From Chrysomallon squamiferum (lineage: Eukaryota; Animalia; Mollusca): a DNA stretch of 64,000 bases. Positions within the stretch are counted from its first letter, which is position 1, and every line of letters begins with the position of its first letter. The notes beneath the pieces were generated by a model. The model made no database searches, was not told where the DNA came from, and was given only the letters and a program-made list of their open reading frames with translations. Location of the stretch: positions 16,616,001 through 16,680,000 of the forward strand of contig CM022676.1 of the NCBI GenBank assembly GCA_012295275.1. Direction: 5' to 3'. Below, piece by piece: positions 1-64,000 of the stretch. Made by a program: the position numbers and the translations under genes.

Positions 1-736
1 ACATTTATTGATCTATAGTGTATATTATGTTTATAAACTCATTTTCTAACGGTTCTTCAATGTTTACCTAATTAGTGTCAGAAAATGAGGCCAACTACGC
101 ATCATAATGATTATGATTATGATTATTGTTAGTTGTAGTAGTAGTATTATTATCGTCACGATCATTTCCATTATTATATCATAGTATTTACTGATTATCG
201 TACCACAGTATCTTTGAAAGCAGTGTTCCACTAGCAGCTTTTGACACTTATTACATTTTCTGACTTTAAATTTATTATTATTATTATTTTTGATCAGACC
301 ATTGGCACAAAACGCCTGTATATCAGAACTTATTATTTATTTGATAATTTCATTTACTAATCCCAAAATAAAGTTGAATTATCTCATACTATTGACCTCA
401 GCGATTGTAAAAGAAGGGAGAGTACTACTTAACAGTTAAAAAAGTCATATGTCTGTGCACGGGTGTATCTGTATATAATTTCAGCTTTTCAGTACATTAA
501 TATGAGAAATATTAGTTGCCGATATTTATGGCAACACTAGAGATAGAGCGACATCTTTATTTTACCCAACTTTATGTTTATTACCGAATATCTGTTACAT
601 AATTTTCTTTACAGGGTAAATATCATATGTGAGTATGTACATGTTTGTTTGTTGTTTGTTTTTTTGCTCTTGTTTTTTATTAAATAAAACTTACTATTGT
701 TATTTACAGATCATATATAAAAAGTTATTATTTCAG

Positions 737-881
737 TACCAGTACGGTTAGTAAATGGAGGAGGAAAACCAACACAAGGTCGAGTTGAGATTCAAGTAAA
801 CGGGACGTGGGGAACAATCTGTGATGATGATTTTGATGAGAAAGATGCTTCTGTTTTATGTCACATGTTAGGATTTAGTCG
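737..881 (+). CDS. SRCR domain exon A (N-terminal half), copy in contig 1
   Basis: tttcag acceptor and gtaatt donor; 145 nt, phase 1->2. Translates as (V)[47 protein letters not shown], with the SRCR hallmarks VRL..G....GRVEI....WGTICDD.F...DA.VLC. Confidence 0.93.
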
Positions 882-1703
882 GTAATTTGTTTATTATATT
901 TGTATTTATTTATTTTTGTTATTTAATGAAATAAAATTCAAAAGTATTTTTACAGACATAGTAGATTCAGATATACTCACAACCAGAAGATAACGAATTG
1001 TTGTTCAAATACATTACACGCGAAATTCCTCTCGATGGAATTTTTCACATTTCAAATATGTTTGTAGGAAATAATGATAATTATAGTAGCTGTAGTATTA
1101 GTAGTAGTATTAGTAGTAGAAGTAGTAGTAGTAGTAGTAGTAGAAGAAGTAGTAGTAGTAGTAAATGTATATAATGCTGCTAAGTATATTTACACTATAT
1201 TAATGGTATTACTGTATCAAACATTGTCCATTAAAATTGTTTCGAAATAATTTAGAAAATAAGTATATTCTTCCGAAAACCTTAGAAATAAACGCACGTC
1301 TACAGAATACTTTTCCAAGAAATTTTTCATAATATTTATTTTATTCATTGTATTTACTTATTATACAAAAATAATAATAATAAGAAGACGAAGAAGAAGA
1401 AAGAAGAAGAAGAAGAAGAAGAAGAAGAAGAAGAAAAGGAAAAGATGAAGAAAACAAGAAGAATAAAGAAAAACACAAAAAATAGCAGTAATGATGATAA
1501 ACGATCGCATTTCATTTAGGATATTTAAACTATCTTTTTCAGTATCAACGCATTGTTTCATTAAACATTGTTGGAATCACATAGAAAGTAATAACTTTCT
1601 TCTCAAAACTTTGACACTAAAATGAGATGTGTTGAAGATGTTTAGTAAACCATGCTCTATAATACTCATTTCACTGTACATATTATTCATTTCTTTTTTG
1701 AAG

Positions 1704-1871
1704 GTTTAATGCAACATCATATCAAAGTGCTCACTTTGGACAAGGAACTGGACCAATATGGGTTGATGATCTGAGTTGTGATGGAGATGAAGACAGTGTT
1801 GAAAAGTGTTCATTTCGTGGCTGGGAAAACACAACTGTGTTCTGGGGAGGATGCTGGTATCAGCTGTCAAT
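1704..1871 (+). CDS. SRCR domain exon B (C-terminal half); 2 nt short, so frameshifted or an assembly error
   Basis: Reads [32 protein letters not shown]. It is 168 nt versus 170 nt for the intact copy at 49167-49336, and the frame is lost in the WGKHNCGH segment. Confidence 0.85.
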
Positions 1872-2685
1872 GTCAGTTTACATTTGACTTTTTATTTCAT
1901 TGTGTATCAATAACACAATGTTTTAACTTGCTGGCATCAAAATTATAATTCGTGTGTTTAATGGTGTTGTACTGAAGTGTGTATCTATCTTTATTTGCTT
2001 TTAGTAATAACTGAAACCAAAAAAATAATTAATAATATCAGGATTGGAAAAAGTAGTCAACTGAAAAGCTAGGTTTAAAAATAACCCTGAATTCATATGA
2101 GATATATTAATGTTGCAGTTATTCGTTATTAGTTACTTTTCTTGTTTGTTTGCTTGTTGTTGTTTATTGGTTTCCTTGTTTGACTGTTTGATTATTTGTA
2201 ATTCATGTAAGACTTAGCATAGGCATCAAAGCTAAACATATACCATTAAGCTGCTTATAACAGAGGAAACTCATCAGTGAACGTTTACAGATTATTCTTG
2301 TTGACTGGCGTATAAATAGGAAAATAAAGTTGGTAAGGGACGAAACAGCTTATATGAAATTTTCAGAAGAAATATATTATTAATCAATTACTAAATCGAT
2401 TTTCCTCAAAAGAAGAAATAAACATGAGAGTTACTGAAAATAACATCAGAAAAAACTTAATAATAAATAATAATAATAATAATGATAATAATAATGATAA
2501 TAATAATAATAATAACAATAATAATAATAATAATAATAATGGTCTTTAATAATTTTAAACACTAGCCTTCCTTCAGAAATGTAATGAAATTTGAAGAAAT
2601 CCACTATCGTAATGGTATTGTAAAATAGCATATGTAAACTGAACGTAAGTTTGGAATTTTATAGTATTTTGTTTATGTTTTTCAG

Positions 2686-2767
2686 TATGTCTCAGGGCTA
2701 GTCAATAGTGGAGGTATTTCAACACAGGGTCGAGTTCAGTTCAAACTTAACGATATATGTGGCACTA
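2686..2767 (+). pseudogene. Truncated relic of SRCR exon A
   Basis: ttcag acceptor followed by [23 protein letters not shown]-like sequence, which then runs into intron-type sequence. The same relic is at ~48281-48361 on the minus strand. Confidence 0.7.
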
Positions 2768-3400
2768 ATAAAGCTAAACTTAAATATTTGACACATTAAA
2801 ACTTTTAATTAATGCACTGATAAAGATTAATTGTCTGGTTCTGTTAATCATAATAATTGTCAATTATGCATAATATTTATAAAAAAAAAATAAAATAAAA
2901 AACGACTGTTAGTTCTATCAAAATAAAAGATCATGTCACTACTTTCTATGCTGATTACATTTAAAAGTAGAAAATACCTAATTTAAAAGAAAATGAATTA
3001 TTTCTTCAAAACGATTTATACTGTGTGTGTTCATTCAAAAGTACTAATAAAGTCAAACTTAAATCTTAGACCACTTTGAATTATCTGATCATATTTCAAC
3101 ATAACAATTTGCCAAATATGTACCGTATTACAATAATAAAAGCAGATTGTTATTTCTGAAAAAAATAAGCTTTACCACTATTTTCTATTCTGACTTTAGA
3201 TTTGCTAAATTAAAAATACTGAGAAAAACAGAGAAACATATGTATTTTAAAACGAGATCTTAGGCGTAAAGTGGTATGCAGTGGTGGAAGAAATTAAATA
3301 TTTTTGGAAAATGGAATAATAAACATCGGTGTGAATTATTATTTAATTAATTATATATTAACCATGGCTGTGTCAGTTCATATTGAAACCTTTCAGTATT

Positions 3401-3470
<70 letters not shown>

Positions 3471-3646
3471 TATTCTGTTTTCATTAAAATAACTATAATC
3501 AAAATCCTTGTTAATCATACAGATGTTCGATGTTGGTATTTATAACAGCGCCAAAGATATGACGGTGTCTGTATTATTCTTTTTTTTCTGAATAATTAGG
3601 CACTATTATAAATGACTGATCATATATAAACCTGTTATTATTTCAG

Positions 3647-3791
3647 TACCAGTAAGGTTAGTGAATGGAAGAGGAATACCAGCACAAGGACGAGTTGAGA
3701 TTCAAGTAAACGGGACGTGGGGAACAATCTGTGATGATGATTTTGATGAGAAAGATGCTTCTGTTTTATGTCACATGTTAGGATTTAGTCA
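3647..3791 (+). CDS. SRCR domain exon A, second copy in contig 1
   Basis: 145 nt AG..GT exon encoding [47 protein letters not shown] (overlaps ORF 3661..3945). Confidence 0.92.
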
Positions 3792-4166
3792 GTATCTATT
3801 TATTGCATTTTGTATTTATTTATTTTTTTTGTTGTTTTATAGACGTAGTAGATTCAATTTTACTCACACAAACATAAAGATAATTAATTGTTCTTCAAAC
3901 ATATTATACAATGAAATTCCTCTTGATGGATGTTCAACATTTTAAATATGTTTGTAAGAAATAATGATATTTGTAGTAGTTGTAGTATTAGTATGCATTA
4001 CTAGTAGTAGTAGTAAAATGTATTATAGTTTTCTTTGATTATATTTACACTTATATTAATGGTATTATTATATATCAAACGTCAGGCATTAAATTTGTTT
4101 AGAAATAAATTCTATAAAATAAAATATATTCTTCCGAAAACCTTAGAACTAAATGCACGTCTGTTG

Positions 4167-4366
4167 NNNNNNNNNNNNNNNNNNNNNNNNNNNNNNNNNN
4201 NNNNNNNNNNNNNNNNNNNNNNNNNNNNNNNNNNNNNNNNNNNNNNNNNNNNNNNNNNNNNNNNNNNNNNNNNNNNNNNNNNNNNNNNNNNNNNNNNNNN
4301 NNNNNNNNNNNNNNNNNNNNNNNNNNNNNNNNNNNNNNNNNNNNNNNNNNNNNNNNNNNNNNNNNN
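4167..4366. other. Assembly gap (200 N)
   Basis: Fixed-length N run typical of scaffolding joins. Confidence 0.99.
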
Positions 4367-4624
4367 CGACAAGAAATGCAGTACAGGTATTTTTTTCATA
4401 AACACTCAGTTTTTACTAGTACATATTTACTTGTACGTACTTACGTTGTTGTAAGATCAGAATCGTATATTTAGTTATTTCTAAAAAATATCAGTGATTA
4501 AATTTTTGAAATGTCTTAGTGATACATCAAGAAGGAAAGCAGTATAGTTGTTATTTATTTATTCACTTATTTATTTATTTATTTATTTCTATATTTATTT
4601 ATTTATTCATTCACTTATTCATAG

Positions 4625-6496
4625 CTGCTCAGTAAGGCTCAAGGTTTGTGGTCAGGTAAGATTCTGGAAGGCACCGTCTCACTTGACAGCTCAGTAGGAA
4701 AAAGTTCACAGTTTTTGATGACGTATCAGAAATCTAAGCCCAGTGTGGAATTAATCTCACCGTCAGGTCGCCTCTATAACAAACTTTACCCCGGTATATT
4801 CTTGTGACGATGACTTGAAACTTGTGAGAATAGAAATACCAGGTATAGCAGAGGTAAGAAATACAGACAGATATAATCAGCAGTAGAAGTATCAATGTCG
4901 TCATCAGTACTCTGATTGCTATCACTCATCTCGATAATTAAGAGTACTCATAAAATACAATTTTGATATTTCGACAACAACAACCCCATACTACATCTAT
5001 TACTAGTAATGTTATTGTAATAATAATAATAATAATAATAAACATAATCAGAATCAGGATAATAATAACGACTTGAGAAAAGTTAAAATAAATATTAAAT
5101 TTAGAATTATTAATAATAAAGTTATGTTTTAAAACATATTTTCGTGTGTGCATGTGTGCGTTTTTTCTATTTGCGATATGTATATCTCAATATATTACCA
5201 TTCGTGAATGTTGATTACATAACGCATTGTGTCCTCTTTTCCCAGGAAGGTGTATGGAAATTTCGAATCACGAACAGAGACAAGAATTTTCAGAAGGTGT
5301 GTCTCCTGGTAACGTCAAAAGCAGTGAATCCCCAGTTGTCTTCAATACGCGTAGAAGCAGCCGTGTCGCCTGTCAATGTCACGTGGCCACCGGAAGTGAT
5401 CGTGTACGCGGAAGTGACGCAAAACGGCCATCCTGTGACTGGACTGAGTGTGACCGCTGTTATAGACAGACCGTTTGCTGACCCTTGTGAAATGTCGCTG
5501 TTTGACAACGGAGCAGGTTGCAGCAGCAGTTTTTAAATTAATTAACTTCTATAAGTTGACGTCATTCACTTTGCTTCTTTTTCCTCTTCTTCTTTTTCTA
5601 GTAGTTAACACAGTCTATTAAGGTAAAGTCAGTTGTCGTTATAGTAAACAGAGTAAATACAGAAATTTCAATTATTGTTCTTCTTATTATTATTACTACT
5701 TTATACTTTTAATTTTACTTTTATTTGGTCGAATTGATTTTTTATTATATATATACATGTTTTAATTCATGTGCGGACATTACTAAAGACGATGGAGTGT
5801 ATTCACGATATTTCACGAATTACACCGGAAACGGCCGATACAGCGTCCGAATCGAAGTGACTGGTCAAGGTGTAGTTAAGCGATACAGAAATTTAGTGAA
5901 CAGTGCCTCATCTAACACATTTAACAGAAGTAAATTTATTTATTTATTTGTTTATTCATTTATCTATCTATTTTATCCTAATTCTGTCTATTTTTGCTGT
6001 CTTCTGCAAACTAACATATGTGATTATTTGAAGAGATTAACGAATTAACCAAAATGTTTGAGTATTAACATATTATAAAAGCATCTTAATTTTATGTTAC
6101 TGTTATGTAATACAAACAGCTGCCAGCTGCAACTACTACAGCTTATTTTGCTACTATTAATAATGTTAATATTACTACTTCTACAGCTCCTAACTCCATC
6201 CTAACTACTAACTCTACCATGATTAATTAAAACCTTAAAACATTAACTGCTGTTTACACTATTCACACATTTAACACACAAAACTGTGTCGTGAAGCGGT
6301 ACAAAACTTTGATAATAATTTTAACAAAAGTAAATTTATTAACTTATCGATTTAACTATTTTATCTTTTTTTTCGTCTATTTTTGTTAAATAAAGTAAAA
6401 AAAGAAAACTACTACTACTACAACTTCTACTACTACTACTACTATTACTACTACTACTACTATCACTACAACTACTACTAATACTAATACTACCAC

Positions 6497-6547
<51 letters not shown>

Positions 6548-6711
6548 TAACTGAATTGTGTCCTCTTTACTTGAACAGATGTTGTTTACTTTATATTGTG
6601 AATAAAACTTACATTTTATCGCTCAATCAGTAACGAAATAATACTCAAGGAAAATGCAATATTATTTAATTTTTTATTTTGGTCATTTCCGATATATTCA
6701 TTTGGTCACAT

Positions 6712-6742
<31 letters not shown>

Positions 6743-7512
6743 CACACACACATTTTTAATACCATGATTAATTAAAACTTTAAAACATTAAGTGCTGTTT
6801 ACACTATTCACACATTTAACACATAAAACTGTTTAATTCTTCATGTACAACTTACACAGAATCTTTCACGTGGACACCTTTGACTTCTGCAATAAACCGG
6901 GTTGTCACAGGAGGCGTGTTTGAATTTCGACACCCCAACGTGAGCGGGTCACTGCAGCCTTTCAGTGACCAGCTTCTCCTGCTTGACCAGCTCTCCCCTG
7001 GTCGAATCACGGACCTCAAGGTGATGAAAACACGTCACAAAGACAACACAGTGCTGTTGTCGTGGACGGCGCCTGGGGACGACTTTGATGCTAACACTGG
7101 TAAGAGCAACACACGTACACTATGTGTCTGTGTGTGTGTGTCTGTGTGTGTATGTCTGTGTGTCTGTGTGTGTATGACTGTGTGTCTGAGAGACAGAAAG
7201 AGAGAAAGTGCAAGTGAGACAGTGGAACACTCAGGGAAGGGGAATGTTTGAGTCTCAGATCGACCCAATTAGCGCGGTCGAATTTCACATTTCTACATAC
7301 AATTTTTCCTGATATATTATTTTAGTTCTTTCTTTCTTTGTGTCTCTCTTTCTCTGTATCTCTCTATCTTTCTTTCTCTTTCTCTGTGTCTCTCTCTGCC
7401 TCTCTTTGTCTCTGTCTCTTGTCTCTCTCTGCCTCTCTTTGTCTCTGTCTCTCTCTTTCTCTAACTCTTTCACGTATTCACACTGATACAGCAACTCAGA
7501 ATGAAATAATGA

Positions 7513-7606
<94 letters not shown>

Positions 7607-8097
7607 GTATTCACTCTGTTACAGCAACTCAGTATGAAATAATGACCGCGCCCACTGCAGATGATCTTCTGTCGAGACGCTCCAGCTGTAAATTTATTAG
7701 GCAGGATGACGTCACAGCAGGAAACCTGCGTTCACCTCAACCTGCAGGATCCATCGAAATGTTTGCGCTTAAAATGAAACGAGGCAAAAACGCCAACGCT
7801 AGTTTTGTTTTCACCATCCGTGCCTTAGACGACGTGGGCCACGTTGGTGACTTCTCAAACTTCGCCACGGCGGGTTTCGGTTTCGTTCCTGATTACGTGG
7901 ACCCGGCATACTCGGAAATAGTTCAACATCCGGTAGCGCAGGAAGCGACGCTTTCCAACAGTGAGAAGATTGTAATAGCGTCTGTCGTTGGTTCTTTCAC
8001 AGTCTTGCTGGCTCTTGTTATAATTGTTTCTTTCTTTCTCTACATTTGTTCTCGAAAATCATCAGAGTCACTCAGTGACAAAAGCCTTGCAGTTTAA
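4625..8097 (+). CDS. CLCA: Calcium-activated chloride channel regulator (CLCA) family, last five exons: 4625-4853, 5246-5516, 5771-5929, 6860-7099, 7625-8097
   Basis: CLCA motifs: GTVSLDSSVGK...IPGIAE|EGVWK, IVYAEVTQNGHPVTG, LFDNGAG|ADITKDDGVYSRYFT, PGRITDL, LSWTAPGDDFD, an FN3 domain with F.IRALDD.G...DFSN, and a C-terminal TM (IVIASVVGSFTVLLALVIIVSFFLYIC). AATAAA repeats follow the stop. Two lesions: one extra base near 4790 and a CAT instead of CAG acceptor at 5768-5770. The 5' exons are absent after the gap. Confidence 0.9.
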
Positions 8098-8606
8098 TAA
8101 ATAAATAAATAAATAAATAAATAAGTAAATAAATCAGTAAAAACAAAAATAAATAAATACACGTGAAATATTGTAAAAGATTACAAATTAATATCTATTC
8201 CTATATATTGAAATATTATTAAGCATAAGACTTTATTCCTGCAGATTCACCGATTAATAAATATTGTTTATTATTCTGTGATATTAACGGATTTATCAAC
8301 ATGAGCTATTACTTATTACCATTTAGATTAATTGCTTAATAAACGTTTTCTTTATTAATCCTAGATACTGATGAATTATCGAACATTTCATAGTAATTAG
8401 AGAGACTGACAGAACATTATGAAATACTCGCACGACTAAATGATGAATTAGTATTTGTGAATATTTGAAGAGATTAACTGAGTAATGAATAAAATAAGGC
8501 TGTGCTAACTTTTTATTTTTGTATTAGTAAATTTTAAACAAGATTGTGTAGATGCAAAGAGTTTTTCTTGTCTAACATTCAGTTTGACAGAATTTTTAGT
8601 AAACTT

Positions 8607-9806
8607 TCACGTAAACCCAGCAAACATTTGAAAATTGTAGTTAGAGTTTATCAGATCAGTTAGCACTTTGTTTTCAGAGTTTGCCCACATCGGGGGTCGA
8701 ACCGCCGACCAGCTGGTCCTTCCAGAATTTCTACAGTTAGTATTCCACCTCTTCTGTGAACCGTGGACTATTTCTTGTTTTCCTTTCACAATCGAGAAAT
8801 CTGGAGGAAGTTCTGGGCATCTATAGTAGACTGAGTCAACGGGATAAACGTATTCTTCACTAACATTTAACGTAACAGGGCGGAATTTTCTTTCGGAGGT
8901 AGAATTTAAATGTTTCGGTCCTGTTTTACGAATAACACACTTGTCCGAGTGCAATGTAGAAACAGCCGGTTCTAAATTTATCCTTGAAGTATCAGAAGAG
9001 AGGGAACTGCTAGAAGTAAATTCATCAAATCCGCTAGAAAAAGATGACAAACTAGAATGTCGTCTTACGTTTTGTAGTTTAGTTCTGTCTGTTGCATCTG
9101 TAGTACTGGTTCGCTGTGAACTGCGGTTAGATTTACACACAAAGAATGTATCAGATTTTAATACAGCAGGGGTAGATAACTCTGAGAGATTGTTACTGCT
9201 AAATTCATTCTCGAAAGTGTTTACTTTGTTACGAAGTGGAAATATCATTGACTTCTGGGATTCATTTGCATCTTGTCTGAAAGACTTTCTCAGTGATCGT
9301 TTCTTACACCAGGCGGCGTTGTAGAATTGAGTTTTTCTAGAGCTATAGCTTCCGCTTTCTTTCGACGATCCAGACACGAGAAATTTTGACAACTCCCCGG
9401 CTCCACTGAGATCAAACTCGTACCACGGTTCATCGTAATCTTCATCACTGAGACACGGAGTTCTCTCCCTTCTCAACACTGTAGGAATGTTCTGCCGTCC
9501 ATCTTGACTTCCTTGTATTTGTTCTCGTTGTTTTATATTTGTACATTTTTCTTCAAGTGGGCGTCTGTCTTTTAATATTTGGTTTTGCCTTTTCCCCACT
9601 TTTTTGACTTTGCACAAATTCTCTTTATTTGCACTGGGTAGCAAATCTTCATCTGTGACGTCATCGATTACGTCATATATATGATAAGGATCTTCTTCCA
9701 GGATGCTGGGAATTAGATCAGCAGTCTTTAGAATTTCTTTCGATTTCGATTTTTTGACATTTTTTCGTTTCTTCATCCATCGCCACATTCTGTTTCGGTA
9801 TTTCTG
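8607..9806 (-). CDS. Uncharacterised Ser/Lys-rich, probably disordered protein with several Tyr motifs (single large terminal exon)
   Basis: About 400 open codons in otherwise stop-rich DNA. ttcttttcag acceptor at 9807-9816 and AATAAA on the minus strand near 8510. Motifs HIYDVI, EDYDEPW and EYVYP. A possible upstream exon (MAATILRSKHFK, ~11735-11770) has only a weak donor. Confidence 0.75.
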   Translation of the reverse strand, partial: QKYRNRMWRWMKKRKNVKKSKSKEILKTADLIPSILEEDPYHIYDVIDDVTDEDLLPSANKENLCKVKKVGKRQNQILKDRRPLEEKCTNIKQREQIQGSQDGRQNIPTVLRRERTPCLSDEDYDEPWYEFDLSGAGELSKFLVSGSSKESGSYSSRKTQFYNAAWCKKRSLRKSFRQDANESQKSMIFPLRNKVNTFENEFSSNNLSELSTPAVLKSDTFFVCKSNRSSQRTSTTDATDRTKLQNVRRHSSLSSFSSGFDEFTSSSSLSSDTSRINLEPAVSTLHSDKCVIRKTGPKHLNSTSERKFRPVTLNVSEEYVYPVDSVYYRCPELPPDFSIVKGKQEIVHGSQKRWNTNCRNSGRTSWSAVRPPMWANSENKVLTDLINSNYNFQMFAGFT

Positions 9807-9955
9807 CTGAAAAGAAGAAAATGTAATGTATACAAAATCTTTATATTGCAATTAATGATAGTAATAACAAGGACAACAACACCTGTAAAATAAAAAAAAA
9901 ATAAAAAAAATAATAAAAAAATAATATAAATAAAAAAATAATATAAATAACTAAA

Positions 9956-9988
<33 letters not shown>

Positions 9989-10423
9989 CACTACTACTAC
10001 TACTACTACTACGACTGATAATAATACTACTATTACTAATAATAATAATAGTAATGAGATAAACTACTTTTCGAAACTGTGCACGGAACATTTACTTATG
10101 CAAACCCAATAATGGAGCCAAGTAAAATATAAAATATACACAACATGTTACTTTCTAATTAAAGATGAAATAAATTTTCTTCTTCTGTTGTGTATTTTGA
10201 TAAGTTCTCTTATCCGAATATTAATTCAAAATATCGGATTATTTTGTCTGTCCTCGTTTTATTTTATTATTATTGTTATTATTATTATTATTAGTATTAT
10301 TATTTTGTGTTTCTATTTTAGAAACAGTAGTGAAAAGCTAAGCATCACGTTTAAGCTTGTAGCAGTTAATTAGAAAACAATCAGTTGTTTGCATTCGTAC
10401 TCAAGTGATTCCAATGTCTACTG

Positions 10424-10618
10424 CGTATTGAACTAGTACTGAGTAGACTAAAGTCTGACTGGTGTAAACTGATACTACTTTTATCGACTAACACGATCAT
10501 GTATCATATGTTTTCTGTTCTTGTCTTTTTTTTCTCTGTTGTAGGCTAAATGTAGTTATATATACGAAAATATTCAAACACTTCTCAGTGTCGCTCTTGG
10601 TTTCTTCGTCGTCTTCTT

Positions 10619-10679
<61 letters not shown>

Positions 10680-11308
10680 ATATTATTCTTAATAATACAA
10701 GTTCTGTTGATGTATAATAAAAGTTGAAAAAGGATAGAGAGGGAGGCAGATTTATACAGTACCTTACCTTTCCATTAAGTAAGAAACACTAAATCATTTC
10801 CACATACCTCAAATCAGAACAATAAATGATGACAATTGTTGCAATATTTCACGTCAAGTCAAAGATAAATTCACCAAATTTTCTGTGTAATTCACTGTTA
10901 ACCAAAACAACTCTCAGACTTATATTTAAACTTTTGTTTTAGAAATGAACAAATCAGAGGGAACTTTACTTACACCCCGGTAATCACTGCCTGCAATAAT
11001 ATTACGTAATCTTCATATATTCGTATTGAACTAGTACTGAGTAGACTAAAGTCTGACTTGTGTAATCTGAAAATACTTTTATCGACTAACACCAGCATGT
11101 ATCATATGTTTTCTGTTCTTGTTTTTTCTTTTCTCTGTTTGTTTCAGGCTAAATATATTTATATATACGAAAAGATTCGTGATTGTGGGAATAATGTGGG
11201 AAAAGTAACTATTTAATTTTCTTAAACATCATCTAGCAGTATCATTAACATCAAATCCTTCTCAGTGTCGCTCTTGGTTTCTTCTTCTTTTTCTTCTTAT
11301 TCTTTTAC

Positions 11309-11344
<36 letters not shown>

Positions 11345-11353
11345 GATTATTAC

Positions 11354-11407
<54 letters not shown>

Positions 11408-11732
11408 TAATAATACACGTACTGTTGATGTATAATAAAAGATGAAAAAAGAGAGAGGGAGGCAGAGATTTATCTTACCTTTCCATTATGTAAGAAAAAC
11501 TAAATCATTTCGACTTACCTCAAATCAGAAGAATAAATGTATTTCGTGTGCAGTCAAAAATAAGTTCATTCAATCTCAAATAAACTTACTGAGTCTTGTG
11601 TGTCAATCACTGTCAATCAAAATTAACTCTCAGACTTATATTTAAACTTACTTCTTTTTATTTTAGAAATCAACCAATCAGAGCCAACTTTACTTACACC
11701 CAGCCAATCACTGCCTACAATAATATTATGTA
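10424..11732. repeat. Diverged tandem duplication of ~600-700 bp (10424-11010 and 11022-11732)
   Basis: Both copies start cgtattgaactagtactgagtagactaaagtctgact and end ...aatcactgcct(g/a)caataatatta(c/t)gtaa. Confidence 0.88.
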
Positions 11733-12238
11733 ACCTTAAAATGTTTACTCCTTAATATTGTCGCCGCCATTTGTTTTTCTACGTTTACAAATGTCGGCGA
11801 ACATGAAAGGTGATTTCGGTGAAGGTCAAAGACAATGAGTGAGATTAAACGTGGCTAGTTAATTGACACGTTTTTGTAAGAGTTTAGTTATTCTGGCTTT
11901 GTGTTTTTCAAATTCTCGCAGTTATTACACTCTTACACCGAGGCCTTATATATGACCTAATTTGTGTCCCCTTTTTACTACTTGTTAATCTATAATTCAA
12001 GAACCATTTTCTTAAACGAAAAGGTTATTCTCACAAAAAATAAAAAATAAATAAATACATAAATAAAAGAAAAAAATATATATAAAATAATAATAACAGC
12101 CAGAAGAAGAGGAAGAAAGATAAGAAGAAGATTTTCTTTAATTAATGACAGCACAGAACCAAAGAAAAATAAGAATAATATTTAATATATGTATGTATGT
12201 TTGTATATACGTATATACGTATGTATATATGTATGTAT

Positions 12239-12271
<33 letters not shown>

Positions 12272-13329
12272 TGTCTTTAGTAAAGAAGTTGTAACATCAG
12301 AAAAACATTATTACCGTTCAGTATTTTGTTTCTGTTGCAGAGTTTTGAAGTACAGCAATTAACACACGTCTTAATTGTTTTAAGAAGCATTCACTTATGT
12401 TAATTAAATATTTTAAAACTCAACACTTATTATTTCTTTGATCTCTTTGTTCAGTTAATTTCGCTATTCGTTGTGAATCAGACGTTGTTTAGCTTTGTAA
12501 AACCAGATCTCAGTAAATCAAACATCACAATCATAACAATGACAATGGATTTATTATCATATGGTGTATGATCACAATTAACATGAATTGTTATGTTCTT
12601 GTACATTTTAATTACATGATAAAACTGACATTTCAAGGAAATTTTATATTATATATTGTAGTTACTGTATTATTAATGCGCTTCAAAAATATAATATTTG
12701 TTCATTTTAAAATTAATTAATATTCAGTATTAACTTACATATTCTATTTTATCATCTGAATATTACCTATCTACGTCTGATTAGATTCTGCACACAGAAT
12801 ATTCGAGAACGCATTCGCACAGATTAATGGATAGAAATAAACAGAGAAACATACCAACGAACAGGAAAAATAGGTAAGTAGGAATATTGAAAGAAAGATT
12901 TAATGATTGAGAAAGAAAGAAAATAAGACAGAAACAGAAAACACAACAAAAGAAAACGAGCATTAATAATGACAAAAATGCTACTGCTGCTACTACTAGT
13001 ACAACTGATAGTACTAATATTAATATTAGTAATATTAGTAGTTGTAAATAGTAGTAGTAACAATAGAAGTAGTAGAATGTTTCTAGTAGTTTTAATATTG
13101 GTAAGGATAGTATAAATAATAATAGTACTAATAGCAGAAGTAGTAGTCGTAATACTAATTTTAATAGACTATTAAATATTTCAGGTGTATGAATAGTAGT
13201 AACAGCAGTAACAGTGGTAATAGTAGTACTAGTAGTAGTAGAAGTAGTTAATGTGGTACTAGTAATAATGGTTGTAGTAGCTGGGATAGTAGCAGCAGCA
13301 GTAGCAGTAGTAGAGATTATGAATATTCT

Positions 13330-14559
13330 AAGTTAAATTTTCGAACCAGTGTAAAGTTAAACACAAATTTCTCTCTATCTTCTCAGTCACGTGATACACA
13401 CCAAAGTCTTTCTCTTGCACAGACTTTAAATCGTATTTTCCTACAGCAGTCGCTTCAGTTTGTGAGTCTAGTCCACCAGAACCAACAACTGTCATCCTTC
13501 CGTCCGTCTGTCTGAACCAAGTGAACGTAGGAACTGGGTTGTCATTTCCTGGTATTGTAAGTGTGACGTCATCGCCTTTAGATGGAGCAAATCTTCTCTG
13601 ATAATCGGTTCGAATATCAAGTCTTGGCGAACCCGAGACATGTAAAATTTACTTTTTCATTTAACTTGGTAAAAGTAGATTACATTCTGTCAATACCCAA
13701 AAGCTGTAAAAAAATATAATTTAACTTTATTTTATTTTATATTTTAACAAAAATATATTCTGCATATAAATACCTAATTCAGACTGCACTCTTATTAATA
13801 TGTTAGATCTGTATATTTGTCTATGTGTTTGTCACTAAGTAAGTGTTTCGTGATTTCCACATGAGACTGTATTGATTACTGGCAACATCACATCTGACAG
13901 TAAGGGGAGATAATTCTTCAAGCTCTACCTTCCCATTCGCCGTGGCTAACTTGATGCTTGGCTCATCTGAAATAAGAAATTGACTCATTTCATTTCGTTC
14001 GTTTCCTTTCGTATCGTTTATTTATTTTTTTTTTTTTTTACTTATTTATTATTATTACTTATTTATTATTATTTTTTTATTATTATCTTTTATCGCAGCT
14101 ATTATTTCTAGTACCGCTGCTACTACTACTAGTACTACTACTTCTGCTAGTGCATCTTCTACTCCTTCTATTCCTCTTACTACTATAACTATAACTATTA
14201 CTACTCCTACATCTACTACTACCACTGTTACTGCAAATATTGCTACCGTTACTGCTACTAATATTACTACTACTGCTGCTACTGCTACTACTGCTGTTGC
14301 AACTGCTACTATTACGCATACTGTTACTCATACTCTGCTAGTGTCGCTAGCAGTAATACTTCTATTGTTACTACTGCTACAACTACCCCTGCTGTCGCCG
14401 CTGCAGCTGCTAATACTATCACTACTACTGCTGTCACTATTTCGTCTGCATATTAACACAAATAAGCAGAATGAACGAACAAATATTAAAACAGAAAATA
14501 AATAATTAAAAATAAAGGGAATACAAATTATAGTTTTTATAGTAGTAATAATAATGATG

Positions 14560-14645
<86 letters not shown>

Positions 14646-15300
14646 AAGAAGAAGAAGAAGAAGAAGAAGAAGAAGAAGAATAACAATAACACGATCACAC
14701 TCACAAACGACGTCCATTGTAACTTGGGTTTCTGCAGTACATGTAAAATTAATTACCACTCTCAGATTTACTGACACTGCGAAGAGTCAGGGCAGAACTG
14801 TTTCTGATCATTTTATTTCCAAACTTCGAGCTGAAACTGGAGTGTTCGTCACTACGACATCATCATCCACTGTGATGTCATAACATTCGTAAACTGTTAG
14901 TGTGGAGGAGATGTTTAACTAGAGAGCACTGGGTTCGTCTACAAATTTAATGTGAACATGTTTTAATTAATTATTTGGTGTTTGCTTTTTTGATGTCATA
15001 GGTTTCGCGTTAACGAGTTGACATATCAATTTTGTTTTTTATTATTCACAGAGGCTAAAATGAATGACAACATAAATATCGTACAGTCCTACAGTATATG
15101 AAGAATATGAAAGAGAAAAAAAGAAGAGAAAAAAAAAACATAGAATAAAACCCCCCAAAAACAAAAATAAATCAGTGATACAGAACAATGAAGTTGTAAC
15201 TGACACTCGCGCACTGACAAGAAACCGGTTTAGTAACTGTGCACGTAATTCAGATTGTCTGGTTTTTGTACTTAACGTCGCCGTTCTGCTGACTACGCGA
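13330..15300 (-). pseudogene. Decayed multi-Ig-domain (nephrin/hemicentin-like) gene: relic exons ~15180-15300, ~14705-14938, ~13830-13966, ~13330-13633
   Basis: Translations: ITCTVTKPVS..SVSYNFIVL; DEPSAL*LNISSTLTVYE...NSSALTLRSVSKSESG..FTCTAE; EPSIKLATANGKVELEELSPLTVRCDVASN; GSPRLDIRTDYQRRFAPSKGDDVTLTIPGNDNPVPTFTWFR...VQEKDFGVYHV. These carry in-frame stops, frameshifts and a CG instead of AG acceptor. Confidence 0.75.
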
Positions 15301-16321
15301 TTATTGAATTTACACGTGTCGAACTATTTAAAGTACTTATGTGTGTATGTCTGTGTGTTTGCGTGTGCCAAAATAATGGCAATAACCACATTAACTAGTA
15401 AAACGATATAAAAATATTAGCAGTAATTCTTCTTACAGCTAGATGATGATGATGATGATGAGGATAATGACGACGATAATGATAACAGTGATGATGACAA
15501 CGACGATTACGATGATGATACTTCTACTGCTACTACTACTACTAATAATAATAATAATAACAACAACAACAACAACAATAATAATTACATAAATTAGAAA
15601 TTGATGATGAAGAAAAATCACATTCCTGAGATACTTAAAAATGAACAGAGACTAAAAAAACACCATAGTTCACTACGTCCTAAGAGAAATAAAGTTAGTA
15701 GTTCTTCCTTGTTCTGTGTCCAACAACCCACTTATATGAAGCACTTTAAAAATAACAGCAAAATCTTTTGTGCGTGACTGGATCTGCCTGGCTAGATTTT
15801 TGATATCATTTGTGTACATAGACATATATCATCCTGAGCTGACCTTACATATATAAATATATAAATACATAAACAAATAAATAAACAAACAAACAAATAC
15901 ATAAATAAATAAATAAACAAATAAATAAGTAAATAAACAAATGAATAAATAATTAATTAAATACATAAATTAGTAAATAAATAAATAAATAAATTAGTAA
16001 ATAAATGAAGAGCCAGATAAATTAATATATATCTGCCTACCTGTTTTTAATAACAACACATACAACGGCATCTGTTTAAATCAAAACGTGAAACAATGAC
16101 GTAATGCATCCGTCTGTCCACACATCCAGCTTTCCACACATAAACATGTTTTACTGAAATCTCTTGTACAGCAACTAAACATAGACATGCATTCTTATTA
16201 CATATTTCTATTATCAACATATTTTAATTTAGTTTTGCATGTGTGTGTGTGTGTGTATATATATATATTCTATCCATAGTAGGACTCATTTTAGCAGTAA
16301 TAGTTGTTGTTGCTATAGCAT

Positions 16322-16544
16322 TCTAGAACTACAGCTTCCATTTTCTTTCGAAGTTCCAGACACGAGAAATTTTGACAAGTTCCCGGCTCCACTGAGATCA
16401 AACTCGTACCACGGTTCATCGTAATCGTCATCACTGAAACACGGAGTTCTCTCCCTTATCCACACTGTAAAAATATTCCGCCGTCCATCTTGATTTCCTT
16501 GTATTTGTTCGGGTTCTTTTATAGTTGTACATTTTTCTTCAAGT
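16322..16544 (-). pseudogene. Internal ~220 bp duplicate of the 8607-9806 ORF (matches ~9337-9558)
   Basis: Shared blocks include ccagacacgagaaattttgacaa and ccggctccactgagatcaaactcgtaccacggttcatcgtaatc. The DYDEPWYEFDLSGAG segment is retained. Confidence 0.9.
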
Positions 16545-16580
16545 AGACTTAATAAACTTTAGTATTATGTCATAGTGTCA

Positions 16581-16635
<55 letters not shown>

Positions 16636-16820
16636 TTCTCTTTTGTGAGCGGTGATAAGACTGAGGTGACTGGGTAAAAAAGGAACACGACACCGCACAG
16701 GGCGAGACAGTCGTCATTCGCTTCACTGAACACCTTCGAGGAAACAGCAAAACACTTGTGTGACTCGTGTTTCGTTATCTGTTACTGAAACAAGGGTGCG
16801 GGCTTCAGTGACAAACAAAA

Positions 16821-16893
16821 ATGAAATTTTCTGTTTTATTGAGTGTGGACTTTTTCTTATTAGGAATATTTTATCTGTCGAAATCTGTTACAG
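16821..16893 (+). CDS. Candidate signal-peptide first exon; no downstream exons identified
   Basis: aaaaATG then MKFSVLLSVDFFLLGIFYLSKSVT-G|gtaaga, phase 1 with a strong donor. Confidence 0.55.
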
Positions 16894-17749
16894 GTAAGAT
16901 TATTTTTAATTATTTATTTATAAAGTATTATCATCTGTTCATCGTTTCTTTCTCTTTTTCCCTATCTGTTTCTTCCTCTCTTACACTTTCTCTGTCTCTC
17001 TTGCATCATCTCTGAAGTTCAAACTCAGTTTTAGTTATACACAGAGACACACCCGGACAGAGAAATAGACAGACATACTTACATACAAGTATACCAGTCA
17101 GAAACAGTGAAACACAGATAAATACACGTAGAACATAGAGCAATATCCAGGCAATCATACACATGTAGAAAAACACACAGACAGATATACAATATATAGA
17201 TATACATTATATTAGTTTACATTATCTTGCATACATACATATATACAAAATACATACACATACTACGTACGTACTTACATGCATATAGTCATATCAAATG
17301 GATACAACACGTATAACTCATACACATTTCTTATGTTCTGTACTATTAGTGAAGACTTGCGCCATAAAATACCATTAGAAAAGTTAGTTCAACAAGCTGC
17401 ATAAAATTATTCACCATTATTTAGCATTTTATGATTCATAACTGTGATTTATTCTATCTATGACTGGTATCTCTGTCTCTGAAAATAAATATATCTGACA
17501 TGAGTATGTGAGTACGTGTATGTGAGTTTGAGTATCTGTCAGAGATGGTTTATAACTATGTGTTTATAGATGAGTTTATATCTGTGAGCAAGAAACAGAC
17601 ACAAAGACATATATAATATTAGATATTCTTTGTCATACGAGACCAAATTAAATAGCAAGTCTTAAACAAACGAAAGGTGTAAATAATTTCACCATAATCT
17701 CGTTATATTGTTATTATTATTATTATTATTTCAATTATTATTATAGTCG

Positions 17750-18850
17750 CGGGGTTCTCACCTTTACACACCTTTGATGTTTTATTAGGGCTTAGTCTAG
17801 TAAGCATTACGACCGGTAACGACCCATCTGTCTGAAACGACCAGCAGTATCGTGGTGTGAAGAAGTTTGCATCGGATATTCTTGCCCAGTATATCACGTT
17901 GAAAGTAGAGCATGAAGCGATTCAACAGCAACACCGAGAAAAAACACCAGAACCTTTGTCAGAGGATGAAATTATTGTAGATTCACCAAGGAAAATCCTT
18001 TGAACGAAAATTGACAGCTCGATATGCACAAAAAGTGATCAACGCTATCACTAGAGAAGAGAAGAGAAAAGTCGTGTAAGCTGCCGAACGAGAGGAAGCT
18101 AAAAAAATAAAAGTAAGTTCTAAAGGCATGAACATGATAGAAATAGCTAGTAGATTATTAGTTGTTAGTGTGGCAACAACCAGAGAACAATTACTTACTT
18201 GGGTTAGAACTTACAAACAAGAAGCAAATGCAATTTGTACAATACCTGGAGAAAATCAACCACTTGGTGGATTCACTTTTATCATGAGTGAGATTTCATT
18301 TTAGAGAGTTTTGAAGTCACAACTTGAAATTGTGAATTCTAAAGTAGATCCGAAAGTGTCCATTATTGACTATTTGAGAACATAGGAACCTCCAAATGAT
18401 TTAGATTTGGCTGAACCTGAAGAAAGCATGATGGATTTTTTATATTGGTGTTGTCATGCTCAAATTGTTGCACGAAAAATAGTATCCATTCTTCAAAAAA
18501 GTGATACTGACCGTTACTGTGTCTGCTTGCTTGGATAATCCACAACAGGTAAATCGTATTGGATGATTGAACCATTCACGATTTTACAATCATCTGTAGT
18601 TGGACGTGCACGTAAAGACGCTGATTTGGTTTCGAGTCCTGCGCGAACAAAAATATTATTCTTGTTGATGAATGTAACATTTATCAACCAGCTATGGACA
18701 CCAACAAATCTTTGTTATGAGGTAATAAGGTGGAAGTTGTAAGGAAACAACCTATGGTGATCCATAAAACTGTTAGTTTTGTGTCCAGAGATGAAAAACA
18801 AATGATTATAACACAATTTTATGATTTTGTATTATTATAGACACTGTGAT
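17750..18850 (+). mobile_element. Degraded endogenous viral element: parvovirus/densovirus-like NS1 with SF3 helicase domain
   Basis: Intronless frame with several stops and a frameshift. Walker A region CVCLLG*STTGKSYW (GxSTTGKS at ~18533-18556), then GFESCANKNIILVDEC (Walker B, DE at 18667-18672), then B' motif KSLL*GNKVEVVRK. Order and spacing fit SF3 helicases. Confidence 0.8.
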
Positions 18851-19202
18851 GTGGTTTACCAATTTCGGAGGACTGTTTTGTATTTTCTGCTTTTGCTTTA
18901 ATACAAATTAAAATAAGATAAAAACAAATTTATTATTATTTATTTTACGTTTCTAAAAGCAGTGCGTTTTCCAGTACCACTATTTGTACTAACTAGCCCT
19001 ACTATATCCAGTATTGCTATTATTACTAGCTCTACTTTTTCCATTACTATTATCACTTTTATTACTCGCCCTAATATTTCCAGTACTACTATTATTACTA
19101 ACTCTACTACTGTTGACATTTACCTAACTTACCTTGATATCCACCTGAACTTACCTTAATTACCGACATCATCTGAAATGAGAAATCAAATGCAAACTGT
19201 CA

Positions 19203-19276
19203 GAGCATACGAGGATTCGAACCCCAAGCAGCGAGCGTACCGAGCGTGAACGCTAATCACGACACCATCCGATCTC
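19203..19276 (-). other. Second, inverted tRNA-derived head
   Basis: Reverse-complement copy with a canonical B box GGTTCGAATCC at 19213-19223. Confidence 0.65.
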
Positions 19277-19693
19277 GGACGAGAAGCATGTGAAAAGAAC
19301 TTCTAGTCAATCCTGCGATCGATGTTGTGCAGTCGATTTTGGGTTATCTCCAAAGATGGCGATTATCTGCAGAAGCCGTCATTTTCATTTTATTTGATCT
19401 CACTATTTTAAATATAAATCCACACACTCGTTAATATTTAGCATAAAAAATAAAATATTTAATAAAATAAACATTTATATAAAATTAAAAAAATTGCATT
19501 AATAGTTTCTTAAAAAAAAATGATGTCATTATTCCCGGACGTTATATAACTCTTATAGTATTGCAGGATATTATGCAAATTCAGAAAATGGCGGCTTCTA
19601 CAAATAATCGCCATGTTGGGAGGTAACTCCAAATCGATTGCACAACATCGATCGCAGGACTGACTAGAAGTTCTTTTCATGTGGTGGTCGTCC

Positions 19694-19768
19694 GAGATCG
19701 GATGGTGTCGTGGTTAGAGTTCACGCTCGCTACGCTCGCTGCTTGGAGTTCAAATCCTTGCTCCGCTC
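19694..19768 (+). other. tRNA-derived (SINE-head-like) sequence with Pol III A/B boxes; not a canonical tRNA
   Basis: A-box-like tggtgtcgtggt at 19703-19714 and B-box-like gagttcaaatcc at 19746-19757. gag..gga / tccgctc gives acceptor-stem-like pairing. The anticodon arm is irregular. Confidence 0.65.
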
Positions 19769-19859
19769 GGATAATTTACCTTTCCTTTCTCGTTTCAGGT
19801 GATGTCGGTCATCAGGTAATTAAGGTAAATTAAGGGGAACATAAAGATAAGTTAGATAG

Positions 19860-21477
19860 CCCTGGAAATAGTAGGGCTAGTAATAGTAGTACTGGAAATA
19901 GAAGGGCTAATAATAATAATAGTAGTACTGGAAATAGAAGGGCTAATAATAATAATAGTAGTACTGGAAATAGTAATGGTAGTGCTAGAAATAGAAGGGC
20001 TAAATTTAATATGAGCACTGGAAACAGAAGGGTTAATAATTGTAGTAATGCTGGAAATAGTAGGGCTAGTAATAAGAGTAGTGCTGGAAATAGTTCGGTG
20101 CTGGAAATAATTGGGCTAATAATAGTAGTACTCGAAATAGTAATAATAGTGCTGGAAATAGAAGGGTTAGTAAAAATTGTAGTGCTGGAAAAAGAACGGC
20201 TAATAATAGAAGTAGTACTAGAAATGGAAGGTCTAATAATTATAGTAGTAGTACTGCAAATAGTAGGGCTAGTAATAATAGTAGTACTGCTGGAAATAGA
20301 AGGGCTAGTAATAATAGTAGTGCTGGAAATGATAGGCCTGATAATAGTTGTTCTGGAAATATTAGGGCTAGTAATAATAGTAGTGCTGGAAATAATAGGG
20401 CTAATAATAGTAGTAGTACTGGAAATAGAAGGGATAGTAGTCGTGCTGGGAATAGAATGGTTAGTAATAATTATAGTGCTGGAAATAGTAGTGGTAGTAA
20501 TAATAGTAGTACTTGAAATTGTAACAGTAGTGCTGGAAATAGTAGGGCTAGTAATAACAGTAGTGCTGTAAATAGAAGGGCTAGTAATAATAGGAGTGCT
20601 GGAAATAGACTGGCTAATAATAGTGGCAATGGTGGAAATAATAGGGCTAATAATTGTAGTAGTACTGGAAATAGAAGGCCTAATAATAGTAGTAATGCTG
20701 GAAATAGAAGTGTTAGTAATAATAGTAGTACTGGAAATAGTAGGGCTAATAATAATAGTAGTACTGGAAATAGTAGGGCTAATAATAATAGTAGTACTGG
20801 AAATAGTAGGGCTAATAATAGTAGTAGTACTGGAAATAGTAATAGTAGTGCTGGTAATAGAAGGGCTAGTAATAATAGTAGTGCTGGAAATAGTAGGGCT
20901 AATAATAGTAGTATTGCTGGAAATAGAAGGGATAGTAGCAGTTCTGGAAATAGAAGGGTTAGTAATAATAGTAGTAGTTCTGGAAATAGTAGTAGTAGTG
21001 CTGGAAATAGAAGTGCTAATAACAGAAGTAGTAATGGAAAGAGTAGAGTTAGTAATAATAGTAGTACTGGAAATAGTAGACCTAGTAATAATAATAGAAG
21101 TACTCCTTCGGAAATAGTAGGGCTAGTAATAATAGTAGTACTGGAAATAGTAGACCTAATAATAATAGAAGTACTCCTTCGGAAATAGTAGGGCTAGTAA
21201 TACTAGTAGTACTGGAAATAGTAGACCTAGTAATAATAATAGAAGTACTCTTTGGGAAATAGTAACATTAGAGCTGGAAATGGAAGGGTTACTAATAATA
21301 GTAGTAGTAATAGTAGAGCTAGTAATAATAGTAGTGCTCGAAGTAGTAGGAATATTAATAGTAGTACTGCTTTAGATATAGTAGGCTAATAATAGTGGAA
21401 CTGGAAATAGTCGGGCTACTAATAATTGTAGTAATGGAAACAGTAGGGCTAGTAATAGTAGTGCTGGAAATAGTAAA
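19860..21477 (+). repeat. Satellite array, ~30-36 bp unit (consensus ctggaaatagtagggctagtaataatagtagta)
   Basis: Dozens of ctggaaatag-anchored units. A short inverted array of the same unit is at ~18963-19110. Confidence 0.95.
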
Positions 21478-24400
21478 TCTGGCCCCCATATTCATGATGT
21501 ATTTAATATTTGTTTAATACTAATTAATCATATATGTGTAATATCTTTCAAGTCTGCGCCTCAACGTTTTCTTTGGCTTCATATTTGAAGTCTGACAAGT
21601 AGTCATCTGAATTGAATAAAAACAAAAAACAGACTGCTTGACTGTGATCATTTGATTATATTAGATTATAAACGTTTAAAAATAGGTTATTAAGATATAT
21701 CTATAATTAATAATAAATTCAGAAGAAACTCCGTGATTAATGTTGTTTCTACCAACTGTGGTTCTACTTTTACTGAAAATGGAGAACAGCATTCGCTTTA
21801 CTAGTATAATCAATGCGAGATTTGCTATGTTGTAAAGAAAAACACAGAAAGAGTATTTTTTAGTGTCGTGCTGAGAATAGAAATTTCGTGTGGATGTAAT
21901 ACAATTCTAGACGTTCAGAAAGTGATAGAACACAATCAGTGCATGAACATCAGTCTCTTATAATGACTTTTATTTAGCCTAATTTTTCCTTTTCATGCAT
22001 CTGAGAGAAAGGCTGTCCATTGTTAGTCGACATTACCAGTTGTCTTCGGGAAATTATATTTAGAGAACAAAAGTGTTTACAGAAAAAGCAAAGAGACCGA
22101 CAGAAAGCCAAAGATTATGTAGTTTTATGAGATAAACAAAAGATAAAACAACGACAGCTAGTAAATAAATATCTCTTAATGATTGTAATAAGTAAATAAA
22201 CTCAGTGTCAGTGTCTGGCTGCATATCACAACAGGGAAAAAGACAAAAATGAAAACGAGGCAGAACACCCTGTTACCATGATAACAAGACTGACATGTCT
22301 GCAGTTGCATACTTTACTGAATGAGTTCATCTGTAGAAGTGAAGAATGTGTGGACAAAAATGTTTAAAAGTGTTTATTTAAAAACAAACAACATGTGTTT
22401 ACATGTTTAATATTATATCTGCACCTACATTTACCCACACACTCAGTAGTAAATTCTTGTCATTATCTCCAGAGACAGATATGTAGATGTAGAGACAGAT
22501 CGATAAACTGATCAATAAATAAATAGGTAGTCACAGAGGCAGACATATTGATATCTCAAACTAGTAAATAAACTTTCCTGATATAGCAAAGTTATGAAAC
22601 CTTTACACTGTAAATGCTATTTCTTAAATACAGCACAGCTCTATATTGCTATTATAATAATTATTCAATAAATATTTATTTTAGTTTTTCCTTGTTTTAA
22701 ATATTTCTTTTCATTTACTATGTATACACACATCAGAAGATCTGGACAACCAAAAACATTAGAACCTTTGACTGCATGAACTAAAACAGTCTTAAAAGAA
22801 ATAAACAGAAACATTAAAATTTGTTCTAAGATATAAAACTGCAAATTTTAATATAAACTAATTTTGAATATTTGAACTGACAGCAGCCAGAATGTGATGC
22901 ACCTACTGTTTCACCACCTTCTTGTTATTAATTTATGTAGTGATTTTGTTATCCAAAGTGGAATATAATAAATTTACAGCTGATATGTAATAAATTTAAC
23001 AACTTTGAAGGAACATGGTCTGCTGTTAGACATAAATTATCAAATATAACCAGCATTTATTCAGTTACACAACTCAGAAATTTGAGATTTCTTGTTTTCG
23101 CAGTTGTTTCCTAAGCAGAGACAACTCAGTGAGTTGTTATTTAATTTACGTGTAAATTACGTTTTCATCAAAGTGTGGTATCATCTACTTTACATAGATT
23201 AAATATTTTGTCATTTTATTGTAAATTAATACAACCTCAGCAATATACAGGATACTTAAACTTTATTTAGTTTTTTAACTAAATTTATAAATATGTACAG
23301 CTAAATTCAGACACACACACAAATCATATATGTGTAAATATAATTAAAATAATTCTAATATGTTTGTAACTCATAATGTATGATGTTGATTTTTCAACTC
23401 AGATTATGTAACAATTTATTTTATTAATTTGCTTTCAGTCACACAACATTTTACGTTTACAACTAATTTTTCCACTTGATGGATTTGCTTTAAAAGGACT
23501 GGCATTTCGTAGTCAGAAGAAAAAAGACGTGATAGCCAATAGTCAGGCAGGAAAGCAGTGTTTTCAAATGACATTTTCTTTATGTAAGAGTATGGTAAGC
23601 TATTGACTGTTCTTATGCTGATAGGGTATACTGTATACATTAACATGAGTTTTGTTTATGTTTCTAGTGCATGGATGCAATTATTGTTTCATAGAGATTG
23701 CTGTCGGTTTAGTTTTAAATTTCCGTACCAGGTATGGACACTGTGATGTATATAAATTACACATACAGCTATATATATATTCACATATACAAACACACAG
23801 ATAGTCGATAGTATATATATTATACATACACATATCTATAAACACAGATACTCTGTGTGTGTGTTGTGTGTGTGTGTCTATAGATATATATATATATATA
23901 TACACACACAAACACCTGTACACACAGATAATCTGTGTATACATATCAATTTATGCATTACACATACATCAACAGATATGTGTGTGCTTACAAGTGTACA
24001 TATACATGTAGACACATAGATATATATATATGCATATATATTTACAGTCATGTGTGTATGCATATCTATATATTACACATATATATACAGACAGATAGAT
24101 AACTGAACAGTGAAATGAAAAAAGACTTTAATTATTGATATTACTATATAAGTAAGTACTGACATAGTCTATAGCTTGTTTAGCTGTTTTTTTTTTTTTT
24201 TTTTTTTTTATAGAGAAATGTATTACTGGTATTCATTATATGTATGTATGCATGCGAAAATACAGATAAGTAGATAGATATAACAAACAAAGTTAATTTC
24301 AAGTAAACACTAATGCATGAATAATTTTAGAAATCACATATAAAATATTTATAAGTGTTTCATTTTATATAAAAATAACACACAGGCACAAACACACAGA

Positions 24401-25437
24401 CACACTGTAATTTCATAAATGTATCTACAAAGCTACAACAAAATATAAATTAAAAAATTAAATATTATCCAATAAATTTTAAACGGTTACACGAAAAGTT
24501 CTGATGTGAATAACTGTTAAATCTGGCCGAAGGTTATTCGCTGCTTTGTTGTTTATGTTCTTGGCTTACTTAGTTTAACAGATAGTTAAGAACTTACTAT
24601 TAATATTCATATTAATTAGTAAGTTCAGGCGAGGATACCTGTTATTAGCAAAAGTTACCTGTTATTAGCAAAACACGACAGACAGAAGAATAACCATATG
24701 TAACAAGAAAATTGCATTCACTTACTTTGATGACGTGGCTGACAAAGGCAGCAATTTTTTTTCTGAAATCATTAGTATTAGATCGATTTAAATGCAACGT
24801 GACAAGTAGAGCGATCAAATGAGCACTTAAGGCATAACTTCCACATTCAATAGTTAATATGGGTTACCTCCCTTGTGGTAGATTGAAATCGAGCGCTCGA
24901 TACTAAGTAAAACGGGTAAGCCTGCATAAATTTAATGTTCAGAACTACAAGTGTTTCGTAAAAGATGCATTGAAAAGAAGAACATTTTAAAGTGCATTAG
25001 ACATTTTGCTGCGAACAGACACAGTTCATCTATACGTGTCTCAGAGTTGCTAGATATTTTCGTTGATGATTTTATCAGCGTCATTGGCCCTGGAAGAAGC
25101 AAAGCACTGGGACCCGTACATACTCGCATACACTGACTGCACGTGTTACTTGGCCAGGGGTCCCCATAGGTACCGCCCAGTGTGCCTATACCTTAAGACG
25201 ACGCTGACTACATACTTAATACTGGTCGTAGTATTGAAGCAATTCATCCAACCATCTATTTCAACGTTAAAACTCCTTTCAGTTATTAGTATAAGAATAA
25301 CTATAACGTAACCTCAGAGGAATTTTTTAAACATAATTTATTTGTTTTATTCAAGAATTTGTCTTTAAGTAAAAGCAAGAATAGAGAAATACTTGTTAAT
25401 TTTCGTATCTGATTTTTATCACAGTTCTACAGTCCTT

Positions 25438-25803
25438 TCACGTAAATGACAGGGTTGGTTTCGGATTTTTGCCCGAGCTCTTGTTCCGGACCGTAATTTT
25501 CCAGTCACCAATCTTCCCCGTGTGTCCACGCAGACCGTTCTTACCGCTGATTGTCCTGCTACCCTCCACTTTTAGTTTACTGTAGTCACTGAAAGCGGCA
25601 GAGTAACCACCTTTAAAATATAATAAAACAACAACAGAAACAAATATTAAGAGAAAATCCAAATGTATCTGCATGTCTCTATGTGTGTTTGTTCGTGTAT
25701 GTGCATATTTTTGTGTGTTAAAATCACTTTTTAAACCGCAATTAAAATTTGAAATATAAACACTCTAAATTTAACATATATAATCCGGATATATAAGAGG
25801 AAC

Positions 25804-25881
<78 letters not shown>

Positions 25882-26714
25882 TTGTTGGTATTCCTGATAA
25901 TACTACGTATAAAGAGAAAACTTTGTCAAAAAATCTATGTAATAATAATAATAATAATAATAATAAACAATTCCTTTATGATACAGTTTATTGTTTAGTT
26001 TTATCTATTTAAATTTGTTTGCAAATTAATAAGTAGATTCTGTACTGAAAGTTCGAATATTTCTACTATCCGTATTTAAAATGTCTGTCCTCTCTGTTCA
26101 GTTTATTATTGAAAAACGTGTAAGTGATAACATGATCTACTAGTCTTTTTTGTCTAGACTAAAGTTTAGTTAGATGTCTAAAATTTATTTCCCTGAGGTA
26201 AAGATCACTTTACTACAAAGTCAACTTCATCAGCGAGAGAGAGAAAATACACTAGGTATTGTCAAGCCTAAAGTACAAAAGGAAATTTTCAGTTATAAAA
26301 ATTAGAATTGGAACATGAACTTCGAGTATGAGAAGGAAAGAATATGAATAACCAATGTACTGATAAAAGTTCAATAGGTTTCAAATTATATGATTATACA
26401 CTCTTAGGTGCACATTATCGATTGCAGTAAGGATATACACATAAAATAGGTATTCAGTGCTGATCTACATTTATATACTAATAAATATAAATGGGTCTAT
26501 CAAACTGACAAAAGTGTGTCTATTCCCATATTTAGTCTAGATGTTTCTTTCATTTGTTCACAATGCCTGTGACTTTAGAAACACAATCCATTAACAGTAA
26601 ATGATTGTGTCTGTCTATCAGAAATTCAAAGTTCAGTAAAACAGCATATTAGTGATGTAGCCTCAACTCAGTATCAGTGAATAGTAACATCGTACCTTGA
26701 TCCTTCCTAGACAT
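25438..26714 (-). CDS. Candidate small basic protein, 63 aa, two coding exons (26696-26714 and 25438-25610)
   Basis: ATG TCT AGG AAG GAT CAA G|gtacg ... ttttaaag|GT GGT TAC joins in phase 1 to give MSRKDQGGYSAAFSDYSKLKVEGSRTISGKNGLRGHTGKIGDWKITVRNKSSGKNPKPTLSFT*. Exon 2 is a GC-richer island in AT-rich DNA. Confidence 0.55.
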
Positions 26715-26745
26715 AGTTTTTAGATATCTACACAAACAGATAAAT

Positions 26746-26804
<59 letters not shown>

Positions 26805-27551
26805 CGAAGGTAGATAACCACGTCTATACTTAACGTAAATCACATTATCTATAACACTGTGTTTGATTTGACACATTTCTTTTACGTATATTAACTCTAG
26901 ATATTTTATTAACTTTCTAATTTATGTAAATCAAGTTAATATATTAATATAAATTTAAGTGACACACACAAACACACACACACACACACACACACACATA
27001 TGTATAGGTGTGTCTGTGAGTGTATCTATGTTTGTGTCTCTCTTGTTATTCAAAAAGTGCCTTTAAAAGTTCGTAAGTGCGTACTTTTCTGTAAATATAT
27101 TTTTGTGTATGTTTGCTTGTGTGTATGTGTGCGTGTGTATGTATCTATATGTTTCTGTATGTATCCATGTATATGTATGTGTATGTATGCATGTTTCCAC
27201 TCGCATATATACATACATAAACATGCATACATCTGTCAATATAATAATGAAGGATGAACAAAAAGTAAGCGGTTTCTTGTTTCTTTGTTTCAGTGTTCTA
27301 TTAAGGAGTTTTAGTTACTTCACAAAATAAAGTTATACTGAAACGTGTAAACCCTAACTGAAGCGTCAAAACATGAATTTAAACTGGAAGAAAGAAAACA
27401 TCTTGTACACCAAAAGACAATGTGAAACATGAAACATAACGGGAAAGAGGAGGAAATGTAAAATGAAACAAGTGAAATAAATAAATTGAGTAGTCAGAAG
27501 ATAAACTGAAACATGAAAAGATAAGCAAACACGTGAGATAACAAAAACATA

Positions 27552-29272
27552 ATGTGTTCAAAATACGGAGGAGTAAATGATTCTTACCTGGAGGACATAC
27601 TGGAGAAGGATGAAGAAACATTGCAGTTTGAACTGAATAAACTGAAGGATGATGATGAAGAACTGCTGTTTGATCTTAAAACATTGAACGAGAAGAATGC
27701 TGAAGCACTGCTAATTGAACTGAAGGATCGACAAAAACAGTTTTTCAGACTTCTCACTCAAAGAAGACTTTCGTCGAGTGATGTGTGTTTGATAACAAAA
27801 TTACTAGCAAAGTCGTGCAGCTGCGAAGTACACACAGAACAAGTATTCAACCTTCTACTGGATGTCGAGAGATCGCTGTTTTTAGAACGCACGGTTCCGC
27901 CACTGTTGAGGGAGATATCTGCTGATTGTTCAGTAGCTGCTGAGAAAATGTCTCTTCCATTTGTAGCCGATGTCCTTGACCTGCTTGTACAGTTATCACT
28001 GCGGCTGCCTCATACCATCGTTGAGGTTGCAGGAGTTAACTTGTAGATTACGCTGTGGCCAGTTTAAGAAAACGTGGGTTGTCTGTCCCTGAGACGATAG
28101 ACATGAAAACAAAACAACTCTTAGAACTGAAAACGTCAATGACGAAAAAGGCTCAAAGTGACAGACTAACAGCAGCAAAGAAACCGTCACTTCCGAATGA
28201 CTTCAGAAGAATTTCAGTGATGCCAACGTAGGATGACATTTATCGCACAAACGCGCCCTTCCTTCGCAGGATGAAGGAAAGAGGTGCGTACTACGATCTC
28301 GACGACTACCTCGATGTACAGTTCAGACTGTTGAGGGAAGATGTCATTCAGCCGCTGTAAGAAGCTATTCATGAATATGTGTCGTTTGACAACCATCCAG
28401 AAAACAATGTTTCTCTTCGCACGTATAAAGGTGTTAAAATACTAAATTCAGATTTCAAAAATGCAAAGTTCGTGCATACTGTGACATTTGACACAAGGAA
28501 ACTGAAAGACATCCAGTGGGAGTACACGAAACGACTGAAATATGGTTATCTGGTGTATCTGTCGAGCAACGGTTTCAAAACGTTTACCATTGCAACTATT
28601 GAATCGGGGCCTGCAAAGGATGACAACGGTGTAGTCACAGTTGAGATTTTTGAAGAACATGTTGTAGGCAACACAGGAATCGATATGACGAAGCCGATGG
28701 TGATGTTGGAAACACCGGCTTACTTTGAAGCGTATCGCTACGTCTTGTCGTCTCTGCAGAATATTAACAAGCTTCCGTTCGATGAATACATTGTACACTG
28801 TACAACTGAAGTGAAACAGCCAGCCTACCTGAGAGGCAAAGCAAATGTCCACTATCAATTCCAGAACAAGACTAAGACAACTCAGGCTACAAAAAAGAGA
28901 AATATGATTAAAATTTCGTCCAGGATACCTCTGACTACCCGACGACAAGTATTTTCAGGTATTTTCAGTGAAGAAGCAGACGATGAGGATGAGAGCCACA
29001 ATGGCGTTCCTGTTCTGAATCTGAACAAGTGGCCCCAGCCAGAGACTCTGAAACTGGAGGCCGCTCAGTTCAAGGCGTTTCAACAAGCCCTGACCAAAGA
29101 ATTTGTCATCATTCAGGGACCTCCAGGAACGGGAAAAACATACATAGGACTAAAAATAATAGAAACTTTATTAAGAAACAGAGACATCTGCGAACGAGAC
29201 AGAGACATCTGGGAAGGAGACAGAGGAATCCCCATTTCAGTTCTGTGTTATACGAATCACGCCTTAGACCAA
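27552..29272 (+). pseudogene. ZNFX1: ZNFX1-like (NFX1-type zinc finger-containing protein 1) SF1 helicase, disrupted and truncated after motif Ia
   Basis: Hallmarks PNDFRRISVMPT*DDI...PFLR...GAYYDLDDYLDVQFRLLREDVIQPL*, KRLKYG.LVYLS, ETPAYFEAYRYVL, LPFDEYIV, IQGPPGTGKTYIGLKI and VLCYTNHALDQ. Frameshift near 28040; in-frame TAG at 28229-28231 and TAA at 28358-28360. No further helicase motifs follow. Confidence 0.9.
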
Positions 29273-29399
29273 ATACGAGCAGAATTGCGACAGACAGAGA
29301 TACCAACAACAGGACATCGGACAGATATACTAAGAAAAGGGCGTGACACAGATATACTTAAAGAAGAGCTTCAAACAGATATACAAAAGAAAGAGCATC

Positions 29400-32300
29400 G
29401 AAGAGAGATGCTAACAATAGGGCGGCAGACAAAGCTACAGACAGTAGGACATCAGACACAGCCAAATCTACTGACAGTAGGGCATGAGACGAAGCTCCTA
29501 GTAGAAAGGCATCAGACAAAGCTACTAACAAAAGTGTGTCACACAAAGCTACTGACAGTAGGGCATCAGACAAAGCCAAAGCTACTGATAGTAGAGCATG
29601 AGACGAAGCTCCTAGCAGAAAGGCATCAGACAAAGCTACTAACAGAAGGGTGTCACACAAAGCTACTGACAGCAGGGCACCAGACAAAGCTAATGACAGT
29701 AGCCATCAGATGAAGCTACTAACAGCCGTCAGATGAATCTACTGACAGTAGGGCGGTAGACCAAGTTACTGACAGTAGGGCGGTAGACAAAGTTACTGAC
29801 AGTAGGGCGGTAGACAAAGTTACTGACAGTAGGGCGGCAGACAAAGCTAATGACAGTACAGAGGCAGACAAACATACTGACACTAGGGCGGTAGACAAAT
29901 ATACTGACAGTAGGGAGGTAGACAAACCTACTGACAGTAGGCATCAGTCGAAGTTACTAACAGTAGGGCGGCAGACAAAGCTACTGACAGTAGGGTGGCA
30001 GACAAAGCTACTGACAGTAGGGCGGCAGACAAAGCTACTGACAGTAGGGCGGCAGACAAAGCTACTGACAGTAGGGCGGCAGACAAAGCTACTGACAGTA
30101 GGGCGGCAGACAAAGTTACTGACAGTAGGGCGGCAGACAAAGTTACTGACAGTAGGGCATCAGACAAATATACTGACAGTAGGGCGGCAGACAAAGCTAC
30201 GGACAGTAGGACATCAGACAAACCTACTGACAGTAGGGAGGCAGACAAAGCTACTGACAGTAGGACATCAGACAAAGCTACTAACAGTAGGACATCAGGC
30301 AAACCTACTGACAGTAGGACATCAGACAAAGCCAAAGCTACTGATAGTAGAGCATGAGACGAAGCTCCTAGCAGAAAGGCATCAGACAAAGCTACTAACA
30401 GAAGGGTGTCACACAAAGCTACTGACAGCAGGGCACCAGACAAAGCTAATGACAGTAGCCATCAGATGAAGCTACTAACAGCCGTCAGATGAATCTACTG
30501 ACAGTAGGGCGGTAGACCAAGTTACTGACTGTAGGGCGGTAGACAAAGTTACTGACAGTAGGGCGGTAGACAAAGTTACTGACAGTAGGGCGGCAGACAA
30601 AGCTAATGACAGTACAGAGGCAGACAAACATACTGACACTAGGGCGGTAGACAAACATACTGACAGTAGGGAGGTAGACAAACCTACTGACAGTAGGCAT
30701 CAGTCGAAGTTACTAACAGTAGGGCGGCAGACAAAGCTACTGACAGTAGGGTGGCAGACAAAGCTACTGACAGTAGGGCGGCAGACAAAGCTACTGACAG
30801 TAGGGCGGCAGACAAAGCTACTGACAGTAGGGCGGCAGACAAAGCTACTGACAGTAGGGCGGCAGACAAAGTTACTGACAGTAGGGCGGCAGACAAAGTT
30901 ACTGACAGTAGGGCATCAGACAAATATACTGACAGTAGGACATCAGACAAACCTACTGACAGTAGGGAGGCAGACAAAGCTACTGACAGTAGGACATCAG
31001 ACAAAGCTACTAACAGTAGGACATCAGGCAAACCTACTGACAGTAGGACATCAGACAAAGCCAAAGCTACTGATAGTAGAGCATGAGACGAAGCTCCCAG
31101 CAGAAAGGCATCAGACAAAGCTACTAACAGAAGGGTGTCACACAAAGCTACTGACAGCAGGGCACCAGACAAAGCTAATGACAGTAGCCATCAGATGAAG
31201 CTACTAACAGCCGTCAGATGAATCTACTGACAGTAGGGCGGTAGACCAAACCTGACTGTAGGGCGGTAGACAAAGTTACTGACAGTAGGGCGGTAGACAA
31301 AGTTACTGACAGTAGGGCGGCAGACAAAGCTAATGACAGTACAGAGGCAGACAAACATACTGACACTAGGGCGGTAGACAAACATACTGACAGTAGGGAG
31401 GTAGACAAACCTACTGACAGTAGGCATCAGTCGAAGTTACTAACAGTAGGGCGGCAGACAAAGCTACTGACAGTAGGGTGGCAGACAAAGCTACTGACAG
31501 TAGGGCGGAGACAAAGCTACTGACAGTAGGGCGGCAGACAAAGCTACTGACAGTAGGGCGGCAGACAAAGCTACTGACAGTAGGGCGGCAGACAAAGTTA
31601 CTGACAGTAGGGCGGCAGACAAAGTTACTGACAGTAGGGCATCAGACAAATATACTGACAGTAGGGCGGCAGACAAAGCTACGGACAGTAGGACATCAGA
31701 CAAATATACTGACAGTAGGGCGGCAGACAAAGCTACGGACAGTAGGACATCAGACAAACCTACTGACAGTAGGGAGGCAGACAAAGCTACTGACAGTAGG
31801 ACATCAGACAAAGCTACTAACAGTAGGACATCAGGCAAACCTACTGACAGTAGGACATCAGACAAACCTTCTGACAGTAGGGCGGCAGAAAAAAGCTACT
31901 GACAGTAGGGTATCAGAAAAACCTACTAACATTAGGGCATTAGAGAAACCTACTCACAGTAGGGCATCAGACAAACTTACTGACAGTAGGGCGGCAGACA
32001 AACCTACTGACAGTAGGGCGGCAGAAAAAAGCTACTGACAGTAGGGTATCAGAAAAACCTACTAACATTAGGGCATTAGAGAAACCTACTCACAGTAGGG
32101 CATCAGACAAACTTACTGACAGTAGGGCGGCATACAAACCTACTGACAGTAGGGCATCAGACAAAGATACTAACGGTAGGACGGCAGACAAAGCTACTGA
32201 CAGTAAGGCATCAGACAAATATACTAACAGTAGGACGGCAGACAAAGCTACGGACAGTAGGACATCAGACAAACCTACTGACAGTAGGGAGGCAGACAAA

Positions 32301-34090
32301 GCTACTGACAGTAGGACATCAGACAAAGCTACTAACAGTAGGGCATCAGATGAAGCTACTGACAGTAGGACATCAGATGAAGCTACTGACAATAGGACAT
32401 CAGCCAAACCTAGTAACAGTAGGGCGGCAGACAAAGCTACTGACAGTAGGGCATGAGACAAAGATACTGACAGTAGGGCGGCAGACAAAGCTACTGACAG
32501 TAGGGCGGCAGACAAAGCTACTGACAGTAGGGCGGCAGACAAAGTTACTGACAGTAGGGCATCAGACAAATATACTGACAGTAGGGCGGCAGACAAAGCT
32601 ACGGACAGTAGGACATCAGACAAAGCTACTAACAGTAGGACATCAGGCAAACCTACTGACAGTAGGACATCAGGCAAACCTACTGACAGTAGGGCGGCAG
32701 AAAAAAGCTACTGACAGTAGGGTATCAGAAAAACCTACTAACATTAGGGCATTAGAGAAACCTACTCACAGTAGGGCATCAGACAAACTTACTGACAGTA
32801 GGGCGGCAGACAAACCTACTGACAGTAGGGCATCAGACAAAGATACTAACGGTAGGACGGCAGACAAAGCTACTGACAGTAGGGCATCAGAGAAACCTAC
32901 TAACAGTAGGGCATCAGATGAAGCTACTGACAGTAGGACATCAGATGAAGCTACTGACAGTAGGACATCAGCCAAACCTAGTAACAGTAGGGCGGCAGAC
33001 AAAGCTACTGACAGTAGGGCATCAGACAAAGATACTAACAGTAGGGCATCAGATGAAGCTACTGACAGCAGGACATCAGATGAAGCTACTGACAGTAGGA
33101 CATCAGCCAAACCTAGTAACAGTAGGGCGGCAGACAAAGCTACTGACAGTAGGGCATCAGACAAAGATACTAACAGTAGGGCATCAGATGAAGTTACTGA
33201 CAGTAGGACATCAGACAAACCTACTGACAGTAGGACATCAGACAAAGCTACTGACAGTAGGACATGAGACAAACCTACTGATAGTAGGACATCAGACAAA
33301 GCTAATGACAGTAGGGCGGCAGACAAAGCTGCTGAGAGTAGGGCGGCAGACAAAACTACTGACAGTAGGGCGGCAGACAAAGCTACTGACAGTAGGACAT
33401 CAGACAAAGCTGCTAACAGTAGGGCGGAAGACAAAGCTACTAACAGTAGGACATCAGACAAAGCTACTAATAGTAGGGCATCAGACAAAGCTGCTAACAG
33501 TAGGGCGGAAGACAAAGATACTGACAGTAGGACATCAGACAAAGCTACTAAGAGTAGGGCGGCAGACAAAGCTACTGACTGTATGACATGAGACAAAGCT
33601 ACTAACAGTAGGGCGGCAGACAAAGCTACTGACAGTAGGGCGGCAGATGAAGCTACTGACAGTAGGACATCAGACAAAGCTACTAACAGTAGGGCATCAG
33701 ATGAAGCTACTGACAGAAGGACATCAGGTGAAGCTACTGACAGTAGGACATCAGAAAAACCTACTAACAGTAGGGCGGCAGAGAAACCTACTAACAGTAG
33801 GGCGGCGGATGAAGCTACTGACAGTAGGACATCAGACAAAGCTACTAACAGTAGGGCATCAGATGAAGGTACTGGCAGTAGGACATCAGACAAACCTACT
33901 AACTGTAGGGCGGCAGACAAAGCTACTGACAGTATGACATCAGACAAAGATACTAACAGTAGGGCATCAGATGAAGCTACTAACAGTAGGACATCAGACA
34001 AACCTACTGACATTAGGGCGGCAGAGAAAGGTACGTCAGCGAGCGATACCAACAGAAGAGAATCAGACAGAGATACTAACAGTAAACCGT
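29400..34090 (+). repeat. 27-bp minisatellite (gctactgacagtagggcggcagacaaa) with higher-order repeats
   Basis: 9-codon unit (KATDSRAAD, TKLLTVGRQ, or antisense LLSVALSAA). The variant block agccatcagatgaagctactaacagccg recurs at 29701, 30457 and 31186, giving periods of 756 and 729 bp. Units degenerate at both edges. Confidence 0.97.
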
Positions 34091-34099
34091 CGGATAGAG

Positions 34100-34760
34100 A
34101 GGCATCCAAAGTGGAGGCTGAAATCACACTTTCAGATATTCAGATGGAAAAATTACACGTAACACGTTCAGGCACCCATTACACAAGAACGGAAAAAAAG
34201 AAGTATATTTGCACAACAAATCAAAACAACAATAATCCCTCAAATAATTCCAAAGCATACAGAGAAAAAGATTTTACATAAGCAAATACGGAGAAAGATC
34301 ATCTCAGAGGAAAATCCGTGAGCGATTATCCAGGAGCAGATAAAGACAGACATAATCCTAAAACAAAGAGAGACGAGTATTTTCAGAATACAAATAAAGA
34401 GAAAAATTATCCCAGAGAAATTAAAACGAGGGATTATCCTAGAGCAAAATTTCACAGCGATTACCGAGGAGAAAAGAGATTAAATAATTATCCCATAGGA
34501 ACTAAAGCCAAGGATTATATTATACCAAAAACTTGCACCTATTATCGAGGAGGAGAGAAATTGAATGATCATCCGAAAATTACATCAGAACTGGATTATC
34601 GAGTAACCAACACAAACAGGGATTATATCCAGGGAAACTCAGACAGTATCTCCAGACTCGATTCGCCTGATACAGACTACACTGTGACGGGAAAATGAAA
34701 AGAAGCATTTAACAGTGGCAGAAGAAGTAGTCACCAAACGAGTAGAGAAAAATAAAGAAG
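34100..34760 (+). pseudogene. Low-complexity coding-like tail with ~10-aa D/N-Y-P/R periodicity, in frame with the KATDSRAAD reading
   Basis: ORFs 33934..34281 and 34318..34698 share a frame, separated by one stop. Recurrent motifs SDYP, KNYP, RDYP, SDYR, NNYP, KDYI, LDYR and RDYI. Confidence 0.5.
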
Positions 34761-35164
34761 AAAGAAAACAAGTAATCACTATGATCAATTTGTTTTAATG
34801 TTTTCAAACGTACACGTATACGTATTATATATAAAGACACAGACATACAACCACACACAAATTACAAATAAATATAATATAATCGTAAAACTGGTACACA
34901 CAATCACCACAAATACAGGCTCACATATATCATAATTTACTTTGTGGTTCTCAATCAGTCAGAGTAAAAATTAATTTAAGTTGTTGGTTTTTGTTGGTTT
35001 TTATTATTATTTTACAGAGTTGTTCAAAGTAAACATTTTATAAGAAAAAACAAAAATCTCTTCCTCGCCAGTTTGTGCTTAAAAGAGTCACACAACAACT
35101 GCAGAGAAGATTCAGACGAGTATGCTGATAAAGACGGTGACGATGATGCTGATTATCTTGCTGC

Positions 35165-36566
35165 TGTTAAAAGTCACACTGTGTGTTTCTATTAATACAT
35201 TTGTGTGTATATTCACACTGTATATTTCCAATAATACGTTTTTGTTGTTTTTAAAGTTACTCTGTATATTTCTCATAAATAATTTTTGTTTAAAGTTAAA
35301 TTGTATAATTCTTATCAGACAGTTTTTATAAAGTTACAATGCATATTTCTATTAATACGTGTTTTTGTTTGTATATTTTTACCATGTATATTTCTAATAA
35401 TAAGTTTAAAGTATCCCTTATGTTTTCTAATAATACGTGTTTAGTTTAAAGTTATCCTGTGTATTTTCTAATACTATGTTTTTGTTTAAAGTTATCCTGT
35501 ATATTTTCTAATACTATGTTTTTGTTTAAAGTTTCACTGTACATTTCTAATAATACATTTTTGTTTAAATTTACTCTGTATATTTCTGAAAGGCTTTTAT
35601 TTAAAATTGCACTGTATATTGCTAGTTTAATTTTTCATCGATTTGCACTGCATGGTTTTATTAATTAGTTTTTGTTTAAAGTTACAGTTCATATTTCTAA
35701 TAATACGTTGCTGTTTAAACTTACACTGTGTAATTCCAGAAACATATTTTTGGATAAAGTTGCACTGTATATTTCAAAAATGCGTTTTTTTGTGTGTGTG
35801 TGTGTGTGTTTTTTTGTTTTATTTGTTGTTGTTTTTCTGGGGTTTTTTTTGTATTTTTTTGTTGTTTTTGTTGTTATTGTTTTTGTTAAGTTCCACAGTA
35901 CCGTTCTAAAATCATTGCATATTTCTGAAAATAGGTTCTTTTTTAGCCATTTCATTATGTATTTCTAATAATGTTTTTTTGTTATTATTAATCGTACACT
36001 GCATATTTCTAACAATACGCTTAAGTGTGTTTAAAGATACCTACATACCATCAAAAATAGTTTAATTTTTGAACTTTCTCTGTATATTTCTAACAATATG
36101 TTTTTGTCTAATGTTGTACTATATAGTTCCAATAATACATTTGTATTTAAAGATACGTTGCCCATTTCTAATAATACATTTTTGTTTAAAGATACCACAT
36201 ACAATTCTAATAACACATTTTTATTTAATGTTGCATTACACATTCCTAATATGACATTTTTTGTTTAAGTTTCACCGTATGTTTCTAATAATAAGTTTTT
36301 GTTTAAAAATAACCATCTATATCTTTTAATAATACGTGTTTCCTTTAAAATTACCATGCATATTTCTAATAATACGTTTTTCCTTAAAGTTAACCTGTAT
36401 CTTTTCTAACAATACGTGTTTTGTTCAAAGTTATCCTGTATATTTTCCAATAATACGTTTACTGTGTATTTGTAATTATACGTTTTTATTTAAAATTACC
36501 ATTTCTAGTTTTCTGATAAGACGCTTTTGTTTAAAGTTTCGCTGTATATTTTTAATAATAAGTGTG

Positions 36567-36599
<33 letters not shown>

Positions 36600-36725
36600 T
36601 CCTGTATATTTTCTAATAATACGTTTTTAAAGTTATATCCTATATTTTCTAATTATAAGTTTTTGTTAAAACTTATCCTGAATATATTCTAAAAATACGT
36701 CCTTGTTTAAAGTTTCTCTGCACAT
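35165..36725. repeat. Degenerate AT-rich tandem array, ~39-40 bp unit (ttaaagttaccctgtatatttctaataatacgtttttgt-like)
   Basis: The unit recurs at 35451, 35491, 35531, 35570 and onward. Confidence 0.9.
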
Positions 36726-37793
36726 TTCATAATAAATCGTCTATTTATTTTTAAATGATGAAGCTATAGATTATTATGTAGACAAAAGTGGCATACAAAT
36801 ATATGTGTAACATATAACTGATTATACTAAACCAATTGAGTATCACTGTAGAGACCTGTTTTCACCAGTGATGTAATTCAGTCTTTAGTTGATTGTTTTG
36901 ACGTCCGCTAGATGAGGTGATATTTAAACAGCATCGACTTGAAGACGATAGCCATGCGAGAAGCACAACTGGATTAAGAAGGGCAGAACATTTTGTAAAT
37001 TTGATTGTTGTGGAAATGTTTAGGACATGTTGCTGTTACGGGCACATTTAGGTGAGATGTCGTTACACAACTCTTGTAGTAAGTAAAGAAAGGAAATTTG
37101 TTATAATGCTCATCACTGAGTTTTTATTTTTATTATATTCTATGTTGTTTTATTTATTTTCAATTGTATTTTGCTAAGACGACAAACAACAAAACTATAA
37201 GCATGTTTGCTGAACTGCAATATGTTCGGTGGATAATAATCAAGTCTCTTTTAAAACAATTATTGTTCTGTGCGATAATAACTCATCATCATTATAATTT
37301 ACTGTCCTCAAGTCCGAGAGTTTAGTGCATGTGTGTGCACAAAAAATCAACGCCACACATTTTTGTTACTAGACATTGTTTAATGAGAATCTTACTAGAC
37401 ATACTTAATCACAATTATATTAGATATACTTTAAGCAGAATCATAATAGACACAGTTAGTCACAATTTTACTAGACTGTAGTTGTAGCACATAAAATATA
37501 CCAACAAACACTGTATACTACACATGTAGACATAACAGAAGTATCGAACCCATATACATTTTTTTGGTTTGTTTCTTAAATGGCTCTAAAGGCGTTCTTG
37601 TATGAAAATGATAAAAAATATACATATTTAGCTATCTTTCCTGAATAAGAAAATTCAGTAATGGTGAATACGTGTTACAATATTTGTTCCTATATATGCA
37701 TATATGTGTGTATAGGTGTGTGTTTGTGTGTGATAAAAGTGACAAAATAAGCTCTTTCAATGTTTTAAGTAACCACATTAATAAAGAGATATA

Positions 37794-40195
37794 TTAATTA
37801 TTTCGTCCATTATCATCGACAACAAGCACTTCATATACATTCGGTTCCGGACTGTTCCCTACAAGAAATAAAAAAACATATATACGTATTTATGTTTCGT
37901 TTCAAAAACAGTAAGTCATACTTTAACAATTAAACGTAGAAGTAACAAAAAAACAACAACAACAGATTATTAAATAAAGTAATATATATGTGTGTATACA
38001 AATATATATATATACATACACGCACCTAAAAAATAAAAAATAATAAATATAAAAAACAGAAGTGACAGAGATAAAACAATGTCAAACGCGTTATACAGCC
38101 TAACTTCACCAGATTCTAATTTACAGAGCTATAAAGATAGAAATTGGTTTATGTTGTTTATAAAAGAAGCTCTCATACTGCACAAATATTAGTTTATAAA
38201 CACTCTGTATTTATCACTCACACATATTAAACTTTGCGTATCTGAGGAGATAATATAAATTAGATCTTATCTCATTAACGTCATGCAAAATAACTCACAC
38301 GTTCTTAGCCCAGTATATAAATGAAAACTTTTTTATATTATTATTATTTCATTATTACTTTTCTCCATTCTGTTTCATACTCCTATATTTTCTTGTTCAT
38401 TCATCACTACCTTTAGAAGCTTCTTTCATTCTTTCCTGATGTCTTAAAATGTATTGAACGAGCATAATCTAAACCGCTTTCATTAAAGTAAGGCGTCTTC
38501 CAATAAACATTTAGAAAATATTGCACTTACCAGGCTCAAAAGCAAGATTGTCGTACGTTCTAGACTGCTGTTCAGAAACGTTCCTGTGATTTGAAAGACA
38601 CACATGTTCTAAGTGGTAGTTTTTTTCAGTTTTAATTATAACATTTATAGTCTATAAATGTTATAATTAAAACTGAAAAAAACTATTCAGAATTAAAGAT
38701 TAAATGATTTATTTGTAATAATAGTAATAATAACAAAAAGAGCAATAACAAAAACAATAATAAGAACAATACAGTTATTGATTAACCAATTAAAATAAGA
38801 TACACATAGGAAACAGAGAGAAAAATAATATATATAACAAAATAAATAAATATGTATGTAATAGTACATTGCTGAATATTGTAACTGTGAATTGTTGGAT
38901 AATGACATAACATACATAAGTATTTACATATATAATACATACATAAAGGAAACACTATCAGACAACTAATTAAAATATCTCGGTTATATCTGCATTATTT
39001 ATATGAATAACGTTACATGAAATAAATGTAATCAGTCATTCTTCACGATGTCTACCGAAGTGTCAGTCATTTTATTTCGTCATTTTATGTGATATTGCTT
39101 TCTTGCACAGTTGAATATTTCTGTGTGAAAGACGACAAACAGGGGCACAGAGGCAGACGTCATATACATATCACATACAGACAGAAAGAAAAGCACACAT
39201 CACATAGAGACATATACACACATCACAGATAGATATACATATATACACAATGGTCATACAATATACACAAATAAACACACATACAAAGAGAAACAAATAG
39301 ATACAAGATATTGGATTCAGCTACAAGACAGGCGGATCGTCTGAACAGAAAACCGGGATCTAACTTGTGATGCACCGCTTCGTTCACTCTCTTAATGAAA
39401 ACTGGGTGGTCAAGATTGGACTTTGAAAGCAGCAAACATCATATCAGAAAGATCCCCTACTGGTGGATTACCATTACAGAATATGGTTATAAATGTTTAG
39501 TATAACGTATTCTTGACCTGCAAAGATCAGTTTTCTCACTTCGGAGAAAGATGTATTAATCAATCAACACATTTAAGATGCGTGGTGTAAAATTCAGTAA
39601 GATTGAGGACGACAGCCCAGTGTTGCCTCGAGAGTGAGAGCCTACGTCCAAAGCAGAATGTGTCATCACTCCCTTGATCATCAATAAACCAGTGGCTACT
39701 ACACAGAAATATTTGGACATCAATCGGGAATTACTTACTGTTACAGATTCACTGGTTGTAGAAACTCTGAACTGTGTTCGTTATTTAGAACTGAAAGCTT
39801 CATTTCAACACAAAAATAACCGACTGGAAAGGATATTTTATCAGTAGACTCTTAAGTTTCGTTTCCATAATAAATATATTCATTCATTTGTGAGCAATAA
39901 AATGTACAGTCGCTGTTATACATTAACACATATTCATCAACACATACACTGTTACAAAAATAATAAAGTATATTAATTCCTACTATGAGTCAGTGTTACC
40001 TTGTTTCATGCACATGTTCATCTTTTGCATTTCCTAAAAACAAAAATTTTAAATAAAAATTACAAGTACTGAAATAACAAACACACAAAACAAACAGAAA
40101 ATACTATGAGATGACCTGGTAAACAAATATCACAACATTTATTATATTAAATAATGGTAATTGATAAAAATATACCTTTAATTTTATTTTTATTA

Positions 40196-40264
<69 letters not shown>

Positions 40265-41047
40265 TTAATAAAAATAATAATTATAAGAAGAAGAATAATA
40301 AGAATGATGCTGATGAAGAAATTGCATATGTTTTCTATTTATCTCAAATTGTTTAACTAATACTCATTTTCCGATCTATCACTCTGTCACACATATATGC
40401 ACAGAGAGGAACATGCACTAGGACACAAGTATGCACTTTGAAACTAAAACAAACAGAAAGAAACAGTACGAACCTCTTCTCAGTCTACGACATATGAAAA
40501 TAGTTCCAATAACAAGAAGAGTTAATACGAGAATCCCCGATCCAGATCCAGCAGCGACTGCTATCAAATTATCATTAGACACGTCATCTGAAACAACAGT
40601 TGTTCATTTGAATACAGATATGTCATACAAACCAGTAGTGTTTGAATCATGTATCAACATATAGCCTAAAGGTATATGTATTACAAAACAGAAAATATAT
40701 AGAAATAAAGGTTTAAAATACGACAGATGTAAGTAAGGAAATAAATGTGAAAATGAGAAGAAACCAATTCTAAGTAAATGAAATGTAAGACTATTAATTA
40801 ATTTTGTAATGACTCCATCATTTGAAGTGGAATTACTTTTAATTTGATATCCTTAGACAACTAAATAAATCATAAATGTCATACTAAATATAATATAATA
40901 TTGTAAAAATAGTTCTGGTAAAAGCTAGTAAAGGAAAACATAAATACAAGGAGATGATCATTATCGTTATAAAGATAATTTATATCCAATATCAAGTGTA
41001 CAATTTGTTTTCAAATGTTCCAAATAAAACAAAAACAATATGGAAAA

Positions 41048-41094
<47 letters not shown>

Positions 41095-44000
41095 CAAAAC
41101 AATAAATAAAATTGAGCTCTCAGATAAATACGTATTAGAAACAAATAAAACGATATAATATTTACCTCTACAGGAAAAACAACAAGCACATTATAAATGC
41201 TATTAACGATTACTTATAGACAACGCGACGTGTACAATTTGTTTCCAAATATAGAAGTAAAAAATAAATAAATAATGATTTTTGCAAATTAAACCATGTA
41301 AACTGTTCCACTGCTATGATGGCAGAAAACAAATCAAATCATATCATACATAACTCTATGTAAATGTATTTTACTTCATTATTAATAGACTACCTGTCAT
41401 CAAAATAGCTCTCTCAACAGTAAAACCTTTAACTCCGTATTTGTTATAAGCCAAAATTCTCACAAAATACTTCGTGTCTGATTTCAGAGGCGCTATCACT
41501 GCTCTATGGGTTGTATGTAGACCACGTTCTAGAAATTTCTCTGTGACGTTGTTCCAGTGTGTTGACGTACTTTCTCTGTACTGTACAATGAATGTTTGCA
41601 CGATTCCGCCGTTAAATTCCTCTGTCCAAGACACTGAGATGCCAGAAGAGCTGATTTTCTTTATGTTCACATTGGAAGGAATCCTCGGTGGACCTTGTAG
41701 GCAAAAAAACAGTCAGGCTAATTAACTTTGATAAACATGACCATATGAGAAGAAGAAAGAAAAAATGTGAACATGTGTGTTTGTGTGTCTAAGCGTGTGA
41801 TTGTCTGTCGATGTGTATGTCTGTCTGTGTGTAATATATAGGTGTATGCAAGTTGCTTATTTTACGATTACTGATATTCTAATGTGTGTAAAAATAGCAG
41901 TTACATTTAACAACAAGCTGGACGCTTTGACTGACATCAGACTTGACGTTGTTTCCTGCTTCACAAGTGTAAAATCCTGTATCCAGACATCCAGCTTCAT
42001 TCCAGCTGTACTCCACTGACTTGGAGTTGTTCACTTCACGTAGAATCTGAGATCTGTTTAACAGTTTGATGTGAGCTGCTGGATTACTGTCAACTTCACA
42101 TCTCAGAGTCATGGGAGTCAGCTCATCAACTGTTAACTTTGTAGACTTCGAGTTCAACGTCAAAGATGTGATAGAAGTTCGGTCTGCAATGATAGAATAA
42201 ATGTACTAAATGTGACATCAACGATAATTGAGGTGCAAGATGAAACCAGTCAAAAACTAGTAATTAAAGGTTCAGTAGTGATAAATGCTCCAGAAAGCGG
42301 CAGTCGTTTTACTCCAAAAACAGTTATGTAAGTGTGTTTGTTGTGCAGATAACGACATTGTCTACAATGCTTTAACTTTCATTTTCGTTTACGACGAAAT
42401 TGGAATTAACAAGGAAAAAACGTGAGCAACGGAAAATATTATTTATATTGATTTAATTTAGGAAAGATATTTATAAATAATTGTTCGTTTGTTTCTCACA
42501 CAAGTACTTTTAATACGATATGTAACAGTGTCAGCACATCTACATCACTATCTACTCTGTCACCTTTCTCCAGTAGACTCTGAAGTTTTCTACTGAGGAA
42601 GTTAAAAATTTAACTTCTCACAGAACAAGCAAAAATTTGAAAAAAAAATTAAAAAAAAAAATATATAAAAAGACCAGGTTATGAACATTCAAAAAGAAAT
42701 CATGATAAAACCTACATGTATAAAGCGGACAGTAAAGAGGGAGGACAAATATATTCTACATACAGTTGTCACTCGTTTGTACTCATTAAGAGACATCTAA
42801 GTTCTTGACTGAATAATGTTAGAACTTGAGTCCAGAATAAAGAAACGCTACAATATAATTTACAATATGATAAAAACAAAATTGATTATTGTGAGTAGCC
42901 TATCCTTATTATAGATGAAACGTTACTGATTTGGAAGTGCATTCCTGTCAAAACGAGATAAAGATAAAATAATATGTTGTTTATAAAGTTGAAAAGCTGT
43001 AATAACTGTTTCAGTGCGAATGAGAAATAGCACAGAATTCATAAACTGTGTAAACAAAAGTACAAATTTGTTTTTCTTAATATTTATTTTACTTTTTCTA
43101 CTCTTTTTGACATACTATTTTTATATTTAAAATTGTAATATCATCTGTGAATGTGGACTTACAAAGAACTCTAAGCTGGAACTGGTTACTTCCTGAAAGT
43201 CCAGAACTACTTGCTGTACATGTAAATGTTTGTCCTGTCTGATTTCTGCTCACAAGACCAACAGTTAACTGAGAGCTGTTGACCAAATACTGATCTTCAC
43301 TTCTCCACGTGTAGACACAAGATGAGTCACAATCAGCCACACAGCTCACATTTAGAGTTTCTCCTTCAACAATGTTTCCTGGAGCTGAAGGAATGAAAGT
43401 AACAGAAAGGACTCGATCTACAAGTAGATAAATTAGTAAATGAATGAATGGATATATATATGAATAAAAAGGGAAAGAAGGAAAGAAATATTGTGCATCT
43501 TTGTAACAGGAAAAGAAATGTACATTTATAAACATTAGGATGAATCTTTTAGTTTCTGTTTGAACGGTACATTTACGAAGGAGTCCAACACATATATTAA
43601 TGCACCGTCATAAGTGAATTTTAGTTTTAATGCCTTACGAATAGAAGCAAGATATGTGATTAAAAATAAGAATAAGAATAGTTTTATAGAGCAGAATTTT
43701 GTTTAAAAATGATGACTAAATTTAGTATTGATCAGGGATTTAGTGTGTCTGAAAGTAGCTGGACAAGCAACTCTAATATGGAAAAGGAAACCACTTATTT
43801 ATTTCAATTTCTGATTTTAATGTGGTTTTTCAAATGTGTGATTAAAGAATCATGCTAATGAAATTGAAGTTTTGTTTGAGTTCTGCCTATAAAGAAACGC
43901 TGAACACAAGATACGATCGTTAACACACTATTATCATCATTACCTATGATTTATCTATGTAATAAATTTGTTTTCAGTTTTACAAGATAACACAACATAA

Positions 44001-45782
44001 CTGTCGATTTCTAAAATGATTATGGTAAAATAAACTATATAACTATTTTCCAGTCCCCAAGAGACTGGAAGCAAATAAAATGACACTGTATAGGAATGTG
44101 TGTCACCTCCTTATTAATACACGTACCTGTCATCAAAATATCTTTCTCATCTGTAAAACCTTTATTTCCGTATTTGTTATAAGCCAAAATCCTCAGAAGA
44201 TACTTCGTGTTTCTTTTCAGAAATTCTATCACTGTTCTATGCGTTCTGTGTAAACCAGTTTCTAAAAATTTCTCTGTGACGTTGTTCCAGTGTGTTGAGC
44301 TGTTTTCTCTGTACTGTACTATGAATGTTTGCACGAAGCCACCGTTAAATTCCTCTGTCCAAGACACTGAGATGGCAGAAGAGCTGATTCTCTTTATGTT
44401 CACATTGGAAGGAGGGCTGGGTGGACCTTGTAGGAAAATGACAGTCAGGCTCATTAACTTTGATAAACCTGACCATATTAGAAGAAATAAAAATATTGCG
44501 CTAGTGTATGTTTGTGTGTCTGAGCGTGTTTGTGTATGTGTGTCTGTATGTGTGTTGGTGTATATACTTATATACCAGTGTATGTAAGTTGCTTATTTTA
44601 CAATTACTGATATTCTAATGTGTGTAAAAAATAGCAGTTACATTTAACAACAAGCTGGACGCTTTGACTGACATCAGACTTGACGTTGTTTCCTGCTTCA
44701 CAAGTGTAAAATCCTGCATCCAGACACCCAGCTTCATTCCAGCTGTACTCCACTGACTTGGAGCTGTACACTTCACGTAGAATCTGAGATCTGTTTAACA
44801 GTTTGATGTGAGATGCTGGATTACTGTCAACTTCACATCTCAGAGTCATGTGAGTCAGCTCATCAACTGTTATCTGTGTAGAATTTGAGTTCAACCTCAA
44901 ATATGTAATAGAAGTTTGGTCTGCAATGACAGAAAACTATTTACTAAATGTGAAGTCACTGACTTTTGATCTGCAAAAATTTATCTTATTACGGTACAAG
45001 TAAACTGTGAAAAGATATTTTAAAAATCAGAAAAAAATAATGAACTTTCCAAAAAGCCGATTTCATGGTGTTGAATTCGAATCCAAGGTAAAGAAAAACT
45101 AGAATATAATTTAATTATGACTAGAAAAGAAATGATTGTGAAGGATAAATTCTTAATACAGATGAGATATTACTGGTGTGGAAATGTATGCCTATTACAG
45201 CGGAAAAGAAATGGTAAATGTTTATTTTTTTTAAAACTCTGCATAATGAATGCATAATTTTTTTTTTTTTTTTAAATGTTGAGTTTTTGTTTCAAATATA
45301 GTTTAAAAAAGGTAAAATATGTAAGCGAAAAATCTGAAGACACCATTGGATTTTATTTTAAAATATTTGTATATTTTATTAATATGCTTTTATTTAACAC
45401 ATATTTTGGCGAGACGAGTTAGAAATGTAAACCTGAGATGTGATGTTTATTTATTTATTTATTTATAGCATATTTGTATTTATAGTTGTAAGTTTATCTG
45501 TGAATCTGGAACTTACAGCGAACTCTAAGCTGGAACTCGTTACTTCCTGAAAGTCTATTATAACTTGTTGTACATGTAAATGTTTGTCCTGTCTGATTTC
45601 TGCTCACAGGACCAACAGTTAACTGAGAACTGTTAACCAAATACCGATCTCCACTTCTCCACGTGTAGACACAAGATGAGTCACAATTAGCCACACAGAA
45701 CACATTTAGAGTCTCCCCTTCAACAATGTTTCCTGGAGCTGAAGGAATGAAAGTAACAGAAAGGGCTCCGTCTACAAATACA

Positions 45783-45817
<35 letters not shown>

Positions 45818-46981
45818 ATGCATAAATACATAAACACATAAATAAATAGTATCATTATAACAGGAAATGAAAGATATGGTCTCAGAGTATTAATTTATTA
45901 TGGTCAGAAGAAAAAAAACAAGTGAATAAAAGCAATAATTCTTATTTCAAGTAAAGTTAGAAAAAAAAATTAAAATACAAATTAATTTGATATTTGCTGC
46001 GGGTTTAATGCATTTGAAGATAGCTTTTAAGTAAATGAGATAGATTTTTCATATGAACAGATGGAATTTCATACAGCTCTGCAGTATGTCCAGCCGTTAT
46101 AAAATACATACAGAAAATAAAAATAAATGGAAATACAAATTCTTGAATTAATTAATAAAAACTAAATATAGTCATAAGTAAAGAAAATCTTGGATCATAT
46201 AACGTAATGTATTCAATTGTTACTAGAGACTTCTAACGGATAATGACATTTGAGTGTAAGGATTCCCATCCGAATACTAATATAAAGACAGAATGTAAGA
46301 TGGTGATAAAACATGTGGATGAAATAAGTTAAGCTATTTTGTGAGAAGCTGATGATTACAAAATTAATTTTTTAAATATAATCTTTTGGGCAACATGCAT
46401 CACGTTTTGTAGCTGACAAACAGTTAAATTAAATAATATAAAGTAAAATAAAATGTCAAATGAAAACTGACATTGACAGCTGATACCAGCATCCTCAGAG
46501 TGACCACAGTTGTGTTTTCCCCAGCCACGAAATGAACACTTTTCAACACTGTCTTCATCTCCATCACATCTCAGATCATCAAGCCATATTTGTCCAGTTC
46601 CCTCTCCAAAGTGAGCACTTTGATATGATGTAGCATTAAACCTTAAATAAAATTAATATGCATTGTAAAATAAATAATATGTAGAGTAAAATTAATATTA
46701 TTTAACATGGTTTGCAGAACAGCTTCAACAGATCTTCTCGTAGTCCTGACGTTTTCAGAAGACATTTGTTACTTTGTAAGTGATTTCAACTATGTTTAAA
46801 ATGTATGCTTTGCTACCAAAAGGATAGTGTAAATATCGCCACCGAAATTTGATTATTCAAAGATGACTTGATTATATTTCCTATAACGCTCAAGATCATC
46901 ATTGCTAGAAATTACTACTGCTGTTACTTTTTGTTGTACTTGCTGTTGATGTTCTTTTTTTTTCTTCTTCCTCTCATAGCA

Positions 46982-47024
<43 letters not shown>

Positions 47025-47059
47025 GGTTTTTATATTTATTTTCTAATATTCTTCTTCTT

Positions 47060-47090
<31 letters not shown>

Positions 47091-48549
47091 TTATTATTAT
47101 TATTATTATTAACGATCCTCTCAAAAAGTATTTCACGTAAATATCATCACTAATTTTCATCATCAGTAAAACCAAATAAATTACATCTGTATAAAATATT
47201 CTCTTGCACAAACTCAGTAAGAAAGTAAGTAAGTAGGTAAATAAATGAAGCAGTTACCGACTAAATCCTAACATGTGACATAAAACAGAAGCATCTTTGT
47301 CATCAAAATCATCATCACAGATTGTTCCCCACGTCCCGTTTACTTGAATCTCAACTCGACCTTGTGTTGGTTTTCCTCTTCCATTCACTAACCGTACTGG
47401 TACTGAAATAATAACAGGTTTATATATGATCAGTCATTTTATAATAGTGCTAATTATTCAGAAAGAAAAAAAAAAGTCATATTTTACAGACACAAAGATC
47501 ATATCTTTGGTACAATATAAATACCAACATCGAACATCTGTTATGATTAACAAGCATTTTGATTATTTTTTTTAATGACAAACATTTTAATAGTACTAAT
47601 TTTAATAAAAACAAAATAAAAATAATAATAAAAATAATAATTATAATAATAATAATAATGAAATACTGAAAGGTTTAAATATGAACTGACACAGCCATGG
47701 TTAATATATAATTAATTAAATAATAATTCACACCGATTTTTTTATTCCATTTTACAAAATATTTAATTTCTTCCACCACTGGATACTTCTTTACGCCTAA
47801 GATCTCGTTTTAAAATACATATGTTTCTCTTTTTCTCAGTATTTTAATTTAGCAAATCCAAAGTCAGAATAGAAAATAGTGGTAAAGCTATTTTCTTTTC
47901 AGAAATAACAATCTGCTTTTATTATTGTAATACGGTACATATTTGGCAATTGTTATGTTGAACAGGATCAGATAATTCAGTGGTCTAAGATTTAAGTTTG
48001 ACTTTATTAGTACTTGAATGAACACACAGTATAAATCGTTTGAAGAAATAATTCATTTTCTTTTTAAATTAGGTATTTTCTACTTTAATGTATAATCAGC
48101 ATAGAAAGTAGTGACATGATCTTTTATTTGATAGAACTAACAGTCGTTTTTTATTTTATTTTTTTTATAAATATTATGCATAATTGACAATTATTATGAT
48201 TAACAGAACCAGACAATTAATCTTTATCAGTGCATTAATTAAAAGTTTTTAATGTGTCAAATATTTAAGTTTAGCTTTATTAGTGCCACATATATCGTTA
48301 AGTTTGAACTGAACTCGACCCTGTGTTGAAATACCTCCACTATTGACTAGCCTGAGACATACTGAAAACATAAACAAAATACTATAAAATTCCAAACTTA
48401 CGTTCCAGTTTACATATGCTATTTTTACAATACCATTACGATAGTGGATTTCTTCAAATTTCATTACATTCTGAAGGAAGGCTAGTGTTTAAAATTATTA
48501 AAGAGTACTATTATTATTATTATCATTATTATTATTGTTATTATTATTA

Positions 48550-48583
<34 letters not shown>

Positions 48584-50302
48584 GTTTTTTCTGATGTTAT
48601 TTTCAGTAACTCTCCATGTTTATTTCTTCTTGAGAAAATCGATTTAGTAATTGATTAATAATATATTTCTTCTGAAAATTTCATATAAGCTGTTTCGTCC
48701 CTTACCAACTTTATTTTCCTATTTATACGCCAGTCAACAAGAATAATCTGTAAACGTTCACTGATGAGTTTCCTCTGTTATAAGCAGCTTAATGGTATAT
48801 GTTTAGCTTTGATGCCTATGCTAAGTCTTACATGAATTACAAATAATCAAACAGTCAAACAAGGAAACCAATAAACAACAACAAGCAAACAAACAAGAAA
48901 AGTAACTAATAAATCCGAATAACTGCAACATTAATATATCTCATGTGAATTCAGGTTATTTTAAACCTAGCTTTTCAGTTGACTACTTTTTCCAATCCTG
49001 ATATTATTAATTATTTTTTGGTTTCAGTTATTACTAAAAGCAAATAAAGATAGATACACACTTCAGTACAACACCATTAAACACACGAATTATAATTTTG
49101 ATGCCAGCAAGTTAAAACATTGTGTTATTGATACACAATGAAATAAAAAGTCAAATGTAAACTGACATTGACAGCTGATACCAGCATCCTCCCAGTGACC
49201 ACAGTTGTGTTTTCCCCAGCCACGAAATGAACACTTTTCAACACTGTCTTCATCTCCATCACAACTCAGATCATCAACCCATATTGGTCCAGTTCCTTCT
49301 CCAAAGTAAGCACTTTGATATGGCGCTGCATTAAACCTTCAAAAGAAATGAATAATATGTACAGTGAAATGAGTATTATAGAGCATGGTTTACTAAACAT
49401 CTTCAACACATCTCATTTTAGTGTCAAAGTTTTGAGAAGAAAGTTATTACTTTCTAAGTGATTCCAACAATGTTTAATGAAACAATGCGTTGATACTGAA
49501 AAGATAGTTTAAATATCCTAAATGAAATGCGATCGTTTATCATCATTACTGCTATTTTTTGTGTTTTTTCTTTATTCTTCTTGTTTTTCTTCATCTTTTT
49601 CCTTTTCTTCTTCTTCTTCTTCTTCTTCTTCTTCTTCTTCTTCTTCTTCGTCTTCTTATTATTATTATTTTTGTATAATAAGTAAATACAATGAATAAAA
49701 TAAATATTATGAAAAATTTCTTGGAAAAGTATTCTGTAGACGTGCGTTTATTTCTAAGGTTTTCGGAAGAATATACTTATTTTCTAAATTATTTCGAAAC
49801 AATTTTAATGGACAATGTTTGATACAGTAATACCATTAATATAGTGTAAATATACTTAGCAGCATTATATACATTTACTACTACTACTACTTCTTCTACT
49901 ACTACTACTACTACTACTTCTACTACTAATACTACTACTAATACTACAGCTACTACAATTATCATTATTTCCTACAAACATATTTGAAATGTTAAAAATA
50001 CCATCGAGAGGAATTTCGCGTGTAATGTATTTGAACAACAATTCGTTATCTTCTGGTTGTGAGTATATCTGAATCTACTATGTCTGTAAAAATACTTTTG
50101 AATTTTATTTCATTAAATAACAAAAATAAATAAATACAAATATAATAAACAAATTACCGACTAAATCCTAACATGTGACATAAAACAGAAGCAGCTTTCT
50201 CATCAAAATCATCATCACAGATTGTTCCCCACGTCCCGTTTACTTGAATCTCAACTCGACCTTGTGTTGGTTTTCCTCCTCCATTTACTAACCGTACTGG
50301 TA
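37794..50302 (-). CDS. Type I membrane receptor SRCR-SRCR-Ig-Ig-FN3-Ig-Ig-FN3-TM-ITAM-like tail. Exons: 50158-50302, 49167-49336, 47258-47402, 46472-46641, 45517-45771, 44642-44920, 44127-44426, 43163-43417, 41905-42183, 41394-41693, 40474-40587, 40000-40033, 38531-38583, 37794-37858
   Basis: All 14 exons have an AG acceptor, all but the last have a GT donor, and phases are compatible (2564 nt, ~854 aa without the signal exon). TM is [31 protein letters not shown]. The tail is [51 protein letters not shown] signal-peptide exon was not found in this contig. Confidence 0.85.
38617..38685. repeat. Perfect palindrome, 34 bp arms with a 1 nt spacer
   Basis: tagtttttttcagttttaattataacatttatag-t-ctataaatgttataattaaaactgaaaaaaacta. 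Confidence 0.95.
41394..45771 (-). repeat. Intragenic tandem duplication of a three-exon Ig-Ig-FN3 module
   Basis: Paired exon sizes 255/279/300 nt occur twice with highly similar translations and similar flanking intron ends. Confidence 0.93.
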
Positions 50303-51207
50303 CTGAAATAATAACTTTTTATATATGATCTGTAAATAACAATAGTACGTTTTATTTAATAAAAAACAAGAGCAAAAAAACAAACAACAAACAAACATGT
50401 ACATACTCACATATGATATTTACCCTGTAAAGAAAATTATGTAACAGATATTCGGTAATAAACATAAAGTTGGGTAAAATAAAGATGTCGCTCTATCTCT
50501 AGTGTTGCCATAAATATCGGCAACTAATATTTCTCATATTAATGTACTGAAAAGCTGAAATTATATACAGATACACCCGTGCACAGACATATGACTTTTT
50601 AACTGTTAAGTAGTACTCTCCTTCTTTTACAATCGCTGAGGTCAATAGTATGAGATAATTCAACTTTATTTTGGGATTAGTAAATGAAATTATCAAATAA
50701 ATAATAAGTTCTGATATACAGGCGTTTTGTGCCAATGGTCTGATCAAAATAATAATAATAATAAATTTAAAGTCAGAAAATGTAATAAGTGTCAAAAGCT
50801 GCTAGTGGAACACTGCTTTCAAAGATACTGTGGTACGATAATCAGTAAATACTATGATATAATAATGGAAATGATCGTGACGATAATAATACTACTACTA
50901 CAACTAACAATAATCATAATCATAATCATTATGATGCGTAGTTGGCCTCATTTTCTGACACTAATTAGGTAAACATTGAAGAACCGTTAGAAAATGAGTT
51001 TATAAACATAATATACACTATAGATCAATAAATGTTACTGTAATATCATACCTTACATAATATAAAATGTATCAGACATTCTACTTTAAATGGGCATATA
51101 AAATAAGTGTTTTGTGAATATTATATATAATTCACTACACAGAAAACAAAATTACACCTAAAAAAAATAAGTCTGGCAAAGAGGCACTAATAAGTCACAC
51201 AGACGTG

Positions 51208-51242
<35 letters not shown>

Positions 51243-52538
51243 ATATAAAATTGTATGAATTGTTTCTCGCAGCGTAAACATATAATACAGGTATTTTGTA
51301 ATCGGATAGCTAACTTAAACCAACTGTGCACATTGTCGGATTATATATACAACTATTGTGCATTCCATCAACGAACAAACAAACAAAAGTTAATAATTAG
51401 ATTTGATTCACACTTAATAATAGGGATGACTCACAGACATTAATTATGTTAAAATGTAGCGACTGTTCGTCCAAGCTAAACGAATGATAATGGTTTATAC
51501 TTGTGAAACACTGACTGGAGAAGTTTTATGATATTTCTCGGAGCAAAAAGCCGTTTCGTACATTCCGGTTTCGAGATTCTCAATATGCATAGGACTGTTT
51601 TAGGTTAATGTTATTTGTCTTTGTTTTACTTTTTATTATTTATTTATTTATTGATTATTTTTTGTCTTTTACATGTTACAGAACGTTACAGCTTACGTAG
51701 AGATGATTTCATAACGTTATTTTCGTTTTCAGATTTGTAATGATGCTGAAACGATACCCGCATAACCAATATAGCAAGTACATATTTGCTGCTTATTTAT
51801 GTCAAATAAAAATAGTCTGTGACTGCTGCACGAAATACACAGAGGTATACCTGGATCTTACTAACTATTATCTGAAAAAATGTATTGTTAATACAATACC
51901 TGCGCTTAAGTGGAGAAATAAATAGGAAAGTAGAAAACATTTACGTTTATCAACATTCAAGATAAATTATAGCAACTGCTGAATAATAATAATAATAATA
52001 ACTAGAAAGACAACGACAACAACAATACACTATAACAAAAATGAAGAAAAAATAATAAATGTAATTAGATACATTTAATTATTTCAGCGATGTTTTCTTC
52101 ATCTTCTTCAGTTATTAATAGACGGGACAGAACATCGTTTATCGAAACAGCAGTGAAATACATTACATATTCAAATTTCGTGAATTAAATTCATAGCAAG
52201 TTTAAATCATAAACATTATAGTTGAATGTTATCTTGATCTTCCTCTTCTTCTTCTTCTTCTTTTTCTTCTTCTTCTTCTTCTTCTTCTTCTTCTTCTTCT
52301 TCTTCCGTTATTATTAGACAGCTCTGAACAGCAGTAAAATGCATTTGGCAATGATATTCAAAGAATTATATTCATAGGAAATTGAAATCATGAAAAGAGG
52401 CATAGGTGGAGAGTATTTCAGAAAATTAAATAGCAAATCAGGTTTCCCTTCGTTGACCGTGAAAATCAAATAATAATAATAATAATAATAATAATCTAGT
52501 CTTATAAATCGAAACAAATTATTCACGTTTTTTTTAAG

Positions 52539-52593
<55 letters not shown>

Positions 52594-52792
52594 TTTGTTT
52601 ATTTATTCTTGGTTTTTTATTATATATTTATAATGTATCGATTAACTGAGCTCAAAACGTTAATAAGTTTATCAGTGTTTTCAGCCAACATCTGCTAGAA
52701 ACGCAAGAAAATCTTTGGTGTGTAATCTACGCGATTATTCTTCAACCAGCAAATTCTACTTCCTTATTTTAATTATTATTTATTTTATTCTT

Positions 52793-52834
<42 letters not shown>

Positions 52835-53248
52835 ATTATATATTATAATTTATAAGTGCAAGGAATAATTGTATCGATGAATGGAGTGCAAAAGGGGAAA
52901 AACTTCAGTGTGTGATCTACGCGCTACCTACAAATTCTACGTGTTTATTTGTATTATTGTGTTTTTCATTCTTGGAGTTTTATTATACATTTCTTAATGA
53001 CCAAGCAGCCTGGAAGAAAACGTTCTTATATTTGTATCGTACTGTTAAAGTATAACTTCACGTATCTGCTATAAACTGACATTTCCTTTCAATTGTAAAT
53101 CACACGCCAAAGTAGGTCTGCTCGATGTTTGCCAACAGTTTATTGCAAACTGGTTTTTCGAATCTTTTCTGAATCAGTCAAACATTCCGCTCTGCTGGAC
53201 ATCAAGAAGCAGTATATCAAATAAATGCTGTAGCAGCGGATAACTCAC

Positions 53249-53271
53249 AATTAATAGAAAGTATTTTTCCA
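53249..53271 (-). other. Homologue of the 24-nt microexon, here 23 nt (defective or an assembly error)
   Basis: ctaaag|TGGAAAAATACTTTCTATTAATT|gtgagt on the minus strand, with flanks similar to those of 58626 and 59171. Confidence 0.45.
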
Positions 53272-55496
53272 CTTTAGCGAGAAACAACAAAATATAACAT
53301 ATCACAAACGTTATACCACCACATTGAAAAAAAATAATAATAATAAATTACTTGGAAAACCTACCAAAAGTAACAACGACAACGATAACAACAACAACAA
53401 CAGTAATATATATGACCTATTTTTATCCATTACAAATATAAGACAGGAAAAACGTAAAAGTCGATTCGTTTATCAGTTGTTGTTTTTTTTTTTTTTTTTT
53501 TTTCCGAAATACAATTGTAATTACACACGGCAAAATAAACCAAACTAAACTGTTACGTAAGCCATAAAAAATAGTCATTCGACTGAAACTGATCTAACCT
53601 CCTAATACACAATGCTCAAATCACACTCGCGTAACCAGTTTAGCAAGAGTGTGTTAGTTTGTTATATAGATCAGACTAAAAATAGTGTATGACGAGACAA
53701 GAAAGGTATTACCGGATTTTATTTACGACGCTCTGAATAGTTCATTGTTAATGCACTGTCTGCGCATAAGTGTAGACATAGGCATAAATATGGTTTGCAT
53801 TTGTCTATATTGTCAGAACGTATATTACAGTAACTCTTCAGTAACAATAGGTGTAATAAAGAGGATGATAGCAAAAATAATAACGCTGATACTACTACTA
53901 CTGCTGCTACTACTACTACTAACAATAATAATAGAAAATGTCAATCATTCAGAATCTAAAGCATAGTTTAGTTACTTCCACATGTCAAACTTTATATATA
54001 TATATACAACTTAAACACTATCATAGAAAAGCGCACACTGAACCAAAATTAGAAAATAAAATAATAATAATAATAGTAATAATAATAATTGAAGAAAAGA
54101 AAAAATAAATAAAACGATAATCTAACAACTAATACTATCTATCACTGATAATGCCACCTTCAACCATTAAATAAATAGCACAGTAACAAACAGAAGAAAG
54201 AGATATATTACCTCCGAAATACATTTATAGTAAAAAAAAATAAAAAAATAACCAAACGAAATATTTCGAAACCTATTAAAATACAGAATCATTTAGTTGA
54301 AACCTGTTTAATGAGAAAATTGACAGCGAAATGATCATAATATATTACTAAATCTCAGAGCCAAACCCTTATTACTTATGAGAAAAGTTTCAGCGATTCT
54401 CCAGTCTTCTGTTTAGATCGAAGGTAATCACGGGTTCTGCAGCCATGTTCTGTCTCGAAAAGTCCTATTTTTTCCAGAAACAGATTTCCTTCTTGCCGGT
54501 TCATATTCGCACCAAACAAGAAAAAAGAAAAAAACGCGGGACGAAAGAGCCAAAGTAGTTATTGCACCTTCTCAAAGTTTGATTTTATATATCTTTTTCA
54601 CAGGGAATTCACCATATGGTGTAGCTAATTACGATTTCTAAAACAAATAAAAACGATTTTTCATCATATCGTACTGTTCTATCAGATTATGAGGAATATA
54701 GATTATACGGCGGCCATCTTGGATTTAGTATCCTAACACAAATTGCTAAAGCGTTAGACCATATCATCCAGCAGATTCTCAATATACATATATATATACA
54801 CATGTATGTCACAAACATCAATTATGAACACTACAAAAGTAATAATAATAAGTTCGACAGCAAAATGAGGTTCTACACTACTATTGCTGGATTAATTTTT
54901 CTTGTTGACCAAAATCTTTTGCTCGTGATTTATCTTCTAAATCACAGTTCTTCGGTATCACATCATATTTGTTTGGTTGTATATGACATTTTTTTGTCTT
55001 GTTCTACGGCTGTGTAATTTAATGTGCATTTACATAAACCAGTAAGGAAGGTGAAGTTAGAGGAGTAGACATGATAATCTCAAGAGTAAGCAACAAAGAA
55101 TGTAATAAAATATGACAGAGTTTCATTCCAGGTCAAATTCCCCAAGTAAACTAAGAATACAATTTAACTTCACCACATTATATTTTAGCCGTAATATAAC
55201 AATGAAATACAATAACATAAGCTGCAACCAACAATAGTGTAACCTCATGACATGTGTGTATATTAAATCACTAAAAAGCGTAAAAATGGAAAGTTTGTTG
55301 TGAGCACGTCTCTATTACGTATATTTTACTACTGAACTCAAAAGTCTATAGATTCTGCAACTTTTTGTAGTGTGAGGTCATTTCAAGATGACGTGGTAAG
55401 AAAGTAAAAACGTAAGTTCAAAGATTTCAGTGATCATGACTCTGATCCTATGCCTAATGACCACAAAGGTGAGTTCAGTGTCCGTTAATTGAAACA

Positions 55497-55911
55497 AAGG
55501 ATTATCCTAGAACAAAATTTCACAGCTATTATCAAGGAGAAAATAAATTCAGGACTTATCCCATAGGAACTAAACCCAAGAATTGCATTAGGCAAAAAAA
55601 CTTGCACCTATTATCGAGGAGGAAAGAAATTGACGGATCATCCGAAAATTATATTAGAACTGGATTATCGAGTAACGAACACAGACAGGGATTATATCCA
55701 AGGAAACTCAGACAGAATCTCAGACTGGATTCACCTGATAGAGACGACACTGTGATGGGAAAAAGAAACGAAGCATTTAACAGTGACAGAAGAAGTAGTC
55801 ACCAAATGAGCAGAGAAAATAAAGAAGAAAGACAACAAGTAATCATAATTATCAATTTCATTTAATATTTTGATACGTAGACGTATACGTATTATATATA
55901 AGGACATAGAC
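55497..55911 (+). repeat. Diverged paralogous copy of ~34430-34845 (DYP-periodic tail and 3' flank)
   Basis: Shared ggattatcctaga.caaaatttcacagc, acttgcacctattatcgaggagg, gaactggattatcgagtaac and gaagcatttaacagtg. Confidence 0.9.
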
Positions 55912-56111
55912 NNNNNNNNNNNNNNNNNNNNNNNNNNNNNNNNNNNNNNNNNNNNNNNNNNNNNNNNNNNNNNNNNNNNNNNNNNNNNNNNNNNNNNNNN
56001 NNNNNNNNNNNNNNNNNNNNNNNNNNNNNNNNNNNNNNNNNNNNNNNNNNNNNNNNNNNNNNNNNNNNNNNNNNNNNNNNNNNNNNNNNNNNNNNNNNNN
56101 NNNNNNNNNNN
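55912..56111. other. Assembly gap (200 N)
   Basis: Fixed-length N run. Confidence 0.99.
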
Positions 56112-57539
56112 TATCCCATAGAACAGCTTCATCAATATCTCAATTAACAGAGTTCAGACAAATGAGTTTGTGTTTTAAGGTATATATATCACACAAACAA
56201 ACTGTGAACATCATAGGGATGTTTCTTGAAATTAAATTGAAATATCAATTTGTGTATGTAAGATAATGTTAAAGGTTACAAATTATTATAGATTAAATTT
56301 ATTTAATTTTTACATATTTGTCGTCTTGTTATGGAAGATCGCTCAGTTAAAACATTACCTAGAGATGATTTTAAAATGTTTATTTTTTATTTTTATTTTT
56401 TTCGAACTATATTTGTTCTGTGTTTTTTTTTTTTTTTGGTGATGAAATAGCATTGACAGTATATCAAATTAACTCTCCTTCATTGTTCTGTATGTCAGAA
56501 AAAAAATAGTGTGTCACTGATATATATATCGAAATATATGACTGTACCTAGATAAATGATAAATAGACTAAATATATTTTGCCTACTACCGAATTGTTTT
56601 ATTTCATTTTGTCTGATCCACTATTAGGACAAGTCCACGGTGTCAGGATTCGGAAGGTTTGATATGAAACGAACTGACCTGATTTTTAGAGGGGTACTCC
56701 AGAATCTAGGCCATGTGTAAGAGATTGACAATGTCCAAATCTGTTTGATATAGGGAAAAATGACCAGGGATACATGTGACTTGATGGATGATAGAAAACA
56801 TGTGCATGAAGGATGTTACACGAAACGGACATGAGAAAAAACAACAACAACAAAGCAAACGTTAACCCAATTTCAAATTGTCTGCATAGTTTGTGATGGT
56901 CAAGTAAACATTTACAATTTTCTTAAAAAAGAATTCATTAGTGGTTAATGTATATTGATGACAGCTTCGGAACACGTCTGTGTTGTTTAATTCACCAATA
57001 ACAAGATTCTTCGATAGTTACAAACTAATTATTTCCCTGTGTACAATATTCAAGACATTAAAGACGTTTATTCGCTGAAGAATTTATTAGAATTTATTAC
57101 TGAATCAGTACAGAAGTTCAGAACAGAATATCTGTAATGAAATACATGGACATACAAACCATTGTTCACAGAATCAAACACACACAAACAGAACCACAGA
57201 AATACATGCGTCCGTGCAATCACATTTAGACACATTCACGGAGGTATATACGTGTCTCAAATATATATAATGACAAACGATTTGGAATAAATAAATACAG
57301 ATCGATATATAAATCAAGATGAATAGAAAGACAGGTAGACAGACTCTACAAAAAAAGATTTGTTTCACTGTTCTTGATAACAATACGTTTTTACCTCATC
57401 TGTCATACGTTCCATTCCAGCTACTAAGAACAAACATGCGTTCGATTACGAAATAAAATTCGTCAGTCAACATCAAATGTACATAAGGCTAGGAAGGAGG
57501 ATCTGAATTAAAGTAGTTGTGTTTGTTGGAGACAGTGTG

Positions 57540-58959
57540 ATGTGTTTTTTTGCATATGTATGGCTTTATATTGTTATACCCACAGTCATTTCAGGTATTT
57601 CATATTATTTTTTATCCATATAGTTATTCAGAGTGAAATAATCGATTTTTATAATAATAACAAAAAACTTGAATCAGTGAGGCATGGAATTACAATGATC
57701 GTGAATGGATAAGTCTGCATCGACAAAAGATTCACAGAAAAAAAGTATGTATATTAAGTGATATCGGTATCATAGGCTTAATATTATTCACTCTCCAATT
57801 TTGAGATTTTGGCATAAATGGGCATAATTGCCACTATATTCAGATTGATTGCTTGCTAATGAGTAGATAAATTCTGATGAAAATGTTTTTTTGGAAAGAT
57901 AATTTGGTGAGGATTCTACATGTGCTACTAGCAGGTGGAACTACATTTTGGAATATTTTCACCTTTTGTTTGATGTTGAAATGACCTTAAGTGAAAATTA
58001 AAGTTCAAGGTGTTACCTTGAACGCAGGATGTACTATTTGGAGTTTAGGAGTAAAATGCACTTAAAATGGATATGTTGACCACAAAATGTCCATTTTCAC
58101 AGATTTAGAGATGAAATAAAACAGAAATGCACTAGGCCGTAATACGGTTAAAAACCGAAGAACCGAGAGTTGTAAGATATGTGAGTTCAGGCACGTATTC
58201 ACGAGCAGACGATGTTTTTGTTAACGAGATTATTACACTGAAAAAAAACAACTAAATCAAACAGAAAGTTTTCATTTGGAAAGAGTTCAACGACAATAAA
58301 ACAGTTTAAAGAGATTATAATTATATGACGTATTTACTATTATTGTTTTCATTTTAATTATTATTGTTGTTGCTGTGGTCCTTGATGCTGATATAAAAAT
58401 ACGGGAAGTAAACATTTCTCATTTGAAATTTTAGTATCTATATTATTATTATTATTATTATTATTGTTATTATTATAATTATTTTTTATTTTTTATTTTA
58501 TTTTTTTTATTATTTTTTTTTTTCCAGTTTGGGCTTATGGACCCTAAGGCATGTTTATATTTTCTTGTTTATCTCTATTTAAATATAGTTTGTGATATGT
58601 TGTAGTCTGTTGTTTGTTGTTTCAGTGGAACGATACATTCCTGTTAACTGTGAGTTACCCACTGTACTCTGTATCTTGGTTTGTTTGTGATAGTGTTTGT
58701 TAACGTCCAGCACAAAGAGAAGTTTGTAATAAACCATTTACACATATTTAGTTGTTGCGGTATAAGTAATGAACTGTTGTTGTCTGACCTAAATAACAAA
58801 CATTCAATTGACAAAAAAAAATCACATCTATACTGCCTGAAACGCAGCCATTAATACGTGAACAGTTTTCCATGTGGACGTAACTAAAATTGTGCTTTAT
58901 ATTCTGAATAATTGTGATTGTCACCAGAAAGGACCAGCATGCGCTATTATTATTATTAT

Positions 58960-58992
<33 letters not shown>

Positions 58993-59621
58993 TAGTAGTA
59001 GTAGTAGTAGTAGTAATAGTAGTAGTAGTAGTAGTAGTATTGTTTCTTTCTTCTTTTTTTTTTAGTTTTGTAAGTGTGGACTTTTTGACCCTAGGCCTAT
59101 TTGTATTTTCTTGATTATCTCTATATTATAATGTTTGTTATATGTTGTAATTTGTTGTTTCTTGGTTCAGTGGAAGGATACATTCCTGTTAAGTGTGAGT
59201 TGCTCCACTGTACTCTGTATCTTAGTTTATGTTTGATAGTGTTTGTTGACGTCCAGCAGAGCGAGAAGTTTGAGTGATTCAGGAAAATATTTCTAGCTGT
59301 GGCGGTAGCAGTAATGAATTATTGCTACCTGACCTAAATAGGAAACATTCAGCTGCTGGAAAAAGTAATCTATATACTACCGAAAACGAGCCATTAATAG
59401 TTACACAGGTTACAGCCGATAAAACATTTTAAACTTATTTTCTGATACAATATAATAATTTTCTCAGATATTTTAAACTTGTACATTAACGGTTTTGTAT
59501 ATTGACCAGGGCGTGAAATAACTAAAATTGTGCTTTAGATCTGAATAATTGTGATTATCTTTAACAAAGGAGGATTACACACTAGTATTATTGTTGTTGT
59601 TGTTGTTACTATCATTATGAA

Positions 59622-59679
<58 letters not shown>

Positions 59680-62600
59680 TGACGTTCACGGTAAACAAAG
59701 GGAAACCTTAGAACAACGATTTGCTATTTAATTTTCTGAACTATGTTTTACCTCCGTCACTGCTCACAATTTCAATTTCGTATGAATGTGCTTCAGACAA
59801 TTTTCATAGCGCATGTTTCACTGGTGTATCGATAAACGTTGTTCAGTCCTGTGTAATAGTAACTGAGAAAGAGGAAGAAGATGAAGAAGTTAACTTTCAA
59901 AGATCTAAATGTATCTGATTATCTGTATTGTTGTTGTTGTTATTATTAGTAGTATTTTTATTAGCGGTATAAGTAGTAGTAGTATTAGCAGTAGTAGTAG
60001 TTGTTGTTGTTGTATTGTTGCTTTTGCTGTTGCCTTTATCCTTGTTATTGTTATTGAGCAGTTACTATTATTTATCATCTCACAAATGCTGATAAACGTA
60101 AATTATTTCTTTCTTTTACTATCTTTTCCACACTTTTGTGCAGACTCTGTGTTACCAGAGAATCTGCCAGATCGTCGTAAATAACACCCGAGTACACATT
60201 TGTTCTCGTGTGACACACTATTTTTAATCTGACCTACATAAGAAAAGAAACACGCACTGGCTATAGTGCTACTGCGAATATCACTTGAACCTCATTAAAC
60301 TGTTCATGGAAATATCTGAAATACGAAAGGAACACTTTGAAGCTGGCGTTACGTATGTTGTAACGTTATGACAAAACAATAACAAAACGACTCAGTCTCA
60401 AACTAATTAACATTAATCTACAACAGTCATTAGCAAAAGTGAGATAGGAGCACGTTGAGTCATGGGTCAAGTTAGTCCATCTAAAAAATACCCGTGCAGA
60501 AATTATTTACTTTCCTATTTTGAGTTCTTATTGTTTTAGATTAACCAGATATGTCGCTTTCGAACAAAATTTTCCCAGAATGCCATCTGTTCGATTATAA
60601 GAAGTTAAGACAATTGGCCTCCTAGCTTGCTGAACAAAATGAGAAGACATTTCCAACTACAAGGACGAACTTGGGATGGAAATCATCAACATTTGTTTTA
60701 TTAGAGGCTTTAACTCTGGCTATGATTGTATATTCTTGTTTTTTAGTTATTTATCTTATGTGTAATTATTATTAATTGTTTCACCTTTGTAAGTAGGGAA
60801 GAAATAAAATAAAATAAAGTGAAATAAAATAATTGAATAAAACAATATATAAATAAGTAAATAAATATAGTATTAAAAGTGATAATTAGAAATTACCAAT
60901 AATCACTTAAAAACTATCACAAATCAGGATATTTCAAATATTAGTAATTATTTCAAATAATGAAATTTTGTTTTAAACGACTATGAGTGCTTGTTTTCCG
61001 ATTATACAGAATCATCAGTACCTTTAATTACGAAACGAACCAGTTTCCACACGAAAATAATCAGAACAAAATTATAATTCTCATCAGTCCCGATTTTATT
61101 CACTTATAAACGGCCTTTCAAAAATGTGTTAGACAAGTGCATACGACTGTTGTATGTTTTGGATAGAGAAACAGTCGATACATTTTAATATAATTAATGT
61201 CTGGCTACTCTGTTACTATTATCATCAACTTAGCTGTTACTTATTGCGACAAACAGTCGATGCAAATAACATTTTTAATTTTCTCTATATGTCCCTTTAT
61301 GAATTGTGAAGCAGTTTGTTGAACTACATCATGGCAGAAAGTGTGTAATAAACTGCTGGCATACATCTAGATGTTTCGGTAGCAGTAATGAAATATTAAT
61401 GCCAAATAAGAAACATTCATTTGTTACAAATTTCATCTTTATACGGAGCAAAAAAAAAACGAGCTATTAAAATGCAAACATATCTCAGACGACAGAACAG
61501 TTATTTTATCGATTTCTAAACTGTTCGGAAGTGTGATGTTCGATCAGATGTCTTTGCTATTTCCTGCCGTCAGAATGTCTGATATCAGCTCACAATTCTG
61601 GCGAATGTGATTAAGATTTTTAGGTCGGCTTAATGGACGATACTACGATGTTAAGTCATTTTGGTTCACCTGTAAAATATTTCTGAAAGGTGTTTGTAGG
61701 CGAGAAAAAATGTGAAAACATAATCAAATATTAAAATGACACATTAGCTACACATTTCAATATTTTTGTTTAATAATTACTATTGCCATCCATATAGACA
61801 CTACTCTCATTCACACATGCATGTACATAGAAATATACATACATACATACATACATAAATACATACATACTGTTCAACAAACTGTTCAACAAACTGTTTC
61901 ACAATTCATAAAAGGACATACATACATAGATATCTATATACATATATACATGTAAACATACATACATATGCATAAACATGCATATTTACTTACGTACATA
62001 CGTACATACGTAACACATACATATGTACATTAATATAAATATACGCAGAAAAGTGCAAGCATGAACGACTTTTACATATTGAAACAAAACATTTTGTTTC
62101 TCTAAATTGAATTTATGATGAATTTTAAATATTCAGTGTGATGCGATGTGTGATTGTCTGATTGAAAACGTTTCAGTTTTTAACTTCCAGGTCATGCGCT
62201 GTTTGATCAGTGATTAAAACTGTTTTATTTACGTTCCCAGTCTCAAACTAATCCTGAATAGCTTAATTTTCAACAGAATTGTTTGATTCCAGCTGCTGTT
62301 GAGTAAATTTAGGTCGCTTGTCGGCGAAGAAATATTTTAGAGAAAATAAATAAATAAATAAAATAAAATCATTCTTAGTTAAATGTTTTATATTCTGTGT
62401 TAATTCAAGAACTAATAAAGCTAAACTTAAATACTTGACACATTAATAACTTTTAATTAATGCAGTTATAAAGTTGAATTTCTGGTCCCGTCAATCATAA
62501 TAATTATTAATTATGCACAATATTTATGAAAAATTAAAAAGAAAATTATATATAAAAAATATGATTTCTATCAAATAAGAAAACATGTCACTACCTTCTA

Positions 62601-63100
62601 TTATGATTATATTTTAAAAAAAAAAAAATATAATTTAAAAACAAAATAAATTCTTACTTCAAATGATTTATACTGTGTGTTTATTCAAGCACTAATAAAG
62701 ACAAATTTGAATCTTAGAGAACGGAATAATAATAGTTAATAAATACAATTATAAAGTTGAATTATCTGATCCTGTTTAGCACAATAATTGTCAAATATAT
62801 ACAATATTACAATGACAAAAACAGATTATAGGTATTTTCCTTTAACAAATATTCTTGCAAATGAAAACTATCGTATTTCTGTATATATAGTTTTCTTTCT
62901 GAAGAAATTGTACTATTATAATTGACTGTCTTATATAAACCTGTTATTATTTCAGTACCAGTACGATTAGTGAATGGAAGAGGAATACCAACACAAGGTC
63001 GAGTTGAGATTCAAGTAAACGGGACGTGGGGAACAATCTGTAGCTGTAGATTTGACACAAAAGATGCTGGTGTTCTCTGTTCAATGTTGGGATTTAGTCG
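57540..63100 (+). CDS. 5' part of a paralogous SRCR receptor: signal exon 57540-57594, candidate microexons 58626-58649 and 59171-59194, SRCR-A exon 62956-63100 (gene presumably continues beyond the window)
   Basis: MCFFAYVWLYIVIPTVIS-G|gt (phase 1) joins in frame to ttcag|TA CCA GTA CGA, giving [48 protein letters not shown]. Intron sequence at ~59676-59820 is homologous to 52340-52475 (reverse), and 62410-62950 to the SRCR introns. Confidence 0.75.
58500..59560. repeat. Diverged ~545 bp tandem duplication containing the microexons
   Basis: gaccctag/aggc, cagtggaa.gatacattcctgttaa.tgtgagtt, ctgacctaaata and taactaaaattgtgcttta each occur twice. Confidence 0.85.
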
Positions 63101-63309
63101 GTAAAAGAAAACAAATCTTTTGTACAATATTCCGTTTTACGAACGTATTATTGACTACTGCTTCTGTTGCTGCTGCTACTACTACTACTACAAATACTAC
63201 TTCTACTACTACTACTGGGGCTACTAATTGTACTACTACTACTATATTAATCAGCCATTTGATCTGTGTCGGAGGTGTGTGTCTCACAATATAACTGTAG
63301 ATATTTCTG

Positions 63310-63376
63310 ATAATCTGTGGTGAACGTTTTCACACAAGAGATGCTACTGTTCTCTGTTCAGTGATGACATTTTGTG
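63310..63376 (+). pseudogene. Intronic relic of the 3' half of SRCR exon A
   Basis: Translates as IICGERFHTRDATVLCSVMTF, similar to TICSCRFDTKDAGVLCSMLGF just upstream. Confidence 0.65.
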
Positions 63377-64000
63377 TCCGAAGTCGATGTTACTGTGTAA
63401 CTGTTAACATTTCTCTATCAACTAACCAGCTGGTTTAAAATAATGACAAGTTTTTAATGTAAATTCTCCTTTTTTCAAAAATACATTTATCATATATGCA
63501 ACCTGATTGATATCTGCAAATATTAGAGTAATCAAAATTAGTTTATTCTGTAATACTTTATTATTTGTATCTCTGATACTTATGTCAAGGATACTCGAAA
63601 ACACATTTTTAATTAAGAAACCAAATGATCGATGGATAGGTTTCTTGCTACTTAAGAGGTTAACATTAAAATCTTTGCCTTTTTATGATTATAAAAGAGG
63701 AAACAGTTTCCGTTATACTCTAACGCTTCAGCCGATAAAAAAACTGAAGAAAAATAAAAAATAAAAAAGCATACTTAGTGAAGTTCTTACAGGCAAGAAT
63801 ATATATTTCTTCACTCGTTATTTTGCCTTAAATAAATACCAGTCAAATAAAATAACTTAATAAGATAGATTCCGTCATTCTTCATTCTCTAACAAATACT
63901 CGTTTCATTACAGCCTGATTCTAAAATATCAACTATCGAAATTTAATTGTGTTAAAATGCTTTCTTTAATAGATGATCAGCAATGTATCATGTTTTATCT

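Follow-up and report, generated by a model that had tools for sequence, protein, structure and literature searches.

A decayed parvovirus-like NS1 fragment, probably of germline origin, in the genome of the mollusc Chrysomallon squamiferum

Parvovirus-related sequences have been described in six molluscs, cephalopods included, where they branch outside the known genera (Francois et al. 2016, PMC5013282, as far as its available portion goes), and the list includes entries for Octopus bimaculoides, Sepia, and Euprymna. The combination of an HUH domain and an SF3 helicase is given as the hallmark of NS1 in the accessible part of PMC13426907, which also states that bidnaviruses have a parvovirus-type SF3 helicase and are frequently mislabelled as parvoviruses. 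For parvovirus genera, a threshold of 35–40% NS1 identity is stated in the excerpt of PMC11357303. Because invertebrates, molluscs among them, are already known to carry parvovirus-like fragments, the base finding reported here is modest. A literature search limited to non-subscription journals found no paper on this particular element. What is new beyond the initial annotation of this DNA comprises four sequencing runs with versions 89–93% alike (flank included), three stops that these versions do not share, an 11-nt repeat, and a signal-peptide-like exon.

Structure of the decayed reading

The element lies in a window of 64,000 nucleotides, the whole stretch of DNA that was analyzed. The features of the locus are as follows.

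16821–16893, + strand: putative host first exon, with a signal-peptide-like 24-mer, phase 1, and the strong donor CAG/GTAAGA
16894–17746, + strand: host-type, microsatellite-rich, intron-like flank, of which diverged versions exist (sequence and contigs)
17706–17744, no strand: (TAT)13 microsatellite at the left junction (repeat scan)
17736–17746, + strand: left copy of an 11-nt direct repeat, with a terminal AG that could serve as a splice acceptor; candidate target-site duplication
17747–18280, + strand: decayed upstream reading, in one frame to ~17990 and then in another, open beyond chance
18281–18750, + strand: SF3 helicase core, parvovirus NS1-like, with pre-Walker-A helices, Walker A with a stop, a frame change, Walker B, and B′
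18751–18840, + strand: degenerate motif C region and tail, ending at the stop at 18838 (profile and motif comparison)
18830–18840, + strand: right copy of the 11-nt direct repeat (word search)
18907–18912, + strand: ATTAAA, a possible polyadenylation signal, a motif common in such AT-rich DNA

The decayed reading at 17747–18840 (+) spans ~360 codons, is interrupted by six stops, and changes frame twice. The upstream stretch 17749–18000, with a stop at 17833, is in the same frame as the Walker B/B′ piece. The frame at ~17981–18627 contains stops at 18077, 18302, 18383, and 18536, the last of which lies inside Walker A. Walker B and B′ are in a different frame, at 18628–18837, with a stop at 18718, and the downstream frame change is located at ~18625–18628, between Walker A and Walker B. 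The initial annotation had read through the stops from 18128. The peptides that it quoted are present in the window, and its observation is confirmed; the second elided part of the quotation spans the frame change at ~18625–18628, with Walker B and B′ in another frame. The element had also been called invisible in the ORF track, and indeed no ORF of at least 100 aa overlaps 17750–18850.

With at most two frame changes allowed, 17747–18837 can be read with a minimum of five stops. Dinucleotide shuffles need 14.0 on average, and 0 of 500 were as low. The upstream part, 17747–18296, also has fewer stops than chance would give (as low a count in 7 of 500 shuffles), and the flanks at 16894–17746 and 18838–19390 are ordinary in stop count (103 and 75 of 500 shuffles as low, respectively). 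Likely, 17747–18280 is the N-terminal part of the same NS1-like gene; the upstream part 17747–18296 has no profile match in Pfam, the parvovirus N-terminal profiles, or PHROGs, and profile-supported homology is limited to ~18281–18750. The tail at 18781–18945 obtained no score against post-motif-C profiles, and its assignment past 18780 to the arginine-finger region was dropped as unproven. Within the 64-kb window, there is no second NS1-like copy, and no tRNA or Rfam family was detected at threshold.

Identity and viral affiliation of the helicase

The 71-codon second-frame piece carrying Walker B and B′ matches Pfam Parvo_NS1 at 21.7 bits (E 1.1e-4; curated cut-off 20), and this was the sole Pfam family matched at E up to 1. 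By itself, the Walker A piece shows a weak match to PPV_E1_C in Pfam (E 0.11). A profile built from 25 NS1 domains, for which 3 of 28 motif ORFs were excluded as non-NS1, gives the element 48.2 bits when it is read with X at the breaks; the best of 2000 shuffles reaches 6.6 bits, and the reversed read −1.9. Similarly, with the profile of all sampled parvoviruses (39 rows; best shuffle 4.8), the X-joined core reaches 50.6 bits, and it obtains 39.7, 30.0, and 23.1 bits against the Parvovirinae-like (24 rows), denso-like (11), and hama-like (4) subgroup profiles. The profiles of papillomavirus E1 (72 rows), circovirus/CRESS Rep (18), and D5 (2) give 16.6, 3.9, and −0.1 bits, and the best shuffles across the group profiles, from which unlabelled rows were omitted, give 4.8–9.4 bits. 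In pairwise comparison, the best single score belongs to papillomavirus E1, at 21.2 bits versus 21.1 for the top parvovirus, whereas median scores are higher for the parvoviruses (17.7 and 15.9) than for E1 (8.9). The references are natural SF3 genes taken by motif patterns from viral contigs that bear no taxon names, with groups assigned by motif. This panel is not neutral, because the patterns were built from parvovirus motifs; the Pfam scan is independent of the panel.

At the level of motifs, every one of the 14 aligned rows has the E, G, and K of Walker B/B′, and the spacing of motif B′ agrees with SF3. Motif C is degenerate in the window copy, and its B′-to-C spacing is two residues shorter than in 13 of 13 references. 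Collectively, these sequence comparisons show that the SF3 core resembles parvovirus NS1 more than it does E1, CRESS Rep, or D5. The initial annotation had assigned Walker A, B, and B′ to a parvo-like SF3 helicase and proposed a search against Parvo_NS1 (PF01057); the match above the cut-off and the advantage of the parvovirus profiles over E1, CRESS Rep, and D5 bear this assignment out. It had also named a best match to cellular or transposon ATPases, or the lack of a profile match, as contrary outcomes; for the Walker B/B′ piece, Pfam gave Parvo_NS1 only.

An SF3 phylogeny, likewise proposed there, places the read inside a 40-row parvovirus group in a 64-row tree with a support of 93/89 (not starred), on an end branch of 2.57, and the tree program warns of long branches meeting. 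The tree omits 61 of 71 E1 rows as well as the CRESS-other and D5 rows, and the references contain no bidnavirus NS1 and lack several parvovirus genera. The read belongs to none of the three sampled parvovirus subgroups, so the label of a densovirus in particular does not stand. Its identity to any parvovirus reference is at most 23% (115 columns, 39 parvovirus rows), short of the genus threshold for a sample from which several genera are absent. Membership in papillomavirus E1 or CRESS Rep is supported by neither profile nor tree.

Beyond the helicase, N-terminal nickase (HUH) profiles gave nothing above 2.0 bits; the region has decayed, and domains of this type diverge rapidly. Near 17890, a YxxxK-like word lies at a distance plausible for nickase motif III (174–219 residues in the references) and finds no profile support. 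Regarding a capsid (VP), 0 of 106 other ORFs from parvovirus loci match the window at E 0.01 or better. As for terminal hairpins, three end pieces fold like shuffles (z 0.99, 1.24, and −0.66), and none of the 25 longest of 249 inverted repeats flanks the segment. Since the evidence consists of SF3 with no nickase profile, capsid, or hairpin, we refer to an NS1-like fragment and do not file it under Parvoviridae.

Searches for homologous proteins with pieces of the NS1-like read were blank. In particular, phmmer with a 70-residue piece against 1.84 billion representatives returned 0 matches at E 0.001, viral contig and metagenome contig collections yielded no relative, single-sequence comparison with the PDB gave chance matches only, and PHROGs gave nothing better than E 0.14. 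These blank results are weak because the queries are short and broken. An unsampled viral lineage is plausible, as judged from these low-sensitivity searches and from a branch lengthened by decay.

Junctions, copies and genomic surroundings

The 11-nt word at the junctions occurs exactly twice in 64 kb (shuffle mean 0.28; 7 of 100 shuffles have two matches anywhere). A match as good as that at the left junction is found in 2 of 300 tiles, one of which, by coordinates, is the tile containing the right copy. The pattern points to a staggered break and the target-site duplication that would result from it; we treat this duplication as a candidate because the repeat was noticed post hoc, is AT-rich, and has low complexity. 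There is no poly(A) tail; therefore, classical LINE retroposition of an mRNA is unsupported.

The stretch 16650–18950 is present in nine sequencing runs from one organism and three studies; five of the nine contain at least half its words, and one of the nine may be the assembly source. Four runs were examined for contig pieces, which are short, with 32 of 1924 pieces and 40 of 245 differences displayed, and contig depth is not a copy number. Within single runs, window-identical pieces occur alongside pieces that are 89–93% alike, in the coding part as well as in the upstream flank and exon. At the right end of the element, contigs continue into host satellite. The left junction, where repeats were skipped, is spanned by none of the 32 pieces displayed of 1924, and no empty-site joint occurs among the displayed pieces. 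The proposal of a germline integration thus retains its host embedding, seen at the right junction in several samples, but loses the single locus, as several diverged versions exist. An endogenous viral element is indicated by viral homology above chance, by host embedding in more than one sample (right junction), and by decay through stops and frame changes. No RNA runs containing the stretch are listed, which has no bearing on expression. Moreover, one contig of one run joins 16921 to 18819 with 21 other letters between; it might represent a deleted copy, an insert-free copy, or a low-complexity artefact. We did not count it as a copy without the insert, both sides being AT-rich and the side lengths not given.

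Among the 40 displayed differences of 245, 12 lie in 17747–18840: three in stop codons, eight non-synonymous, and one synonymous, as expected for unconstrained decay of the window copy. Three or more differences in six stop codons have a binomial P of 0.0009, and three stops of the window copy are absent from the other versions. Contigs of all four runs are longer between B′ and C, by an in-frame amount. Of four displayed pieces crossing the downstream frame change, two do so without a gap; therefore, at least one diverged version has the same frame change. The divergence of the copies (89–93%) is comparable to that of duplicates within the window, which are 85–91% identical, with one at 96%. 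Because the window is full of local duplicates at 85–96%, the copies do not call for an amplification mechanism of their own. As a possible alternative to duplication, the versions may be deeply diverged alleles or stem from pooled individuals.

The window is intron-rich animal DNA with ~30% G+C, and its repeats are reminiscent of those in octopus genomes. Pfam identifies SRCR exons at 721–1884, 46359–49338, and 62922, minus-strand Ig and FN3 exons at 13331–13648 and 41374–45889, and a ZNFX1 helicase piece at 28361. With these neighbours, the description of the setting as an immune-gene cluster is fair; the position of the insert is not tied to function.

Several further observations concern these surroundings. 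A broken ZNFX1-like helicase gene at 27537–34900 (+; Pfam ZNFX1, E 2e-22) is interrupted by a 27-bp tandem array of ~171 copies (29414–34034), and a second ZNFX1-like piece at 55487–55911 (region 55473–55911) is 87% like 34419–34844. An SRCR exon cassette forms an inverted duplication (1–3797 and 47252–51035; 96% over 3.8 kb). After SRCR exons, the Ig and FN3 exons at 41363–45889 (−) are tandemly duplicated with 85–87% identity, and together with SRCR they possibly form one SRCR-Ig-FN3 receptor gene. At 8610–9851 (−), a 414-codon open frame with no Pfam match is perhaps a receptor cytoplasmic tail; a 224-nt piece of this frame is duplicated (91%) at 16321–16544, just left of the putative first exon. 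A 175-nt repeat has two inverted copies (19212–19386 and 19584–19758; 89% complementary), each adjoining a 33-bp satellite (18992–19109 and 19860–21475); it is a genome-wide repeat, SINE-like in appearance, given its very high depth in four runs. The exons at 5120–8094 (+) and 25441–25764 (−), which look CLCA-like, gave no match in Pfam or the PDB. Assembly gaps of 200 N each are located at 4167–4366 and 55912–56111.

Origin of the fragment and comparison with known systems

The reading that we favour, with a probability of approximately 0.78, is a broken parvovirus-like NS1 fragment in an animal chromosome, likely captured once in a germ cell, multiplied by segmental duplication that included the flank, and inert here. 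The fragment would derive from a divergent small DNA virus. At the end of the (TAT)n tract, approximately 1.1 kb of viral DNA may have been joined by ligation to the two sides of a staggered break, which would account for the 11-nt direct repeat. The frame would still have been mostly open at the time of segmental duplication with the host flank, and each duplicate would later have gained its own breaks. The window copy is unable to make a helicase because a stop interrupts its Walker A and Walker B lies in a different frame.

The donor might have been another SF3-coding small DNA virus, likeliest a bidnavirus or an unclassified relative, with a helicase descended from parvovirus NS1. An identity of at most 23% to all sampled parvoviruses is consistent with such a donor, bidnaviruses share this helicase and are often mislabelled (PMC13426907, accessible part), and no capsid or polymerase gene is present to decide. 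Nevertheless, the papillomavirus, circovirus/CRESS, and D5 profiles score far below the parvovirus profiles, albeit among references without bidnaviruses, and Pfam, up to an E of 1, matches the B/B′ piece to no SF3 family besides Parvo_NS1; we regard this donor as quite unlikely. The low pairwise scores (at most 21 bits) and the blank searches of large databases would also fit a degenerate P-loop ATPase from a cellular gene or a transposon, or else a contaminant in the assembly. Against this, the spacing of motif B′ is of the SF3 type, no AAA or transposase family is matched in Pfam, and the PDB matches are at chance level (E 0.24 or worse). Furthermore, the stretch occurs in several samples and runs on into host repeats, and a live contaminant virus is contradicted by the stops and frame changes. 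This explanation is largely refuted and highly improbable.

A different question is whether the fragment became part of a host gene. The putative exon at 16821–16893 is ATG-started and is the sole hydrophobic one of two matches in 64 kb to a pattern running from ATG to a strong donor in phase 1. Spliced to the AG at 17746, it would give a secreted or ER-targeted NS1-derived protein, of which the window would hold a dead paralogue, others maybe being under selection. The phase of the exon brings this acceptor into frame with the upstream NS1-like reading; diverged versions exist of the exon, the intron, and the NS1-like part alike; three stops are not in the other versions; and a precedent exists in enRep-Myo9 of guinea pigs (10.1101/572735, available part). 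However, the acceptor at 17746 is weak, with a pyrimidine share of 0.65 and no T/C tract, below most host acceptors inspected, and four further acceptors in 16894–19000 score equal or higher. The frame fit has a chance of one in three. Phase-1 signal exons normally open Ig/SRCR genes, and such genes fill the window. In addition, a secreted ATPase has no evident use, and at least one diverged version carries the downstream frame change (two of four displayed spanning pieces are gapless). Such splicing is unlikely. We judge as doubtful, to the same degree, its extension to a small duplicated fusion family in an innate-immunity cluster, with the NS1 of an undescribed lineage as second exon and intact transcribed members elsewhere.

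The element records a small-DNA-virus lineage without a close relative in the collections searched, from a host group whose viruses have probably been little sampled. Its duplicated copies and candidate target-site repeat would make the insertion datable by comparison of related genomes. If the upstream exon were spliced to the NS1 part, or if small RNAs were produced, the importance would be much greater.

Compared with the parvovirus NS1/Rep SF3 domain (PF01057; AAV Rep and NS1 structures), the order and spacing of Walker A, B, and B′ and the invariant E, G, and K are the same, whereas the window element has a broken Walker A, a degenerate motif C, a B′-to-C distance two residues short, and no detected HUH domain. 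In enRep-Myo9 (10.1101/572735, available part), a replicase fragment likewise lies beside host exons, but it is conserved, transcribed, and expressed, while the copy described here is broken and its splicing exists on paper only. The sequences of PMC5013282, as represented in its available portion, are likewise pieces of NS1/SF3 carried by animal genomes; many contain stops, and their branches are long and weakly supported. Two O. bimaculoides SF3 rows from that set match the window element, by eye, only in family motifs, and a duplicated flank, direct repeat, and upstream exon are not described in that portion. Finally, the IHHNV-derived elements of shrimp (PMC12287923, available part) match a circulating virus, some at 95–99%, in contrast to at most 23% for the window element; in both cases, an invertebrate genome carries several parvovirus-derived fragments.

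Follow-up and report, generated by a model that had tools for sequence, protein, structure and literature searches.

Invertebrate SRCR proteins are often presumed to be pattern-recognition receptors, and their signalling route is rarely visible. Among molluscs, a scallop haemocyte SRCR receptor binds LPS and PGN (review PMC7308585), and the ITAM-bearing oyster receptor CgIgR binds bacteria and recruits Syk (PMC6994640). Like the gene described here, CgIgR is a molluscan type I Ig receptor with a paired YxxL tail, but, compared by description, it has five Ig domains, no reported SRCR, an 8-residue spacer and a Glu three residues before the first Tyr (PMC6994640). WC1 and CD163c-alpha are also comparable, as SRCR membrane receptors from multigene families that signal through a Y-E-E/D-L/I motif, whereas the SRCRs of WC1 and CD163 belong to group B. 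Teleost SRCR-Ig-TM proteins (P0161, P0164, P0167) join SRCRs to Ig and transmembrane (TM) segments, with no FN3 in their Pfam lists, and the resemblance of the gene to these fish proteins and to vertebrate SRCR receptors is likely convergent. DMBT1/SALSA shares the SRCR fold (PDB 6sa4/6sa5, E 1e-11 to 1e-14) and six cation-site residues, but it is secreted, belongs to group B and carries CUB and ZP domains without Ig, FN3 or TM; no CUB or ZP match was obtained among the exons of our model, in which a TM exon is present instead. Hydractinia Alr genes are, by description, alike in being clustered invertebrate genes with Ig, FN3-like and TM parts and diverse ITAM/ITIM tails (PMC9546547), but they have no SRCR and belong to a cnidarian allorecognition complex.

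In the window (the whole 64,000-nucleotide stretch of DNA that was analysed, from Chrysomallon squamiferum, the scaly-foot snail), positions 37794..50302 on the minus strand hold 14 exons whose GT-AG splicing gives a single open frame of 854 codons. These exons, and candidate polyadenylation signals downstream, are as follows.

50158..50302, minus strand: SRCR1 first half (the first exon located, phase 1 to 2; the 5' end of the gene missing; SRCR E 3e-13)
49167..49336, minus strand: SRCR1 second half (phase 2 to 1; Pfam SRCR)
47258..47402, minus strand: SRCR2 first half (Pfam SRCR; 97% DNA identity to SRCR1 first half)
46472..46641, minus strand: SRCR2 second half (Pfam SRCR; donor to the first Ig exon; junction homology)
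45517..45771, minus strand: Ig type A, copy 1 (41-44% to Gigantopelta IgA; Ig_2 E 4e-5, under the cut-off)
44642..44920, minus strand: Ig type B, copy 1 (Ig_2 E 2e-9; 69-75% to Gigantopelta IgB; donor in one RNA joint)
44127..44426, minus strand: FN3 copy 1 (fn3 E 3e-11)
43163..43417, minus strand: Ig type A, copy 2 (Pfam; donor in RNA joints of X1 and X3)
41905..42183, minus strand: Ig type B, copy 2 (74-78% to Gigantopelta IgB; acceptor in RNA joints)
41394..41693, minus strand: FN3 copy 2 (Pfam fn3; acceptor in one RNA joint)
40474..40587, minus strand: transmembrane exon (hydropathy; 59-62% over 29 aa to the TM of SRCR-bearing P0134/P0152; acceptor in an X3 RNA contig)
40000..40033, minus strand: cytoplasmic exon 1 (phase 1 to 2; frame and splice sites)
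38531..38583, minus strand: cytoplasmic exon 2, with YDNL (frame and splice sites)
37794..37858, minus strand: cytoplasmic exon 3, with YEVL and the stop (frame and splice sites)
37123..37158, minus strand: three AATAAA hexamers, candidate polyadenylation signals (weak evidence in AT-rich DNA)

The exon phases (1,2,1,2,1,1,1,1,1,1,1,1,2,1) are mutually compatible, the one stop codon in the frame lies at 37794-37796, and the internal splice dinucleotides are intact (26/26). Pfam SRCR scored above the cut-off in all four SRCR half-exons and fn3 in both FN3 exons, while Ig_2 did so in two of the four Ig exons, the two IgA exons falling short of the threshold of 27 with scores of 24.2 and 26.7. 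The sequence-only reading had proposed 14 phase-compatible exons in one frame, with junctions 46472->45771 and 40000->38583->37858; all were found at exactly those positions, with AG acceptors and GT donors. Its assignment of SRCR, Ig, FN3 and TM parts to one gene was borne out by the open frame, by the Pfam domains and by an SRCR/Ig junction that is homologous in Gigantopelta. These data indicate that the locus is a real 14-exon gene in which two SRCR domains are followed by a stalk of Ig and fibronectin domains, a membrane anchor and a tail with two tyrosine motifs.

The first located exon begins in phase 1. Homology search and a scan for ATG-hydrophobic-GT segments over 50310-55911, where an assembly gap follows, yielded no candidate signal-peptide exon, and the gene model is therefore 5'-incomplete. 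Past the gap, the scan returned six candidates (three per strand), several of them in low-complexity DNA, and none was accepted. That no signal exon was found within the 5.6 kb before the gap would fit a copy that is truncated at its 5' end, silent or wrongly assembled within a duplicating cluster; the family would then be real while this locus would make no such protein. The same holds for decayed or rearranged family members close by, listed here with one intact extra exon.

48282..48361, minus strand: dead remnant of one more SRCR first-half exon, in intron 2 (match stops after ~25 codons; over 25 aa, 56-60% to the starts of family SRCRs)
1..3797, plus strand: inverted 96.4% copy of 47252-51035 (SRCR exons at 737-881, ~1704-1871 and 3647-3791)
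13349..13958, minus strand: degenerate exons from a different family member, IgB-like and IgD-like (matching Gigantopelta paralogs at E 3e-19 and 7e-4)
62956..63100, plus strand: extra SRCR first-half exon of the same family (splice sites intact; no partner exon in the 64-kb window)

Exon ~1704-1871 of the inverted copy carries three small indels, which shift its frame as assembled, and the copy ends close to a scaffold gap at 4167. We rejected an apparent SRCR-CLCA fusion at the start of the window, as a 200-N gap separates the two.

The two Ig-Ig-FN3 repeats provide a view of how this sequence has diverged. Their paired exons are the same length, whereas their paired intron aligns in six blocks; the 88 substitutions over 1134 bases introduced no stop (chance about 0.01), and Cys/Trp codons changed at only 1 of 21 positions. 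The dN/dS between the repeats was 0.75, with a 95% range of 0.47-1.29 that is not distinguishable from 1. The reading frame of the repeats looks maintained despite fast divergence. A silent copy would agree with this dN/dS value and with the small number of near-identical RNA contigs, but the intact splice dinucleotides, the absence of stops, the retention of Cys and Trp codons and a junction homologous in six independent genes all argue against it, and we consider such a copy quite improbable.

RNA contigs, mostly paralog-derived, join Ig to Ig and Ig to FN3 exons where the model places the splices. The comparison covered 15 of 44 RNA joints on a stretch that left out the SRCR exons and hence any SRCR-Ig joint; no tail-exon joint occurred among these 15. 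Contigs at least 99% alike to the locus numbered 7/96, 5/121 and 1/55, and because these are few, the RNA is not tied to expression of this very copy. Read depth in run X2 was higher in exon bins than in intron bins, which hints at many paralogs only and is no copy-number measure. RNA cover of the tail-exon bins was low and was given no evidential weight.

Both SRCRs contain six Cys and are each split over two exons, and they are therefore group A domains. DMBT1 SRCRs are of group B with 8 Cys per domain (PMC10855680), so the suggestion of a DMBT1-like tip does not stand. Nor does that of a bacteria-binding peptide: the gene reads VEIQxxxxW, not VEVLxxxxW, and the GRVE..W-type peptide is buried in the SALSA structure without ligand-site relevance (PMC7043408). 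Both SRCRs nevertheless keep the full set of six cation-site residues (D, D, D, D, N, E), with acidic/Asn residues at offsets 0,1,40,41,63,68 versus 0,1,39,40,62,67 in SALSA; the sites were placed by their spacing in the published numbering, without direct alignment (PMC7043408). A half-domain chimera origin of the SRCRs was dropped, since P0180 of Gigantopelta natively has the same domain type.

Most SRCRs retain this cation site, so its presence is not specific to microbe binding. A SALSA SRCR binds both hydroxyapatite and heparin through this site (PMC7043408), a property that would also suit an epithelial adhesion or matrix receptor, with SRCRs on chitin, glycosaminoglycan or mineral, a nephrin/SYG-type stalk and tyrosines connected to cytoskeletal adaptors. 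Mantle and scale epithelium show the highest expression of tandem, expanded SRCR genes in the scaly-foot snail (PMC7142155), the sclerite matrix was found to contain Ig and FN3 domain proteins and membrane Ig families are listed as expanded (PMC11871041), and the atlas neighbours of the gene are NCAM/turtle/nephrin-like (score 0.84-0.85, leads only), all of which point in this direction. However, the published DMBT1 set lists no Ig or FN3 and so may be a different family, and the near-neutral divergence, the many paralogs and the mixture of tails with ITAMs or no motif look more like immune receptors than like conserved adhesion molecules, making an adhesion or matrix role rather unlikely in our view. 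Orthology to nephrin, SYG-2 or DSCAM was rejected separately, the gene having four Ig domains and SRCRs rather than 8-10 Ig domains and being 21% identical to nephrin and 24% to protogenin.

In Gigantopelta aegis, six RefSeq genes join SRCRs to the same Ig/FN3 stalk, under the automated names DMBT1-like, DSCAM-like and titin-like, and 14 SRCR-less relatives have the same stalk.

SRCR-bearing models: XP_041372788 (P0180); XP_041372560-563 (P0134, P0152-P0154); XP_041372971/972 (P0151/P0001)
SRCR-less paralogs: P0155-P0160, P0118, P0097, P0178, P0179 (named hemicentin-, nephrin-, syg-2-, NCAM- and contactin-like)

The SRCR/Ig junction aligns across the splice without a gap in all six Gigantopelta proteins, the alignment spanning 54 columns in five of them and 55 in the sixth, and the modules found to be homologous are the SRCR-IgA junction, IgA, IgB, FN3 and TM. 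Like the gene, the SRCR-bearing models carry group A SRCR repeats that run into the same IgA exon, along with the family FN3 and a TM; the SRCRs of P0180, in which IgB is also present, are 60-67% identical to those of the gene, and the TM of P0134/P0152 is 59-62% identical. They differ in having 3-7 SRCRs, most with a signal peptide, in stalks of IgA-FN3 (x1 to x6) or multi-Ig-FN3, none of them (IgA-IgB-FN3)x2, and in tails of which none has a 12-spaced tyrosine pair. The SRCR-less paralogs share IgB (69-78% identical), FN3 (at most 56%), the same TM region and tyrosine-rich tails, but several bear an Ig-like tip in place of SRCRs, together with two further Ig types. Fifteen of the 20 family genes found sit on one 53.39 Mb sequence. 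In an FN3 tree, the gene was not grouped with the SRCR-bearing genes, and its sister group was not resolved.

A word-based search with FN3 alone gave nothing among 43 candidates, the tool being insensitive, since 55% relatives exist; an atlas search (clusters of at least 50 members) brought up fish SRCR-Ig clusters besides NCAM-like and generic FN3 ones, and none of those listed combined SRCR, Ig and FN3. The architecture had initially been reported as unrecognised. Literature searches likewise found no named or described family with the SRCR+Ig+FN3+TM layout, but the layout is not unique, as RefSeq holds homologs under misleading names. Judged from these alignments, the gene is not a one-off chimera and belongs to a family already present, misnamed, in vent-snail annotations.

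The predicted tail is 55 aa long with YDNL-x12-YEVL, the length and motif both as first read. Pairs spaced by 6-12 residues arose in 0.05% of 200,000 tail shuffles, which makes the tyrosine pair non-random, although the figure applies to a motif picked after being seen. No ITIM/ITSM ([ILVS]xYxx[LIV] or TxYxx[LIV]) was matched in the tail, and comparison with 16 relatives gave no significant match (best E 0.14). The ITAM of FcgammaRIIA has a 12-residue spacer; a literature search for this precedent found no paper. The ITAM consensus has an x6-9 spacer (PMC9546547) or, more loosely, an x6-12 spacer with D/E three before the first Tyr (PMC6994640). The spacer of 12 lies outside the former and at the upper limit of the latter, and the residue three before the first tail Tyr is Ser, with no acidic lead-in. 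A 6-12-spaced pair occurs in none of the six SRCR-bearing Gigantopelta genes, two of which have tyrosine-free tails and one no TM; single YDTL motifs are repeated in SRCR-bearing relatives at distances of 19-54 residues. The YxxL-x7-YxxL ITAM (YSSL-x7-YDVL) is found in 4 of the 14 SRCR-less genes and is missing from the gene. Across the family, tails have a 7-spaced YxxL pair (n=4), YxxL-x7-YxxM (n=3), other tyrosine motifs or none, and such a mixture of tyrosine, ITAM and silent tails is as expected of an immune receptor cluster. Of the activation motif that the sequence-only reading ascribed to the gene, the two YxxL half-motifs remain, but the spacer outside x6-9, the missing D/E and the absence of the pair from SRCR-bearing relatives weaken the claim. 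On balance we regard the tail not as a canonical ITAM but as a tyrosine-motif tail of atypical kind, like those of WC1/CD163c.

YxxPhi is the sorting motif of the clathrin adaptor AP-2, and YDNL and YEVL both fit it. They could thus be adaptor signals of a purely endocytic scavenger receptor without kinase signalling, for which the non-canonical, unconserved spacing and the widely separated single YDTL motifs of SRCR-bearing relatives also speak. An acidic context and YxN suit SH2 binding, however. Moreover, true 7-spaced pairs occur in SRCR-less relatives, and in WC1 signalling runs through single motifs of the YEEL type (PMC2906472), so that a purely endocytic receptor appears unlikely.

With about an even chance, the gene encodes a microbe-binding uptake or signalling receptor and is a member of an undescribed, exon-shuffled gastropod family. 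Such a protein is predicted to be a single-pass surface receptor whose Ca2+-dependent SRCR tip likely binds microbial surfaces and whose two tail tyrosines likely promote uptake. Bridging Ca2+ would let its two group A SRCRs bind polyanionic surfaces, LPS for example, at low affinity but high avidity in the manner of SALSA and MARCO, and the six Ig/FN3 domains may serve as a spacer, its length adjusted through duplication of phase-1 exon blocks. The ectodomain contains 15 N-glycan sequons. Upon clustering, Src-family kinases would phosphorylate YDNL and YEVL, which may then become docking sites for SH2 proteins (Syk/Shark or, at YxN, Grb2) and lead to phagocytosis or endocytosis. In favour of this reading are the cation-site residues, the six Gigantopelta genes of like layout, the grouping of most family genes on one sequence, the varied tails, the fast divergence in a kept frame, the non-random tyrosine pair and the oyster and scallop precedents. 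The unconserved tyrosine pair, the breadth of cation-site conservation among SRCRs, SRCR expression in mantle and scale epithelium, sclerite-matrix Ig/FN3 proteins, the negative signal-exon search, the few near-identical RNA contigs and the FN3 tree count against it. More tentatively, and as a doubtful possibility, vent-snail relatives may carry an undescribed leukocyte-receptor-complex-like cluster, in which SRCR or Ig tips would be shuffled in phase 1 onto one stalk with ITAM, atypical or silent tails, and the gene would be an activating scavenger member that discriminates and engulfs bacteria, chemosynthetic symbionts possibly among them.

The individual parts are all familiar, which limits the surprise. 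One chain unites SRCR tips, an Ig/FN3 stalk and tyrosine motifs, and its sister genes carry textbook ITAMs or none. Family members are scattered through RefSeq as DMBT1, titin, DSCAM, hemicentin and nephrin, and the 'DMBT1 expansions' of snail genomes may mix unrelated architectures. The family offers concrete candidates for gastropod Syk-type signalling and microbe recognition, and because its closest known carrier hosts endosymbionts, symbiont control may possibly be testable too.

The receptor gene runs on the minus strand, and the sequence-only reading had proposed for it a single open frame over 14 phase-compatible exons. This model holds: every intron is bounded by GT-AG, the exon phases are compatible, the concatenated exons give an open frame of 854 codons, and Pfam backs the domains, although both IgA exons fall slightly below the Ig_2 cut-off.

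50302 to 37794, minus strand: 14-exon receptor gene, in the order SRCR (2 exons), SRCR (2 exons), IgA, IgB, FN3, IgA, IgB, FN3, TM, three tail exons

The 5' end is missing from the model, whose first exon begins in phase 1, and the 5.6 kb preceding the gap at 55912 yielded no leader exon. The internal repeats share 87-97% DNA identity; the 88 substitutions separating them leave the frame free of stops (chance about 0.01), a single one of 21 Cys/Trp codons is altered, and dN/dS is 0.75 (bootstrap 0.47-1.29). The absence of stops together with this dN/dS indicates that the frame was kept while residues were free to change. The reading of the locus as a silent or mis-assembled copy we regard as very doubtful. 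Four sequencing runs (X1-X4) were compared at 85% likeness with 37000-45400, a stretch outside the SRCR exons. Run X2 covers the introns, has neither IgA-IgB nor IgB-FN3 joints at the predicted sites, and looks like DNA. Most RNA contigs of the other runs are less than 95% alike to the window (X1, 77/96; X3, 99/121; X4, 46/55) and are thus mostly paralog-derived. Among the 15 of 44 joints listed, the IgA-IgB joint occurs at the predicted sites 43163/42183 (X1, X3) and the IgB-FN3 joint at 44642/41693 (X1), and one X3 contig joins the TM acceptor to an FN3; none of the joints listed involves the tail exons. In X3 record 16, a low-depth paralog contig, an internal GT in FN3 (41471) is spliced out of frame to the TM exon (40587, minus strand); in the window sequence this joint would give an immediate stop and hence a product lacking the membrane anchor.

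Phmmer, queried with the gene's second FN3, gave 1910 matches. Twelve of the best 150 had at least 46% identity, and inspection of all 12 identified seven RefSeq proteins of Gigantopelta aegis, four unnamed fragments consisting of a single FN3, and one unrelated protein. Two further searches (23 and 19 matches) brought the family to 20 Gigantopelta genes, 15 of which lie on one 53.39 Mb sequence. In six of the 20, SRCRs are joined to the same Ig/FN3 stalk.

Layouts of the SRCR-bearing Gigantopelta genes
SRCR3-(Ig-FN3)5/6-TM; SRCR4-Ig-FN3-TM; SRCR5-Ig-FN3-TM
5'-partial SRCR-Ig-FN3-TM; one ending early in FN3; SRCR7-Ig5-FN3-TM

The SRCR/Ig junction of the window gene aligns without gaps to five of these genes over 54 columns (48-54%) and to the sixth over 55 columns. 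This junction homology, drawn from automated gene models, is the best evidence that the SRCR and Ig exons probably form one gene. The closest SRCRs are those of P0180 (XP_041372788; 60-67%), the closest TM is that of P0134/P0152 (within XP_041372560-563; 59-62%), and the closest IgBs belong to SRCR-less members (69-78%), indicating that the window gene is a new combination of family modules; a tree recovered no sister group for its FN3 among family members. No close match was found in other molluscs, in a phmmer list full of multi-FN3 proteins and by an insensitive word search. Fish SRCR-Ig-TM proteins are analogues but lack FN3, and FCRLS is reportedly a mammalian Ig-SRCR chimera (PMC7940838). 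In invertebrates generally, SRCRs are reported to be combined with Ig or FN3 in mixed architectures, according to the available parts of PMC7308585, PMC5119243 and bioRxiv 2024.01.21.574862. The available parts of the vent-snail genome papers (PMC7736800, PMC7895826) report SRCR and PRR expansions and do not describe the SRCR-Ig-FN3-TM layout; nor was a description of such a family found in open-access full text, covered mostly by title and abstract. Relatives with such a layout are already present in Gigantopelta RefSeq.

Each window SRCR has six cysteines, as do 20/20 Gigantopelta domains parsed, which places the window SRCRs in group A. The DMBT1-like tip proposed earlier is thus not sustained, since DMBT1 is a group B SRCR (PMC10855680, in part). 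Its supposed basis, a bacteria-binding peptide, also falls away, being buried in structures of SALSA (DMBT1), whose authors see no relevance for it in ligand contact; binding depends instead on a dual cation site, through which SALSA binds bacterial protein, heparin and hydroxyapatite (sections of PMC7043408). The cation-site residues D, D, D, D, N and E are present in both window SRCRs at matching spacing, and therefore Ca2+-dependent polyanion binding is likely, a site of this kind not specifying which polyanion. A role as an epithelial adhesion or matrix receptor is rather unlikely in our estimation, but has genuine support: up to 65 tandem 'DMBT1' genes of the scaly-foot snail show high levels in the mantle and in scale epithelium (PMC7142155, in part), and sclerites contain Ig and FN3 proteins (PMC11871041, in part). 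However, immunoglobulin, fibronectin and FN3 are absent from the searched part of the PMC7142155 domain table. For expanded membrane Ig genes, the searched part of PMC11871041 gives BLAST names alone.

The tail carries the pair YDNL-x12-YEVL, an unlikely product of chance by shuffling (0.05%, with the motif chosen post hoc). The ITAM spacer of FcgammaRIIA is 12 residues; YxN is a Grb2 binding motif and YxxPhi an AP-2 motif. A purely endocytic receptor is a further reading, which we consider quite unlikely. Draper-Shark and the built-in ITAM of FcgammaRIIA are supported in outline only by the available part of PMC2915791, and a single YEEL motif is able to signal in the SRCR receptor WC1 (PMC2906472, in part). 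The window pair fails the x6-9 spacer consensus for Hydractinia Alr proteins (PMC9546547, in part); it lies at the upper limit of the x6-12 consensus for the oyster receptor CgIgR and lacks its leading D/E (PMC6994640, in part). A 6-12-spaced tyrosine pair occurs in 0/6 SRCR-bearing Gigantopelta genes: two tails lack any tyrosine motif, one gene is without a TM, and three have YDTL/YDQI/YENL motifs 2-54 residues apart. Among SRCR-less genes, YSSL-x7-YDVL occurs in 4/14 and YEGL-x7-YAKM in 3/14. This comparison indicates that canonical ITAMs occur in the family and not in the window gene; the ITAM-like tail claimed earlier is atypical. Pairs spaced by seven are found in the SRCR-less paralogs P0155-P0160, P0118, P0097 and P0178, and their YEGLG..TPY form resembles the CgIgR ITAM (PMC6994640, in part). 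Judged by their predicted tails, these paralogs rank above the window gene as ITAM candidates.

We consider the chance about even that the window gene encodes a surface receptor for uptake, of which the anatomy is what has been observed. Its SRCR pair, displayed on the six-domain stalk, would bind microbial polyanions via calcium; clustering would lead to phosphorylation of the tail tyrosines, which may then recruit SH2 proteins and trigger uptake.

The surroundings of the gene contain the following features.

1-3797: inverted copy of 47252-51035 (96.4% identity), with one SRCR exon frameshifted in the assembly and a gap shortly beyond
4625-8094, plus strand: exons ending in a TM, separated from the SRCR copy by a 200-N gap; presumably like the C-terminal half of CLCA (calcium-activated chloride channel regulator), with no CLCA match in Pfam
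8610-9851, minus strand: 414-codon open frame that follows the degenerate Ig exons downstream and has tyrosine motifs (e.g. YDVI); partial copy at 16321-16544; no Pfam match; could be a long cytoplasmic exon
13349-13958: degenerate Ig exons of the same family
19833-21193: Ser/Thr/Ile-rich low-complexity repeat containing an open frame of 430 codons; either mucin-like or simply a minisatellite
27537-34139, plus strand: open frames that may resemble a ZNFX1/NFX1-type helicase fragment; they continue into a tandem repeat array of 4.7 kb, both strands of which have long open frames
34419-34844 and 55487-55911: direct repeats (87%) flanking the receptor gene
48282-48361: dead SRCR relic
58487-58856 and 59038-59399: second direct-repeat pair (79%)
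62956-63100, plus strand: additional SRCR half-exon

The receptor locus belongs to a duplicating cluster. The window gene is real, varies known receptor kinds in a new form and is a member of an unnamed modular family, and we suggest, tentatively and as a minor possibility, that this family may be a paired-receptor-like cluster serving to recognise microbes or symbionts.
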